From assembly GCA_963749655.1 (NCBI GenBank), contig CAVVOB010000020.1, positions 100,961-164,960 of the forward strand: a DNA stretch of 64,000 nt. The letters are read 5' to 3'. The translations under genes were made by a program, and so were the position numbers. This document shows, in pieces, positions 1-64,000 of the stretch (positions are counted from its first letter, which is position 1; each line of letters starts with the position of its first letter). The notes beneath the pieces are model-generated. The model saw only the letters and a program-made list of their open reading frames with translations, was not told the DNA's origin and ran no database searches. The DNA is from Nitrospirota bacterium (GTDB lineage Bacteria > Nitrospirota > UBA9217).

Positions 1-4
1 GGCA

Positions 5-2107
5 TTACCCCTTTACAATCCGGCAAAGCAGCCCCCTGAGCTGGTATGACCCAAAGGCCGGGTCATAGGGCGGCGCATTGTTTGTCAGCACGTTTGCATT
101 GGAATCGAAGATTCCGTGCTCAGGCCCTGGTTTTTCAGGGAACCACCAGCCGTGCTCGACATTGATGACTCCCGGAGCGATGTCCTCGGTTACGAGGGCT
201 TTCATTCTTATGCTGCCCCGGGGCGAGGTGATCACGACGTCGTCTCCGTGAACGATGCCGTGCCTGGCTGCAATGTCCGGGTGCAGCTCCACCTGAGGGT
301 CGGGGCGCTGCTTCCTGAGGGACTTGATCTGCCGGTGCTCGCTGTGGAAAAATTCGCGCCGCCTGCTGCCCGTGGTCAGCACATAGGGAAACTCTTCGGC
401 GAGCTTCGGCGCCGAGACCGGACTTTCGGGCGGCTCGACAAAGGACGGAAGCGGATCGTAGCCCAGACGCTCCAGCGACTTGCAGTAGAGCTCCACTTTC
501 CGCGACGGCGTGCGGAAGCCCTTCTTCTCGAACTTCCGGTACTCGTGGGGCGGATAGTGGAACACCTTCTCCTTCAGCTCGTCGTAGGTGATCCCGAGGG
601 GCTCCAGCTGATAGTTCATCACATCGCGAAGGTTCTCTTCGCTGCCGGGAAGGCCGAGCCTTTTCGAAAGCTCGTCCATGATCCATTCATCCTGCCTGCA
701 TTCAGCGCGCTGCACCATCTTGCGCTGCGCCATGACCATGTTCTCAACCACCAGAGGGTAGCCGATCACCTGCTCGACCTCGGGGCCGAAGGCAGCGGGA
801 AGAACGTAGTCCGCCATGGCTGCCGAAGGCGTCATGAACAGGTCGGTCGCCACGAGAAGGTCGAGCTTTTGGAGACTTTCATGGACCTCGCGGGAGTTGG
901 CCACCGTGGCAAGGGGATTGTTGCCGAAGAGCATGAGCGTCCTGATGCGGTAGGGGTCGCCGGTCCTCATTGCCCGGTACAGAGCGGGGATATGGGCCGA
1001 GGGCATGAAGGCCCGCCATCCGCCGAGGAGCTTGTACTGCTCTCCGCCGAGCCGCTTCTTGAGCATGCCTTCGGGAAGCTTTTCCTTCAGCGTGGGGTAG
1101 GCGCGGATGATGTTCATGCCCAGGATGTCGCCCCCGGGCACGTCGATATTGCCGGTCAATGCCCGCAGGAGCGAGACCGCCCTGACGGTCTGGAGGGAAT
1201 TGACATTCTGTTCGATGGCAAGGCCCCATTCGAGGATTGCCGGCTTGTTCGTGGCATAGGTCCGGGCCGCCTGCGCGATGTCCGCTGCCTTGACCCAGGT
1301 GATCTTCTCGGCCCAGGCAGGCGTGCAGGTCGAAACGCGGGCCTTGAGCTCGTCGAATCCCACGGTCCACTTCCCGACGAATTCCCTGTCAAAGAGGTCT
1401 TCCGCTATGATCGTGTTAATCATGGCAAGCGCCAGGGCCGCATCCGTGCCCGGCCGCACCGGCAGCCACAGCTTGCACCGCTTGCCCGTCTCGGACCTGC
1501 GCGGGTCCACGCTGATCCCGATGCTGCCTGCGTCGAGCGCCCGTTGTGCCGCGATGGACAGCTCGCCGTCAGGGCTGGACACAATGGGGTTGTGGCCCCA
1601 GAAGAGTATGCATTTGGGTTTGACATCGCCGTAGTAGTCGCCCACAACGAAACCGCCGTAGGTCAGGTTGCTCACGGTGATGCGCGGGATGAAGCAGTTG
1701 GCGAGACCGGGCTCGTACCAGTTCGGCGTCCCCAGGGCATTCGCGAACCGCACGGTGTGCATGTAATGGTGCCTGCCCGTTCCCTGTCCCAGGGCAATGG
1801 ATTCGGGACCCGTCTCTTTCCGGATCCCATCAAGGCGCGCTGCGATCTCTCCGAGCGCTTCGTCCCAGGTGATCCGTTCCCAGTTCCCTTCGCCGCGCTG
1901 GCCCTTTCTGCGAAGGGGGTACTCGAGCCGGTCCGGATGGTTCGCGATCTCGGGAGTTGCCAGGCCCTTCACGCACATCCAGCCCCGGCTCATGGGAGAC
2001 GCGGGGTCGCCCTTGACCGCCTTGACCTTTCCGTCCGCGATCGTCACGGCCATGCCGCATCCGCCATGGCAGATTCTGCAAACGCTTCTCAAGACCTGCT
2101 CGGTCAT
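5..2107 (-). CDS. Molybdopterin (bis-MGD) oxidoreductase, acetylene hydratase-like subfamily
   Basis: N-terminal CRICHGGC...C 4Fe-4S motif, WERITWDEAL, PGTDAAL, DLFMTPSA, C-terminal molydop_binding domain. Start MTEQV at 2107 overlaps the upstream stop (ATGA). No Tat signal. Confidence 0.85.
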   Translation of the reverse strand: MTEQVLRSVCRICHGGCGMAVTIADGKVKAVKGDPASPMSRGWMCVKGLATPEIANHPDRLEYPLRRKGQRGEGNWERITWDEALGEIAARLDGIRKETGPESIALGQGTGRHHYMHTVRFANALGTPNWYEPGLANCFIPRITVSNLTYGGFVVGDYYGDVKPKCILFWGHNPIVSSPDGELSIAAQRALDAGSIGISVDPRRSETGKRCKLWLPVRPGTDAALALAMINTIIAEDLFDREFVGKWTVGFDELKARVSTCTPAWAEKITWVKAADIAQAARTYATNKPAILEWGLAIEQNVNSLQTVRAVSLLRALTGNIDVPGGDILGMNIIRAYPTLKEKLPEGMLKKRLGGEQYKLLGGWRAFMPSAHIPALYRAMRTGDPYRIRTLMLFGNNPLATVANSREVHESLQKLDLLVATDLFMTPSAAMADYVLPAAFGPEVEQVIGYPLVVENMVMAQRKMVQRAECRQDEWIMDELSKRLGLPGSEENLRDVMNYQLEPLGITYDELKEKVFHYPPHEYRKFEKKGFRTPSRKVELYCKSLERLGYDPLPSFVEPPESPVSAPKLAEEFPYVLTTGSRRREFFHSEHRQIKSLRKQRPDPQVELHPDIAARHGIVHGDDVVITSPRGSIRMKALVTEDIAPGVINVEHGWWFPEKPGPEHGIFDSNANVLTNNAPPYDPAFGSYQLRGLLCRIVKG

Positions 2108-3108
2108 GATCCGCTCCTTTCGAGCTTTCGGCCCTGCTCCCGGCGAAGAATTCCCCAGAGGAATCCCGACCCGAGTGAGGCGGCCCTGATCGAAAGGAAG
2201 AACGGAGAAAGGAGACCCACGACCGGGTCGCGTCTGAGCGCCAGGAGAGCAAAAGGGGCCATCGTGAGGCAGTAGAAAATTACGGCTGCTGTAAGAGGAT
2301 ATGCGAAGGCGCCGGGCCACAGCGAGAACGCCGGCACCATGGCGAAGCAGAGGAAGAGAAAGAGGATCTGGAGCTTGAGGGTCTGGGGCGTGTAGGAGTC
2401 TTTCATCATCTTGTCCGGATACCTGCGGTAGACCACCATCCGCCAGTAGCCGCGGGAAAATTTGAGGCGGGCATAACGTGCTACCGTCGCCGGATGGTTC
2501 AGGTGACAGACGACGGCAGCAGGATTGAAGACCATCTTCCGGCCCATGCGCGAGAGCTTGTAGGAGAGTTCGGTGTCCTCGTTGTTCGCAACGGGAAAGG
2601 ATTCGTCGAACCCGCCGACGCTGTGAAAGACCTCGCGCCGATAGGCCGCTGAATAGGTGTCCACCATGTCGATGGAGGGGGCGTGTTTCAGCATCTCGAA
2701 GCGCTCCTCGAACTCGACCTGGGCGAAACGGGCCGTGAGGGAGTGCTGGTTCGTCCGGTAGGCGCCTTTGACCGCGACCACCTCGGGGTCAACAAAGGGC
2801 CTCGTCATCTCGGCGATCCAGTCGTGAGCGGGGACGCAGTCCGAATCGGTGAACAGGATGATCTCCCCGTGTGCTTCGCGGCTGCCGTGGTTTCGCGCTG
2901 CGGCAGGTCCTCTGTTCGCCTGGTGAAAATAGCGGACGGGAAACGTCTTCACGATCTCCGCGGTGTTGTCAATTGATCCGTCGTCCACGACGAGGACCTC
3001 GTACTGCGATGCAGCGATCGACTGGCGGGTGAGCGCCTGCAGGCACTGCGTCACGGTCTTGCCGGCATTGTACGCCGGTACGATCACGGAATAGCGGACA
3101 GCGGTCAT
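2104..3108 (-). CDS. Glycosyltransferase family 2 with C-terminal TM helices
   Basis: SVIVPAYN, VVDDGS, GPAAARN, FTDSD and GGFDESF...EDTEL motifs. Confidence 0.92.
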   Translation of the reverse strand: MTAVRYSVIVPAYNAGKTVTQCLQALTRQSIAASQYEVLVVDDGSIDNTAEIVKTFPVRYFHQANRGPAAARNHGSREAHGEIILFTDSDCVPAHDWIAEMTRPFVDPEVVAVKGAYRTNQHSLTARFAQVEFEERFEMLKHAPSIDMVDTYSAAYRREVFHSVGGFDESFPVANNEDTELSYKLSRMGRKMVFNPAAVVCHLNHPATVARYARLKFSRGYWRMVVYRRYPDKMMKDSYTPQTLKLQILFLFLCFAMVPAFSLWPGAFAYPLTAAVIFYCLTMAPFALLALRRDPVVGLLSPFFLSIRAASLGSGFLWGILRREQGRKLERSGS

Positions 3109-4605
3109 GCTTTCTGCCTCACGAACAGTTCTTGCACGATCCGTCGGATTTCGTCACATCCGAGCCCTTGATCAGATACTTCAAGAAGGTCCGGGCCGAC
3201 TTGACGGTCCGTCTTCATCTCCGCGGGGTCCTTGAGCGCCTGCTTCAGCTTGTACCACACGTAGCCGGGCCTCAGGTAGAACTCCCTGCGCGCGTGATCG
3301 CAGAACCGGACGAGGTCTTCCGACGTAAGCGCTTCGGTCCGAACCACGGTGTTGTGGAGCCCCGCCGGGGTGATCCACTGGGAGAAGTCCTTGGTCGTGA
3401 TCAGCCCGCGCTCCTGGTACCAGCGGTAGGCCGCGGTGCCGGGATAGACCATGATGGGGTAGAACTGGACCGTGTCCGGGCTCAGTCGCTTCGCGAGCTC
3501 CAGGGTCTGCTCCATGGTCTCCCGCGTCTCGCCGGGATGGCCCACCATGAAGCAGCCGTGGACCAGGATGCCCGCCTTCTTCGCGTCCGCCACGAACTGC
3601 GGCATGCGGTCGACGGTGATCTTTTTCTTGATGTTCTCGAGCAGCATCGGGCTTCCGCTCTCGAAGCCCACGCACATGCACCGGCAGCCGGCGGCCTTCA
3701 TGATCTTCATGGTCTCGTAATCGAGGTCCGCCCGGGCATTGATGGTCCAGGAAATTTTTATATTGCGCCTGATGATCTCCTCGGAGATCTCGATGCAGCG
3801 TTTTTTGATCGCCGCAAAGGTGTCGTCCTCGAAGAACACGGACTTCACGCCCGGGAAGTTCTTGATGATGTACTCCACCTCATCCACCACGTTCTTGACG
3901 CTCCGCAGCCGCACGCGGTGGCCCATCATGGTCTGGGGGTAGACGCAGAAGATGCACTGGAAGGGGCAGCCCCGGCTCGTGGTGATCGTCACCATGGGGA
4001 AGAGGGCATTGGGGTTGAAGTACTTTTCGAAGTTCAGGAACTTCCTGTACATGGCGCTCACGAAGGGGATCCGGTCCAGGTCCTCGATGGGCGGGCGGGC
4101 AGCGGTCGCGATCGACGCCTCCGTTTTGGCGCAGCATCAGGCCCGCCACCGCGCCGGGTGCGCCCTTTTTCGCGAGCGTATCAGCGAGCTCGAGCAGGGT
4201 GTCGTCGTATTCGCCGCGGGCGACGGCGTCCACCTTGTCGCTGATCTTGAGCGTTTCCTCGGGCAGGGCCGAAACGTGGGTGCCGACGAGCACCACGAAG
4301 GACGCGGGAAAGGCATCCTTGAGCGCGGCGGCGACGCTCACGTCGTTGGCGATGCTCGGCGTGCTCGTGTCCACCACGATCAGGCCGGGCTGGAACTTCT
4401 TCGCCCGCTCCATGACGTAATCGAGATCGCGGTCGTCGGCAGGCGCGTCGATCAGGTCCACGGGGTGCCCTTTGCTTTCGAGCAGGCCCGCTGCGGAGGC
4501 GAGCCACATGGGGAAGTAGAGCGTGCCGCTCTTGGTCACTGCGGGGCTCCGCTGGGAACGGGAGAAATTTTTCAAAAACGGCGGATTCAGGAAGAGTACG
4601 TTCAT
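3105..4605 (-). CDS. B12-binding radical SAM protein, HpnJ-like (split by indel near 4110, possibly a second near 3210)
   Basis: N-terminus MNVLFLNPP...LYFPMWLA in ORF 3880-4806 and RGCPFQCIFC in the frame of ORF 3105-4061; the halves are contiguous. ATGA overlap with the DUF362 gene. Confidence 0.85.
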
Positions 4606-5840
4606 TCGGTGACCTTTCGTGTTATGGCGTCGTATTGTTTTAACTGGTCTGCCAGAAATCCGAGCGTGCCGCGAAATTCGATGGCCCGGGTCGGGCAGAC
4701 GAGAAAGCAGTATTGGCAGGCGATGCAGTTTTTGTCGGTGAGCCCTGCGGGAAGGTCGAGGCCGATCGGGCAATAGTCCTTGCACCGCGTGCAGCCGGTC
4801 CTGCATTTGTCGGCGTGGAAGCGGAAGCCCTCGAACTGCATCTCGCTGGGAATGAAATTGTCCTGCCGCAGGCCGGACCGGAACAGGAGATAGCCGAAGG
4901 CCCTGGTGGAGGCCAGGTAGGTGAAGAACCGCGTGTTGCGGACGGCGAGAAAATACTTCTGCCGCTTGGGGCTGTGCACGAACGCCGCCAGCGGGTTCGC
5001 GACCGGTTTTTTGAACGTCCTGGCTATCCCTTCCACGTCAAGACTGTCCACGTAGGCCTTGTGCTCGTTGGTAAGGAGCCCCGCCTCCTCGGCGTAACTG
5101 AGCGTGCGCACGTTGCGGTAGTCGAACCGGGCCGCCTTGGCGCAGGCAAGGTCGATCAAATAGGGGTCCGTGCCGACCATGATGAAGCCCGTGTTCACCG
5201 GCGTGCCGCGCGTGGGACCCAGGCCTTCCATGGAGATCAGGCCGTCGACGATGTGCAGGTGCGGCTTGAGCGCGCGGTTGATGTTCACGATGTTCCGCGC
5301 CAGGCTCTGGTGCACTTTTTTCTTGTTCTCCTGCCCGACGAGGCATCCCATCAGGTTCTTGAGACAGACACTCATGCCGTTCTCGAAGTGGGTCTTCACC
5401 TTGGGCAGGTTTATCAGGAGGGCTGCGTCCGCGCACTCCCGCGCGATGCCGGCCGTGATGCCGTCCTCAAAGGGGACCTGCACGCGCTCGGAATAGTTCA
5501 GGTCCCTGACGCTGACGCCGTAGAAACGGGCAAGCTTGTCCACCACGAGCCGGGAGATGACGTTGATGTTGCTGCGGTAAAAGCCGCTGTTCGTTCCCTC
5601 GCCGACGGTGATGTTGCCGTACCCCTCGTCCTTCAGGAACTCGATGACCGCGCCGAGCAGCCGCAGGTCCGTCGTATTCCCGGTCAGGGCGTTCATGTTG
5701 CTGTTGAGGTTCGGCTTCAGGAGAATAGGCGCCTGCTTGTCGCGCGGCAGCAGGTCGCGGTAGCCCCGGCCGAGCGTTTCCCTGACGCCGGCCCTGATCT
5801 CGGCCGTCTTCTTTGCCCGGATGATGTCAAGTCTGAACAT
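4602..5840 (-). CDS. DUF362 domain protein with C-terminal 2x[4Fe-4S] ferredoxin
   Basis: LLKPNL, INLPKVKTH, CLKNLMG, IVDGLISMEGLGP; C-terminal CRTGCTRCKDYCP and CIACQYCFLVCP. Confidence 0.85.
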   Translation of the reverse strand: MFRLDIIRAKKTAEIRAGVRETLGRGYRDLLPRDKQAPILLKPNLNSNMNALTGNTTDLRLLGAVIEFLKDEGYGNITVGEGTNSGFYRSNINVISRLVVDKLARFYGVSVRDLNYSERVQVPFEDGITAGIARECADAALLINLPKVKTHFENGMSVCLKNLMGCLVGQENKKKVHQSLARNIVNINRALKPHLHIVDGLISMEGLGPTRGTPVNTGFIMVGTDPYLIDLACAKAARFDYRNVRTLSYAEEAGLLTNEHKAYVDSLDVEGIARTFKKPVANPLAAFVHSPKRQKYFLAVRNTRFFTYLASTRAFGYLLFRSGLRQDNFIPSEMQFEGFRFHADKCRTGCTRCKDYCPIGLDLPAGLTDKNCIACQYCFLVCPTRAIEFRGTLGFLADQLKQYDAITRKVTE

Positions 5841-6988
5841 GGATAGCCTTGCTCCTTGTGATGATGTCCGCCACCGCCCGGAACGCGTCGTCCACGGTGA
5901 GGTCCTGCATGCAGGCGTTGTGCCGCTCGAACGTGCAGCTGCTCTCGTCGCAGGTGGTGCGGCAGGGAAAGTCCTTTTCCACGACGCAGTGGCCTTCGCC
6001 GTACGGGCCGGTCTCGATGCTCTTGGACGGGCCGAAGAGCGCCACGGTCGGCGTCTTCATGGCCGCGGCGATGTGCATGGGCCCGCTGTCGTTGCAGATG
6101 AACACCGACGCCCTGGCGAGAACGCCCGCCATCTCGCGCAGGTTCAGGAGGCCGGCGAGGGAGATCGGGCTGTACTGCATTCCCCGGATCATTTCCTCCA
6201 CGACCGCCCTTTCGTCAGGCGCGCCGAACATCACGCACCGGCAGCTTCAACCGGTCGGCAAGGGCGTCGGCCAGTTCGCCGTATCGCGCCATCGGCCACC
6301 GCTTGAGCGCAAGCCTGCTGCCGGGGTGCATCGCGATGAACGGCGGCTTGAAGCCGTATTTCGACAGGACCCCCTCGACGCGCCGCTTCTCCGCATCGGT
6401 CAGGTAGACGCCCCATTCGAGGTCAGTGCCGCGGTATCCGAGGTAGCGGGCGATGTCGAGATGATATTCGACCTTGTGCTTCAAACCGGGATAGGGGACG
6501 CGGTGGGTCAGCAGATAGCCGCCTCCGCCCACGTTGTAGCTCACCCGATAGTGCGCCTTGATGCGCCAGGCGAGAAGCAGGATGTCCCTGATGTCGCCCC
6601 GCGCTTCGATCACGAGGTCGAAGGTCCGCGTCTTCATGTCCCTGATGAATTTTCCGTACCCCGCCATCGGGGAGGGATAGAACCAGAAGGGGCTGTAGGG
6701 AATCACTTCGTCCACATAAGGATTGTTCTTCAGCACGTCGACCGCGCCGTTTGCCGTCAGGAACGATATCCGCGCGCCCGGAAAGAGCTCCTTCAACGGT
6801 TTCAGGACCGGCAGGGTCATGACCACGTCGCCGATGTAGGCGGTGCGGATCACGAGGATGCTGCGGACCTCCTCGGGCCTGATCTTCTCCGTCTTCCGGA
6901 AGAGCCGCGGCAGGGCAAAGAGCAGATGGCCGAGAACATCAGCGGCGGCGGTCGCTACGAGCTTCTTTTTGTTTATGATCTTGTACAT
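5827..6988 (-). CDS. Glycosyltransferase family 9 (heptosyltransferase-like), split by indel near 6236
   Basis: IGDVVMTLP and HPGS...KRWP in the 5' ORF; NDSGPMHIAAA...ALFGPS in the 3' ORF. Confidence 0.88.
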
Positions 6989-7833
6989 GGTTTCGCCACA
7001 TCGAGCAGATATTCGAGGATCCTTGCCTTCCGGTCGCTTGCCCGGGGGACCCAGTGGAAGGCCTCGGGCTGTTTCTCATCGACATAGGTGTTCCCGGGAT
7101 TCTCATTGCATTTCGTCCACGCCGCCTTGCCGCGCGTCGCCAGGTTCAGGAGTTCCGCTGCATGGCCCTTGTAAGCGCCCTGCATGTGGTCCTCCTCGCC
7201 CTGGTAGCGGAAGTACCCGCAGGGCACCGCGCCGATGAAGCGGGAAGGTTCCCGATCACGCCAGAAGCCGTCGTTGGACGTCGGGAAGCCCTTGAGCGGC
7301 TTGTGCGTGTCGTTCTTCGTGATGTTGAACCTGTTCGAAGGGCCCTCCCAGTCGAAAAGGTACTGAACCGGCAGCGGGAAGCGCGCCAGGGCGCCTGCGG
7401 CAATAGCTATCCCGATCGAGAACGAGAGAATCCCGATGTTGCCGGCATCGACGGAAACGGACCCGGACATATGCTCGACCACGGCTGCAAGCTCCTCCTG
7501 GTGCCGGGGACCCCAGAAATCTTCTTCACCGCCGGTCCTTCCCCTCCCCAGGGGGTCATAGTGAAGAACGGCGAACCCCAGCGCGGCGACATCGTCGGCC
7601 GTGACTTCCGTGTCTCCGTCATAATCCGTCCCCGAGCTGCCTCCTCCGGGCACGAACACGATGCCCGGATATCTGCCCGGAGAAACGGGGCGGTGCAGGT
7701 GGGCGTAGATCTTCGGTCCGCGTTGACGGTCGATCCAGACTTGGTCGAACGTCGTTGCAGCGATGGAATATCCCGGCATGCCCTCGAAAACATGGGGTCT
7801 GGTCCGGCGGAAGAATCGCTGGAGGAACTTCAT
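6973..7833 (-). CDS. Alpha/beta-hydrolase fold protein
   Basis: PGIVFVPGG, LHYDPLGRGRTGG, nucleophile elbow LSFSIG. Confidence 0.75.
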   Translation of the reverse strand: MKFLQRFFRRTRPHVFEGMPGYSIAATTFDQVWIDRQRGPKIYAHLHRPVSPGRYPGIVFVPGGGSSGTDYDGDTEVTADDVAALGFAVLHYDPLGRGRTGGEEDFWGPRHQEELAAVVEHMSGSVSVDAGNIGILSFSIGIAIAAGALARFPLPVQYLFDWEGPSNRFNITKNDTHKPLKGFPTSNDGFWRDREPSRFIGAVPCGYFRYQGEEDHMQGAYKGHAAELLNLATRGKAAWTKCNENPGNTYVDEKQPEAFHWVPRASDRKARILEYLLDVAKPCTRS

Positions 7834-7849
7834 GATTCTTGCTGTCCTT

Positions 7850-8851
7850 TTATTCCCGTGAGCTCCGCACCTGCTTTCCTTGTGCGCGCATCGGCGGGGG
7901 GGGAGGTGCGGGTTTGCTCTGCGGCCCTTCGATCAGGCAGCCTGTGCAGAGGCGGTCAAGAAAATGCATCCACCCCGGGAATCCGGTTATCCGCTGCTCC
8001 AGTCTCCTGACGAATTGTGCCGTAATATCCCTCGCCCTTTCTTCACCGCTGCCGGACGATGTCAGCGGGCGCTCGATAATGATCCGATAGGTTTTTTTTT
8101 CACCGGGAACGATGAACAACGGCAGGATCTGAGCGCCCGTTTTGCCGGCAAGGATGGCGGGGCCGAGGGGGAAGGAGACCTTCTTGTCGAAGAACGGGAA
8201 GGTCTCGTGCTTTCCGACCTTGGTTTCCGTGCCGCTTCCGTCGCCGGTTATCATGATGACCCCGTTGCCCTTGAGCCAGCGGAAGGCGGAGCGCAGGAAA
8301 CCATCGGCCATGATGATCTCCGCGGGCATTTTCGCCTCATAGCTCATGCGCAGCCGGAACGCTACGTTCCTGCCGATCCAGCTCAGTCCCTCGTCGGTCG
8401 GCAGGCCTATCTGCTTCATGGGAAAGCCGAGCCGTGCGAGGGCAACCAGGGGCAGATGAACCGGCCCGAAATGGCCGTGAACCAGGATCGCCCCCTTGCC
8501 GCCTTGAAGCGCATCCCGTAAATACCCCAGGTTCTCGATCTCGGCGAACCGCTCCGTCTCGCCGACGCCGAACCTGGGAAAAATGAAGATCAGGAGGTGG
8601 TCCACGTAATGATTCCGGAAGTACTGCCGCACTGCGTCCTCAGCCTCCCGTGGGGCCAGGGTCGGAAGCATGAGACCCAGGTTTTCGCGGAGACGCTTCC
8701 TTGATCCCCGGGCCGCGGTGTAGTGCAGGTCGCCCATCAACGAAAGGAGGCCGATGCCCCAGCGGACGGGAATGATCGTCAGCACCCACCTGAGGGGATA
8801 CCACACGAGCAGACGAAGCATGTCCCGGGCAAAACTTTCACGTACCTGCAT
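7850..8851 (-). CDS. LpxL/HtrB-family (LPLAT) acyltransferase
   Basis: GKGAILVHGHFG, ITGDG, FPLGPAILAGKTGAQILP, PGWMHF. Confidence 0.85.
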   Translation of the reverse strand: MQVRESFARDMLRLLVWYPLRWVLTIIPVRWGIGLLSLMGDLHYTAARGSRKRLRENLGLMLPTLAPREAEDAVRQYFRNHYVDHLLIFIFPRFGVGETERFAEIENLGYLRDALQGGKGAILVHGHFGPVHLPLVALARLGFPMKQIGLPTDEGLSWIGRNVAFRLRMSYEAKMPAEIIMADGFLRSAFRWLKGNGVIMITGDGSGTETKVGKHETFPFFDKKVSFPLGPAILAGKTGAQILPLFIVPGEKKTYRIIIERPLTSSGSGEERARDITAQFVRRLEQRITGFPGWMHFLDRLCTGCLIEGPQSKPAPPPPPMRAQGKQVRSSRE

Positions 8852-9016
8852 TGCTGTTCACCGCCTTGTAACGACCTGACCACAAAGCTGCCTGCCGATA
8901 GAAATGCCGGACGGCCGCAGCGAGACTTCGCTGCTTGCCGTCCCTTGAGCGCGGAGCAGCGGCAGCTTTTTTGAAATGCTGCAACTGCGCGGATCGATGC
9001 TGCAGGCCCGCTCCGG

Positions 9017-9175
9017 CTAAAAGAGCGTATAGATGAACGGCGCGATGGCCGAACCCGACGTAAAGACGATCAGGGCGCTCAGCAGGAGGAGAAAGAGAAT
9101 GATGGGAAGGAGCCACCATTTTTTTCTCACTTTCAGGAAATCCCATATCTCGCGCAGTATCGACAGTTTGCCCAT
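9017..9175 (-). CDS. SxtK-like small membrane protein (DUF5989-like)
   Basis: 52 aa with RKKWWLLPI...APFIYTLF, GGGGGG RBS, typical position after carbamoyltransferase and SxtJ. Confidence 0.88.
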   Translation of the reverse strand: MGKLSILREIWDFLKVRKKWWLLPIILFLLLLSALIVFTSGSAIAPFIYTLF

Positions 9176-9185
9176 AAGCCCCCCC

Positions 9186-9608
9186 CTAAAATTGCTTTTT
9201 ATACTGTTCCCGGTCGTTGACCGCGGCATGGCTTTTCCAGTAGGTTGCAGAGCCTTTCTGGAGTTTTTTATCCAGCAGGTCCTTGCCCATGGCCCGGAGC
9301 ACTATTCCCAGGGGCGTCATGATCAGCGAAAAAGCCGCCGTCAGGACAACCCTGGTCATGACCCAGCCCATGACGAACGCAAGGCCCATCCACAGGCGAA
9401 AAAACCGGCTCAGCGCCGTGGGGACCAGCAGTCCTGCCAGGAGAAATCCCGCGCTTCCCGCAACAGACCACTTCCATCCCGGATTGCCCTTCCAGTACAT
9501 GACGCCGGCGGCCAGGGCGAAAACAACGCAAAAAAGCAGCCCAAAATCGCGTAATGCCTTGCGCGTCACGGCCAGGCCGGTTATTTCCTTTTTAATCTCC
9601 GCAAGCAT
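9186..9608 (-). CDS. SxtJ-family membrane protein
   Basis: LRDFGL, WMGLAFVMGWV...TPLG...GKDLL...TYW...QF signature. Confidence 0.88.
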   Translation of the reverse strand: MLAEIKKEITGLAVTRKALRDFGLLFCVVFALAAGVMYWKGNPGWKWSVAGSAGFLLAGLLVPTALSRFFRLWMGLAFVMGWVMTRVVLTAAFSLIMTPLGIVLRAMGKDLLDKKLQKGSATYWKSHAAVNDREQYKKQF

Positions 9609-9615
9609 GTTCACC

Positions 9616-11436
9616 TCAATCCAATTCGAATTCCCGCCGCCAGTCGGAGTCATCCTTCAGCTCCGGCTGCTTCGTCTTGTCCAGGACATAGGAGCCCATG
9701 ACCAGGTAATCCATGTGCGTTCTCATAAAGCACCGGTAGGCGTCTTCGGGTGTGCAGACTATCGGCTCCCCCCGCACATTGAACGACGTATTGATAATGA
9801 CGGGACATCCTGTCTTCCCGTAAAATTCTTCCAGCATCGAATGGTAGAGCGGGTTTGTTTCCTTATGTACGGTCTGGATGCGGGCTGAATAGTCGACATG
9901 CGTAACGGCGGGGATGACGCTGCGCCGGATGTTCAGTTTGTCGATCCCGAAGAGCCGTTCTTCCTCCGCGGTCATCTGCCGCTGCTTGTCTTTTGTTACG
10001 TCAGCGACCAGCAGCATGTACGGGCTTGCGCGGTCAATGTCAAAATAGTCAGAGACCTTTTCAGCCAGCACCGACGGCGCGAAGGGCCTGAACGATTCCC
10101 GGAACTTGATCTTCAGGTTCATCTGGGCCTGCATCGTGGGAGAGCGCGCGTCGCCGATGATGCTCCTGGCGCCCAGCGCCCGGGGGCCGAATTCCATGCG
10201 TCCCTGGAACCACCCGAGGACCTTGCCCTGCTGCAACAGGTCGGCGGTGACGGCCGGTATCCGCTCTTCGGGATGTTTTTCAAAGGGAATCGCTTTCGAT
10301 TTCAGGAACTCTTCGATTGTCTCGTCCGGGAAGACCGGCCCCAGATAGGAGCCCCGCTGAGAGTCCCTGCCCGGAACCACGGTCCTCGCATGGCCCAGCA
10401 CGCGGTGCCAGGCAAAGAGGGCCGCACCCAGAGCGCCACCGGCATCGCCCGCCGCGGGCTGGATCCAGATGTCGTCGAAGATGCCTTCGCGCAGGATCTT
10501 CCCGTTTGCAACGCAGTTGAGGGCGACGCCCCCGGCGAGGCACAGATATTTCCGTCCTGTTTCCTTCCTGACGTGGCGGGCGATCCTGAGCATGATCTCC
10601 TCGGTCACCTGCTGCACCGAGGCGGCCAGGTCCATCTCGCGCTGCGTCAGCCGGCCTTCCGGCTTGCGCGGCTCGCCTCCGAACAGATCATGAAAACGCC
10701 CGTTGGTCATCGTGAGGCCGGCGCAATAATTGAAATATTCCATGTTCAACTTGAACGACCCGTCGCTCTTGAGATCGAGGAGGCGGTCAAATATCAGATT
10801 CGCATACTTCGGCCGCCCATAGGGGGCCAGCCCCATGACCTTGTACTCTCCGGAATTGACCTTAAACCCCGTGTAGTAGGTGAAGGCCGAGTACAGCAAA
10901 CCCAGTGAGTGCGGGAAATGGAGTTCGTGACGGATGTCGAGCTCGGAGCCCTTACCGGTGCCCCAGCTCGTTGTCGTCCATTCCCCCGCGCCGTCGATCG
11001 TCAGGAAAGCGGCCTCTTCGAACGGGGAAGGGTAGAACGCGGAAGCCGCATGGGACTCGTGGTGCTCCGGGAACAGGAGCGTCCCCTGGAATCCCTGCAG
11101 CTCCTTCTTGATCTGCTCGGACATCCATAATTTTTCTTTCAACCAGAGCGGCGTGGACATCAGGAAGGACCTTATTCCCGAGGGGGCGTAGGCCAGCTGC
11201 GTCTCCAGGATGCGCTCGAATTTGATCAGGGGCTTCTCGTAAAAGACGGCATAGTCCAGGCCTTCGATAGAGATGCCCCCTGCGCGCAGACAGTACGCCA
11301 CGGCATGCCGGGGAAAGTCGGCGTCGTGCTTCTTCCGGGTGAACCGCTCTTCCTGCGCCGCGGCAACAATTTCGCCGTCGCGGACAAGGCAGGCAGCGCT
11401 GTCATGATAATATGCGGAAATGCCGAGGATGTTCAT
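9616..11436 (-). CDS. O-carbamoyltransferase (NodU/CmcH/SxtI family)
   Basis: ILGISAYYHDSAA, EHHESHAASAF, GEYKVMGLAPYG, GPRALGARS, NTSFNVRGEPIV. Confidence 0.95.
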   Translation of the reverse strand: MNILGISAYYHDSAACLVRDGEIVAAAQEERFTRKKHDADFPRHAVAYCLRAGGISIEGLDYAVFYEKPLIKFERILETQLAYAPSGIRSFLMSTPLWLKEKLWMSEQIKKELQGFQGTLLFPEHHESHAASAFYPSPFEEAAFLTIDGAGEWTTTSWGTGKGSELDIRHELHFPHSLGLLYSAFTYYTGFKVNSGEYKVMGLAPYGRPKYANLIFDRLLDLKSDGSFKLNMEYFNYCAGLTMTNGRFHDLFGGEPRKPEGRLTQREMDLAASVQQVTEEIMLRIARHVRKETGRKYLCLAGGVALNCVANGKILREGIFDDIWIQPAAGDAGGALGAALFAWHRVLGHARTVVPGRDSQRGSYLGPVFPDETIEEFLKSKAIPFEKHPEERIPAVTADLLQQGKVLGWFQGRMEFGPRALGARSIIGDARSPTMQAQMNLKIKFRESFRPFAPSVLAEKVSDYFDIDRASPYMLLVADVTKDKQRQMTAEEERLFGIDKLNIRRSVIPAVTHVDYSARIQTVHKETNPLYHSMLEEFYGKTGCPVIINTSFNVRGEPIVCTPEDAYRCFMRTHMDYLVMGSYVLDKTKQPELKDDSDWRREFELD

Positions 11437-11475
11437 TCTAGACTCCCTGATACGTGCAAATGCCTTTCGATGCCG

Positions 11476-12525
11476 CTACTGCGCGCCGGTTTTCATATAC
11501 CGGTAGATAGTTTCAGCCGCCAGTCTGTGACCGTCCTTCGTCCAGTGAGGGTCTTCCCGAAAGTACAGCTGCGTCATTTTGCTGTTTCTGAATGCCGGCA
11601 GGAGTGGCAGCGTGGGAATCTTTTCCGTCTTGCCGAATTCCGTGAAAATGTCGGAAAACTTGGTCATGTTCCTGTTGAAAAAGTCGTCGTTGAAGGCATG
11701 CCCGAGCCCTTTTTTCTCCCATTCCGCTTTGCTTATTTCAAAACAGCTCGGGATGATCACCATGAGGGTTTTTGCCCCTGCTGTTTGATCGAGGTCGCGA
11801 ATCCGGGACAAATAGTGCTTCGTTGTTTCGAGCGCACGGGCAAATTGAGGGCTGTGCTGGTCCTGGTATATTGCAAGAAGTTCTTTTCTGAAGTCCTTTT
11901 TGAACGTGTGATAAGAAAGTATCTGCAAACTCCTCAGGTACGAGAGAAAATAGAAGTAGTTCTTGGACTTGGTTATCATGAGCGCAAAAGGAATGCCGTT
12001 CATGACGTCATCCACGTCATTGCTGTTGAGGCCCACAATGACCATGTCCGGCTTGTATCGGGGAAGCAGCTCCTGAAGGTATAAATACTCCTGATCAGTG
12101 CCGTAGCCGTCGACGCCGGCATTGACGACTTCATATTTTTTTGAGCCCGCGCCCGCCGCGCTGCTGTTGAGCAAGGCCTCCAGAACTTTGGGAAATGTTT
12201 CCTCGCTGTTGACACCGCGGCCGAGAGTAAAAGAATCACCTACTACCAAAATGCGGAATGTCATGGCGTCCTTTGTCGCCTGGTATTCGTGATCCCGCAA
12301 CCCCTCGGAATTAATCCTGACGTGCGAGTCGAATTCATTGGTCCGATGGTCCATTTCAAATTGAGGGACTAGCCGGTATCCCAGTTTATTGTCAGGCTGG
12401 TGCATGAGCCGCAATTTTACGCTGTTCGGCACGATCAGCCTGGTGACGCCTTCTGCCGCCAGAAAAAGAAAAATCAAGGTGCAAATCAAAACAAAAGCGT
12501 TGGTCAACCATCGCTTTATGGTCAT
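11476..12525 (-). CDS. SGNH/GDSL hydrolase-family protein with N-terminal TM anchor
   Basis: GDSFTLG, NAGVDGYGT, DPHW. Confidence 0.85.
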   Translation of the reverse strand: MTIKRWLTNAFVLICTLIFLFLAAEGVTRLIVPNSVKLRLMHQPDNKLGYRLVPQFEMDHRTNEFDSHVRINSEGLRDHEYQATKDAMTFRILVVGDSFTLGRGVNSEETFPKVLEALLNSSAAGAGSKKYEVVNAGVDGYGTDQEYLYLQELLPRYKPDMVIVGLNSNDVDDVMNGIPFALMITKSKNYFYFLSYLRSLQILSYHTFKKDFRKELLAIYQDQHSPQFARALETTKHYLSRIRDLDQTAGAKTLMVIIPSCFEISKAEWEKKGLGHAFNDDFFNRNMTKFSDIFTEFGKTEKIPTLPLLPAFRNSKMTQLYFREDPHWTKDGHRLAAETIYRYMKTGAQ

Positions 12526-12748
12526 CGGACCCCTCCCTGAAATGTGCCCGTTTGCGCAGTTCACTGCTCGCGTTCGAGCGAATCCCTTGTACGTGATGCA
12601 AACAGCCCGGAACCTGCCTCGTTTTATCCGCGCGCCCTCCGGTCTGCAACAGTTTCTGCAGTGCGGGTTTATTACTCTTTTTTGTCGTAAAACAATACCT
12701 ACTGCCGGTTATCGGAGTTTCGCTTCAAGGGCTCTTTAATAAATTTCA

Positions 12749-14290
12749 TCAGACCGCTTTCAGCTGTTCCCCTGCTACATATTCCCTGCTCCCGGCCGCC
12801 GAGTATTCCTGGAGCGCGATATTGAACGTAGCAACGGCCATGCTTGCGTAGAACCAGCAGCTCGTGGTGTTGTATTCAAAATCGACAAGTCCATGAAATC
12901 CCATCGCAATAAAACCGCCCAGGAAGGCGAAGGACATTATCTGAATGTAGGATGTTTGCTCAGTCAGCGCCACTTTAAATTTTCTGATCATGATGAGAAA
13001 AGCGGACAGAACCAGCGTGACGCCGATGAGTCCGAAATCGAACAAAACGGAAAAATAGATGCTGTGAGCATGCGGGGCCTGGGACACGTACTTAAGATTG
13101 CCGACGCCGAGGCCCTGAACGGCGACTTTAATGTATTTTTTGAAGCTTCGGATCCAGAGGTTCATCCTTCCGTGAACGTTGCTGGAGCCCTGGCCCGGGT
13201 CGACCACATCTCCGCTTTCCACGGCTTTTCCGCCCAGGACTACCAGACGCATATCAAAATCCGTTTTTTTGTAGTAATTGAAAGCTGCGTTAAACACGAG
13301 GGCAAGCAGTATGACGCCAACCGGGAAAAAGACGAGTATCAACGCAAAGTATTTCCTCAATCGTTTTAAGAGCAGGAACGTGCCCAGCATCATGAAGATG
13401 AGGCTCCCGACGCCGGCTCTGCTTTCGGTCCGGATACAGACCGACATTATAAGAAAGACAGCGAGCAGAAGAAAAAGCCTTTTCCCCCTCCCGGTTTCGG
13501 TTAAAAGCAATCCCAGGGCTATGGGTATAGTAAGGTTGATAAGAAACGCAGTTTCGTGAAAATCCTGCAGGCCACAGGGTTGTCGCGGCCAGCCGGAAGG
13601 CTGAAAAAATCCGCCCAAGGCGCTCATATAAAAAGTTATATTGGATGTTATCGAGTAAGAAAGATTGATGGTGTGAATGAAATACATGCTCACCGCAATA
13701 AGTCCCTGCAGCGTCATCGACAGCACCCAGCACCACATGAGCCTTCTATGGGATTGCCTGTCCTGCACCGTACCGACCACCAGGGCGAACAACATGATAT
13801 TCATCGCCAAAAGAACGAACTGGGAGAGGCCATGCTGCATGATGTCCGTCCAGGATATCGAGGCTGCCGCATAAGACAAGAAGAGAACCAGGGGCACGGC
13901 AGCCGGATTTTTTATCCATGCCTTCGGGATCTTGGCCAGTATCATTATGGTGAGACCAAAGAAGGCGAGCGCCACCACGGGAAGAAACACCGGCAGCATG
14001 TCGATCGGTTTCTTTCCGATGATAAAGTTCCATTTCCCGTAAATCGCCACATAGGTCGTAGCCGTGGTGACGGGAACAAAGAAAGCCAGCAGGTAGGCGC
14101 CGACGCGGGGTTTCAGGACAAGGACGGCCGTGAGGAAAAGGATCGCCAGGATAATGGGTGCGTAATACCAGGGCGCAAAAATATTGGCCACCGCGGTAAT
14201 GACAGCCACGAACACAAAAGCCAGCAACCAGAACACTTTTTCCAGAGGCTGCTGATCGAAATATTGCGTAATGATCAAGGGTAGTGCCAT
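12749..14290 (-). CDS. O-antigen ligase/Wzy polymerase family membrane protein
   Basis: Many TM helices, TESRAG, GRMNLW...GLGVGN...HAHSIY...GLIG. Confidence 0.8.
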   Translation of the reverse strand: MALPLIITQYFDQQPLEKVFWLLAFVFVAVITAVANIFAPWYYAPIILAILFLTAVLVLKPRVGAYLLAFFVPVTTATTYVAIYGKWNFIIGKKPIDMLPVFLPVVALAFFGLTIMILAKIPKAWIKNPAAVPLVLFLSYAAASISWTDIMQHGLSQFVLLAMNIMLFALVVGTVQDRQSHRRLMWCWVLSMTLQGLIAVSMYFIHTINLSYSITSNITFYMSALGGFFQPSGWPRQPCGLQDFHETAFLINLTIPIALGLLLTETGRGKRLFLLLAVFLIMSVCIRTESRAGVGSLIFMMLGTFLLLKRLRKYFALILVFFPVGVILLALVFNAAFNYYKKTDFDMRLVVLGGKAVESGDVVDPGQGSSNVHGRMNLWIRSFKKYIKVAVQGLGVGNLKYVSQAPHAHSIYFSVLFDFGLIGVTLVLSAFLIMIRKFKVALTEQTSYIQIMSFAFLGGFIAMGFHGLVDFEYNTTSCWFYASMAVATFNIALQEYSAAGSREYVAGEQLKAV

Positions 14291-14301
14291 AATAGGTTTT
14301 T

Positions 14302-15891
14302 CTATTCCATCTCTTCTATCAAAACGGGTATATTCGCAAGGTCCAGCGTCACCGATCCATCGGAGGCGAGGAGCGTCTTTTCCGCAAATGCAGTCGCATA
14401 CGCTGTCACCTCTTTCCCTGAGGACCCATTGGGGACAAGATTTATGATCCGCGCTCTCCGTGAGCCGATCCCCTGGACAGTGATCCTTTGCGGCCCAGGA
14501 TTATCGTTCCAGGCAATCCAGAGGGGCCTGTTCTTCCTGAGAACCTTATAGAGATAAATTCCGTTTGCTTCCTGCCGCGCCTGCAGGGATTTCCATGCAG
14601 ATCCATCCAGGGTTTCAACCATCTTTTTGAACGTATAGTAGGCAAGTTTCTTGTGGGACTCCCCGTTGTTCAAAGGATTGGTAATCAATCCGTAAAAGTT
14701 GAAGGGATTGCCGGGGTCCCCCCCCATATTATGCCGTTCGAAAATTTCGTTCCAGAATATTTTGGTGACGCCCTGGGCCAGGGAATAGATATAAATTTTG
14801 ACCAGAGCCGCGGCCTGCTGCGCTTCCGTTTGAGGTTCAAAATGTATGAAGGACAGCGGGGTTCCCGCGGGGTAATTCGGGCTGCCGGAATAGGTGGCGG
14901 TCTCCAGAAACACGGGCATTTTCCTTATATCGATCCCGTAGGATGAAAGCACCTTCCCATAAACGTTCATCTTGTCTTTGATAAAAAGGTAATCCGCCGC
15001 CACATAATGGTGCTGTTTGAATGCAAAGGCATCAAAATAGCCGGCGGCGCCCGCATCCAGCATCTCCGTTAGAAAAGCGACATTCTGGGTGTTTCCTTTT
15101 ATTTCACGGCCGAACCCCGGCAGGCCGCCCAGCACTATTTGAAAATTAGGATTGACGCTTTTCACCGTTTTATAGGTCACCTTGAGGAGCTCCGCATACT
15201 CTTTCGCGTATCCTTTCCAGCCCATCGGGGGTTTCATTCCTCCCGGTTCCGTTTCAACTTCGAAATAGGCGACTCGGTTCCCCAGTTTTTCAATATGCTG
15301 CCGCAGCGCAGCGGTATATTTTCCGTAATCGATGTCGGGAGGACGTACGCCGCCTTCACGGCCGATCCTCGAATATATCGAAATCCCAGCAGGTACGGAT
15401 TCTATTTCCATCGGCATTGCCTGGACCCAGGTTGCGCCTATATCCAGCAGATAGCCGTTGATTTTGTCCTTCGTCATGACGTCTCTGCTATCCATCTGGA
15501 ACTCGTAGGGGCCGAAAATTCCGAAGGGCGAGTCGTTGAAGGTTCCTGCGGCAAGCGGCGCCGCTCTGACGACCGGCGCAGGCGCGGCGAAGCCGGGTTT
15601 GCTGGCCTGTTCGCTCTTGACGCCTGCATTTTGGCGCAAGAGGGTGATCGCCTTGCGGAGCAATGCAGCGGCTTCGTCCTTATTTCCTGCTGCGAAGGCT
15701 TTTCTCGATTGCTCGTCAAGCTCACTCGCTCTTGAGACATCAACCCCCCGTGTCCTCTGCTCCCCGAGGAGCTGTTGAACTTCCGTAGCCAGCGCCCTCA
15801 AGTCATCGGACTGCGCGAGAGATGCCCGCATGGGCAGGGCGCTCAAAAGCAGGAGAATGATCCCTGAACAAAGCAATCTACGCATTCGCAT
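14302..15891 (-). CDS. Exported glycoside hydrolase-like protein (clan GH-A/GH39-like TIM barrel)
   Basis: Signal peptide; SPFGI, YFEVETEP, YAELLKVTY..VK..NP...IVLGG, YGLI...KLAYY. Confidence 0.65.
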   Translation of the reverse strand: MRMRRLLCSGIILLLLSALPMRASLAQSDDLRALATEVQQLLGEQRTRGVDVSRASELDEQSRKAFAAGNKDEAAALLRKAITLLRQNAGVKSEQASKPGFAAPAPVVRAAPLAAGTFNDSPFGIFGPYEFQMDSRDVMTKDKINGYLLDIGATWVQAMPMEIESVPAGISIYSRIGREGGVRPPDIDYGKYTAALRQHIEKLGNRVAYFEVETEPGGMKPPMGWKGYAKEYAELLKVTYKTVKSVNPNFQIVLGGLPGFGREIKGNTQNVAFLTEMLDAGAAGYFDAFAFKQHHYVAADYLFIKDKMNVYGKVLSSYGIDIRKMPVFLETATYSGSPNYPAGTPLSFIHFEPQTEAQQAAALVKIYIYSLAQGVTKIFWNEIFERHNMGGDPGNPFNFYGLITNPLNNGESHKKLAYYTFKKMVETLDGSAWKSLQARQEANGIYLYKVLRKNRPLWIAWNDNPGPQRITVQGIGSRRARIINLVPNGSSGKEVTAYATAFAEKTLLASDGSVTLDLANIPVLIEEME

Positions 15892-16021
15892 GGTTGGAAC
15901 CTCCGTTACTCCAAAAGCATCCGCAGGGCAGATCCGTCGGCAAAATCAGCATCGGTTGCCGGAGGCATCATTGCAACAGCGGAATATATATGCGGTCGCC
16001 CAGCTCAGGCCGGGGGACCGC

Positions 16022-17518
16022 TTATGCTTTGCCGGCCGAGCCTTTCAAAAGCTGCTTCACCTGCCGGAGAAAAAGGTACAGCCACTTGAAAAAGGGCTTC
16101 AGGATGCCGCTGTTCAGAATATTCACGACCGGGAAGCTCACGAGAATTCTGAGCAGCGGACCGGGAATCTTCCCCTCTTTGGACAGCGTTATGAGCATGT
16201 TCAGGTAGTTCGGCTCCCGCATGGCGTAGCTTTTTGCATAGACTTCTTTTCTTTCGTCCTGGACTTTGCCGTCCCGCTTCGCCATCTCATGCAGTTTTGT
16301 TCCGGGATAGAGTACAAGCGCAAACGGCTGGAGATGAAAAGGCTTGGGGAACCGGGAAATCAATTTCAGGCTTTCGATCACGTCCTCGTCAGTTTCGTAG
16401 GGGACGTCGAGGATAAAGTCATAGCTCGGGGGAAGCATTTTATCGCGGTATTGATTGATGATGTGCACCGCCTTCAGGATCTTTTCGTTCGTCATTGACT
16501 TGCGGTTGAAGAGCTCCTGAATTTTGGGGCTGCCGGACTGGATCCCCATCTGGAGGTACATCATTCCCGCATCCACCAGCAGCGCCATCTTTTCCTCGTT
16601 CACCGTGAGCGGGCTTGCGAGGCAGCTGAACGGCAGTCCGATTTTTTCCTTGTACTCGCGGCAGAATTCCTTCAGGACCGTGATGTTGCGCGCGAAAAAA
16701 GCGTCGTCGGAGAGCCAGATGAAGCCCACAAAGGGCATGTTTTTCTTCACCCAGAGCAGTTCTTCCATGACGTGGTCCGTGCTCCGCCACCGAAGATAGC
16801 CCTGGCTGCCGTAAATGGTTTTAATCGCATCGTTAATGCAGTAGGTGCACTGATGGGGGCAGCCCCTGCCCGTCATCGTCTGGTACCCGATCTTGTGCAC
16901 GTAGCGCGAGAGGACGCCTCCCTCCATGAACTGCCGGGTCAGTTCCGCTGTTACGCGCTGGATGCGGCCGTCGATCAATGCGTACTGGTCCTCGAGGCTG
17001 TAATCGGGCAGGGGATAAGAATCCAGATTGGTATTCAGGGGCCTGACAGGATTTTTGATGATCCGTCCGTCCGCCCGCATCCATATATTCGCCGTCGAGG
17101 AATAATCTTTGCCGGCTGCCATTTTTTCAGCGAGTTCCAGCAGGGCCTCCTCGCCGTCGCCGACGCACACCAGATCGGCATGCTGCAGCGATTCCTCGGG
17201 ACGGATCGTGGGGTGCACGCCTCCCCAGATTACGGGTGTTTTGAGGTCCCGCTTGATCCGCTCGGTCACCTGAACGGCGCCGTCGAAAAAATTGGTCATC
17301 AAGGTTATGCCGATCAGGTCCGAGTCCCTGCAAAGGGAGACGGTCTCGTTCAGGATGTCATCCTGGTATCTCTTGACGCCGAAGTGAAGATTGTCGCCGA
17401 AAGGATCGGGCAGAAAAATCATCCTCGTCGTGTGCCCGTTTTTCTTCAGATATGAGGAAATAGTGCGCAGTCCGAAAGACGTCAGGTCGGGGTACAGCGA
17501 AATCAACGTTATCTTCAT
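16022..17518 (-). CDS. B12-binding radical SAM protein
   Basis: WGGVHPT...GDGE cobalamin-binding domain; GRGCPHQCTYC. Confidence 0.9.
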   Translation of the reverse strand: MKITLISLYPDLTSFGLRTISSYLKKNGHTTRMIFLPDPFGDNLHFGVKRYQDDILNETVSLCRDSDLIGITLMTNFFDGAVQVTERIKRDLKTPVIWGGVHPTIRPEESLQHADLVCVGDGEEALLELAEKMAAGKDYSSTANIWMRADGRIIKNPVRPLNTNLDSYPLPDYSLEDQYALIDGRIQRVTAELTRQFMEGGVLSRYVHKIGYQTMTGRGCPHQCTYCINDAIKTIYGSQGYLRWRSTDHVMEELLWVKKNMPFVGFIWLSDDAFFARNITVLKEFCREYKEKIGLPFSCLASPLTVNEEKMALLVDAGMMYLQMGIQSGSPKIQELFNRKSMTNEKILKAVHIINQYRDKMLPPSYDFILDVPYETDEDVIESLKLISRFPKPFHLQPFALVLYPGTKLHEMAKRDGKVQDERKEVYAKSYAMREPNYLNMLITLSKEGKIPGPLLRILVSFPVVNILNSGILKPFFKWLYLFLRQVKQLLKGSAGKA

Positions 17519-17567
17519 AGTCGGGGCTCCTTTTCATTGCGCTGGCGTCCTGTTGCCGCCATCATGC

Positions 17568-19271
17568 TTAAAGATAGCCTAAATTCTTCAGGTTATCCTC
17601 GATCTTCTTCTGTTCTTCCTCGGAATAGTCGATATTTTTTGCCTCCGCCGCAGACCGCTCAGCTTCCTTATGCTGAATGCCGTGGGAGCGGACGAAATCC
17701 TCGGAGATGATGGTCTGCAGAACTTTGCCGTCCGTTCCGGCAGGAATCGGCAGGCCCATCAGATAGAGAATGGACGGAGCCACATCGATGATCTCAGCCT
17801 CCGTTGTCACCGTATTTCTCCTGATTTGAGGACCGCTGACGATCAGCACGCCGTCATCAGAGTGCTCTCCCGACCACTGGACCCGCCCGAAGTCGATCGG
17901 GGGAATGGATACCGGTTTCCCCTGAAGATCGGTGCAGACAATTCCGCTGATCACGACGTCGTCCGCCCAATTGACGATCAGGTCGGGAGCGCGATCAACG
18001 TATTCTCCCTGGTAGACATCTTCACGCTTCAGCACTTCCTTGACGATCCTTTTCCCTGTTCTCGCATCCTTGCTTTCAAGGAGTTTTGCTATGATCTGAT
18101 CGCGTACCTGGTCGTACTCCCGGCCCGGCGGGACAGCCCCCTGTTTTTCCCTTCCTTGAAGATTGATCATCAGGTTCGGACCGGCCGTATATGCCTTTGT
18201 CTCGGGCCAGTCATAGGCAGCCAGCTGGGCGGCCGAGATGACTTCGAATCCGGATTTTTTCCAGTGGAGCACCTTTTTCAACAGCTGCCTGGTACGATAA
18301 CTGAGCAGCGAATACAACTTATCGGTGATGAGCTCCTTCAGCTTCGGGAGCGTGCGCGGCCGCGCTGGACGCCACGCCCGCCCGGGCGCATTTCCTTCGC
18401 CCCCGATCTTGGCGAAGCCGACCATCTGCAGCCATTGGGGAAGATAATTCGCACCGAGGGAGTTGGCCGTTGCTCCGTGGTCGGACATGATGACTATGGT
18501 CGCGTCCTCGCCGAGTGACCGGGTTATATCGCCGACTATGTCGTCGCATTTCCGGTATACATCGAGGATGGTAGCGCCGTACTTTTTCGCCTCAGCAGGG
18601 ACGTAGCCGGGGTGGTTTTTGTCGAGCAAATGCCAGAAGTGGTGCTGTGCCTCGTCGGTGGCCGTGAAAACGGTTACGAACAGGTCCCAGTCTTCCTTCT
18701 GGAGCAGATGCTTTGATACAGCCCATCGCACTTCAAGAACTCGGTGGATGTCCTGAATGACGCGCTCAGGCTCATTTCTCCGATATTTCTTAATGCTCGG
18801 CGTGAGCGGGTAGTGCTTGAATCGAGCGAGGATCTCCCGTATGAGCTGCGGGGGATGCGTGAAGCCCTCGCTCTCGGTCGACGGCGCGTCCCATCCTGCA
18901 ACCATGCAGCCGTTGACGTTATCGGCCGGGTAGGTGGAAGGAACGTTGATGACGCAGACCCTCTTGCCCGCCTTGCTGATTTGCATCCAAAAAGGCGCTT
19001 CCTTGCGGTGGGTGGCATTGATCATTTTCACCTTAAAGGTGGACGGGTCGATTGAAAAAAAGTGGTGAATGCCGTGCTTGCCCGGATTCATTCCCGTAGC
19101 AAAGGAAGTCCATGCCGCGGGACTGATCTTCTCGGGCGTTGATTTCAAAGCCCCGTAGCTTCCCCGCTCCATCAGCCGGGCGATGTTCGGCAGTTTGCCC
19201 TCTTTGACCCACGGCAAGATCAGGTCTAATGTGGCCCCATCAAGGCCGATAACAGCGACTTTGCGTTTCAA
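17568..19271 (-). CDS. Alkaline phosphatase superfamily (type I phosphodiesterase-like) protein
   Basis: IGLDGAT, SPAAWTSFATGMNPGKHG, TDEAQH, MSDHG, GEH, LKNLGYL. TTG start. Confidence 0.88.
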   Translation of the reverse strand: MKRKVAVIGLDGATLDLILPWVKEGKLPNIARLMERGSYGALKSTPEKISPAAWTSFATGMNPGKHGIHHFFSIDPSTFKVKMINATHRKEAPFWMQISKAGKRVCVINVPSTYPADNVNGCMVAGWDAPSTESEGFTHPPQLIREILARFKHYPLTPSIKKYRRNEPERVIQDIHRVLEVRWAVSKHLLQKEDWDLFVTVFTATDEAQHHFWHLLDKNHPGYVPAEAKKYGATILDVYRKCDDIVGDITRSLGEDATIVIMSDHGATANSLGANYLPQWLQMVGFAKIGGEGNAPGRAWRPARPRTLPKLKELITDKLYSLLSYRTRQLLKKVLHWKKSGFEVISAAQLAAYDWPETKAYTAGPNLMINLQGREKQGAVPPGREYDQVRDQIIAKLLESKDARTGKRIVKEVLKREDVYQGEYVDRAPDLIVNWADDVVISGIVCTDLQGKPVSIPPIDFGRVQWSGEHSDDGVLIVSGPQIRRNTVTTEAEIIDVAPSILYLMGLPIPAGTDGKVLQTIISEDFVRSHGIQHKEAERSAAEAKNIDYSEEEQKKIEDNLKNLGYL

Positions 19272-19292
19272 AGCATGTTCTCCTTGTCAGAA

Positions 19293-20744
19293 TCACTCCT
19301 TAATGGCAGCCAGCCTTCTTTTCCTGAGCAATCCGGCCATCGGCGCGAGTTCCCGGGTAGAAAGCAAACGAAACCCGAACAAGCCGGCGACAAAAAACGA
19401 CATGCCGAAGGGCAGGGAATACAAAATAGAAATTGCGGGCGGCAGAAGTTGCAGTGCGCCGGTAAGCACAAATCCCATGACGAGGATGGAGCCCGTCCTT
19501 GCAAGGAATTTTTTCTGAATAACATCTCTGAAAAGAAAACAATATACCGCGAATATGAAACCGCTGGAAGCGGTCAGCGCAATAGTGCTCCCTCGATATC
19601 CCAGGGCGGGGACGAGTGCAAGATTGAGCAGAATACATATGGCCAGGCCTGCTGCCTGCACGAAGACGATGCTTTTTTGCCTGCCCGACGCTATCGCGAG
19701 CGTGACATAAAAGGTGTTCAGAAAGAAAAAACTTGCTCCCAGTAGCAAAATTTTCAGCCCGGAGATCGACCGGGCAAATGCTTCGCCGTAAACGAGCGGG
19801 ATCACCCACCCGGAAAGCGTCACGCCCGCCAGGGTCAACAGCGTGCTGAGGATGAGAAGAAATTTAAACATTGCCGAGGCTGTCTGTATCAGTTCTTCCG
19901 TGCTTCCGTCGGCTGACGCTTTTTGCGACAATATCGGCAAAAGGGGCGCCATCAGAGATATGGGAATTATCATGAACCCAGTGAAAATCTTGAGCGGCGC
20001 CTGGTATAGGGCTACGTCGGTGCTTCCGGCAAAAGCTTTGAGCACAAAGATTCCCGTGTATATGAATAATTGCAGCAACAGCTGGAAAAAAGCAAGGGGC
20101 ATTGATTCCTTGAACAGATACTGCAACCCGGAAAACTGCAGCACCGCTTTCGGCCTGAAGCCGGTGAGCCGATGCGACAGGGTGCGTGAAGTGATCAGCC
20201 CCGTCAGGTAGGCAGCCGTCGTGGCGGCGAAAATACTTATAAAGCCGAGATCGAAATAGACGACAGCGAGGATAAAGAGCATCAGCGACATCATCGTTGC
20301 CAGACTGGTCGCTGTTTCATACAGAAAGCGCCCGAATGCAGCGAAAAGGGCATTGAGTGTCTGCGTCAGCGTCATGAAGGCGACGATCAGGAAAGCAAAC
20401 AGGCAGCTGGCCGCTTCTTTCGTGTCGAGAGTAAGCGTGTACAGGAGCAATACCGGAAGGAGGGCAAGGATCATGATACTGTTAAGCGTCAAGCCGTCGT
20501 TGACGTGTCTTTCAGCGCTTTCCTTCTGCTGGGCAATTTCTCTTACCAGGATCCTCGGGATGCCGGTGCTTAAAATCGGCAACACGGTCCACACCAGCGC
20601 CATGATAAATGCATATTCGCCGAACTCCCGGACACCGAGGTATCTCGCCAGAAGGCCGACAGTGATCAGCCCGGAAAGGACTTCTATGCTTCTCGACGTG
20701 AGTACGAGGATTGTATTGTTTGCCAGCTTGCCTGAAGTGGTCAT
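19293..20744 (-). CDS. wzx: Wzx flippase
   Basis: LARYLGVREFGEY, polytopic membrane profile, ILLNLALVPALG. Confidence 0.85.
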   Translation of the reverse strand: MTTSGKLANNTILVLTSRSIEVLSGLITVGLLARYLGVREFGEYAFIMALVWTVLPILSTGIPRILVREIAQQKESAERHVNDGLTLNSIMILALLPVLLLYTLTLDTKEAASCLFAFLIVAFMTLTQTLNALFAAFGRFLYETATSLATMMSLMLFILAVVYFDLGFISIFAATTAAYLTGLITSRTLSHRLTGFRPKAVLQFSGLQYLFKESMPLAFFQLLLQLFIYTGIFVLKAFAGSTDVALYQAPLKIFTGFMIIPISLMAPLLPILSQKASADGSTEELIQTASAMFKFLLILSTLLTLAGVTLSGWVIPLVYGEAFARSISGLKILLLGASFFFLNTFYVTLAIASGRQKSIVFVQAAGLAICILLNLALVPALGYRGSTIALTASSGFIFAVYCFLFRDVIQKKFLARTGSILVMGFVLTGALQLLPPAISILYSLPFGMSFFVAGLFGFRLLSTRELAPMAGLLRKRRLAAIKE

Positions 20745-20758
20745 GCGATTCTCGTGAT

Positions 20759-21779
20759 CTATGAAATAAAAGGCTGTTCAGCCTTCTTGCTATGAGCCCG
20801 GTGCCGGTGGATCGATAAAATCATCCCGAAATGGCTGGGGTATTTTTGAATGTAATTCGCAAAAATTGCTGAAATTTTCTGTAGATTTACCGCTACCGTC
20901 CTGGATTTATCGTCAAAGCGCTCAAGGTCGAAGGGTTTCTCTATGATAAGTCTCTGGCTGTTGTCTTTGTTTCTGACGATAAAGGTGGGCAGTATCGCCG
21001 CGCCCGTCATGGCAGCAAATCTGACCGGCCCCTGCCCGACGTAAGCAGTCCGGCCCAGGAACGGAACTTCCACCCAGTCCTTGCCTTCCCTGCCGTCGAA
21101 CGCGATGGCGACCAGCTCATTTCTCTGGAGTGCGCGTATCACGGCCTTTACGTCAGTATCCGATCGCATGAAATTCACCGGAAGGCTGGAACATTCCTTT
21201 TCCCGGGATTCGAAGATACGCTTATGGATCTGCCGGTGATGCCTCAGGTCAGGTGAGCCTCCTATCTGGTTGATGCGATAACCACTGAACCCGAGAGCGG
21301 GCAGCACCATGAGATAGGAACCGAAATGGGACAGAAGAATAATCGCCCCTTTGCCTTTTGCAAGTGCACTTTCGATGTGTTCACGGCCTTCGATCGTAAT
21401 CATTTTTTCAACAGCCGTCTTGGTCGATGCGCCCCAGTATCAACTCGTCGCACCGCCGTTTCATGTCCATCTCAAAACTTTGCCGGACCGCCCGCCGCAA
21501 TTCCTGCTCGCTCAAGTGATCGCCCAGGCAATTCCTGAGCTCATGATAGGTCAAGGCCCTGACCTTAGCCGAGCCGTAATACAGGCAGTATGAACTAAGA
21601 AGGGCGATCGAATAGAGAACCTTCGTCGGCAGCAACTGAGCGACCCTGCGGCAGGGAAACCAGAAGAACCAGAGAAGCGAATCAATGAAAAAATTTTTTA
21701 CCCGCCCGAATGCGCCCATTATGTGCTGCTCCGCAGTACAATCCGTCCCGGACTGTTCAATAAACGCCGTTTCCGTCAT
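20759..21779 (-). CDS. Second LpxL/HtrB-family acyltransferase, split by indel near 21428
   Basis: 5' ORF 21408-21779 parallels the N-terminus of 7850-8851; 3' ORF has IEGREHI, GKGAIILLSHFG, AFDG, GPVRFA. Confidence 0.82.
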
Positions 21780-21880
21780 TCCGAGCGATGTGAACCCCTC
21801 TGCACGGAAGAAACAAGCGGATTGGTCACTTCATAAAGAATGGCAAATCTGCCCAATCAGACTTTCCTGCATCGGCTTTT

Positions 21881-23275
21881 TTATGCATCATAGAAAGACT
21901 TCTTCTTTTTCAGCCTCCCGATAAAACGAAAGAACCCTTTCGCGCCGGGTTTGAGGATCTTCTCGACAACCGTGAGAACCACATCCATAACGACCGTGAT
22001 GTACCGCTGGGAAGGAGGATTGTAGAAGAGTTTCATTAATTCGGCTTCATTTTCCGCAAGCATGTCGGCTCGAGCATCCAGGAGCCCTTCTTCCTGGGCG
22101 GTCTTGAAAAGGGGAGTATGAGGCTCCAGGCGTATCCAGCCTATATCGCAGCCGCCTCTGCCCGGCATGAGAATGGGGATCGCAAAAAAGAGCTTGATGG
22201 TCCGGAGAAAGCCCCGAAAGTCCTGTCCGGGGTAACAGGCGAAAAAATTAAACCCCACGGCAACACCCTTGATCGTGCGTGCGATCTTTAAAGTCCTGTC
22301 GATGTCCTTGGACGTGATCCCCTTGCTCAGAGCGGCCAGGCCTTTGTCCGTTGTCGCATCCGGAGAGAATCCAAGATGGCGGCATCCCGCCTTCTTGAGC
22401 AAGGTCATAAATTCTTCCGAAAAATTTTTCATGCTGCACCATGCGCCCCACTCCACGGTCAGTTTTCTTCCGATGATTTCGTTGCAGATGTCGACGGCGT
22501 GTTTTTCCGGAATGTTGAATATGCTGTCGACAAACGTAAACGATTTGACGCCGTAATTGGCCATCAAATACTCGATTTCATCGACGACGTCCTTTGGCGA
22601 GCGGAGTCTTACCGTATTCTTGTTCAAAAAAGGGTAGCCGCAGTAGGTGCATTTATACACGCACCCGCGCTTGCTCTGGACCCCGATGATGTTATGCAAC
22701 GGGCCCACGTAATTTTTTATGTCGATGAGCGAGGCGTCGCGTCTCGGCATGGAAATCCTGCCAAAGTCAGGCGCCGGTCTCGGCCCGGTGAAGAAAACCT
22801 GTCCGTTCTTCCTGTAGAAGATGCCGCTGACTGCTTCAGGCGTGTTCAGGTTCCTGAGCAGCTCCGGCGCTGATTCATCGCCCTCCAGATAAACGCCGTA
22901 ATCAATGGAAGGCACTTTTTCCATGATCTGCTGCGCAAAGATCGAAAAACCGGTTCCGCCCGTCATTATTTTGATATTTGCATCTACGTCCTTGATGGTT
23001 TGAATGGTCTGCCTGACCGTTTTGAAGTAAACGAACGGATCTCTTCTTTGCGTCGTATCCATGTTGCGTATGGAGAGACCTGCCATGTCGGGACGAAAAG
23101 CCTGCACGACGCGCTTCAGCTCCTCGAAACATTGGGGGTAATCGTAAACACCGGGATCAAAAATTCTAACCTCGTGCTCCTTGAGGGCGGTCGCAATATA
23201 CGTGAGCCCGATGGGGAACAGGGGTTGTTTGATGACTCTTCTGCCCAATTCCTGCTGAACAAGTAATACCTTCAT
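21881..23275 (-). CDS. B12-binding radical SAM protein (lipid-associated type)
   Basis: FPIGLTYIA, GLSIRNMDT, KRGCVYKCTYC. Confidence 0.88.
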   Translation of the reverse strand: MKVLLVQQELGRRVIKQPLFPIGLTYIATALKEHEVRIFDPGVYDYPQCFEELKRVVQAFRPDMAGLSIRNMDTTQRRDPFVYFKTVRQTIQTIKDVDANIKIMTGGTGFSIFAQQIMEKVPSIDYGVYLEGDESAPELLRNLNTPEAVSGIFYRKNGQVFFTGPRPAPDFGRISMPRRDASLIDIKNYVGPLHNIIGVQSKRGCVYKCTYCGYPFLNKNTVRLRSPKDVVDEIEYLMANYGVKSFTFVDSIFNIPEKHAVDICNEIIGRKLTVEWGAWCSMKNFSEEFMTLLKKAGCRHLGFSPDATTDKGLAALSKGITSKDIDRTLKIARTIKGVAVGFNFFACYPGQDFRGFLRTIKLFFAIPILMPGRGGCDIGWIRLEPHTPLFKTAQEEGLLDARADMLAENEAELMKLFYNPPSQRYITVVMDVVLTVVEKILKPGAKGFFRFIGRLKKKKSFYDA

Positions 23276-23492
23276 ATATCTGACCCTCCTGAATAGTTCG
23301 GCAATCTCCGGTGGTCCGGCAGTTTATGGAGCGCCTGCCCGTCCCGAAGAACCACATCAAAACTGAAAAATTCGCTCACTTATATACCATGCGCTCTGCA
23401 TCGGGTTATGTATTCCTCGAGCGTTGATTATGACTACTCCGGCAAGGACGGAAAAGCCAGAAACAGGGACCTTCTGAGGGGGGATTTCGTGT

Positions 23493-24233
23493 TCAGTGCC
23501 CATCAGTGCAATTTACCAGCTTCGACGGAACAGAGAAGACCAGATCTACCGCCTTTGCATTTCCGATCGTTTTTTCCAGGTACACAAAGGCATCGGGCAA
23601 TAATGTCCTTAGTTCACCTTTCCGGTGAATATCGCTTGCCACGATATGGCAAAGCCCCGCCTTTATCAGTGCTATCGCCGATGACCTGACCTTTCTTCCA
23701 TATTTACCTAAAAGGCTGCCGGCGTTGATCTGTAGCATTCCTCCATTGTTCGCAAAATCCTTCGCCATCCGGTGATCCTTGGAAATTTCGAAACACCTTT
23801 CAGGGTGGGCCCATATCGGTGTAATGCCCCGGGCCATAAGGCTGAATAAGACATCAGAGGTGTACATCGGCATCTCATAAGAAGGTATTTCTATCAGCAC
23901 GTGGCTTCCCTTGCCGTTTATCGTCAGGCTTGTATCACCCCGTATAAACTGAGGCAGATCCGGCGCCAGCATAAGCTCGGCGCCGAGGTGAAGAACTATA
24001 TCAATCCCTTTTTGCGCCGCTTTTTCCTTGAATGCTTCGAATGCAGACACCCTTTTTCCCCGATCGGACCCGTAGGGGGAAAAATGCGGCGTTAAAATAA
24101 TTTCCTTCGTTCCGATCTCTGCAGCCTCTTCCAGGATGTGCAAGGCCTCGTCGACATCTCTCGCCCCATCATCAATACCGGGCAGAATGTGCGTGTGGAT
24201 ATCAATAAAATTTACCGACTGCAGCGACGCCAT
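23493..24233 (-). CDS. CpsB/YwqE-type PHP tyrosine-protein phosphatase
   Basis: IDIHTHILPGIDDGA, LTPH, AHPER, ASDIH. Confidence 0.92.
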   Translation of the reverse strand: MASLQSVNFIDIHTHILPGIDDGARDVDEALHILEEAAEIGTKEIILTPHFSPYGSDRGKRVSAFEAFKEKAAQKGIDIVLHLGAELMLAPDLPQFIRGDTSLTINGKGSHVLIEIPSYEMPMYTSDVLFSLMARGITPIWAHPERCFEISKDHRMAKDFANNGGMLQINAGSLLGKYGRKVRSSAIALIKAGLCHIVASDIHRKGELRTLLPDAFVYLEKTIGNAKAVDLVFSVPSKLVNCTDGH

Positions 24234-24242
24234 AGCCCGAGC

Positions 24243-26284
24243 TCATTTGGTGTGATAATAGTAGTAATAGGCGCTTAGGCGCCGGTGCACTCTGTTCAAA
24301 ACGACCCCGGTCAAGTTGACGCTTGCCCGTTTGAATGAATCGATGATGTCGGCGACATTACTCGTGACCGCCCTGCCGCTTTGAGTCAGCAAGATGATTC
24401 CGTCCGTCCATCCGCCGAGGACGAGAGCATCGCTGGCAGCCAGCACGGGAGGCGTGTCTACTACCACCAAGTCGTACATCGTCTCCATTTCCTTAATCAG
24501 GTTGTGCATCTTGTTCGATTCGACGAGCTTTCCCGGATCCGGCGGTATCGGCCCCGTCAGTATCACGTAAAGACCGTCGACGTCCGTCTTGAGCTGAATG
24601 TCTTTCAACTCCGCATCGCCGACCATGTAGTTGGTGAGGCCGAGATCATTCGGCTGCTTGAAATATTTGTTGATGGCGGGCCTTCTCAGGTCCCCGTCGA
24701 TGAGCAGTACCTTTTTGCCTTCGCTCGCCACCGAGATCGCGAGATTTGAAGCAAAAAAGCTTTTCCCTCCTGCTCCATAGAGCTTGTTACTGCCATGCTT
24801 TTTAACGTCTTGTCCAGTGCGGTGTATTTGATGCTGTTGCGGATGGTTCTGACCTGCTCCCGGAGAGGGGAGCGGTGGTCCGCCATGCTGATCAGCCGCT
24901 GCTCTTTCTTGCTCAGATTGAAAATGCTGCCCAGGAAGATCACTCCCTTGAACGCTTTGATGTCTTCGGACGTCTTTATCGTATTGTCCAGGTGCTCGAT
25001 AATAAGGGCCGACCCTATACCGAGGAATCCCCCGATGAACAGGGAAAGTATGAAATTTTTGGAAAGAGAAGGGCTTCTGTGGTCCGTATCGTTTTTGTCG
25101 TATGCAACGGCGGGCTCCGCTATATAAATGTTGGCGACCGCTATTGATTCCGCGATTCCGATCTGATAGAGCGCCTTGGACAGCGAATTATAAATATCCT
25201 GATTCACCGACACCGCGAGATTGAGCTGTGCATAGTCGTAGCTCTTTTGCGGCAGACCCGTTATGGGCAAATCGCTGCTGTCGCTTTTCATCTGGTCAGC
25301 TGACCTATCAGGGGCCGCAGCCGGGTCTGCGGGGTTGGACGTCATTTTTTCGGTCAGATCGCGCAGGCCCGGATCACTGCTCATTCTCTCGGCGCCGAAG
25401 ACTTTTTCCATCTTTTGCTGAATCCGAAGCTTCGTTTCCTCGATCTTGTTTTGCAGGTCTATGACGGTGGGATGATCTTTGCTGTATTTCGTCTTCGTGT
25501 CCGCCAACAAGAGGTACAGATCCCTCTGTGATTGTTTGAGATCGGATATCTGCTTGATATACTCCGATGTTTCATAATCCAGGTTCACCGTCTTCTTATT
25601 CTCTTTGAAGTGCTTCAGCGCCAGCAATGCCTCGTGGTACTCGTTCTTGTATCTTTTTAGATTGTTGGCGACATAAACTTTTGCATCTGAGAAATCTTCG
25701 CGGATTCTTTTGAGCTCCGCCTCCACAAATGCATCGGCCATGGCGTTCGCGATCACGCTCGCTTCTTTAGGATCCGTCGAACGTCCTTCGAAGGTTATGA
25801 GGTCAGTGCTTTGAAATTGATCCGTCAGTATGGCAGGACGGGGGAAAATATAGGCGGAAATGGGCCATTGGACAAAATCGTCGGGTTTGATCGGAACAGG
25901 GTCCGTTGATACGTTGACCCCCAGAGCGCCGAAGACCGGTTTCAGAAAGGGGAGCGCCCTGAAAATTCTGGCCCTCGTTTTTACCCGGGATAGATGCAAT
26001 TGTGATACTACTTTTTCCGCAATCGGCCGGACCGTAGTGAGCGCCAGATAGTCGGATCTGTCCGTATCGGAGAGGGACGAAGCCGATCCCGTGCTGGACA
26101 TCCCCAGACTGGCAAGGACGGTGCCTGATACCCAGGACCTTCTCAGAAACACCTTGGCGCTCGCATTATGCCAGGGTGTAATGAGGGCTGTCGTCACCAT
26201 GATCACTAGCAGATAGGCGGAGAAAATCGAAAGAATGATCATCTTTCTTCTCCACAAGATTCCCAGTATCGTCTTTAACTCCAC
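24243..26284 (-). CDS. wzc: Wzc co-polymerase/tyrosine autokinase (one A missing in a homopolymer near 24763)
   Basis: Wzz N-terminus. Restoring one A gives Walker A EQEGKSFFASNLA, joining to IDGDLRRP, VDTPP and the C-terminal YYYYY cluster. Confidence 0.9.
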
Positions 26285-26351
26285 AATTAACTCCTCGCCA
26301 ATGATAAGTTATGAAAACCGCTGCGCCGGTAAACTACGGCATTCTGCAATG

Positions 26352-27134
26352 CTACTGCGTGGGTATCGTAAGCTGCGTCGACGGCTTTTTACCCGCGATG
26401 ACGTCAATGGCCTGCGGCGCCAGCACGATGCCGCCTTCAACCATAATCACCGGACTGAGAATGGAGCTCAAGTACTGTGCGAAACGGGCGATGTCGGCGA
26501 TTTTCTTCGTGGGAACATATACGATGTCGTTGCGCTGAAGGCGCTGGTTATAGGCAAGATTGCCGCCTTTCAGCACCGCTTCCATATCGAGCGACCGGGT
26601 CTCGAGTTTCCCTCCGACGTTTCTCAAGAGGAGAACGTTGCTCGTTTTTGCATCCTGGGTCCAGCCGCCGGCTTTTGCAACGGCATCCAGGACGGTGGCG
26701 TCCGTATCGAGGCTGAAAGCGCCGGGGTTTTTGATTTCGCCGAGAACAAGAAATCTCTGGCTTTGTATTGCCGAGACGGAAATGGTGATCTGGGGATCGA
26801 CGATATATTTTGCATAACGTTGCCGCAGATCTTCCCGAAGGGCAGTCATGCTTTTCCCTGCAACCGGAACTTCGCCGATCAGGGGGAAGATCACCGTGCC
26901 GGAAGGGTTTATCTTCGTGGAAAGCTTCAAGTCGTCGTTCCGGTACACCGAAATGTCGATGGAATCTCCCACGCCCAGGATGAATTCAGCAACTTTGGGA
27001 GGGGCTGCCTCCGCCCCTTCAGTGTACGGCTCCGCGGGCGATGGGCCTGTCGAGGCACATCCGCTGATCATCAGCGCCAGTAAAACCAGAATGGCAGTGA
27101 AAAAATTTAATAACTGAAGCATTGGGGGGAACAT
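26352..27134 (-). CDS. wza: Wza-like polysaccharide export lipoprotein
   Basis: Lipobox ISGC, LGVGDSIDISVY, FPLIGEV, SLBB domain, DIVYVP. Confidence 0.9.
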   Translation of the reverse strand: MFPPMLQLLNFFTAILVLLALMISGCASTGPSPAEPYTEGAEAAPPKVAEFILGVGDSIDISVYRNDDLKLSTKINPSGTVIFPLIGEVPVAGKSMTALREDLRQRYAKYIVDPQITISVSAIQSQRFLVLGEIKNPGAFSLDTDATVLDAVAKAGGWTQDAKTSNVLLLRNVGGKLETRSLDMEAVLKGGNLAYNQRLQRNDIVYVPTKKIADIARFAQYLSSILSPVIMVEGGIVLAPQAIDVIAGKKPSTQLTIPTQ

Positions 27135-27196
27135 CTCCTTTCAAGCAGGCGGCACGTGATGACTTCTCGTCGAGGGCGAGCACTCCGTCGCGCGGC

Positions 27197-28357
27197 TCAT
27201 CTTATTTCAATAAGGATTTTTGCGTCTTTTCTATCCGACGACCGGGCGAACCCCTTCCTGATCTCCGAGAAGGGAAAGACGGTCGTGACCATCTCCCTTG
27301 CGGCATCGAGTCTACCGCCCTGCAGCAGGCGAATGATCTGGGAGTAGATGCCGTAGCCGGAATGCCCCCGGGATCCGATAATTGCATGAGCCCCTGACAC
27401 GACACGGTTAAGGTCCACGTGCGCCGAAGCATCCACGCGGCCGAGATAGATGATTTTGCCACGCCGGGAACAGAGCTGCTGCAACAAGGGGATCGTCTTA
27501 TGGGCTGCTCCGGCGGCTTCCACCTGAATGTCGGCGCCCCACCCGCCGGTTATGTTCATGACGGCTTCCACGAGGTCGCTGGTCCCGTTCGCATTGAACA
27601 CGAAGTCAGCGCCCAGTTTCTTCGCGAGAAGCAGTCTTTCTTCGACTACGTCGACGGCGATGATCTTTGAAGCGCCTGCGGTCTTGAGGAGCATGACCGC
27701 ACCCAGTCCGATCGGACCGGCGCCGTAAACGATTGCGCAAGCGCCGGGCAGGAATCCTTCGCCGGCAATGAAAATGCCATTATAGGCGCAGCCGATCGGC
27801 TCGATCAGGGTCCCGATCCGGAGCACATCGTTATGACCGAATCGCTCCGTGAGGCCGTTCAGCTTCCAGCAATAGGCCGCCTTGACGGCTATATATTCGG
27901 CGAATGCGCCATCAGAGGTCAGGCCCATCAGTTCGACATTCTCGCACTGGTTCAGCATGCCGCTCCGGCAGGGGAGGCATTTTCCGCACCACATGATGCT
28001 CTCGCTCGTGACGATGTCTCCCTTGGCAAAGCCGACGACGTCCTTGCCGACCTCCACGATCTCGCCGGAGAACTCATGCCCGAGAATGCTCGGAAGTTTT
28101 GTCGGTCCGGAAAAAATGATGTAGCCGTCGCCGTCGGTTTCGTAGGTGTGGGTATCGGAGCCGCAGATGCCGCAGGCCGCGACGCGGATCAGCACCTGGT
28201 CGTTCCCGACGGAGGGAACCGGCACGTCGCGGATTTCCAGGCGGGGATTGCGCCAAACCTGGCTCCCCACGACGGCATGCCTGCTTTTCTGTTCTTTTTC
28301 CGAAAGACGGTATTCTTTTTTCGGTTCCCAGTCGGCTTCCGCCACAAGTGCCTTCAT
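27197..28357 (-). CDS. iolM: Zn-dependent dehydrogenase, scyllo-inosose 3-dehydrogenase (IolM)-like
   Basis: CGICGSD, GHEFSG, structural Zn cysteines, plus the IolM-type N-terminus (W.P......GSQVWRNP) and GSRGHSG. Similarity recalled, not searched. Confidence 0.72.
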   Translation of the reverse strand: MKALVAEADWEPKKEYRLSEKEQKSRHAVVGSQVWRNPRLEIRDVPVPSVGNDQVLIRVAACGICGSDTHTYETDGDGYIIFSGPTKLPSILGHEFSGEIVEVGKDVVGFAKGDIVTSESIMWCGKCLPCRSGMLNQCENVELMGLTSDGAFAEYIAVKAAYCWKLNGLTERFGHNDVLRIGTLIEPIGCAYNGIFIAGEGFLPGACAIVYGAGPIGLGAVMLLKTAGASKIIAVDVVEERLLLAKKLGADFVFNANGTSDLVEAVMNITGGWGADIQVEAAGAAHKTIPLLQQLCSRRGKIIYLGRVDASAHVDLNRVVSGAHAIIGSRGHSGYGIYSQIIRLLQGGRLDAAREMVTTVFPFSEIRKGFARSSDRKDAKILIEIR

Positions 28358-29862
28358 GCATGCTCCAGTTGCAGTGCTTTTTTGTTGATCTTTCCACTCC
28401 CGATCTTCGGCAGCGCATTCCGCAACTCCACGATGCGGGGAGCCTTGTAGTGGGCCAGCCGGTCCCGGCAGAAATCATGAACCGCCTTTTCGGTGAGGAC
28501 CGCCCCTTCCTTCGCAACAACGATCGCTTTGGGAACTTCGCCCCGCAGCCGGTCCTTGACGGAGATAACGGCGGCCTCCTTGATATCCGGATGATCGAGC
28601 AGCACCTGTTCAATCTCGAGGGGGAACACCTTCAGGCCGGCAACCTTCATCATGCCCCGTTTGCGCTCGACAAAAAAGAAATTTCCTTCTGCGTCACGCC
28701 TCGCGAGGTCTCCGCTGTAGTACCAGCCGTCACGGCAGACGGCGGCGGTGCTTTCTTCATCCCGGTAATATTCCTGAATGACGGCGGGCCCCCTGAAGAT
28801 CATCTCGCCGACCTCTCCCTGCGGCAGTTCTTTCCCGTCCTCGTCCACGATCTTGACTTCGTAGGTCGAACAGGGACGGCCTGCCGAACAGGGAACGATG
28901 TCGGTCCCCGGCCGGTTCGCCAGGGCGATCCCCGTTGTTTCCGTGCTGCCCCAGACGGGCACGATCGGCACGCCGAGTTTCTTCTGAAACCGCTCGATCA
29001 GGTCAAGGCGGGTAAACATGCCGCCGCTCTCGGGTATGCGCAAAGAATGCATATTATATACTTTATGTTCAAGTACTTCAATAAGATTCTCGTACATCGG
29101 CGCCAGTCCCATCATGCAGGTGACGCCGTTGTCCGCGATCGCCTGAGCAAGGGACTTGGGGTAGACATTGTCCAGCATCACCATGGTCCCGCAGAGAAGC
29201 AGAGGGCGGGCGAATATTTCGTGCGGGTGAGCGAAGGGAGCGAACATGCAGAGATGGACATCATCGGCGGTCATGCCGAGAGCTTCGGCGGCAGCAAACG
29301 TATTCCAGTATATATGGGCGTGGGTGGTTACCGCCCCTTTAGAATTCCCGGTGGATCCCGATGTGTAGTTCAGATAGGCGACGTCATCGATGCGGATGTC
29401 CAGGGAGGGGTTGAGCGGACTGCTCTTTTCCATTATGTCCTGCAGGGAGTGCCAGCCGGGCTCGGTCGTCTTTCCGGCAACGATGCAGGAGACGGAGGAT
29501 GTGGAGGAAATGCAGCTCCTGGCCAGGGTCGCAAACTGCTCCGCCACGATGAAGAACCGGGGCGTCGTGCGGTCAAGAACGCATTGTATTGCATCGACCG
29601 GAAGCTCGAAATTGAGCGGGACGATGATGCCTCCCGCCTTGGCAGCGGCAAGAAAACCGATGACCAGTTCGGGGACGCGCAGCATCATCAGGCCGACCCG
29701 GTCGCCTTTTTTCAGCCCCTGCTGGAGCATGCCGTTCGCAAGCCTGTTCACGGCTTCGTTGAGCTGCCGGTAGGTCAGCTTCCGGTCATGATACACAATG
29801 GCGGTTTTGTCCGGAAACTCGGAAGCATTGCGTTCGAGCTGTGCGCCCAGTGTCGTCCCCAT
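28354..29862 (-). CDS. Long-chain acyl-CoA ligase / AMP-binding enzyme
   Basis: YTSGSTGNSKG, WGSTE, SGDLA, LPKIGSGKI. Start MGTTL. Confidence 0.9.
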   Translation of the reverse strand: MGTTLGAQLERNASEFPDKTAIVYHDRKLTYRQLNEAVNRLANGMLQQGLKKGDRVGLMMLRVPELVIGFLAAAKAGGIIVPLNFELPVDAIQCVLDRTTPRFFIVAEQFATLARSCISSTSSVSCIVAGKTTEPGWHSLQDIMEKSSPLNPSLDIRIDDVAYLNYTSGSTGNSKGAVTTHAHIYWNTFAAAEALGMTADDVHLCMFAPFAHPHEIFARPLLLCGTMVMLDNVYPKSLAQAIADNGVTCMMGLAPMYENLIEVLEHKVYNMHSLRIPESGGMFTRLDLIERFQKKLGVPIVPVWGSTETTGIALANRPGTDIVPCSAGRPCSTYEVKIVDEDGKELPQGEVGEMIFRGPAVIQEYYRDEESTAAVCRDGWYYSGDLARRDAEGNFFFVERKRGMMKVAGLKVFPLEIEQVLLDHPDIKEAAVISVKDRLRGEVPKAIVVAKEGAVLTEKAVHDFCRDRLAHYKAPRIVELRNALPKIGSGKINKKALQLEHA

Positions 29863-30060
29863 GGTTCCCCCAGGATGGTCCCGCGCGTCGTTTTGCCTGC
29901 GGGCACTCATCGGCTTCTGCGGTTGTGTCGAGAAAGGTACTCTGTGAGCTGGAATGCTGCTGTGTGTGGCAGGCTGCTTCAAGGGAATACTGCCCGGCGC
30001 CGTGCAGAAGGAGGAAACGCACAGCCGACCGTGACACTCACCAGTAAGTCGTTACCACCG

Positions 30061-31818
30061 TTAATAGGCACCCGCCTTTTTTAAAACTACTTTGATCGTT
30101 TTGAACAGAATCTTCAAATCCAGCCACAGCGACTGATTCAGCACATAATGAATGTCATACCGTATCCAATCATGGAAATGCGCTTCGCTCCGTCCGCTGA
30201 CCTGCCAGAGCCCCGTCATGCCCGGTTTCACCCGCAGCCGGGTATCGCGCCAGCTGGGGCTGCATTTCATCTCATCCATAACGAGGGGACGGGGGCCGAC
30301 CAGGCTCATCTCTCCCCGCAGGACATTGAAGAGCTGAGGGAGCTCATCGAGGCTGGTGCGGCGCAGAAACGCGCCGATCCGGGTGATCCGCGGATCGTTC
30401 GCGAGCTTGAACATGGGGCCGTCGACATCCTTTTGCGCCGCCAGCTGCTGCTGATATTTCTCGGCGTCCCGCACCATGGTCCTGAACTTGAGCATGTCGA
30501 AGTCATTTCCGCCTCTGCCGCTGCGTTTCTGCCGGAACAGGACGGGGCCGGGCGAGTCCAGTTTGATAGCAAGCGCGATGAAAGCGAGAAGCGGCAGAAT
30601 GACGGCGATGCCGAAGGCGGAGGCCGCGATGTCCGTCAGCCGCTTGATCGTGAGGAAAAGGGGGCGCTTCTGACCGTTCAGTGCGGACGGGTTCAGGGCG
30701 GTAATGCCTTGGAATGCCTGGTCCGAAGCCATGAGGCTCGCGTCTTCGGCATCGGCATCGTCTACGATGACGGTGTTGGAGAAGGACTCCCCCGAGGTGA
30801 CGCGCAGTCCCTGTTCCACGATGCAGTACTGCACCCGGGAGTTTCTTTCCGCGACCGTATTGTCCCACAGGATGCTTTCCCGCACGAACGCCCCCCGCGC
30901 TACCTGACACCCGTTGCCGATAACCGCCGGACCGATGATCTGCGCGTCCCGCTCTATGACGGCATCGTTGCCGATGACCACCGGTCCGAGAATGTATGCG
31001 CGGGGAGAAACAACTGCATTGGTCCCGGTCCATACGCCGTCGGCGATCATGGTTCCATTGTCAGCCGTGGCCGTGAGGCCGGGATTCAGGAGAAGGGTGC
31101 GGTGGAGATCGAAATAGTCCTTGACCGAATAGAGCGATTTGCAGAATTGCTTGGCCTCGTAGGCGTACACGGGGAGTGATGCCTTGCGGAGGGCCGGCAC
31201 GAGCTGTTCCTTGATGTCGAAATAGGAGCGGGAATCGATGTAATCAAGGGCGCGGGGGCTGAATACGTATATTCCGAGGGACTCGATGGAGGACCGCCTG
31301 CGCGACGTGTGTATCCGTATGATGTCCTCGATCATTCCGTCCTCGGAGCACCGGATTCCTTCGAGCGAGAATTGATGTGTTCGTCTGACGACAATAGTAA
31401 GGACGGCTTTCTTCTTGACGTGAAAATCCAGGACGTCGTCGAGGTCGATGTTTCCCAGGAAAGAGTTGCCGCTGACCACGAGGAAGGGCTCGTCGCCGAT
31501 CTGCTCGCGGAAGTCGCGGAGAACGCCCGCGGTTCCCCGCGGCCTGTCATCCTCCATGTACCGTAAATGTTGAGAGCTGATCGCGTCCGAAAAAAAATTC
31601 CTGTACAGGTGGCTGTGGGTCCCCTGCGAACCGGCGATGATGATATCCGTCATGCCGCTGTTGTTCAGCCGCGAGATGGTATGCTCGATCAACGGCTTGT
31701 TGAGGATCGGCACCATCGAGGCGGGCAGATATTTGGTAAGGGGTGTGAGCGACGTGCCTTGCCCGCCGGCGAGCACTACGGATTTGGATACTTTGATTCC
31801 TGAAATGACGGAAACCAT
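30061..31818 (-). CDS. Fusion of degenerate sugar-1-P nucleotidyltransferase, LbH domain and priming phosphoglycosyl transferase
   Basis: LAGGQGT N-terminus, hexapeptide repeats, C-terminal KRLTDI, KFRTM, LDELPQLFNVLRGEMSLVGPRP, KPGMTG. Confidence 0.9.
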   Translation of the reverse strand: MVSVISGIKVSKSVVLAGGQGTSLTPLTKYLPASMVPILNKPLIEHTISRLNNSGMTDIIIAGSQGTHSHLYRNFFSDAISSQHLRYMEDDRPRGTAGVLRDFREQIGDEPFLVVSGNSFLGNIDLDDVLDFHVKKKAVLTIVVRRTHQFSLEGIRCSEDGMIEDIIRIHTSRRRSSIESLGIYVFSPRALDYIDSRSYFDIKEQLVPALRKASLPVYAYEAKQFCKSLYSVKDYFDLHRTLLLNPGLTATADNGTMIADGVWTGTNAVVSPRAYILGPVVIGNDAVIERDAQIIGPAVIGNGCQVARGAFVRESILWDNTVAERNSRVQYCIVEQGLRVTSGESFSNTVIVDDADAEDASLMASDQAFQGITALNPSALNGQKRPLFLTIKRLTDIAASAFGIAVILPLLAFIALAIKLDSPGPVLFRQKRSGRGGNDFDMLKFRTMVRDAEKYQQQLAAQKDVDGPMFKLANDPRITRIGAFLRRTSLDELPQLFNVLRGEMSLVGPRPLVMDEMKCSPSWRDTRLRVKPGMTGLWQVSGRSEAHFHDWIRYDIHYVLNQSLWLDLKILFKTIKVVLKKAGAY

Positions 31819-32141
31819 AATGCCGTGAGCCTTTCTCAGGTACAGGGAAAAAGTCCGTCGCTGTTGTTTAAATCATGATGAGCAGCATTAAAAAAGTTCT
31901 GTTCCTGATGCAGAAGGGCCTGATTGAAGCCCTGAAACCATTCCTCTGTTTTTAGATCAATACAAGCTTACGCCAATACCCCAATACATTGTCCGGAGTT
32001 TTACTCGGAAATAGCGGTATTGATGATCGGACGGCATGATAATACTTTATGACAGGTAATATTTGTAATTCATTGAAAAAATACATTTGTTTTCGTAACC
32101 TATTGGTTCTATTGCTGCTTTTCAGTAAATGCGAGGTGAGC

Positions 32142-32170
32142 ATTATAAAAGATAGAAAAAATGATGTCAA
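32142..32170 (-). promoter_or_regulatory. Consensus sigma70 promoter for the polysaccharide operon
   Basis: Minus strand reads TTGACA-N17-TATAAT. Confidence 0.75.
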
Positions 32171-32189
32171 CAAGTTAATGCCTGTAAAC

Positions 32190-32207
32190 GGGGTATTTTT
32201 AGGGTAT
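32190..32207 (-). promoter_or_regulatory. Shared 18-bp operator-like motif, copy 1
   Basis: ATACCCTAAAAATACCCC, also at 37700 and 54326. Confidence 0.7.
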
Positions 32208-32543
32208 AGAGGGCGTGTAAAACATGCGATCGGCTCCTGCGCGATGCCCTTCGTCCGGCGGGAATTGCGGAGGGAAAACTCCGCAAAGGAATGAGGATCT
32301 TGTTGAAAGCTGTTCTGCAGGTTGTTCATAAGGACAGTATAGTAACAAAGATCGCTGAATGTAAAGGTACTATTCACGTTGCGCAGGGGGAAAATCCCGG
32401 GTCTTAAGGAATCTTGTCGGCAAAAGTGCATTTTTCTTAAGCTCCGAAGCTTCATTGTTTCTTAACTATGGAAAGTTATCGTACGCAAGAACCGCTTTCG
32501 CTTCTCACAGGGCTTTGTCCGAGGGCGCATCGGAAAACAGAAG

Positions 32544-32570
32544 AGCCGGCATTTCAGCGCATGCCGGCTT
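32544..32570 (-). terminator. Hairpin downstream of lpxC
   Basis: AGCCGGCAT-N8-ATGCCGGCT followed by a T-rich tract on the minus strand. Confidence 0.5.
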
Positions 32571-32600
32571 CAGCAGAGGATCTTTGTCGGAGGGCCGGAA

Positions 32601-33509
32601 TTACAGTGCGGCATGCTGGTACTGAATCTCTCCGGGAAGCGCCTTCGTCCTGCCCGACGCATTGACCAGAACCCAGTCGCGGGGGCTGCTCAGGAGTTTG
32701 CCGACCATCTGCGCATTCAGACCGTGGCCGGATTTGTGGGCGACGATATGGCCGATGATCGGCATGCCGGCAAGCGAAAGGTCGCCGATGAGGTCCAGTA
32801 TTTTGTGCCGTACAAACTCATCCTGGTATCGCAGGCCTTCCTTGTTTACCACCGTTTCCCTGTCGAGGGCCACGGCATTGTCCAGGGATGCCCCCTTGGC
32901 CAGGCCGTTTTCCTGGAGCGTCCTGACTTCGCTCAGAAATCCGAAGGTCCGGGCGTCGGAGATGTCGCGAAGGAAGGCTTCCTCGGACTGCCGATACTGC
33001 AGGCTTTGCTCCTTCAGCATGGGGTGGTTGAAATCGATGAAGCAGGAAATGCAGGTCGTTTCTGCGGGCCAGATCGCGAGCTGTTTGCCGCCCTCCCGCA
33101 CAAAGACGGGCCGCAGGACCTTGAGCAGCGGCCTGGGTTTGTCCTGGATCTCGATGCCGGCCTCGGCGATGAGCCGTACAAAAATCCGCGCGCTGCCGTC
33201 CATGATCGGGAGCTCTTCGGCGTCGATCTCGATAAAGAGGTTGTCGATAGTAAGACCCGCAAGGGCGGAGAGCAGGTGTTCCACGGTCTTCACCGAAACT
33301 CCGCTCCTGCACAGGGTTGTGGCATAGCTTGTTGCCGAAGTGTTCGCAGCCGCCGCCTTGATCGCTGCGTTGCCGCGGTCGGTGCGGATGAAGGTGATGC
33401 CCGCGCCCGCACGAGCCGGCCTGAGCGTCATCTGAACGGGCATGCCTGAATGAAGTCCGATGCCTTCGCAGGTGATTGGTTTTTTTATGGTCCGTTGATA
33501 ACTGGTCAT
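32601..33509 (-). CDS. lpxC: UDP-3-O-acyl-N-acetylglucosamine deacetylase
   Basis: QRTI...GIGLHSG, TVEHLLSAL, ELPIMDGS, ARTFGF, HKILDLIGDL, KSGH. AGAAAGGA RBS before the ATG at 33509. Confidence 0.96.
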   Translation of the reverse strand: MTSYQRTIKKPITCEGIGLHSGMPVQMTLRPARAGAGITFIRTDRGNAAIKAAAANTSATSYATTLCRSGVSVKTVEHLLSALAGLTIDNLFIEIDAEELPIMDGSARIFVRLIAEAGIEIQDKPRPLLKVLRPVFVREGGKQLAIWPAETTCISCFIDFNHPMLKEQSLQYRQSEEAFLRDISDARTFGFLSEVRTLQENGLAKGASLDNAVALDRETVVNKEGLRYQDEFVRHKILDLIGDLSLAGMPIIGHIVAHKSGHGLNAQMVGKLLSSPRDWVLVNASGRTKALPGEIQYQHAAL

Positions 33510-33537
33510 GAGGTAATCCTTTCTTCCGGTGAAATAT

Positions 33538-33553
33538 AGCAATAGGTGTGCCA
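33538..33553 (-). promoter_or_regulatory. Sigma54 -24/-12 promoter of lpxC
   Basis: Exact TGGCAC-ACCTA-TTGCT about 30 nt upstream of the start. Confidence 0.8.
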
Positions 33554-33740
33554 TGACGATATTTATAAATGTATCTATTAAACAATGTGTTGGTTATAGA
33601 ACATTCATCAGTTGTGGTAGAAATGACTCCGTTCCTGCGCTGATATGTTGCCGAACAGCCACAACTCCGGTGTGAGAACCGCGCATTTAAGCTGATCGCA
33701 CAGCTGAGGGCCGGCAGCTGTTTTTTCAGCAGCTCTGCGG

Positions 33741-33917
33741 GCAATCCCGCGCCTTGGCATCCCCCGGCTCCTCGCGCGTGACACCAACGTGTCACGCAAG
33801 CGCGAGTTCGCAGTTCCACCTGGCACTCCGTGCATCCGCACTCGTAAACGCCGGGTGCAGGCGGGAGGTCGCGTCGATTTTAGTCCGACAGGTCGGGATG
33901 CCGGAGGGGGCTCCACT
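33741..33917. repeat. Structured repeat or putative RNA element, copy A (127-nt loop insertion)
   Basis: Blocks 33741-33772 and 33900-33917 match 56562-56611 at 48/50 nt. Confidence 0.65.
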
Positions 33918-34118
33918 TTCGCAGGATGGTTTCTCTTGGTTTCTCATTGACATAAACTGTAAAGGTATGATAGATTTTTCATAAGGTCCGGCGCGAGTGC
34001 ATCCCCCGCAGCCTGTTGCGGGGGCGGCGAATGAATACGAGACCTTTTGCCTGATTCCTGCATGGTGCAGGAGCTTCAAGTACCAGACGGCCCGGCGATC
34101 CGTGATGAGGGAGAGAAC

Positions 34119-34838
34119 ATGCAGTCAAAGCTTGACGATCTTTACAAACATGGTACGGAAGCTTTTGACAAGGGAGATTACGAACAAGCAGAACGCCTGT
34201 TTCAGGAAATCCTCACCATCAAACCGAACTTCGCCGACATTCAGAACAAGATGGGGATCGTCTACAACCAGACGAACAGGCTGGAACGGGCGGCGCAGGC
34301 GTTCGAGAAGGCGCTTGCAGTCAATCCCGGCTATACGGAAGCGTCTCTCAATTTGGCAATTACCTACAGCGATCTCGGGAAATACGACAAGTCCCGGGAG
34401 GTTTTCGAACGGGCCGCGCATTTCAACTCCCAGCAGGGAACCACAGCGGCATCAGGCATCGATCCTTTTGTGAAGGGCAAGCTGTCGGACGAGCATTTCC
34501 GGCTGGGGAATATGTACCAGGAGCTGGGCCTCCTGGAAGAGGCGATCGACGAGTACGAGAAGGCGCTGCGCCTCTCTCCCAACTTCGCCGATATCATCAC
34601 CCGTCTCGGCATCGCTTTGCGGGACTCCGGAAGATACGACGAAGCCATCAAGGAATTCAACCGCGCCAAGGAATGCAATCCCAAGTACATTCCCGCCCGG
34701 CTGCACCTGGGCGTCACCTATTACTCGCAGGGATTTTTCGGTCTTGCCGAAGAGGAGTGGCGGGAAGCGCTCGTATTCGATCCCGGCAACACTGCCGTGC
34801 GGACCTATTTGAATTTCGTCAAGCCCCAGAATTCCTGA
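34119..34838 (+). CDS. Tetratricopeptide repeat protein
   Basis: Repeated A...P.FAD...LG motifs. GAGGGAGA RBS. Confidence 0.9.
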   Translation: MQSKLDDLYKHGTEAFDKGDYEQAERLFQEILTIKPNFADIQNKMGIVYNQTNRLERAAQAFEKALAVNPGYTEASLNLAITYSDLGKYDKSREVFERAAHFNSQQGTTAASGIDPFVKGKLSDEHFRLGNMYQELGLLEEAIDEYEKALRLSPNFADIITRLGIALRDSGRYDEAIKEFNRAKECNPKYIPARLHLGVTYYSQGFFGLAEEEWREALVFDPGNTAVRTYLNFVKPQNS

Positions 34839-34852
34839 GGGAGTCTTTTCGT

Positions 34853-35812
34853 TTGGATCTTCTCGACATACAGGGCCTCTCCACACACTTCTTTACCCGT
34901 GCCGGCGTCGTCAAGGCAATCGATAATCTCAGCATCAGGCTCCAGAAGGGCCGGGTGCTCGGCCTGGTCGGCGAATCGGGGTGCGGCAAAACCGTCACCG
35001 CGCTCTCCATCCTCAATCTCGTGCCCTACCCCGGAAAGATCGTTGCCGGCAAGATCGTGTTCGAAGGGACGGACCTCGTGGGGCTTTCCCCGGACGAGCT
35101 GAGGGCGGTCCGCGGCGCCCGCATTTCGATGGTCTTCCAGGAGCCCATGACGGCGCTGAATCCCGTTTTTACCGTGGGCAGCCAGATCGCGGAGGTCCTG
35201 ACCGCGCACCGGAGCATTACGAAAAAAGAAGCCTTGGCCGCGGCAACCGGCCTCCTGCAGGCCGTCGGCATCCCGTCGCCGGAGAAGCGCGTGCGCGAAT
35301 ATCCCCACCAGCTGTCGGGCGGCATGCGCCAGCGCGTGGTCATCGCCATGGCGATCGCGTGCAAGCCGTCCCTTATTCTCGCCGATGAGCCGACGACAGC
35401 CCTCGACGTAACGATCCAGGCGCACATCCTCGAATTATTGAGCACCATCCAGAAGGAAATGGGCATGGCCATGCTGCTGGTCACGCACGACCTCGGCCTC
35501 ATCGCCGAGCGGGCCCATGACGTGGCGGTCATGTACGCAGGAAGGATCGTCGAGCAGACCGACACCAGGGAGCTGTTCGCCAACCCCCAGCATCCCTACA
35601 CGCGCGGTCTGATGGCCTCGATCCCCCGGCCCGGCGAAGAAGGGAAGAAGCGGCTGCGCACGATCGCCGGCACGGTGCCGCGTCTTTATGACCTGCCGAA
35701 GGGCTGTACATTCCTGCCGCGCTGCGACATAAAAACCGGCCGATGCGAAGAGGAGCCTGCCCTGGTGGAAGTGAAGCCGGGGCATCTGGTGAGGTGCTGG
35801 GAAGCGAAGTAA
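34853..35812 (+). CDS. Oligo/dipeptide ABC transporter ATPase (OppD/DppD)
   Basis: GESGCGKT, LSGGMRQR, ADEPTTALD, HPY domain. TTG start. Confidence 0.92.
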   Translation: MDLLDIQGLSTHFFTRAGVVKAIDNLSIRLQKGRVLGLVGESGCGKTVTALSILNLVPYPGKIVAGKIVFEGTDLVGLSPDELRAVRGARISMVFQEPMTALNPVFTVGSQIAEVLTAHRSITKKEALAAATGLLQAVGIPSPEKRVREYPHQLSGGMRQRVVIAMAIACKPSLILADEPTTALDVTIQAHILELLSTIQKEMGMAMLLVTHDLGLIAERAHDVAVMYAGRIVEQTDTRELFANPQHPYTRGLMASIPRPGEEGKKRLRTIAGTVPRLYDLPKGCTFLPRCDIKTGRCEEEPALVEVKPGHLVRCWEAK

Positions 35813-35815
35813 TCA

Positions 35816-35930
35816 AATGCGGAATGCGGAATTAGTAAAGCAGGGTCCAGTAGCCGGTAGCAAGGGGCCAGGACTGCAATTTGCGGAATGGGGAATGAAA
35901 TTCGCAATCCGCAATCCGAAATCCGAAATT
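35816..35930. repeat. Inverted heptamer repeat arrays (GCGGAAT / ATCCGMA)
   Basis: Tandem 7-mers on the left with complementary 7-mers on the right. Confidence 0.7.
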
Positions 35931-35934
35931 AATT

Positions 35935-36901
35935 ATGACCGACACTCTTCTTGAGATCAGTGAGCTGTACAAGTCATTTCCCGTCAAGTCAGGGCCGGGC
36001 AAAACGCTCGAGGCCAGGGCCGTGGACGGCGTCTCGCTGTCTGTTGCACACGGCGAGGCAGTGGGGCTCGTGGGCGAGAGCGGCTGCGGCAAGTCCACGC
36101 TCGGCAGGCTTGCGATCCGGCTGCTCGAGCCTACGTCGGGAAGGATCTTCTTCGAGGGAAAGGACCTCGACGCAGCAGGCAAGCGAGGAGCTCCGGGCCC
36201 TCCGGAAGAAGATGCAGATCATATTTCAGGACCCCTTTGCCTCGCTCAATCCGCGCATGCGGATCCGGGAGATCATCACCGAGCCGCTCGTGATCCACGG
36301 GCTCGCCGAAAAGAACAGGAGCTCGAAGACCGCGGCGCGGCGCTGCTCCGGAAGGTCGGCCTGCCTGTTGACGCGCTGCGGCGCTATCCCCACGAATTCT
36401 CCGGCGGACAGCGCCAGCGGGTGGGCATCGCGCGGGCGCTCGCGAGCGGGCCGACGTTCATCGTGGCCGATGAGCCGGTGTCGGCCCTCGATGTGTCGGT
36501 CCAGGCGCAGATCATCAATCTCCTCGAAGACCTGCGTGATGAGATGAAGCTGTCCTTCCTGTTCATCGCCCATGACCTCAACATCGTGCGCCACTTCTCG
36601 GACCGCGTGGCCGTTATGTACCTCGGCAAGATCGTCGAAATCGCGCCGGCCGAGGAGATCTACCGCAAGCCCTCTCATCCCTACACCGAGGCGCTGCTCG
36701 CCGACATCCCGGTGGCCGATCCCGACGGTCAGGAAGAAACATATCCTTCTTACGGGCGATATCCCGAGCCCCACGCAGATCCCGCCCGGCTGCCGCTTTC
36801 ATACCCGCTGCATTTACCGGTTCGAGCCCTGCGACAAGATCGTCCCCCGGACGACCGACCTCGGCAACGGGCATTCTGTCGATTGCCATCTGCGGGGGTA
36901 G
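35935..36901 (+). CDS. Oligo/dipeptide ABC transporter ATPase (OppF/DppF), indels near 36175, 36315 and 36730
   Basis: GESGCGKS, QIIFQDPFASLNPR, FSGGQRQR and GCRFHTRC are spread over three frames. Confidence 0.88.
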
Positions 36902-37063
36902 GCGCGGCTGCCGACTCTTCAGGAATGTGGAAAGGTAGTTTTTCGGTCTGATGCGGGGGAGGCGTGAAGCGGCGGATGGGCCTGCAAATACACAGGCCCG
37001 ATGCCGACGGACATGTATGAATTACGGGAAGTGCCGGACGCAGCAATTATAGGAATGTCAATT

Positions 37064-37199
37064 TTGATGAACTCGTAAAAAGTCGAAAATCACCGAAATA
37101 CAGTCATTCCGGCTTGTCCGGAATCGTATCTTATCAGGGCGTTGTCTGGCAACATGATTCCCGACAAGCGGGAATGACGACTTTTTACGAAACCATCAA
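37064..37199. mobile_element. MITE with 22-bp terminal inverted repeats and an internal REP-like palindrome
   Basis: TTGATGAACTCGTAAAAAGTCG ... CGACTTTTTACGAAACCATCAA, with internal GTCATTCC...GGAATGAC. Confidence 0.7.
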
Positions 37200-37564
37200 T
37201 TTTTGCTGATGGCGGATTCCGGGGACTGAAGCTTATTCTTTATAAGAGGGACGATCTTCTCCGTCAGATGGTCCTTGATAATGAATACGTCCGCGCCGGC
37301 GGCCAGAAAAGCCTGGTCTTTGGATTCGATGCTGTAGCCGATGATGTATGAATTCGGATAGGCTTTTCGCAAAGAGCGTGTCAGTTCGTCTCCCGTCATT
37401 TTGGGCATGCGATAATCAACGAGAAAGACATCATACTGCTGGATGCCGGCTGCCTCGAGCGCGGCAGTGCCGCTTTCACTGGAGTCTGAACGGATCCCTT
37501 CAGATTTCAGCACTGCCTGCAGGATTTCCCGGGTTGTCCGATTGTCGTCTACTACGAGTACCAT
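37196..37564 (-). CDS. Single-domain response regulator (CheY-like receiver)
   Basis: VLVVDD, VDYRMPKMTG, AGAD..IIK. Confidence 0.88.
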   Translation of the reverse strand: MVLVVDDNRTTREILQAVLKSEGIRSDSSESGTAALEAAGIQQYDVFLVDYRMPKMTGDELTRSLRKAYPNSYIIGYSIESKDQAFLAAGADVFIIKDHLTEKIVPLIKNKLQSPESAISKN

Positions 37565-37659
37565 TCGTTTATATTCCTTTTCTGAAAATCCACCCCTCGC
37601 CAGGCTGCAAACATCACGTCACTTATGGCGGCGTGCAGATGAGATGGTCTATTCACATA

Positions 37660-37717
37660 ATTATAAGCCTACCGGGGGTAAACTTTCAAGGAAATCGATG
37701 GGGTATTTTAAGGGTAT
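37660..37717 (-). promoter_or_regulatory. Sigma70-like promoter with shared motif, copy 2
   Basis: ATACCCTTAAAATACCCC-N10-TTGAAA-N18-TATAAT. Confidence 0.65.
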
Positions 37718-37943
37718 GTCGTAATTTCGACTGCTTCGCGGTCCGAGAGGTCGGGACGATAATGGAGGCAGGAAAAGACCAGTTCTTTCAATAGGTCATT
37801 TAGAACAGGCCTTACTGACGCAAATTCACCTGCGGGGTTGCACTGGTTATCTGCCATTAAAGAATATGGAGTGCCAGTAGAAATATGCACATGAAAGCCG
37901 CCGTGAGGGGCGTGGTTCTCCGACCCTGGCAGATAAGAAAAAC

Positions 37944-38948
37944 CTAAAATCGATCTTTAAGAGCATCTATGCCCCAGAAACTTCCTAACACGGGAACGCT
38001 ACCAACCTGCAGCTTGTTTTGGATTAGATTTGGAATTGAATCTATGATAATGCCAGTTAATAATCCGCTACAGGTGAAGACAGGTCCACCAAGGTTGCAG
38101 ATGTTACTAGAGCAGGGTGTCATGGCATAGCGATCAACAGTGGGTGGCTCTGATCGAATAAAATGGGAGACAATTGAGGCTGCGAATGCATAATCATGCA
38201 TAGCATAAATCCTCTCGCCCGCATCTGTACCAAACAAGTATCCCAGTTGCTGGCCAATGAAGGGCGTTCCTGCAACACGCTTGATCTTAGAGGTATCGGG
38301 CTCGGTCCGTTCTAGTTCATACCTGGCAGATATTTCTGGATCTGGAGAGCGGAGGTTTTTTAAACTTTCTGCTTCAAGAAAAACAACATCACCCCATTCA
38401 TATGTGGTTCTAACATTGAAGCCTAAGCATTCATGCCCGATAAGCAACGATGCTCTGCCGCCCGGAATTTTGGTATTAAGAATGCCTATTTTATCAATTA
38501 CCTTTTTTGCAGTTAGCAAAGTTCGTTCATCAATGAATGTTGCATATCCAGCTTGATAAAATTTAGTTTTGCCATGGTATTTATAGAAATAGTAGATTGG
38601 CCAACATCGTTTACTATATTTGCTGAAAGAAGGCGCAAACAACATGTCAGAATCAGGTTGAGGAACAACTTGTTCAACGTGATTGGATTTGTAAATAAGT
38701 GTAATTCGTCTTTTCCAGTCGATTATCGAGCTTTGCTTTATCAAGCCTCTATGATATTTTGCGTGACAGTAAGGACAAAGTGGCAAAAGATTCTCCGGGT
38801 CATTGCCACCACCTTTATGCACTTCAACAATGTGATGAACGTCGATCGTCAATTCATTAGGACACGATGGGCAGGCACACCTGTACCCCGCTTCGGTCAG
38901 GACTACATCTCTTTGCTCACCGCTCAGTTCTGTTTGTGCCTTTTTCAT
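37944..38948 (-). CDS. HNH endonuclease fused to a degenerate trypsin-like domain
   Basis: CACPSC...DVHHI...GGNDPENLLPLCPYCH; C-terminal LLTAKKV and NLGGPVF...GLLTGII. AT-rich. Confidence 0.75.
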   Translation of the reverse strand: MKKAQTELSGEQRDVVLTEAGYRCACPSCPNELTIDVHHIVEVHKGGGNDPENLLPLCPYCHAKYHRGLIKQSSIIDWKRRITLIYKSNHVEQVVPQPDSDMLFAPSFSKYSKRCWPIYYFYKYHGKTKFYQAGYATFIDERTLLTAKKVIDKIGILNTKIPGGRASLLIGHECLGFNVRTTYEWGDVVFLEAESLKNLRSPDPEISARYELERTEPDTSKIKRVAGTPFIGQQLGYLFGTDAGERIYAMHDYAFAASIVSHFIRSEPPTVDRYAMTPCSSNICNLGGPVFTCSGLLTGIIIDSIPNLIQNKLQVGSVPVLGSFWGIDALKDRF

Positions 38949-38959
38949 TATTCATATTC

Positions 38960-39025
38960 CTGCTAATGACCTCGCGGGTGAGACGCGCGTCTTTTGCGCG
39001 TCGGACTCGACCCGCTCGTTGGTTT
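38960..39025 (-). mobile_element. attC-like integron cassette site
   Basis: CCAAC-GAGCGGGT-CGAG..GACGCGC/GCGCGTC..CTC-ACCCGC palindrome right after a stop codon; degenerate R' end (GTCATTA). Confidence 0.65.
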
Positions 39026-39029
39026 CAAT

Positions 39030-39389
39030 TTACTTCGTTCTTGTGATTTGCTTTGTCTTTGGATTCAGTTGGAATAGCCGACCACGCTCATCTCTAATTG
39101 ACAGGTTGCCCTTGTCGCATTGAATTTTTTCAATAAACACCCACTGGACATCTTTTTCGAGGCCGGGCTGGATTGTATTCGTAAAGATGGTTATTTCGGA
39201 TATCTTCTTCTTTGTTTTGGTATCCCAAACCTCTACGTACTCTCGAATGCCGTCGTTGTTAGGGGTAATAAATTTCATGCCTTCGCATATGGAAGGCTCA
39301 ACAATAGGAGCGCCACCTCGTTTTGACCAAGCTATATTGGTAATCATCACGAGGAAAAGTACAAGGTAAATTGATAATCTAATCTTCAT
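39030..39389 (-). CDS. Small exported hypothetical cassette protein
   Basis: Signal peptide, YVEVWD and LEKDVQWVFI motif, followed by attC. Confidence 0.7.
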   Translation of the reverse strand: MKIRLSIYLVLFLVMITNIAWSKRGGAPIVEPSICEGMKFITPNNDGIREYVEVWDTKTKKKISEITIFTNTIQPGLEKDVQWVFIEKIQCDKGNLSIRDERGRLFQLNPKTKQITRTK

Positions 39390-39410
39390 AAATATCGCCA
39401 CACAGAAATC

Positions 39411-39792
39411 TCACGGCTGCTCGGGTGCGTGATTTGTTATCTTTTCTCTTCGCTTTCGTATCGTGAAGCCAACAACAATACTGATTAATACCAGAAGCGC
39501 GAGTAAATAGCCGCTGAGCACATAGAATTTTCCTGCCTCTATTGCAATGTCTCGACCAACGTAAGGGTCGCGAAGCTCATTTATTAAGCCATAAAAGTAA
39601 AACGCAGAAATTGTACCAGTTAGCATATAGAAGGCGCGGTTTATATCGCGCAGATAAAAAGCATAAAACAGCACCTGATATACCCCAAATAAAATTCATA
39701 AGTAATGAGGGTTCCTTATCCATTACTTCGGCATAGGCGGGACTACACCATGAAAGGAGCGCGACAAATATATAGAGGCTAAGCATTCTCAT
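39411..39792 (-). CDS. Membrane hypothetical cassette protein, indel near 39630
   Basis: Signal peptide AYAEVMDKEPS plus TM helices over two frames. GTTAG upstream and a TAACAAATC attC remnant at the 3' end. Confidence 0.6.
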
Positions 39793-40290
39793 ATTTTTCG
39801 AAACTAACAATATATTATAGGGACGGCCTACAGTATCATATAAAATACGAATTCGTCAATATGCATTGGGAAAATCCTGACTCAACCTGCGGGAATCATT
39901 ACAGTCGCAAAAAAGACGAATATTACAAATCGGACAAGTCCATAATTATTGAAATAATATTCAAAACGAACAATTCTCTGCTGATTGACGCGTCTGCTCC
40001 ATATACTGAAGCCTTTCAGCGATCTTATGGAAGCGCGGTCCATTCCATGTTCTCTTCGTGCGACTACCGCAAGTGGATCATGTATTACCTCGATTTCCGC
40101 GTGAAATATCCTCCGCTGGATTCACGATCCAAACGACCCGGCCGTCAGTTCGAAAAAGCGGCTGCAACAGTGACAGAAAACTCCTTCCACCAGCCGGATT
40201 TTTTGCATCATTAAAAAAATAATTCACCTGTTCTCACTTCTGCAAATCATTATGCTGATCCCTTTTGTGGAAATTCAACGTGTTATGTTT

Positions 40291-40306
40291 TGGCACGGCT
40301 GATGCA
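40291..40306 (+). promoter_or_regulatory. Sigma54 -24/-12 promoter
   Basis: TGGCAC-GGCTG-ATGCA, 40 nt before a gene with an AAGGAGG RBS. Confidence 0.75.
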
Positions 40307-40346
40307 ATTACACTAGGCAAGAACGCACACAAAGGAGGGCACGACA

Positions 40347-40661
40347 ATGAAGACCACACTCTCAAGAAAAGGCGCATACCTCGGTGCAGGAGCAGGGCTG
40401 GTAGTGTTCGCGATATTCGGGCTTCTTCCCGGCAGTCTCATCGGCGGGGCGGCGGGGATCAAGTTCGCGGGCATGCTCTTCGGACTTCCCCTTGAACCAG
40501 GGCTTGTGTCCCGGCTGATCGTGCTGGTTTCCATGCTCACGGGCGTCGTGGCGTCGGGCACGGCCATTGTCGCGGCAAGCTCCACCCTGGGCTGGCTCGC
40601 GGGCGCGGCCATGGGATCGACGACGGAAGAAAATACATTCGCTGCGGCGGAGAGGAGATAA
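40347..40661 (+). CDS. Small Gly-rich membrane protein, paralog 1
   Basis: Hydrophobic GxxxG-rich 104 aa with a strong RBS. Confidence 0.85.
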   Translation: MKTTLSRKGAYLGAGAGLVVFAIFGLLPGSLIGGAAGIKFAGMLFGLPLEPGLVSRLIVLVSMLTGVVASGTAIVAASSTLGWLAGAAMGSTTEENTFAAAERR

Positions 40662-40665
40662 AATC

Positions 40666-40977
40666 ATGAAGAACGAGACAGTCAATACGGGAATGAAGAT
40701 CGGGGCAATAGTCGGCGGGCTGGTGTTTCTGGTGTTCGGGATCGTGCCGGGGTTCTACTTCGGGTCCTACGGGACGCTGATCCTGCTTCAGAAGCTGATG
40801 GGCGGGACCGTGGAGCCCACGCTCTTCGTCCGCGCAGCCATCGTGATGGGGATCGTGGTCGGCATCGCCTGCGCGGCGACGGTGAGCCTGGTGATCGGCG
40901 GCCTCGCGGGAACGGCTCTCGGTTACCTCGTGTCCCCCACGAAAGCGGAACAGAAGGAAGCTGCTGAAAAGGCGTAG
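40666..40977 (+). CDS. Small Gly-rich membrane protein, paralog 2
   Basis: 103 aa, GAGGAG RBS, shares FG..PG and EP...R..I with the upstream gene. Confidence 0.85.
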   Translation: MKNETVNTGMKIGAIVGGLVFLVFGIVPGFYFGSYGTLILLQKLMGGTVEPTLFVRAAIVMGIVVGIACAATVSLVIGGLAGTALGYLVSPTKAEQKEAAEKA

Positions 40978-41014
40978 TGCGGAAATGCGGAATTAAAGCA
41001 AACTTTAAAACTGA

Positions 41015-41048
41015 AAAAGGCGGTGAGCAATCACCGCCTTTTCTTTTT
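41015..41048. terminator. Bidirectional intrinsic terminator
   Basis: AAAAGGCGGTGA-GCAA-TCACCGCCTTTT between convergent genes. Confidence 0.85.
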
Positions 41049-41074
41049 GTGAACGTTGTTTCGGGCCGCCGGCG

Positions 41075-41950
41075 TCACGTCGCATTCTGCTCAGCTGACG
41101 GCGGCCGGTCATCCTCTGTTGGTCGCGGCCGGGGGCGTTCGGGGATCCCCTCCGACTGGTACGAGGGCACGGTGCCGAGCTTCCACGAGTACACCCGTCC
41201 GCACTGCTCGCACGACGCGCCGGACAGGGCCTCCTTGCACTCGGGGCAGTAGATCACATAGTGCTCGGAAAGGAGATGGCTGTGCTCCGTGGCGTTGATC
41301 TTCTTCCCGCAGCAGATGAACTCATTCGAGAGGTCTGCGCCGCACAGGCAATGCTCGTCGAGGGGCCAGGGCAGCATGTCCTCAAGCAGGTACACGGCCC
41401 TTCCGAGAAGATCCATGAGCTCATCGTGCTTCCCATCGTCAAAAAAGGCTTCCGTGAGCTTTTCGCGAATGTCGATCATCAGCGGGTTTTCCTTCAGGAA
41501 CCGCAGCATGATCCGGAGGCGGTTTTCACCCTCGCCGATCCTCGATAATTCCCGCAGGTTCTTGTTGGCCTTGTAGTGCTCCTGGAAATACAAGAGCATC
41601 CAGATCTGGGTCATGTCGTAAAAAAACTCGAGAGTCGGATAATAGCCGTATTTGTCACGAATGGATTTTTCGACCTCGCCCCGCTTGTCGGGGATGCGGG
41701 GGAACACGGCAACGAGGAGGCCCTCCTCGAAGTCTTCATAGAAGAACGGCGTGCCGGAAAAATGGCGGCATCCGCAGTAGGTGCACTGGATGATGTTGAA
41801 CTGCCATTTCAGGATCGCCGCCTTGGCCTGCGGCGTCTTGGACACGTCGACCCAGGTAATGACCCTCGCCTCGAAGTCCTTGTCGCAGTTGCCGCAATGG
41901 AACGACTCGCGGCTGTAGGCCTCCGCCTGGTTATGCAGCATGTTGACCAT
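41075..41950 (-). CDS. CpXC domain protein with Cys-rich C-terminus
   Basis: CGNC...CTYCG at the N-terminus; CLCG, CCG, CPEC and CEQC at the C-terminus. Confidence 0.75.
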   Translation of the reverse strand: MVNMLHNQAEAYSRESFHCGNCDKDFEARVITWVDVSKTPQAKAAILKWQFNIIQCTYCGCRHFSGTPFFYEDFEEGLLVAVFPRIPDKRGEVEKSIRDKYGYYPTLEFFYDMTQIWMLLYFQEHYKANKNLRELSRIGEGENRLRIMLRFLKENPLMIDIREKLTEAFFDDGKHDELMDLLGRAVYLLEDMLPWPLDEHCLCGADLSNEFICCGKKINATEHSHLLSEHYVIYCPECKEALSGASCEQCGRVYSWKLGTVPSYQSEGIPERPRPRPTEDDRPPSAEQNAT

Positions 41951-42074
41951 GGCATAATTATAACCCACTTTCCCCAAACTTACTTTGAAAATCTTTGTCT
42001 TTTTGTGGTACAATGCACCCCCGTAAATCCGGCAACCCGGCGGGGCTGGCCGATTCGACAGAAAGGGATATCTG

Positions 42075-44333
42075 ATGCCGACACAACATGATTCAGTTTT
42101 GACCACTGCGCTGCATTCGGAGGTCGAGAACCGCTTCCTTACCTATGCGCTTTCGACCATCGTCTCGCGGTCGCTGCCTGACGTGCGCGACGGCCTGAAG
42201 CCGGTCCACCGCAGGATCCTCTATGCCATGTGGGAAATGGGCCTCGGCCCCACCGCCAAATTCCGCAAGAGCGCGGCGGTCGTGGGTGAAGTGCTCGGAA
42301 AATTCCATCCCCACGGCGACCAGGCCGCCTACGACGCCATGGTCAGGATGGCTCAGGATTTCTCCCTCCGGTACCCGCTTGTCGAGGGCTCGGGCAACTT
42401 CGGCAGCCTTGACGGCGATCCTGCGGCAGCCATGCGGTATACCGAAGCGCGGTTGTCCCAGCTGGCCGAGGAGCTGCTCGTCGAGATCGAGAAGGACACC
42501 GTCGGCTTCCGGCCGAACTACGACAACTCGCTCAAGGAGCCGGTGGTGCTTCCGGCGCGCTTCCCGCAGCTGCTCGTGAACGGGACCTCCGGCATCGCCG
42601 TGGGCATGAGCTGTTCCTTCCCGCCGCACAACATCGGCGAGGTGATCGACGGCTTGGCGGCCATGATCGACGACCCGAAGATCGAGGTCAAGGACCTTCT
42701 GAAGCACATCAAGGGCCCCGACTTCCCGACGGGCGGGCAGATCCTGAATTCAAAGAAAGAGCTGCGGGAAATGTACCAGACCGGGTCCGGCGGCGTCAGG
42801 ATCCGGGCGGAGTATTCCCTCGAAGATCTGCCGCGGGGCAAACAGGCGATCGTGTTCTCGTCCATTCCTTATCAGGTAAACAAGGCCAAGCTGCTTGAAA
42901 AGCTCATCGGCCTCATGGAGGACAGGAAACTTCCCCAGGTGTCCGCCGTGCGCGACGAATCCACCCACGAAGTGCGCCTCGTGCTCGAGCTCAAGGCCGA
43001 GACCAACGCCGAGCTCGTGACCGCCTACCTGTTCAAGCATACGGACCTCGAGTCCTCGTTCCCCATCAATTTCACGGCCCTGACGCCCACCATGGAGCCT
43101 GAGCGGCTGCCGCTCAAGGAGATCATGCGGTATTTCCTGGAATTCCGGCACGAGCTCGTTACGAAGCGCCTCAATTTCGACCTGAGGATCCTGAAGGCGC
43201 GGCTCCATATCCTCGTCGCCTTCGAGAAGCTCTATGACGACCTGGACACGGCGATCAAGATCATCCGCAGGGCGAAGTCGCGCGACGACGCAGCCGAGAA
43301 ACTCAAGAAGCATTTCAAATTCGACGATGAGCAGGTGAAGGCCATCCTCGATATGCAGTTGTACAAGCTTTCGGGCCTCGAGATCGAGCGGATCCTGAAG
43401 GAGAAGGCGGAGAAAACCAAGCTCCGGAAGGAGATCGAGGCGATCCTCGCCAGCCAGAAGAAGATCTGGGCGCTCATCAAGAGCGAGCTCATGGAGATCA
43501 AGCAGAAGTACGGCGACAAGCGGAAGTCCGTGATGAAGGCCGCCGAAGACGTCGAATTCTCCCAGGAGGACTTCATCGTCTACGAGGACGTGACCGTGAT
43601 CATGACCAAAATGGGATGGATCCGGCGCGTCAAGACTGTGGGCGAAAACCTGCGGTTCAAGGAAGGGGACGAGCTCCTGGCGCTCCTGCCGGCGAACACG
43701 CGCGACAACATCGCCGTGTTCTCGTCAGCAGGCAAGGTCTACGTGATCAAGGCCTTTGACCTGCCTTCGGGATCGGGCTTCGGCGAGCCGGTGCAGAGCA
43801 TGTTCAAGTTCGGCGACGGCGAGCGGCCGGTCACGGCCATGAACCTGACCACGGTCTTTGCCGGCACGCCCGGCGAGACAGGGACGGACAAGCAGCCCGA
43901 GCTGGCGCTCGCGCCCAAAGAGGTGACCGCGCTCACCGTATCCGGGCTCGGCGTGGGATTCAAGTTCGACCTCGGTCAGTTCAACAGCGTGACGACCCGG
44001 GCAGGAAAGAAATTCGCCGGCATCAAAGCCGGAGACAGCATCATGGGTGTGGACATTCTGGACCTTCCGAACGTCCTGTTCCTGACCAATGAAGGCAAGG
44101 CCGTCGTGGTCGCTGCCAAGGACATTCCGCTCCTCTCGGGCGCAGGCAAGGGCGTGAAACTCGTGAATGTGAAAAAGGGCGAAGTGACGCTTTTCCGTCC
44201 GGTGCGCAAGGGCGAGCAGGTGAAGGTCGTGGATGAAAAGGGCAAGGAGAAGACGATCGACCTGAAGGCGTACGGGGTCATGACCCGGGGCAGCGTGGGC
44301 CTGAAGGCGGTCAAGGCGGTCAAGTTCGCGTAA
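42075..44333 (+). CDS. parC: Type IIA topoisomerase subunit A, probably topo IV ParC
   Basis: [21 protein letters not shown] (catalytic Tyr). No QxRGGxG GyrA-box and a shortened CTD. Confidence 0.8.
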
Positions 44334-44454
44334 AGTGCAGGACCGTATTAACCACCGGCGGCTTTACCGCACACGGTTCAAGCTGTTCGGAAGAGGTAAA
44401 TCCGCATTCATCTGTGTGTCACGCGAAGCGTGGCCTGTGGTTCCACTGGACAAT

Positions 44455-44871
44455 ATGAAATCCTTCCGCAAAGAACTCTGGTTCAACATCCCCTCGCGCC
44501 GGGGGTTCGTCAACATCACCCCCCAGGTCGAGGACTGCCTCCGGGAGAGCGGGGTGACCGAGGGCATGGTCCTGGTAAACGCGATGCACATCACGGCCTC
44601 GGTGTTCGTGAACGACGACGAGCGGGGGCTGCTCGGGGATTTCGAAGTCTGGCTCGAAGATCTTGCGCCCCATGAACCGGTGTCCCGGTACCAGCACAAC
44701 TCGGGCGAGGACAATGCCGACGCCCATCTCAAGCGGACCGTCATGGGCCGCGAAGTGGTCGTTGCGATCACGAAGGGAAAGCTTGATTTCGGGCCCTGGG
44801 AGCAGATCTTTTACGGGGAGTTCGACGGCCTGAGAAAGAAGCGGGTACTCGTGAAAATTATCGGGGAATGA
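44455..44871 (+). CDS. yjbQ: YjbQ/UPF0047 family protein
   Basis: [26 protein letters not shown]. Confidence 0.92.
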
Positions 44872-44894
44872 TTTAATCAAGCGGAGCGAGCCGC

Positions 44895-45110
44895 ATGAAT
44901 TTGGTTGTCATTCTGTTCCGTGGTTGATAGGTATCTTCTGCCTTATTCATCCCTTTGTCGAAAATGTTCATTCCTCCGCCTTCTTCTCTGGTCTATCGTA
45001 CCTTTTATTCCCCTCCTTGGTCCCATGATCTACAATGTTCTCTTTTTGATCCGCCTCCGGTTCAGCCGGAAGACATGGGGGCGTGTGAAAATCCTAATCT
45101 GTCGGGATAG
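44895..45110 (+). pseudogene. Small membrane protein remnant or frameshifted ORF
   Basis: GGAG RBS and ATG at 44895; LWSIVPFIPLLGPMIY segment in a shifted frame. Confidence 0.3.
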
Positions 45111-45132
45111 GCGGTCCTCCCCGTGGTCCTTG

Positions 45133-45173
45133 TTGAAAAGTGGCTACATTTATGCTATTATGGTGACTACATT
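45133..45173 (+). promoter_or_regulatory. TA operon promoter with tandem operator repeats
   Basis: TTGAAA-N17-TATTAT overlapped by two GTGRCTACATT copies (45140, 45163). Confidence 0.6.
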
Positions 45174-45192
45174 ATTATAATAGCGAGAGTAC

Positions 45193-45453
45193 ATGATATC
45201 CGTCGGGATAAAAGAATTGAAAGCAAAGTTAAGCGGCTACGTGGATAAAGTTCGCCATGGCGAAGAGGTCGTGGTAACGGACCGCGGCAGAGAGATTGCC
45301 CTGCTCACGCCCATTTCACGGGAACGGGGAGCGGTCAAGGGCCTCATGGAAAAAGGCAAGGTCAGGTGGGCAGGTGGAAAGCCGGCGGGTCTGCAAGGCA
45401 TCAAGGCAAAAGGAAAGTCTCTTTCGAGGACGATCGTTGAGGGGCGACGTTGA
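45193..45453 (+). CDS. Phd/YefM-family antitoxin
   Basis: VGIKELKAKLS...GEEVVVTDRGREIA; overlaps the toxin start. Confidence 0.9.
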   Translation: MISVGIKELKAKLSGYVDKVRHGEEVVVTDRGREIALLTPISRERGAVKGLMEKGKVRWAGGKPAGLQGIKAKGKSLSRTIVEGRR

Positions 45454-45875
45454 TTCTCTATCTCGATACAAGCAGCATCGTGAAGCTCTATCTTGCAGAA
45501 GCCCACTCCAAAGATGTTCGAGGGTGGTCGGAAGAGGCGGAGATTGTGGCAACGTGCCGTGTTGCCTTCCCGGAAATGGTCTCAGCGCTGACCAGGCGTT
45601 ACCGGGGCGGCGATCTGTCGAAGCCGGATTATGAGCTGCTCTTAAAGACGTTCACCGCGGAATGGGCGCATTTTGCCGTAGTTGATTTCGACGAAATAGC
45701 AGCAGGACGTTTAGCCGTGATCCACGGCCTGCGGGGATTTGACGCTGTTCACCTTGCAACCGCAAAGCAACTGAAGTCTTCCCAACCCCACATTTCCGTC
45801 GCGTTCTCATCCTTTGATGACGACCTCAATAAAGCCGCCACAGCCGAAAAACTGACAGTGCTGGCGCCGAAATAA
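45450..45875 (+). CDS. vapC: VapC PIN-domain toxin
   Basis: YLDTSSIVKLY, LRGFDAVHLATA, SFDDDL. Confidence 0.9.
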   Translation: MILYLDTSSIVKLYLAEAHSKDVRGWSEEAEIVATCRVAFPEMVSALTRRYRGGDLSKPDYELLLKTFTAEWAHFAVVDFDEIAAGRLAVIHGLRGFDAVHLATAKQLKSSQPHISVAFSSFDDDLNKAATAEKLTVLAPK

Positions 45876-46033
45876 CGACCTTGAATAGCATGCATCCTGC
45901 GAGCCCGCTCAATGCAAGAAGAATTTGTTCTATAATCATTTCTTCCTGTACTCAACAATAGGTGTAGCTCATAGATATTTACAAACCTCATGGAGAAATT
46001 AATAAACACAGATCGCCCGGAGAGAGGAATAGA

Positions 46034-46699
46034 ATGAATATAAATATTCGTCTGGAAACTGAAGATGATTACTCAAGAGTTGAAGAACTAACGCGAGAAT
46101 CGTTCTGGAATCTTTATGCTCCAGGTTGTGATGAACACTATTTATGTCATGTCTTGAGAGGTCATAATGACTTTATTAAAGAACTTGATTATGTTGCTGA
46201 AGTGGATGGGAATATTATAGGTTCCATTATGTATTCAAAGTCATTGCTTATCAGTGATGATTCTGAAAAGGTTCCAATCGTTTCCTTTGGTCCCTTATGT
46301 GTTCATCCTGAATATCAAAGAAAAAAAATAGGTACTGCGTTAATAGAAAAAACAAAAAGCTTAGTAGAAAAAATGGATATTCCTGCAATTATCATTTATG
46401 GAGATCCTCACAATTATTGCAAGCATGGATTTAAGAATGGTATAGATTATAAAGTCAGCAATATGGATGGAGAATTTCCTTTAGGATTACTTGTACTAGA
46501 GCTTAAACCTGGATTCTTTGGAATAAATAAATGGAAAGCGAGACAAAGTGATGTTTTCAAATATAATCAAGAAGATGCAGTAGAATTTGACAAGAAGTTC
46601 AAAGAAAAAGAAAAAAAGATCCAATATACCCAGGAAATATTTAAGATCCATATTAGGTCTTTCTTAAGGGACACGCAGCTAACAACTGCTTCAACCTGA
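46034..46699 (+). CDS. GNAT N-acetyltransferase (cassette-like)
   Basis: GPLCVHPEYQRKKIG, YGDPHNY. AT-rich, with the stop inside an attC. Confidence 0.88.
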   Translation: MNINIRLETEDDYSRVEELTRESFWNLYAPGCDEHYLCHVLRGHNDFIKELDYVAEVDGNIIGSIMYSKSLLISDDSEKVPIVSFGPLCVHPEYQRKKIGTALIEKTKSLVEKMDIPAIIIYGDPHNYCKHGFKNGIDYKVSNMDGEFPLGLLVLELKPGFFGINKWKARQSDVFKYNQEDAVEFDKKFKEKEKKIQYTQEIFKIHIRSFLRDTQLTTAST

Positions 46700-46784
46700 C
46701 TCGCCTATTGTCACGCAATTTGCTGTCGCTTCGCTCGGCAGATTGCGCTCCAATTACGGCTCGCAGTTAAGCAAATGTTCATAC
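46677..46784 (+). mobile_element. attC integron cassette site
   Basis: GCTAAC-AACTGCTTCAACCTG ... CAGTTAAGCAAAT-GTT imperfect palindrome. Confidence 0.7.
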
Positions 46785-47082
46785 GCAAGTTTCAACCAGT
46801 ATTTTTTTACCTCATTTATATTGCCATCAGTGCAACCTTGTAGATGTACTAACGATATGCATCTGCGCGCTCGCACCTCAAAGTTTCGTAAGTCAGGATG
46901 GCTTAGTTTAGGCCCTCGGGAAACCGGGGGCTTTTGTTTTGAACTGTACATGATTCAGGAATACACTTGCCGGAGGTCCTCCCCAATATTTTCTTGACCA
47001 GCAGATTTAAGTGTGATAAAAAGTCAGGGCTATTATGCTCTACTATTTATGACAAAAAGGACGATAGAACGAGGAGACAACC

Positions 47083-47928
47083 ATGAAAATGACCTGGAAA
47101 ATGATTTGCTTCGCACTGCTTAGTCTCGCCAGTCTGTTTGCCGCTGCCCCCTGCTTTGCAGAACACAAGGACGCCGCCAACTGCAGGGATCATCCGCTCA
47201 TCAACCGGCTTCCCGACTACTGGATCGAGGCGTGCACGCTGAAGCAGTTCGACGCATACGGGTTCATGGCAGGCAAGGGCAAGCCGGTGCAGGTGGAAGG
47301 CCAGTATACGAACATCAGGTACCAGCCGCCGGCAAATTTGACGGTCAAGCCCAGCACGCTGCAAGTGCTGCGTAACATCGAAAATGCCGTGAAGAAGGTC
47401 GGGGGCGTCGTCGTTGCGACCGACCAGAGCAAGGAAACCCTGAAGCTCACCAGGGACGGCAAGGAGTTGTGGATCGAGGTCTGGGCCGACTATACCGGCA
47501 AGTACATCCTGACCATCGTGGAAAAGGCGGCGATGGCCCAGGAGCTTGTCGCAAACGCCGATGCGTTCGCCAATAGCCTCAAGACCACCGGCCACATTGC
47601 CGTGGAAGGGATCTACTTCGATACCGGCAAGGCCGAGCTCAAACTCGAATCAACAGCGGCAATCGCCGAAGTGGCGAAACTCCTGAAGGGAGATGCCGGC
47701 CTGAAGCTTTATGTCGTCGGCCATACCGACAACGCAGGCGCGCTGGAAGGGAACATGAAACTCTCACAGGACCGGGCACAGTCGGTTGTCCAGTCGCTGA
47801 TCAAAACCCACGGCATCCCGGCTGCGCGCCTCAAGGCCTATGGTTCCGGACCTTATGCGCCGGTGGCCTCGAACGATACCGAGGAAGGACGGGCGAAGAA
47901 CCGCCGCGTCGAACTCGTAAAGCAATAA
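47083..47928 (+). CDS. OmpA-family peptidoglycan-binding protein (DUF4892-like N-domain)
   Basis: Signal peptide, DHPLINRLP, IYFDTGKA, VGHTD, LSQDRA, NRRVEL. Confidence 0.9.
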   Translation: MKMTWKMICFALLSLASLFAAAPCFAEHKDAANCRDHPLINRLPDYWIEACTLKQFDAYGFMAGKGKPVQVEGQYTNIRYQPPANLTVKPSTLQVLRNIENAVKKVGGVVVATDQSKETLKLTRDGKELWIEVWADYTGKYILTIVEKAAMAQELVANADAFANSLKTTGHIAVEGIYFDTGKAELKLESTAAIAEVAKLLKGDAGLKLYVVGHTDNAGALEGNMKLSQDRAQSVVQSLIKTHGIPAARLKAYGSGPYAPVASNDTEEGRAKNRRVELVKQ

Positions 47929-47943
47929 TTCCCGGAGATTCTC

Positions 47944-49086
47944 ATGACCCGAATTATTTCTCTGCTGTTTGCCTTGCTTGCCTGCACTGCGCTCCAGGCG
48001 CAGGCGGCTGATCGCCTGCCAATGATCTTCGGCGAGATGGGCGTCAACTGGATCGTCGAGAAGGACGGGACGGTGAAGGCGTGGGGGGCGCGGACGCCGG
48101 ACGCCTCGTATTTCGGCGACGGCAGCAACGACGAGAAGGAGCACAAAGAGCCGGTCGCGATACCGGGCTTGCGCGACATCGTCGGCGGCGCCGCGGGGCC
48201 ATCGCACACACTGCTTCTCAGGCGCGACGGCACGGTACTCGCGTGGGGCCGCAACAACGGCAACTGCGAGCTCGGCGTCACCGACGATCGCAAGCGGCTC
48301 ACGCCCATTCCCGTGAACGGCGTGCGCGACGCTGTGCAGGTCGCGGCGAACGAGACGATGTCGGCCGCGGTCCTGGCCGACGGCACCGTGCGCGTCTGGG
48401 GGTCGCCTGCGGACGGCATGTTCGCGAACGGCAAGTCGGGGCGCGGCGAAGACTGCGTGCCCGCGCCCGTCGCCATCGAGGGGCTCACCAACGTGAAGAA
48501 GCTCGTGCTCGACACCTCGGCGCTCGTGCTTAAAGCGGACGGCACCGTCTGGGGGTGGGGCAACAACGACAATGGCCAGCTCTGCGACGGCACGACGGAG
48601 CGGCGGCTGCGGCCGGTGCAGATGAAGGGAATCACGAATGCGGTGGACATCTTCATCGACGCGAAAAATTCGATCGTCGTGCTTGCCGACGGCACCGTGC
48701 GGATGTGCGGCACGAACATCGAGGGCAAGATGTCCACGGCCCCGAAGGGCGTCAAGCACGTCACGCCGTTCACGATCCCGGGCATCACGACCGCCGTCGC
48801 CGTCACCGCGGCGGGCACGCCCATGGTGCGCCTCAAGGACGGCACCCTGCTCGGCTGGGGCTACGGCATGCACGGCTCCCTCGGCGACGGCTTCAACGAC
48901 AAGGTCATCCCCAAACCGCACGCGCCCATCGGGCTCGGTCCGGTACTCGCGCATTTCTACGCGAGCAACGGGGGCTACGCGATTCGCGGCGACGGCACGG
49001 TGATGGGTTGGGGATTTTATGTCGGCGGGCCCAGGGAATGGGCGCTGACGCCGGTTCCGATCTTCAAGGTGAAGCTGGCCAACTGA
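47944..49086 (+). CDS. Exported RCC1-repeat beta-propeller protein
   Basis: Seven DGT(V/L)..(W/C)G repeats and a signal peptide. Confidence 0.88.
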   Translation: MTRIISLLFALLACTALQAQAADRLPMIFGEMGVNWIVEKDGTVKAWGARTPDASYFGDGSNDEKEHKEPVAIPGLRDIVGGAAGPSHTLLLRRDGTVLAWGRNNGNCELGVTDDRKRLTPIPVNGVRDAVQVAANETMSAAVLADGTVRVWGSPADGMFANGKSGRGEDCVPAPVAIEGLTNVKKLVLDTSALVLKADGTVWGWGNNDNGQLCDGTTERRLRPVQMKGITNAVDIFIDAKNSIVVLADGTVRMCGTNIEGKMSTAPKGVKHVTPFTIPGITTAVAVTAAGTPMVRLKDGTLLGWGYGMHGSLGDGFNDKVIPKPHAPIGLGPVLAHFYASNGGYAIRGDGTVMGWGFYVGGPREWALTPVPIFKVKLAN

Positions 49087-49280
49087 CCGGTTTGGCACAG
49101 GGCTGGAAATATTGCATACCAAAAAAAGGCGGCACATCTGTGGATGCCTGAATTGACAAGAACGGAAACGGCAAAACGTATAACCCGTAAATCGATACTA
49201 TTTACGCATTAGCCGACAGGTGAAGTTGCAGGTGTACTAACCGATATGCATCCGCGCGCTCGAAAGGCAGGTTTGTAAGC

Positions 49281-50595
49281 TCACTGCAGTTCCCAGGGAT
49301 AGCCGATGAAGATCTCCGGTGCGAATCCTTCTCTTCCGTAAGCCAGGTCCGCGCGGAACACAACTCCCGACGCGGTGACCATCCTGGCGCCCACTCCCGT
49401 AGGAATCCCTCCATGTCTTGCCTAAATCGCTGTTCAGGTCCGCCGTACTTCCCATTTCGTAGAACGCCGCAAGCTGCACTGCCGTCCTGATGTCTTTCAT
49501 CACGAAAATATCAAAGGGAGTAGCTTCGTCCGTCAGATTCCAGCGGAATTCCGTGCCGTAGAACAGCGTATGGGCCCCCTTGTACCGGCCCTGGGAATAG
49601 GAGCGCAAACGGCTGAATCCGCCGAGGGACGTGGCCGTGCCGTAGGTGTTGTTCGCGACCATGTTGTTGATCACCTCGGTGCAGAACTGCTGTTGCTCTG
49701 CTGTAAGAGTCGGGTCGCTGCAGTTGAGCCCTTGCTGCTGCTGGAGCTTGGCCGGGTCTGTCTCGCCCTTGCGGGTCACGACGGCGTCGGAACGAAGGAA
49801 GTTGAAGACCCAGGTGTTGCGCCTGCCGATGGGGACGTAGGCCGAGGTATTGTAGTCCATGACGTAGTAGTCCGGTCCCGAATCTCTCGGCGGCGTCCAT
49901 GACCGGGTCACATCCACCCGCAGCCCCCTGCGGGGGTCTCCGTAGTCGTCCGTCAGATCAATGCGGGTCCCGAAGGAGGTAGTGTAGCCGCTTTCGCGGG
50001 GAGAATTCTGCGCTTCGACGATGACGTTTCCGTCCTTGTCCCTGATGCTTTTCAGCTGCATGGACCCCTGGTACCAGGCGCTGTAGATCTCGAAGCGGCG
50101 CTCGAAGAAGGTGGCCGTCAGCCTGCCGCCGTAGTATTCCGTGTCCTTGAATTCGATAAGGCGATAGTCGTTCTTGCTCGTGTTCATACCGCGCTGGCTG
50201 TAGCTCTGGATCGTTGCCTTGTTCAGGATGCCGAAGCCCGTATCGAAGATGAGCGTCTTGGGGATGATATGAATGTCCGCCACGCCGCCCGCGGCGCCCT
50301 GCACGTCGCCGGTGAAGATGATGCCGTAGGCGTCGGTGTAGGTGCCCGCGATGTTCATGGCGCCGCCGACCAGGCCGACGCCGGAACCGATGCCGGGAAG
50401 ACTGTAGGGATAGGGGAACACCGCGTAGCCGAAGCTCTTCTGGAACTGTTCCTTGCGCCGGTCAGGCAGGAACGATTGTTCCGTCAGGGTCACGGTGGCG
50501 GTTGCGGTCATTTCCTCCGCAGCTGCCTGAATATTCGGGAATACTGTGCCGAAAAGCACGAGAAGGGAGCATAACAGTCTCTTGTTCATCTGCAT
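49281..50595 (-). CDS. Omp85/BamA-type beta-barrel without POTRA domains (extra G near 49397)
   Basis: DLTDD...PRRG, LGGFSRLRSYSQGRY. The corrected C-terminus reads YGVGARM...RADLAYG...FIGYPWELQ. Confidence 0.72.
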
Positions 50596-50761
50596 TCTCC
50601 TGGCGCCGGAGTCCGGATATTTAAGAACGATCAAGGGAAAGGGAAGACTTCGACGGGCTGTCTGTAAAGCGATGCCCAGTATCGAATAAATACCGGATAA
50701 AGTCAAGGCGCTTTTTGGTTTTGAAGACAGGTACGGCGGCAAGATCGTAAGACGTTAAAAG

Positions 50762-50799
50762 AAAAACCCTTCATGAGGATTCTCGGACCTCATGAAGGG
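50762..50799 (-). terminator. Intrinsic terminator of the lipoprotein gene
   Basis: CCCTTCATGAGG-N9-CCTCATGAAGGG then TTTTT. Confidence 0.75.
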
Positions 50800-50864
50800 C
50801 GGAAAAATGCGGTGAAGCGACGATCAACTATCCCGCTGACGCTGAGCTGCGGGACAGGAGGATT

Positions 50865-52916
50865 TTATCTGCCGAAGTACTGCCTGATCGAGGCATCCAG
50901 GACCACGTACCATTGTTCGCAGCCGTTGTTGCCGTCATAGGCGATCAGCCAGCCGGAGATGTCCGGTATGCAGCATACCTTGACGCCGGTGCTTACCAGG
51001 CGGTTGGTGGCGATGTCATACAGGACGAGGATCGTGCTGCCGTCGATGACGCCGTCGCCGTTCAGATCCCCCGTGGAGGCGTCCTCGATAGCGCCCGCAG
51101 CGATGATCCCGTTGCTGATGCTGGCGTAATCCCGATGCGTGTGAATGGGCGTTGAAGCAGAGGTGCCCTTGGAAATGTCGTAGTATGCCACCTCGGCCGA
51201 GGGAGTATCGAACACGATGATCCCGTTGTCGATCGTGGGGTAAGCGCCCGGAACGTCGGTATCGGTGGTCACTCCCGTAGCAACGTTGTAATACGCTATA
51301 GTGCCCGCCGGACCGACAAAGGCGACGATGTCGCCGCTGAACGACGGCGTCAACGGATCGGGGACCGCCACTCCGGTCGGCGTATTCTGCAGGGAAACCG
51401 TGTCATAGATATTGAGCACGCCGCCTGCCACGTAGGCGATCCTGCCGCTGCTTACGACACGGGCCACGCCCCAATAGTCCCGATCGAATGCATCTGCGGT
51501 CATTCCGGTATCGTGTCCGGTTTGGGCGCTGATGGAATACCAGCCGATCGTCCCTGTGTCCGCCTTGACGTACGCCATGATGTCGCCGTGAATGGCCACG
51601 CTGCGAGCTCCCAGCGTGATGCCGGTGTTTACCATGGAGTTCGTGCTGACGTCGAGATATCCCAGCACGCGGTCGTCCAAATCGCCGTCGTTGTTGTAGT
51701 CCGTCTGGTCGCCCGACTCTTCCATGGAGAGGGTGACGATGTTGCCGCTCACGCCGCCGGCCCGGCAGTCGGATATACCGGTGTAGTTGGCAACCTGCGG
51801 CAGAAGGGCGATATTGTTCACCACGACATCGGGGAACTGTCCCGGGTTGACGGCATAGGAGACCGTGGTGCGTCCCTGTGACGCATTCGTGACGGTCAAT
51901 GAAAGGGTGCCCGAGACGCTCTCATCATATCCCTGCAATACCGCGGGATTCACCGCAGGATCGGCAAATAAGAGGCTGCCGGTGAAGCGCCAATTGTAGC
52001 TCAGTTCAGTCGCTGGTCCTGAGTCGCTCACGGTTGCAGCGAACGTCACATCGGACCCGCTGCGGGCCGCGGCCACCGACAGGATCACCGGATTGAATTG
52101 CACGACCACTGCGGAGCTTGTAAGCTGAGACACGACGTTCGTATCAAAGTTCGTCTGGACGCTGTTCCCCAGGCTGTTCGTGACTCTGATCGCATGAGAA
52201 TACGTCCCGACCACAGCGGGGGCCGTATAGTTGAGAACGATCGTTGCCGTTGTTCCGTTCATGGTTATGCTGCCGGTGACGGGATCGAAGGCGCCGCCGT
52301 CGGCCGCGGGCGTAACCTGGTAGGACAAGGTCTCTCCGTCGCTTCCCTGAACCGATATGCTGACCGGAACTGCGCTGTTCACGACGATTTCGGCAGGGCG
52401 GCTGATCTGCGTGATCCTCGGGATCGTCAGCGTCTCGCCGTTGGAGACCGGCGCCATTGCAATCACCACCCGATCGTCCGCGCCCATCAAGACCTGCAGG
52501 GTGGTCCCGGTGAAGATCTCCGCTGGAGAGCTGTTGTAGGCGTGGCCGGTAAACGTGAGACGCACTCCCACCGGAAGATCGTTAATGGTGGCGCTCCAGG
52601 AGCCGTTGCCGTTGTTGGTGAGCGCCGCCCCCTGGACGATGTAGCCCGAGTCGCTCTGGACATCGACGGTGATCGACGCAATGTCATCGATGGTGCCGAT
52701 GACCGTTGTTGCGAACAGGCCTTTTCCCTTTGCTGCCCGCATCGCCCTTAACTTCGAGGTTTGTGACGTCTGCGTATCAAAAGCCACATTCAGTGTCGCC
52801 GAGGTGTTGCCCGCGGCCTGGTTCGTGCCCGATGATTTGCTCCCGTTGCATGCGCCTGATGACAATAGGACAAAAACCGAAAGCAAAATCCACAACCATT
52901 TGTGTCTCTTCGTCAT
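50865..52916 (-). CDS. Large surface lipoprotein (Ig-like domains, C-terminal propeller with DxNxDG motifs)
   Basis: Lipobox SGAC, beta-rich repeats, DYNNDGD and DLNGDG motifs, GGAGG RBS. Confidence 0.75.
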   Translation of the reverse strand: MTKRHKWLWILLSVFVLLSSGACNGSKSSGTNQAAGNTSATLNVAFDTQTSQTSKLRAMRAAKGKGLFATTVIGTIDDIASITVDVQSDSGYIVQGAALTNNGNGSWSATINDLPVGVRLTFTGHAYNSSPAEIFTGTTLQVLMGADDRVVIAMAPVSNGETLTIPRITQISRPAEIVVNSAVPVSISVQGSDGETLSYQVTPAADGGAFDPVTGSITMNGTTATIVLNYTAPAVVGTYSHAIRVTNSLGNSVQTNFDTNVVSQLTSSAVVVQFNPVILSVAAARSGSDVTFAATVSDSGPATELSYNWRFTGSLLFADPAVNPAVLQGYDESVSGTLSLTVTNASQGRTTVSYAVNPGQFPDVVVNNIALLPQVANYTGISDCRAGGVSGNIVTLSMEESGDQTDYNNDGDLDDRVLGYLDVSTNSMVNTGITLGARSVAIHGDIMAYVKADTGTIGWYSISAQTGHDTGMTADAFDRDYWGVARVVSSGRIAYVAGGVLNIYDTVSLQNTPTGVAVPDPLTPSFSGDIVAFVGPAGTIAYYNVATGVTTDTDVPGAYPTIDNGIIVFDTPSAEVAYYDISKGTSASTPIHTHRDYASISNGIIAAGAIEDASTGDLNGDGVIDGSTILVLYDIATNRLVSTGVKVCCIPDISGWLIAYDGNNGCEQWYVVLDASIRQYFGR

Positions 52917-53033
52917 ACTGTTCCTCCCCCCTGATAGAATTACCCTGCAGTATGCTGCTAGGGCTCGGGCTCCGCTTTTGTGACGGGACGGCAGGAGCCG
53001 TCCCGGTACCATGAGGAGCCTTCGAAGGGGCTG

Positions 53034-53103
53034 ATTATAACGTTTCCGTGCGTAATGGCGAAGGGTGTTTTCTTGCTGATGCCGGGGTGTTTTTTTGCTG
53101 ATG
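53034..53103 (-). promoter_or_regulatory. AraC-type activated promoter of the lipoprotein gene
   Basis: Two 19-bp direct repeats CATCAGCAARAAAACACCC (period 22) abutting TTCGCC-N17-TATAAT. Confidence 0.7.
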
Positions 53104-53168
53104 TGATGCAGAAGAAGAGACGGCGACGGACGCAGCCGGGAATCGGAGGAGTACCGGCTACTCCGGCG

Positions 53169-54029
53169 TTACGGCATCGGGCGCGGGCACAGAACGTAGC
53201 GTTTCCGGTAGGACGACGGCGTGCAGCCTGTGTGTTGTTTGAAGATTTTGACGAAATAAGCCGCTTCCTCGTAGCCGATCGCATCCGCTGTCTCGGCTAT
53301 TGTCAGATCGCCGCGACGAAGCAGTTCTTTTGCTTTTTCCATCTTCAGGTTCACCAGATATTTTTTGAATGATATACCCATGATCTCCGAGAACACGCGC
53401 GAGAAGTGGTATTTTGATATAAATGCCTTGCCGGCGGCGGTTTCCAGGCACACTTTGGCGGTGAAATTTTCTTCCATATACTTAACGGCACGCTGGATTT
53501 TATAGAAATTGGATTTATTTGAATGGCCAGCCGCGAAAGCCGCGGTGGCGGAGGGCGGCGAAATAGCGGTTCTTCGTGCAGCAGGAGAAAAAGACTTCAG
53601 GGACAGGCAGAATTCAATTTTTTTCTCCAGATCGGAATAGGAGAAAGGCTTTTTAACGTAGTCTCGCGCTCCGGAGGTGAACGCCTTTATGGCAACATCC
53701 TCACTTCCGTAACCGGTAATGAATATAACCGGGACGGAGGGTTTGATCATTTTTATTGTCCTTAACACCTCTACTCCGGACATATCGGGGAGCTGATAAT
53801 CCAGCAGGACGAGATCGGTGTCTTTGTGACGACGGAGGAGGTTCAACGCGTCCTGTCCGGCCGACGCCAGGAACAATTCGTAGCGGTCTTCGAGCAGATC
53901 GGACAGCGCATGTTCAATGGTCGGATCATCCTCCACTATCAAAATGCGGCTGACGTTGTCGCGCGATTGAGCGGCGGCTTGTTGATCGATCGCTGGCACG
54001 GCGCTCCTTTGAACGGGTGAATGTGGCAT
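53169..54029 (-). CDS. Response regulator with AraC HTH (YesN-like); start uncertain
   Basis: ILIVEDD, LLDYQLP, KKPF receiver; SKYHFSR and YFVKIFKQHTGCTPSSYR. Confidence 0.9.
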   Translation of the reverse strand: MPHSPVQRSAVPAIDQQAAAQSRDNVSRILIVEDDPTIEHALSDLLEDRYELFLASAGQDALNLLRRHKDTDLVLLDYQLPDMSGVEVLRTIKMIKPSVPVIFITGYGSEDVAIKAFTSGARDYVKKPFSYSDLEKKIEFCLSLKSFSPAARRTAISPPSATAAFAAGHSNKSNFYKIQRAVKYMEENFTAKVCLETAAGKAFISKYHFSRVFSEIMGISFKKYLVNLKMEKAKELLRRGDLTIAETADAIGYEEAAYFVKIFKQHTGCTPSSYRKRYVLCPRPMP

Positions 54030-54287
54030 GATAGATCGCCCTATACATGAAGGATCTGTGAGCGCAGACAGGCGGTCCGGAAAGTGCCGGTTTGCCGAAG
54101 CCGTGTTCACGGTCCGCAGAATGCAGCGAGCTGCCGGGAATTCCAGCGAGGCAAGAGGCGATGAAATGGCGAGACGCGGATCGGGCCGGCAAGTCCTTTG
54201 CTCTCCGCTGCCTTCGGCAGGGAATTCGCCATTCTGGCGAAACAGCCTTCGGATACGAATGCGCTATTCGGAAATGAAATGATCTGC

Positions 54288-54343
54288 ATTATAGGTATTG
54301 CTCGTTTTTTGTCAAGAATCTTGATGGGGTATTTTTAGGGTAT
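54288..54343 (-). promoter_or_regulatory. Sigma70 promoter with shared motif, copy 3
   Basis: ATACCCTAAAAATACCCC-N10-TTGACA-N16-TATAAT. Confidence 0.7.
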
Positions 54344-54474
54344 TCTCAAATTGCAGTTTGAGGCAGGCAGGTATTCATACTGAAGCGGCCATGTGTCCAT
54401 GAGCGTTCCGACCGGCAGCCTATTTCAGATGCGATGCCGGGACCCGGGTTTTCCCACGGTTCATCAGGGCATCA

Positions 54475-55180
54475 TCAAATGAGATGGCTGCGCGCGGCGA
54501 GAACGGCGGCCTGGGTCCGGTCGTTCACGCCGAGCTTGTTGAACAGGCTGTTGACGTGGCTTTTTACGGTGTGGGCGCTGATGTCGAGCACCTCGGCGAT
54601 CTGGACATTGGTATACCCTTCGGTCACCAGGCGCAGTACATCGGTTTCGCGGCGGGACAATTTCACGGAGAGGATGATATCACTGCTGAGCTGTACGTTC
54701 CCGGCTTCGTCCCTGTTTCGCCGCAGCTGCCGTTCGAGAAGATCGGTATAGTTCTTCTGCTGCAGCAGGGCGCGCTTGCTTGCCGTGGTCTCGAAGACGA
54801 TGACGATGACCGCGGAAACATTCCTGTCACGGTCCCTGACCGGGTATGCCTGGACCTCTCCCCAGCGTCTTCCCGAGCCCGGGATGTCCATCCACATTTC
54901 CGTGACCTGGGTGCTGCCCCTGGCGATGGCCTCTTCCAGGGGACAATTGCGGCACAGGATGTTCGCATCCCTTCAGGGTCTCGTAGCACAGTTTTCCGAT
55001 TGCTGTTTCCGGATCGCATTGATGGATGAACGCCATGCTCTTGTTGATCCAGACGATTTTGCGGTCCTTGTCGAAAATGCCGAAAGGAGCGCGAATGCTC
55101 GAGAACAATGCAGGACCGAGGCCTGACAGGACCTGGTCCAGGGGCAGAGTTTCCGAGATATCAGGTTTCGAGGATATCAT
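54475..55180 (-). CDS. PAS-LuxR transcriptional regulator, indel near 54960
   Basis: PAS with IGKLCY..CxxCP; LSRRETDVL...ISAHTVKSHV...KLGVNDRTQA. Confidence 0.85.
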
Positions 55181-55283
55181 GGGCAATTGCTCCGTACCGG
55201 CTGACTACCCGGTATGGTATCAGAGAAGCTTTGTTTTGTCCATTGTTCAACGAGTAATTTTCCCAACATGTCGCAGGGACGTG

Positions 55284-55529
55284 TCAGTGCCGGACCTGAT
55301 TCGGGAGCAAATGAGATCTTAAGAAATATGTCAGGGCCTGGAGCGAAGCCGCGATCTGTTGGGACGTCCGTCTTCTTCCCGGGGTCGAATGTGCGGAGGA
55401 CAGATCCTCAGTGCTTTCCTGCTCTATCGCATCGAACGCTTCTCTCAGTTCCCGGTAGTACAGGAAAAAGCTCATCCGCCTGTCCTGGTCTCCGTTCCGG
55501 TATTTGTCAATAATCCGATCTCTGTCCAT
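55284..55529 (-). CDS. Small hypothetical protein upstream of the LuxR gene
   Basis: AAGGAGAGG RBS; IIDKY...RMSFFLYYRELREAFDAIEQ. Confidence 0.6.
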   Translation of the reverse strand: MDRDRIIDKYRNGDQDRRMSFFLYYRELREAFDAIEQESTEDLSSAHSTPGRRRTSQQIAASLQALTYFLRSHLLPNQVRH

Positions 55530-55652
55530 GGCCTCTCCTTTTCCCGGGAACAAGCCCCGGCCCTGGTGTGTAAATGAGACTTCTCTTTTGTAGGGATTAT
55601 AGGGAAAAAGGAAAGGCCGTACATCGCCCGTTTGGGGGAGGGGGGCAACTGC

Positions 55653-55770
55653 AGTTTTGAGTTTTTAGTCTTGAGTTTCTAGTTTATGAAGCGAGGCAGA
55701 GGGCAGAGGGATTCCACCCTATGCGCCATGCTCTATGCACTATGCGGGATTTTATGCTCCATGCCCTCAG
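55653..55770. repeat. Heptamer repeat arrays (TTTTGAG/TTTTTAG; CYATGCN)
   Basis: Tandem degenerate 7-mers in intergenic DNA. Confidence 0.6.
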
Positions 55771-55785
55771 CACTCTGCGGTCAGT

Positions 55786-56016
55786 TCAATTCGTACCAGC
55801 GGTGATCTTTGCTATGAACTCTGCTGATCCCTGTTGTCCGCCCATGCTGGCGTTCCCGGGCTCCAGTTCCTCGATCATGACCATGACGTAGCTTCGAAAG
55901 GCAGGTTTGCCCCGTCCTTCCACTTCGATCATCACATCGGTTATCTTCCGGTGCAGCTCGGTTTTCTGCGCTTCAGACAGCGCGCCCTTCAGCGTCTTGA
56001 TGTTCACAAACGGCAT
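55786..56016 (-). CDS. 4-oxalocrotonate tautomerase family protein
   Basis: N-terminal Pro (MPFVNIK), 76 aa, AAGGAGG RBS. Confidence 0.88.
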   Translation of the reverse strand: MPFVNIKTLKGALSEAQKTELHRKITDVMIEVEGRGKPAFRSYVMVMIEELEPGNASMGGQQGSAEFIAKITAGTN

Positions 56017-56047
56017 GTTTCCTCCTTGGCCTTGAGATCCGGATTTG

Positions 56048-56519
56048 TCACCACAGTATGTTTTTAGCTTTCAACTCACCTTGTGCTTTTTCATTGTTCT
56101 TTCGCGCAGCCCGACTTCAGGTCATCCAGGGACAGATCGGCATGTCCCATAAGCTCATGGATGAATGACCGCATATAATAGATGTCTCCATCATCAGGAG
56201 CCAACTCTATGGCTTTGGTCAGGTCCTGTATGGCCTCGGCATTATTCCCGAGAAGGTTCCGGCACCGTGCGCGGAGCCTATATGCCTGCACCAAAATTTG
56301 AATGTTCTTTTCGGCCGCGATAGCCTTGTCCAGGTATTGTGCAGCCTCTTTAAAAGCCTCTGTCGATCCCTGATTTCCGGCTTCCCGCAGCAGCATCCCC
56401 TTATCGATCCATGCTTTTGCGCTTTGCAGGTCCGGACCCTGTTGGTTCACTGCCCAGGCCGGGTGAACCAGCATTGCGAAGAGCAGTATTGCGATCGAAG
56501 CACGAAAATGATTTTTCAT
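56048..56519 (-). CDS. Exported TPR protein (extra A near 56100)
   Basis: Signal peptide and TPR motifs. The corrected end reads AKNNEKAQGELKAKNILW. Confidence 0.75.
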
Positions 56520-56561
56520 GACAAATCCTCCTTCGGGCGTCAAAGCGGGTGTTGTTGATCA

Positions 56562-56611
56562 GCAATCCCGCGACTTGGCATCCCCCGGCTCCTGCCGGAG
56601 TGGGCTCCACT
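56562..56611. repeat. Structured repeat or putative RNA element, copy B
   Basis: Matches 33741-33772 plus 33900-33917; CCGGC-AGGA-GCCGG hairpin. Confidence 0.65.
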
Positions 56612-56654
56612 AACGCCAGGCGTCTTTGATGCCGAAACGATTGCGTTTGACTGA

Positions 56655-56683
56655 TTAGTGGGGGCGGCGGGGATTTTGTGACA
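56655..56683 (-). promoter_or_regulatory. Putative ECF sigma promoter
   Basis: TGTCACA-N17-ACTAA directly after the ECF gene stop. Confidence 0.45.
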
Positions 56684-56687
56684 ACAG

Positions 56688-57371
56688 CTAGAGAAGATTT
56701 TCCCAGTAGTTCTTTCCGGGCAGGACCAGTTCGGATTTTTTGTAGAAATTGACGCGGCCGACCATTTCGCCGATCTTCCGGTACTCGCCGGCGAGGTTGA
56801 CCTCGCCTACGTGCTTTTTGATGCGGCAGCGGCAGTCGCCCGCGGGATTATAGATGGTGCATTTTTCAGAAAGGAACGAATTGATCCGCTTCCGGCTGCG
56901 GGTGACCATCTGGCGCACCGATGCTTCGTTCCTGCCGAGGATCGCCGCAATCTCGGCATAGTCCAGTTCGGCGATGTCCCTGAAGATGTGCGCCAGGCGG
57001 GTCTCGTTGTCCACACAGTGCAGCATGGCAGTGACGCAGCGATCGCAGGTTTGCCTGACCCAGATCTCCTTGTCCAGATCAACGCCGGCAGGGGGGGCGA
57101 TGTCATTGCCGTCAAAGTACTCCCTCACGAACCGCAGGGAATAGGTCTTGTCGTGAATAGCGAAGTCGGCGGCAATGCGGCGCGTGATGGCATAGATCCA
57201 GGTCGAAACCTTGGAATCGCCGCGAAAAGAGGGAAAGCTCTTCGTTATCTCGACCCAGACCTGCTGAGCGGCGTCGCGCGCAGTTTCCTCGTCCGTGATC
57301 ATCCTCCGGCAGACGGACGAGACCATCCGGCCGTAGTCCCGGGCGATGTTTTCGAGGGTGAGACGAGCCAT
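56688..57371 (-). CDS. ECF sigma factor with Cys-rich C-terminal extension
   Basis: FRGDSKVSTWIYAI region 2; YAEIAAILG region 4; CDRC and CTIYNPAGDCRC. Confidence 0.88.
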   Translation of the reverse strand: MARLTLENIARDYGRMVSSVCRRMITDEETARDAAQQVWVEITKSFPSFRGDSKVSTWIYAITRRIAADFAIHDKTYSLRFVREYFDGNDIAPPAGVDLDKEIWVRQTCDRCVTAMLHCVDNETRLAHIFRDIAELDYAEIAAILGRNEASVRQMVTRSRKRINSFLSEKCTIYNPAGDCRCRIKKHVGEVNLAGEYRKIGEMVGRVNFYKKSELVLPGKNYWENLL

Positions 57372-57376
57372 AAGTA

Positions 57377-57558
57377 GTGCGGAATGCGGAGTGCGGAATG
57401 CGGAATAAAAGACATGCACTTTAAGCTGATTTTGCTTTAAGAGCATTCCGAATGTTAAGTTCAGCGTTGGTAGTCAGCAATTAGAAATCCGAAATTCGCA
57501 AATCGCAATGTACAGCCTGCGATTTCATTCCGCATTGCCGAATTCCGCATTCCGCACT
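57377..57558. repeat. Inverted heptamer arrays (TGCGGAA / TTCCGCA)
   Basis: Same unit as 35816-35930. Confidence 0.7.
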
Positions 57559-57562
57559 CGAT

Positions 57563-59773
57563 TTAAATGTCGTCCAGGCTGTGTCTCGTCCCGTCCATGT
57601 TCCTGCCGACGAGCACCTTGCGGGGCTTGGCGCCGTCTGACGGGCCCACGATGCCGTCCTTTTCCATCATCTCGATCATGCGGGCGGCGCGGTTGTAGCC
57701 GACACGGAGGTGACGCTGGAGGAACGACGTAGAGGCCTTTCCGTTCTGCTGCACGAGGTCGACTGCACGCTGGTATTCCTCGTCCCGTTCGCCTTCTTCC
57801 ACCGCAACGGCCTCGGCCTCGACGATCTCCTTGGCGCGCTGCTGGAGCATTTCGTAATTGGGCTTGCCCTGCTTCCGTACGAAATCGACGACCCGCTTGA
57901 TCTCCGCCTCGGATACGAAGCAGCCGTGGCAGCGGATGAGGTGGGACGAGCCCGGCGGCTGGAAGAGCATGTCGCCCATGCCGAGGAGGTTCTCGGCGCC
58001 GTTCGCGTCGAGGATGGTCCGGGAATCGGTCTTGGACGACACCTGGAAGGAGATGCGGGACGGCAGGTTCGCCTTGATCAGGCCGGTGATCACGTCCACG
58101 CTCGGCCGCTGGGTCGCGACGATCAGGTGGATGCCCGCGGCCCGCGCCATCTGGGCCAGGCGCATGATCGAGTCTTCCACCTCGCGCTGCACCGTCATCA
58201 TGAGGTCCGCCAGCTCGTCGATGATCACGACGATATAGGGCAGCCGCTCGGCCTCGGGCACGGCCTTGTTGTAGGAGTCGATGTTCTTGTTCCCCTTTTC
58301 GGCGAGGGTCCGGTACCGGCGGTCCATTTCGGCCACGATGGCCCGGAGCGTCTCGGCCGCCTTCTTGGGCTGGGTCACGACAGGCGACAGGAGGTGGGGA
58401 ATCCCCTCGTAGACCGAGAGCTCGAGCATCTTGGGGTCGACCATGGCGAGCTTCACCTCGCTCGGCCGGGCGTTGTACAGGATCGCCAGGATCACGGAGT
58501 TGATGGCCACGCTCTTGCCCGATCCCGTGGCGCCGGCGACGAGCAGGTGCGGCATCTTCTCGATGCCCGTGATCACCGACGCGCCGAAGATGTCCTTGCC
58601 CAGGGGGATCTTGAGCTTCGACTTGTTGGCCTGGTATTCCGGGGTCTCGATGATCTGGCGGAAGTAGACCGTCTCGCGCGTGTTGTTCGGCACCTCGATG
58701 CCCACGGCAGCCTTGCCCGGCAAGGGGGCCACGATGCGCACCGACGCGGCCTTCATGGCAAGGGCCAGGTCGTCGGAGAGGTTCACGATCTTGCTGACCT
58801 TCACGCCCGGAGCGGGCTCGAACTCGAACATGGTCACGACCGGCCCGGGGTAGACCTGGGTCACGCGGCCCTGGATGTCGAAGTCCTGGAGCTTTCTCTG
58901 CAGGAGCTCGGACTGGGCGAGCATGTCCTCTTTGGAAACCTTTTTTGCCGAAGCCGGGACCGGATCGAGCAGGTCCGTCGACGGCAGCACATAGGAGTCC
59001 TTGCTTTCCCTGCCTCCCATGAACTCGAAGTTTTGCTGCACCGGCTTAGGCGGCTTTTCCGGCCTGACGATCCTCGGCTGGGACTGGGCCGGGGGCGCCT
59101 GCTGCTTCAGCGCTTCAACGATCAGGGGTGTTTCCTTGGGGGCAGCAGGGCGCAGCCGCGCCTCCCGTGCCTTTTCCCTGCGGCCGCGGTAAACCGTGAT
59201 GAGAGTATCGAGGTGGCCGGCCAGTTCCGTGTAAGCGCCCCGGAGCCAGGCCAGCGCTTTGAGCGGCGAGAAGGGAGTGAGCAGCATGAGGGCCAGGGTC
59301 ATGGCCGTTATGGTGATGATATAGGATCCTGTGGCAGAAAACCCCGCGCGGAGCAGGTAGGCGACAAGTCCGCCGAGCATGCCGCCCGCGGGCACCTCTT
59401 CGCCGAAGAGGCCGAGGGTCTCGCCCTCGAGGCCGAAGAGCGCCGAGGAGGAGAAAAAGAGCAGGAGGCCGCCGATCTTTCTCAGGTAGGGATGGACCGC
59501 CTCGCCGTTCAGGGCATAGTAGACTGCATAGCCGAAGAGGTACAGCGGGATGAGGTACGACGTAACGCCGAAGAGGCGGAGCAGGGCGTCGGACAGATAG
59601 GCGCCGATGATGCCGATGAAGTTTTTCACGGCGCCCGCCCCGCCGGAGACGCTGAAGCAGGGGTCAACGGCGCTGTAGGAGACGAGGCCCAGCAGGATAA
59701 GGAGCCCGACCGCGAACAGCAGGAGGCCCATCATTTCGTTCCAGTGCTTATGTTTTGCCGCGGAAACCGCCAT
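57563..59773 (-). CDS. ftsK: DNA translocase FtsK
   Basis: 4TM N-domain, [23 protein letters not shown], gamma domain GYNRAAR. Confidence 0.97.
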
Positions 59774-59789
59774 AGACTCCGTAAAAACA

Positions 59790-59912
59790 GTTTTGAGTTA
59801 TTAGTTTTGAGTTTTTAGTTGGCGTCGCTTGTACTCACGAAAACAGTTATGAGTTTCAAGTTCGTAGCTTTGAGTTGTTAACTAAAAACTACAAACTCAA
59901 AACTAAAAACTG
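59790..59912. repeat. Inverted heptamer arrays (TTTTGAG / CTCAAAA)
   Basis: Complementary tandem arrays flank a short spacer. Confidence 0.7.
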
Positions 59913-59923
59913 TATTTTTTGCC

Positions 59924-60733
59924 TTATCGCGCCAGCCATACGCCTGCGATCGCCGCGGCGAGGGCCAGCCGGTACCAGACAAAGAGGTTCAGCGAATTCC
60001 GGTTCAGATAGGTGAGCAGGAACTTGATGCTCAGGTATCCGACCACGGCGGAGAACAGGGCCCCTGCCGCGAACGGACCTGCCTCTCCCGGCGCCAGGTG
60101 GAGTTTGTGAAGTTTCAGCACGGCCGCGCCGGCGATGACCGGCGTGGACAGGAGAAAAGAGAACCGCGCTGCGCTCTCGCGCGTGAACCCGGCAAAAAGC
60201 CCGGCAGTGATGGTGCTGCCCGACCGGGAGACTCCCGGAACAAGGGCCAGGGCCTGGGCGCAGCCGATGAACAGTGCGCGGCCGAGCGTCATTTTGTCCA
60301 TGCTGTCGGTCCGGGGCATGAAACGGTCGGCGATCCAGATCACCAGACTGAAGACCGTCAGGGATGCGGCGATCAGGACCGGGTTTCGGAAGCTCTCCTC
60401 GACCACATGTTCATACTTCATTCCGAGAACGCCTGCGGGGATCGTCGCCAGAACGATGAACCATACCAGCCTGCCTTCTCCGGTTCTCCAGCTGCCGTCT
60501 CCGAAGCCGGTGAGGAATTTGCGCAGAAGGTCGAGCCAGTCGCGCCAGAAATAGGCCAGGATCGCCACGAGGGTGCCTGCATGCAGAGCCACGTCGAAAT
60601 TCAGGCTGTCGATGAGCGTTCCCTGCCATCCGAACATCCAGGGAATAACGATCAGGTGGGCCGACGAACTGATGGGCAGGAACTCGGTAATGCCCTGGAC
60701 GATGCCGAGAAATATCGCTTCAAATAATATCAT
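59924..60733 (-). CDS. uppP: Undecaprenyl-diphosphatase
   Basis: QGITEFLPISSSAH, PGVSRSGSTI, AARFSFLL. Confidence 0.96.
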   Translation of the reverse strand: MILFEAIFLGIVQGITEFLPISSSAHLIVIPWMFGWQGTLIDSLNFDVALHAGTLVAILAYFWRDWLDLLRKFLTGFGDGSWRTGEGRLVWFIVLATIPAGVLGMKYEHVVEESFRNPVLIAASLTVFSLVIWIADRFMPRTDSMDKMTLGRALFIGCAQALALVPGVSRSGSTITAGLFAGFTRESAARFSFLLSTPVIAGAAVLKLHKLHLAPGEAGPFAAGALFSAVVGYLSIKFLLTYLNRNSLNLFVWYRLALAAAIAGVWLAR

Positions 60734-60943
60734 ACACTCCCTCGTGATGCATGCTTTCCTTGATGTACGTCTGCGGCCGGCGCAGACTGTCGCATTATTT
60801 CACAATGGGGGGAGGAATTCAAGATGTTTTGAAGGGGAGCAGGGCCTTTTTCGGGGACAGAGGGCGCAGTGGAAGGACAAAAAACGGGAGTGGAGGATGT
60901 CCGCGACACCGGGACAGGCAATACGCAATACACCGAAACGGTT

Positions 60944-61014
60944 GACAGGATAACAGGATTAACGGGATGTTAAAAGGGTAAGGTTTTCATCGGACTTTAT
61001 CCTGTTATCCCGTC
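60944..61014. repeat. Short inverted tandem repeat (ACAGGAT / ATCCTGT)
   Basis: GACAGGATAACAGGAT ... ATCCTGTTATCCCGTC. Confidence 0.55.
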
Positions 61015-61047
61015 GACAGAGGCTTTGCTTTTCGGTTAGGATTGAGA

Positions 61048-62073
61048 CTAGACCCTGACCACGATTTTTCCGAAGAACTGCCGGGAGAGGAGTTTTTCGT
61101 ACGCTTTCGGTGCTTCGTCGAAATCGAAGACGGAATCAATGACCGGTTTCAGCAAGCCGGGGGACAGCTCCAGGCACTGCCGGAAAGCAGACTTCGGCCC
61201 CACGTACACGCCGTGCACGGTCAGGTTCTTGCCGAAGAGGTACCGGAGTCCGATTTTCACCTCGTCGCCCGATGTGGCGCCGAAGGTCACGAGCCTGCCT
61301 CCCCGCTTCAGGCACGACAGGGACTTGGCGAACGTGGCCGCGCCTACATGATCGACGGCAATGTCGACGAGCTCGCCTTTCGTGATGCGCTTCACGGCTT
61401 CGGCAAAATCCTCGCTCCTGTGGTTGATGACGAAGTGCGCGCCCAGGTCGCGGGCCTTTGCAGCCTTCCAGTCGTCGCCCACGGTGGTGATGACCGTCGC
61501 ATTGAACAGTTTCGCCGTCTGGATCAGCGCCGTTCCGACGCCGCTCCCGGCCGCGTGGGCCAGGACCGTGTCGCCCTGCGAAATGCCGGCGCGCAGGACC
61601 AGGGAGTTCCAGGCCGTGGTGTAGACGATGCCGATGCAGGCGGCCTCCTCGAAGCTGAGGCCCGCGGGCTTGGGAAAGACGTTCGCGGCAGGGACCTTGA
61701 CGAATTCCGCGGACACGCCGTTCTGCATCACGCCGAGGAGGGAAAAGCTGTTGCATTCGTTTTCCCGTCCGCTCAGGCAATGTTCGCAGCGTCCGCAGGA
61801 CAGGCCCGGATACAGGACCACTTCATCGCCGGGTTTGACGTGGGAAACGTTCCTTCCTGTTTCCGCAACAACGCCCGAGGCATCGGAGCCGAAAATGTGC
61901 GGGAGCGGGATCGCTGCCGGATAGCCGCCGCTCATGACCCAGATATCGAGATGGTTCAGGGAGAAGTCTTTCACCCGGACCAGGACCTCGTTGTCGTTTA
62001 TTTCCGGCCTGGGCAGTTCTCCCGCTTTGATACCTTGGTAGCCTTTGAGCAATTCATAGTAGAGGGCTTTCAT
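61048..62073 (-). CDS. Zinc-binding dehydrogenase / quinone reductase-like MDR protein
   Basis: LNHLD, PHIFGSD, CGRCEHC...C, AAGSGVG, FGKIVV. Confidence 0.9.
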   Translation of the reverse strand: MKALYYELLKGYQGIKAGELPRPEINDNEVLVRVKDFSLNHLDIWVMSGGYPAAIPLPHIFGSDASGVVAETGRNVSHVKPGDEVVLYPGLSCGRCEHCLSGRENECNSFSLLGVMQNGVSAEFVKVPAANVFPKPAGLSFEEAACIGIVYTTAWNSLVLRAGISQGDTVLAHAAGSGVGTALIQTAKLFNATVITTVGDDWKAAKARDLGAHFVINHRSEDFAEAVKRITKGELVDIAVDHVGAATFAKSLSCLKRGGRLVTFGATSGDEVKIGLRYLFGKNLTVHGVYVGPKSAFRQCLELSPGLLKPVIDSVFDFDEAPKAYEKLLSRQFFGKIVVRV

Positions 62074-62337
62074 GATGAACGGGACCTTTCCCGTAAAAGG
62101 ATCAAGTTGATATACAATTGAGGCTCACAGCGCCTGCTACAAGTATAGTCCGGGGAACAGCGGTGTCAATGCCGCGATTCCGGGGCGAGAACATTCTTGA
62201 CTCGAAAGAAGGGAGACTTTATACTGACCACGGCTGGGCGATGGAACCACGAAGTATGCCTCAGATCGACATGGCATCAACCCGGCAATAAACCGGTCTT
62301 ACGAAGAAAAATTATCCGCAGCATCTTTCTTCAAGAC

Positions 62338-62411
62338 CGTCATTCCGGGCTTGACCCGGAATCCAGCGGTTACCCACCATGGCCTGGATTCCTGCTTTCG
62401 CAGGAATGACG
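62338..62411. repeat. REP-like palindrome
   Basis: CGTCATTCCGGGCTTGACCCGGAATCCAG...CTGGATTCC...GGAATGACG; same family as the one inside the MITE at 37.1 kb. Confidence 0.75.
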
Positions 62412-62571
62412 AACGATAGGTTTATCTCTTGTTTAGAGGCATTGTTTAACTCCGATCTATCTGTGTTTATCCGTGTCCACCCCGTTTAGAAATTCTATTT
62501 CTAACGGCGTTCATCAGTGGTTAAATGATTTTACGGTTTACATGCGACAGACCGACGAAAGGCATTCCCCG

Positions 62572-63459
62572 ATGAAAAAGCTGAAGCTCATTGCAAACCC
62601 ATCAGCCGGCGGCGGCAGGGCGGGCAGGATCGTTCCCGAGGTGGTCAGGCTTCTGAACGCCCGCGGCGCGGGCTACGACCTGGAGATCACCACGGGCCGC
62701 GGCGACGCCGAGACAATGGCCGCCGCAGCCTGCAGCCGGGACGATATCTCGGCTATTGTGTCGATCGGCGGCGACGGCACGATGAACGAGATCGTCCAGA
62801 AGGCGGTCTTTACCGGGAAACCTGTGGCAATCGTCCCGGCGGGATCGGGCAACGATTTCTCGAAAGTGCTGAACACGCCCAAAGCGCTGGAAGGCATCGT
62901 GGACATGATCCTGGCAGGCAGGACAAAGGTCATCGATGCAGGCAGGATGAACAAAAGGTATTTTGCCAACGGCGTGGGAATCGGCTTCGACGCTGCGGTG
63001 AACTATAACACGCGCAAGGTCCGGTGGGTGAAGGCAGGGCTCGCGGTCTACTTCACGGCTTTCCTGAAGACGCTCAACCAATACCGGCCATGCCGCATGA
63101 AGATTACGATCGGCGGAGAAACGATCGAGCAGGAGCTGTTCCTGGTGAGCATCGGCAACGGCACGACGTGCGGGGGCGGGTTCCGTCTCACGCCCCATGC
63201 GCAGATCGACGACGGCCTGTTCGACATCACCATGGTGAAGCCGCTCAGCCTGCCCCGGCTGTTCTGGCATCTGCCCAAAGTCTTTCTCGGGACCATCGAA
63301 CGGACCCATCACGCCGTGACGCGCAGAGCGCCGTCGCTGATCGTGGAGAGCGAGCATCCGCTGCCGGTCCAGGTAGACGGAGAAGTGTATGCGCTGGAAG
63401 GGAACACCTGCGAAATTTCCATCGTGCCCAGGGCGCTGACGGTGATCGGGAATTTTTAG
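62572..63459 (+). CDS. Diacylglycerol/lipid kinase family (YegS/BmrU)
   Basis: NPSAGGG, GGDGT, PAGSGNDF, GGGF...DDG, QVDGE. Confidence 0.92.
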   Translation: MKKLKLIANPSAGGGRAGRIVPEVVRLLNARGAGYDLEITTGRGDAETMAAAACSRDDISAIVSIGGDGTMNEIVQKAVFTGKPVAIVPAGSGNDFSKVLNTPKALEGIVDMILAGRTKVIDAGRMNKRYFANGVGIGFDAAVNYNTRKVRWVKAGLAVYFTAFLKTLNQYRPCRMKITIGGETIEQELFLVSIGNGTTCGGGFRLTPHAQIDDGLFDITMVKPLSLPRLFWHLPKVFLGTIERTHHAVTRRAPSLIVESEHPLPVQVDGEVYALEGNTCEISIVPRALTVIGNF

Positions 63460-63514
63460 CAGCCTGCCGGTTGGTTGATCACAACTCGGAAGCAGCGTTC
63501 CCCAACGGTCAGCC

Positions 63515-63545
63515 ACTCATAACTCAAAACTCAAAACTCATAACT
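63515..63545. repeat. Heptamer array (AACTCAA/AACTCAT)
   Basis: Same unit as the array at 59.8 kb. Confidence 0.55.
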
Positions 63546-63981
63546 AGCCATCCCTGTTCAGGATGAGATCGACCATGGTCTTCCTCTGCTGGCAGAAGAG
63601 TTTTTTTACACGGCCCCGGTACTCCTCGGGGGTGATGTGCTCCTGGTGGGTGCCGTGAACGATCGTGATATGGGGGAACGCCTCTTTGAGCGCCAGCTCG
63701 TAATTATTTCTGAACGGGCAGAGCGCCTTCATGCAGTAGGTGAAGTGGATGACCTCGATGCGAAACTCCGTCAACCCGCGGATGCGCTGGAGCAGCTTGT
63801 CCGGTCCCGTAAGGGTCGGACAGCCGGGGCAGTTGATGATGCCGACGAGGTCGAGGGGTTCCTTCGCGGGATAGGCGGCAAAGGCGCCTTTGCGTTTCCT
63901 GAGGTCGGCAAGGCAGCTCGCCGACGAGCACCCGAGGTCCTGGGTCGCATTGGAGCAGGTGAGTATTCCGATCCGCGGCAT
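63544..63981 (-). CDS. CGGC domain protein
   Basis: GCSSASC, INCPGCP, YCM...CPF, HGTH; AAGGAGG RBS. Confidence 0.85.
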   Translation of the reverse strand: MPRIGILTCSNATQDLGCSSASCLADLRKRKGAFAAYPAKEPLDLVGIINCPGCPTLTGPDKLLQRIRGLTEFRIEVIHFTYCMKALCPFRNNYELALKEAFPHITIVHGTHQEHITPEEYRGRVKKLFCQQRKTMVDLILNRDG

Positions 63982-64000
63982 GATGGCCTCCTTTCGTTTG

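Follow-up and report, generated by a model that had tools for sequence, protein, structure and literature searches.

In Wzx/Wzy-type polysaccharide synthesis, undecaprenyl phosphate and nucleotide sugars, both in short supply, become committed to one polymer at the phosphoglycosyl transferase (PGT) step, and the post-translational control of this step is only now being worked out. Monotopic PGTs rely on a catalytic Asp-Glu dyad, the donors of PGTs are usually UDP-sugars, and the tyrosine phosphorylation of CapM is one case of control exerted at the PGT step. Another is provided by the large monotopic PGTs (WbaP/EpsZ/WcaJ; PDB 8t53, 9s7s), which carry a four-helix membrane bundle and the PF13727 DUF as a non-catalytic N-terminal module. 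In WbaP, this module supports the dimer and its DUF senses UMP with an IC50 of 4.1 µM (PMC10942596), and EpsZ is activated by EpsW~P through promotion of the EpsZ dimer (PMC12802240).

Hexose-1-phosphate nucleotidyltransferase (NTase) domains followed by a left-handed beta-helix (LbH) are found in active enzymes of the GMPPB/VTC1/tlr0611 type (PDB 7x8k, 7d72_K, 8x7s) and also in GMPPA/KONJAC (KJC; PDB 7d72_A, 8yre_A), GlgD and eIF2B gamma/epsilon, in which catalysis has been lost while the domain has been kept under selection. According to PMC9168903, GMPPA and KJC regulate a sugar-nucleotide step, GMPPA being an inactive regulatory subunit, and GMPases and AGPase depend on the LbH for dimerisation and regulation. 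Lastly, the fusion of a further, catalytically competent pathway domain to a monotopic PGT core defines the Bi-PGT class (O'Toole et al., 2021, via PMC10942596).

The gene analysed here, located on the minus strand at 30061..31818 of the window (the whole 64,000-nucleotide stretch of DNA that was analysed), encodes a protein of 585 amino acids (stop codon at 30061-30063) in which a degenerate NTase domain and an LbH are fused to a monotopic PGT; all features given below lie on the same strand. The NTase-fold domain (residues 12-240; 31099..31785), also recovered by Foldseek, matches NTP_transferase (PF00483) at residues 12-219 with 86.7 bits against a cut-off of 21.2 (Pfam, E 2.3e-24). It is followed by the LbH (residues 245-352; 30763..31086), which has an LbH/Hexapep match at residues 262-352 (Pfam) and in which W263, P279, G296, P297, R313 and E314 are invariant, by a poorly conserved linker of low model confidence (residues 353-388; 30655..30762; pLDDT 46-70), and by the PGT catalytic domain (residues 389-585; 30064..30654). 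The latter was assigned by TIGR03025 (302 bits, cut-off 295.55), by alignment to WbaP (180 bits) and by Bac_transf (PF02397), for which residues 392-580 score 233.7 bits against a cut-off of 27 and cover positions 1-179 of the 179 in the profile. Mean conservation rises from 0.358 in the linker to 0.525 in the NTase domain and 0.749 in the PGT domain. Homologues of 585-587 amino acids align across 100% of the fusion protein, and both domains are present in 120/120 homologues among the matches listed.

With regard to the catalytic domain, the large monotopic PGTs are the closest class, and the fusion shares with them the predicted priming of a Wzx/Wzy pathway and the presence of an N-terminal non-catalytic module. 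The earlier note had described the PGT motifs as intact, and they are: DELPQ is found at residues 491-495 and GPRP at residues 508-511, D491, E492, P509, R510 and P511 are invariant across the family alignment (n = 97 sequences) and the same as in WbaP, and the region of the Asp-Glu dyad (RTSLDELPQLFNVL+GEMSLVGPRP) is nearly identical to that enzyme. In contrast to WbaP-like proteins, the fusion lacks both the four-helix membrane bundle and the PF13727 DUF (no match at E up to 0.1), and its N-terminal module is a soluble, unrelated fold composed of the degenerate NTase and the LbH. The sole hydrophobic segment (residues 396-417), with K392-R393 just before it and an invariant P409 inside, is part of one long helix (379-421) in the AF2 model and is predicted to be the single re-entrant helix of the PGT domain.

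The genomic setting agrees with a function in polysaccharide synthesis. The fusion gene is the first in a Wzx/Wzy polysaccharide operon and follows a sigma-70 consensus promoter (TTGACA-17-TATAAT; 32142..32170; 12/12 matches) that lies about 320 nt upstream of the start codon, while a terminator-like hairpin (32544..32569) after the upstream lpxC separates that gene from the operon. No Rfam family matched the 5' leader and the sequence ahead of it (31700-32700) at E up to 1, and hence no known riboswitch is found there. The downstream same-strand cluster (2104..29982), as read within the window, encodes an AMP-ligase, a Zn-ADH, a Wza-like exporter, a Wzc-like GNVR protein with an AAA_31 kinase, a CpsB phosphatase, B12-radical SAM enzymes, Wzx, Wzy, a carbamoyltransferase, an SGNH protein, acyltransferases, GT9 and GT2. 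In 10 of 12 related loci, Wza and/or Wzc genes are likewise present no more than 7 kb away. We thus propose that the fusion protein would act as the priming PGT of a Wzx/Wzy-type exopolysaccharide pathway.

In our view, the N-terminal two thirds of the protein are a cytoplasmic pseudoenzyme, an NTase with a beta-helix that can no longer make nucleotide sugars. The fold itself is well recognised, with 8x7s (E 3.5e-26), 7x8j and 7d72 as the best Foldseek matches (E 1e-22 to 3.5e-26), and in the ESM Atlas the N-domain matched nothing beyond generic GMPPB-like clusters. Fold and domain order, the PxGTAG loop, G182-x-Y184 and D234-Y235 are common to the fusion and the active GMPPB/VTC1/tlr0611-type enzymes, whereas the catalytic Arg and Lys, the two Asp and the Glu-Lys pair are absent from the fusion. 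The earlier note had read the loss of the Arg, the Lys, the metal-binding Asp and the WxDIG motif from four short strings. In HMMER alignments to solved active enzymes (8x7s, 7whr, 7x8j/8yre VTC1 and 7d72 GMPPB), these strings, GGQGTSL (residues 18-24), LPA (31-33), VSGNS (115-119) and CKSLY (226-230), do come to lie opposite GTRL, PK, GD/SD and W-x-D-I-G, so that the substitutions are real. They comprise Arg to Ser23 in the degenerate G-loop AGGQGTSL (residues 17-24; 31747..31770), Lys to Ala33, Asp to Asn118 at the first metal-binding position (GD to GN; 31465..31467), Asp to Ser228 and, in addition to the losses listed before, E-K-P to R168-I169-H170; all six catalytic positions checked are thereby substituted. 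Two of the lost residues correspond to Arg13 and Lys23 of VTC1, which contact PPi (PMC9168903).

The loss is not a peculiarity of this protein. When the query and the 150 best-scoring cluster representatives are compared, the full six-residue set is kept by 71 of the 88 unfused and by none of the 63 PGT-fused sequences; this sample was drawn with a degenerate query and leaves room for active NTase-PGT fusions elsewhere. Of the catalytic residues, 25 fused representatives retain none, 35 one and three two; the Asp at position 118 is kept in 3/63, the Asp at 228 and the Glu each in 1/63, and the Lys at 169 in 0/63. Among the 120 closest homologues listed, position 118 is Asn in 81, Ser in 31 and Asp in one, and position 33 is Lys in seven. 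The loss is therefore conserved among homologous fusions, which the alignment proposed in the earlier note was meant to check. In the unrooted N-domain tree, one branch with a support of 1.0 splits 74 canonical from 75 degenerate tips; under midpoint rooting the root fell among the fast-evolving fused sequences, which was uninformative, and the unrooted split was used instead. The sample also holds 14 unfused degenerate representatives. The ends of 11 were inspected (P0164, P0179 and P0244, of 242-265 amino acids, were left aside), and seven of them look like fragments, as they break off within the LbH or just where the PGT helix begins, while P0123, P0136, P0186 and P0206 are ambiguous. At 50% identity, the clade comprises no fewer than 63 clusters, with members that by their source names come from Deltaproteobacteria/Thermodesulfobacteriota, Nitrospirota, Schekmanbacteria and Polarisedimenticolia.

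As every catalytic residue checked is lost and this loss extends across the family, the initial assignment of the N-domain as a pseudo-NTase, and not an active enzyme, is supported. A true bifunctional enzyme, in which the N-domain makes an NDP-sugar and channels it to the PGT, could be imagined from the architecture alone and from source annotations that name both activities, yet the substitution of six out of six positions here, the absence of the full set from all 63 fused representatives and the lack of K169 in every one of them make it extremely improbable. The resemblance to the Bi-PGT class hence ends with the domain arrangement, since the fused domain is catalytically degenerate here, and a protein that carries a pseudoenzyme in this place would not be bifunctional.

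In the only pair with unsaturated dS (0.23-0.35), the NTase part has a dN/dS of 0.060, compared to 0.142 in the PGT and 0.289 in the LbH, which places the dead domain under purifying selection on the basis of this single pair, and 15 N-domain residues are invariant (n = 97 sequences). A dead domain that is still under strong selection is most likely a built-in sensor or assembly module and not a second enzyme. The four former ligand loops show a mean conservation of 0.635 compared to 0.50 elsewhere (one-sided Mann-Whitney p 0.0017), and the best-conserved 10-residue window of the domain (1st of 224) is the loop YFDIKEQLVP (Y199-P208; 31195..31224). It aligns with the VTC1 eta6-alpha6 loop, which carries the catalytic Glu195-Lys196 (PMC9168903), with the order of the two residues reversed here (K203-E204). 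The base-binding loop EDDRPRGTAG (residues 89-98; 31525..31554) ranks 16th of 224; G95, A97 and G98 are invariant, position 90 is acidic in 108 of 120 listed homologues, and by alignment the loop maps on residue 80 and Gly85 of VTC1, which are guanine contacts (PMC9168903). A guanine-specific pocket was considered and dropped, as the UTP-using tlr0611 also has an acidic residue at position 90. In place of the E-K-P region, a family-specific basic loop, HTSRRRS (H170-S176; 31291..31311), is found, with H170 conserved in 104, S172 in 111, R174 in 90 and R175 in 101 of 120 listed homologues.

Other parts of the ancestral site, among them the PPi/Mg sites, have decayed. The G-loop is variable, with replacements of the 'DAEWKPER' type in some members, and is less conserved than the domain on average (149 of 226 windows reach its score or exceed it), and this also applies to the PK and WxD sites. 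In the beta8-beta9 loop (202 of 227 windows score at least as high) and the beta10-beta11 loop (119 of 218), only single residues are prominent, and the positions that correspond to G146 and N173, the mannose contacts of VTC1, are unconserved (G154 in 44/120 and S180 in 40/120 listed homologues). The expectation that the pocket is kept thus holds for the base-binding loop and the eta6-alpha6 loop, but not for the G-loop, PK, WxD and mannose contacts. The old substrate cleft would accordingly be partly kept and remodelled, with the base-binding loop, the invariant YxDIKEQLxP and a new His/Ser/Arg-Arg loop.

This mixed pattern bears on the idea that the NTase-LbH part binds no small molecule at all and only oligomerises the PGT, or docks Wzc, Wzx or glycosyltransferases, as a replacement for the dimerising N-terminal module of the large PGTs. 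WbaP is a functional homodimer (PMC10942596) and EpsZ needs help to dimerise (PMC12802240), the LbH mediates dimerisation in VTC1, GMPPB, TmGMP and AGPase (PMC9168903), the same fold is found in the structurally related eIF2B gamma and epsilon, and the decay of the G-loop, PK, WxD and sugar-contact positions would be expected of such a scaffold. However, it is the former active-site loops and not the LbH that are most constrained, as seen from the dN/dS values and the top rank of residues 199-208, and conserved charged residues (E153, H170, R174, R175, D201, K203 and E204) sit in the former ligand loops, where they might still serve an interface. We therefore regard a pure scaffold as rather unlikely, though it deserves serious consideration. 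A homodimer prediction for the N-domain (residues 8-372, two copies) scored 0.25 against a mark of 0.42 and counts neither way.

A second possibility is that the dead domain binds the NDP-sugar donor of the PGT and concentrates it or hands it over, without any regulatory switching. The retained base-binding loop with its acidic position 90 and the covalent link through a flexible linker of about 35 residues are consistent with this, but the ancestral sugar and phosphate contacts are replaced, and UDP-sugars as the usual PGT donors fit poorly with the nearest active relatives, for which the best model is mannose-1-phosphate guanylyltransferase (with a score below its cut-off). In the AF2 model (pTM 0.65), the linker is of low confidence and no fixed packing of the two halves is seen, which also speaks against a hand-over, and we consider such a substrate-capture module improbable. 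Even less probable is that the remodelled cleft (E153, H170, S172, R174, R175, D201, K203, E204 and Q205) has become the site of a novel reaction, with a nucleotide, a sugar phosphate or the lipid-linked product as substrate. The former active-site loops, which are under strong purifying selection, do hold a conserved set of His, Ser, acidic and basic residues that would suit an enzyme, but it would suit a binding site equally well, profile searches recognised no known catalytic motif, and the metal-binding Asp residues are all gone.

Our tentative preference, held at somewhat short of even confidence, is that the protein is a priming PGT in which the dead NTase-LbH serves as a ligand-sensing regulatory module and probably oligomerises via the beta-helix. 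The dead domain would bind a nucleotide or nucleotide sugar without turning it over and adjust PGT activity, the beta-helix would probably also hold the enzyme in an oligomer, and the N-terminal module as a whole would stand in for the four-helix bundle and nucleotide-sensing DUF of large PGTs such as WbaP. The NDP-sugar sensor gating the PGT that the earlier note had envisaged is in part supported, as a remodelled pocket under selection fits such a role, while ligand binding, allostery and oligomerisation are steps that we infer, and it is just as conceivable that the conserved loops form an interface between proteins or between domains.

One could go further and speculate that the cleft is a dedicated nucleotide-signal receptor that allosterically switches the fused PGT and represents an undescribed sensor class in several phyla of uncultured bacteria, which we consider possible but doubtful. 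Acidic position 90, PRGTAG, E153, the H-x-S-x-x-R-R loop and YxDIKEQLxP are proposed to form this cleft. Candidate signals would be the NDP-sugar that serves as donor, a GDP-sugar from further downstream, the NMP released as product or a second messenger (c-di-GMP, ppGpp).

The likeness to GMPPA, GlgD and eIF2B gamma/epsilon, which were matched by both sequence and structure searches, holds for function only. Those proteins are free subunits with an active paralogue, whereas the partner here is a covalently joined, unrelated membrane enzyme, and a tblastn search with the N-domain found no close NTase+LbH or GMPPB-like paralogue in the 86.6%-complete own genome (best other matches at most 66 bits; GlgC 24% identical). 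The loss is also more radical than in the GMPPA group, as every phosphate and metal ligand is gone. In the literature searched, we found no description of an NTase-monotopic PGT fusion, although a mention in O'Toole et al. (2021) is possible. If the proposed function is true, a dead sugar-nucleotide enzyme in place of the usual N-terminal module would be a third solution to PGT control and a clear-cut bacterial example of a pseudoenzyme that regulates in cis, with a sensor built into the very step at which Wzx/Wzy polysaccharide synthesis becomes committed and undecaprenyl phosphate is consumed.

Annotation is a further issue, as the source names for these proteins are either plain 'sugar transferase' or suggest that the pyrophosphorylase half is functional ('glycosyltransferase/ADP-glucose pyrophosphorylase').

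By homology, the product of the fusion gene (30061–31818, minus strand; a single open reading frame of 585 codons) is a monotopic phosphoglycosyl transferase (PGT) joined to a domain of the nucleotidyltransferase (NTase) superfamily. Pfam assigns NTP_transferase (PF00483, E 2.3e-24) to residues 12–219, hexapeptide/LbH repeats to residues 262–352 and a full-length Bac_transf domain (PF02397, E 1.3e-69) to residues 392–580. The protein also passes the NCBIfam model TIGR03025 (exopolysaccharide polyprenyl glycosylphosphotransferase; 302 bits against a cut-off of 295.55), with a match that covers only the C-terminal catalytic half of the model. In an AlphaFold2 model built with 97 homologues (mean pLDDT 84.3, pTM 0.65), stretches of at least three residues with pLDDT below 50 are found at 1–5, 360–367 and 376–382, and the sole hydrophobic segment lies inside a long helix at 379–421. 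Foldseek matches the N-terminal 350–370 residues to tlr0611 (8x7s), plant VTC1 (7x8j/7x8k), human GMPPB/GMPPA (7d72) and ADP-glucose pyrophosphorylases (E 1e-19 to 3.5e-26). The PGT motifs, which the earlier note had read as intact, are invariant across the family (K392, D396, P409, D491, E492 and G508-P-R-P511), and the stretch RTSLDELPQLFNVL-GEMSLVGPRP is nearly identical to WbaP.

The motif strings from which the loss of NTase catalysis had been proposed are correctly placed, since HMMER alignments to solved active enzymes set them opposite the canonical motifs: GGQGTSL faces G-x-G-T-R-L (Arg to Ser23), LPAS faces P-K-P (Lys to Ala33), VSGNS faces G-D/S-D (Asp to Asn118) and CKSLY faces W-x-D-I-G (Asp to Ser228). 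An additional loss concerns E-K-P, which is R168-I169-H170 in the fusion. According to the structural account of VTC1 (PMC9168903), pyrophosphate is contacted by Gly9, Thr12, Arg13 and Lys23, guanine by residue 80 and Gly85, and mannose by Gly146 and Asn173, while Asp111, Glu195-Lys196 and Asp219 are catalytically critical. In the HMMER alignment, these correspond to G19, T22, S23 and A33, to D90 and G95, to G154 and S180, and to N118, K203-E204 and S228 of the fusion, respectively.

This catalytic loss is, as judged from alignments, a family trait and not a local accident. A word-index search listed 120 proteins including the query (43–100% identical to it), all of which contain both PF00483 and PF02397; the organisms named by the source are Deltaproteobacteria/Thermodesulfobacteriota, Desulfatiglandales, Nitrospirae/Nitrospirota, Candidatus Schekmanbacteria and Candidatus Polarisedimenticolia. 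In a MAFFT alignment of these 120, N occupies position 118 in 81 sequences, S in 31 and D in just one; K is found at position 33 in seven and R at position 23 in 23, and D is not among the six most frequent residues at position 228. When the N-terminal (NTase plus beta-helix) domain alone was searched exhaustively with phmmer against 1.84 billion cluster representatives, 428 proteins came up at E ≤1e-30, and the best 150 of these plus the query were classified with HMMs built from the fusion family. A PGT domain is present in 63 of them, and not one of these retains the complete set of six catalytic residues (R23, K33, D118, E168, K169 and D228 in fusion numbering), although, as the sample consists of the best matches to a degenerate query, active NTase-PGT fusions may exist elsewhere. 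None of the six is kept in 25 fused representatives, one in 35 and two in three, with R23 retained in 4, K33 in 32, D118 in 3, E168 in 1, K169 in 0 and D228 in 1. That the fusion is a still-active bifunctional enzyme is, beside these counts, highly improbable.

Among the 88 proteins without a PGT domain, all six residues are present in 71 and five in three, the canonical ones being enzymes of 330–400 aa or fusions of about 800 aa with a phosphohexomutase-like domain. The other 14 are degenerate; the termini of 11 were inspected, and seven of these look like fragments, as their sequence breaks off within the beta-helix or where the PGT helix begins, while four are ambiguous. In a FastTree phylogeny of 149 N-domains (two rows with <70% coverage left out), one branch with support 1.0 parts all 74 canonical from all 75 degenerate tips.

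The dead domain is nevertheless under selection: between two relatives of the same genus (G215 and G209; 93% identical, unsaturated dS of 0.23–0.35), Nei-Gojobori dN/dS is 0.060 for the NTase, 0.289 for the beta-helix, 0.103 for the linker and 0.142 for the PGT, values that come from this one pair; in the second pair, which includes the window's own gene, dS is saturated. Across 97 sequences, 15 residues of the N-domain do not vary (G95, A97, G98, D201, E204, Q205, L206, P208, Y235, W263, P279, G296, P297, R313 and E314). Per-site conservation was scored on 58 of the 120 homologues (<70% identity, complete N-termini), and segments of equal length were ranked within residues 8–240 by the number scoring at least as high, so that a small rank means high conservation. 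The expectation that the pocket is kept holds for the eta6-alpha6 loop (YFDIKEQLVP, 199–208; rank 1 of 224) and the base loop (89–98; 16 of 224), but not for the G-loop (17–24; 149 of 226), the PK site (31–35; 192 of 229) and the WxD site (224–230; 157 of 227). The beta8-beta9 (150–156; 202 of 227) and beta10-beta11 loops (166–181; 119 of 218) stand out in single residues alone, namely E153 (114/120), H170 (104/120), S172 (111/120), R174 (90/120) and R175 (101/120). Taken together, the four former ligand loops have a mean conservation of 0.635 versus 0.50 elsewhere (one-sided Mann-Whitney p 0.0017). At position 90, an acidic residue is present in 108 of the 120 homologues; as the UTP-using tlr0611 likewise has Asp there, base specificity cannot be read from it.

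The picture from these patterns is that the half of the cleft handling pyrophosphate and metal has decayed, while the base and sugar-phosphate sides have been rebuilt with new conserved charged residues. Such a cleft fits a non-catalytic ligand site and would equally fit a protein interface. The protein combines an intact priming PGT, a flexible linker and a cytoplasmic, selected but catalytically dead NTase+LbH module. From our point of view, a good possibility, somewhat short of probable, is that the rebuilt cleft takes up a nucleotide or a nucleotide sugar and that the module tunes the activity of the fused PGT, in line with the sensor role suggested by the earlier note; the beta-helix would probably also oligomerise the module. 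A ligand-free scaffold is less likely, and a substrate-capture arm is unlikely. One could also imagine that the new charged residues serve a neo-enzyme, which we consider very doubtful.

The tuning of the PGT by a bound ligand would have its closest functional likeness in the regulatory accessory domains of large PGTs, and the NTase+LbH module could stand in for their membrane-bundle-plus-DUF module, which in WbaP is described (PMC10942596) as a nucleotide (UMP) sensing regulator within a homodimer. EpsZ requires a dimer-promoting activator (PMC12802240), and the PGT step there is hence regulated through quaternary structure. Pseudo-NTase regulators such as GMPPA would be alike in function, but the fusion module would act in cis on an unrelated enzyme. 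Judged by the defining features of each group, the fusion is neither an active nucleotidyltransferase nor a large PGT nor a true bifunctional PGT, and it is not a GMPPA-type subunit since no active paralogue partner was found in the 86.6%-complete assembly. The public names encountered for family members do not go beyond "sugar transferase", "polyprenyl glycosylphosphotransferase" or glycosyltransferase/pyrophosphorylase strings, and full-text searches of the literature gave no description of an NTase-PGT fusion, a 2021 network analysis of monoPGT fusions not being covered.

In the assembly (86.6% complete), no second NTase+LbH gene closely related to the dead domain turned up; it encodes three further PGTs and RmlA-, GalU-, GlgC-, GlmU- and MurU-like nucleotidyltransferases. 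An in-genome contrast is a 665-aa fusion on contig C30 (L007:205–2202) with intact N-terminal nucleotidyltransferase motifs (AAGLGERM...LPKPLLPI) and a long C-terminal part that by eye looks kinase-like in the manner of MurU/AmgK. At E ≤1e-40, the N-domain occurs in 16 of 401 sampled genomes of the phylum, the window's own included, always within an open frame of 585–669 aa; from the same genus, the 14 other genomes in this sample all lack it. Neighbourhoods were counted at 12 of the 15 related loci (L040–L042 were left out because the fused gene had escaped the ORF caller). Of these 12, 10 have an exporter and/or Wzc-type gene no more than 7 kb from the fusion; in the same range, there is an AMP-ligase at four (L029, L030, L032 and L036, that of L029 fused to a radical-SAM/SPASM domain), the ligase with a Zn-dehydrogenase at three and an apparently ordinary NTP_transferase gene at one. 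The recurring ligase/dehydrogenase suggests an acyl or unusual polymer modification. PAPS-reductase-family and type I phosphodiesterase-family genes adjoin the fusion in several relatives (among L033, L034 and L036), and the polymers of related pathways may be sulfated or phospho-modified. L036 also has an EF-Tu-type GTPase-domain gene, and in L035 a PEP-CTERM protein is encoded directly upstream.

In the window, a terminator-like hairpin (32544–32569) follows the upstream lpxC, and a perfect TTGACA-17-TATAAT promoter (sigma-70 consensus; 32170–32142, minus strand) lies some 320 nt upstream of where translation of the fusion gene starts. The leader from promoter to start codon (31819–32170, minus strand, ~320 nt) has no Rfam match at E ≤1, and a 167-codon ORF in this region (31952–32455), without a Pfam match, is unlikely to be a gene. 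Downstream on the same strand follow an AMP-dependent ligase, a Zn-dehydrogenase, a Wza-like exporter, a GNVR (Wzc-like) protein, a short AAA_31 kinase and a CpsB-type phosphatase, as well as B12-radical-SAM enzymes, Wzx, Wzy, a carbamoyltransferase, an SGNH protein, two lipid-A-type acyltransferase homologues, GT9 and GT2. Hairpin, promoter and gene content therefore place the fusion at the head of a Wzx/Wzy polysaccharide operon.

Within this cluster, the ligase and the Zn-dependent dehydrogenase stand directly 3' of the fusion (27197–29982, minus strand). The chain-length/kinase module (23493–26284, minus strand) is split in Gram-positive CpsC/CpsD style, the GNVR protein (24686–26284) overlapping the separate short AAA_31 kinase (24243–24731) by 46 nt, with a CpsB/CapC PHP-type phosphatase behind them; the same genome encodes LpxC and the Wza-like outer-membrane exporter. 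Three B12-binding radical SAM enzymes are encoded at 3105–4806, 16022–17518 and 21881–23275 (minus strand), the first as two overlapping ORFs (B12-binding 3880–4806, Radical_SAM 3105–4061), which may reflect a frameshift or an assembly error. The lipid-A-biosynthesis-type acyltransferase homologues (PF03279; 7850–8851 and 20759–21403, minus strand), the carbamoyltransferase (9616–11436), the AlgX-like SGNH protein (11476–12564) and a type I phosphodiesterase-family protein (17568–19271) point to a heavily decorated polymer. Lastly, a low-GC stretch at 37944–40000 (GC 0.419 at 38001–40000 versus about 0.56 in the flanking DNA) carries an HNH-endonuclease ORF (37944–38948) and may be foreign or mobile DNA.
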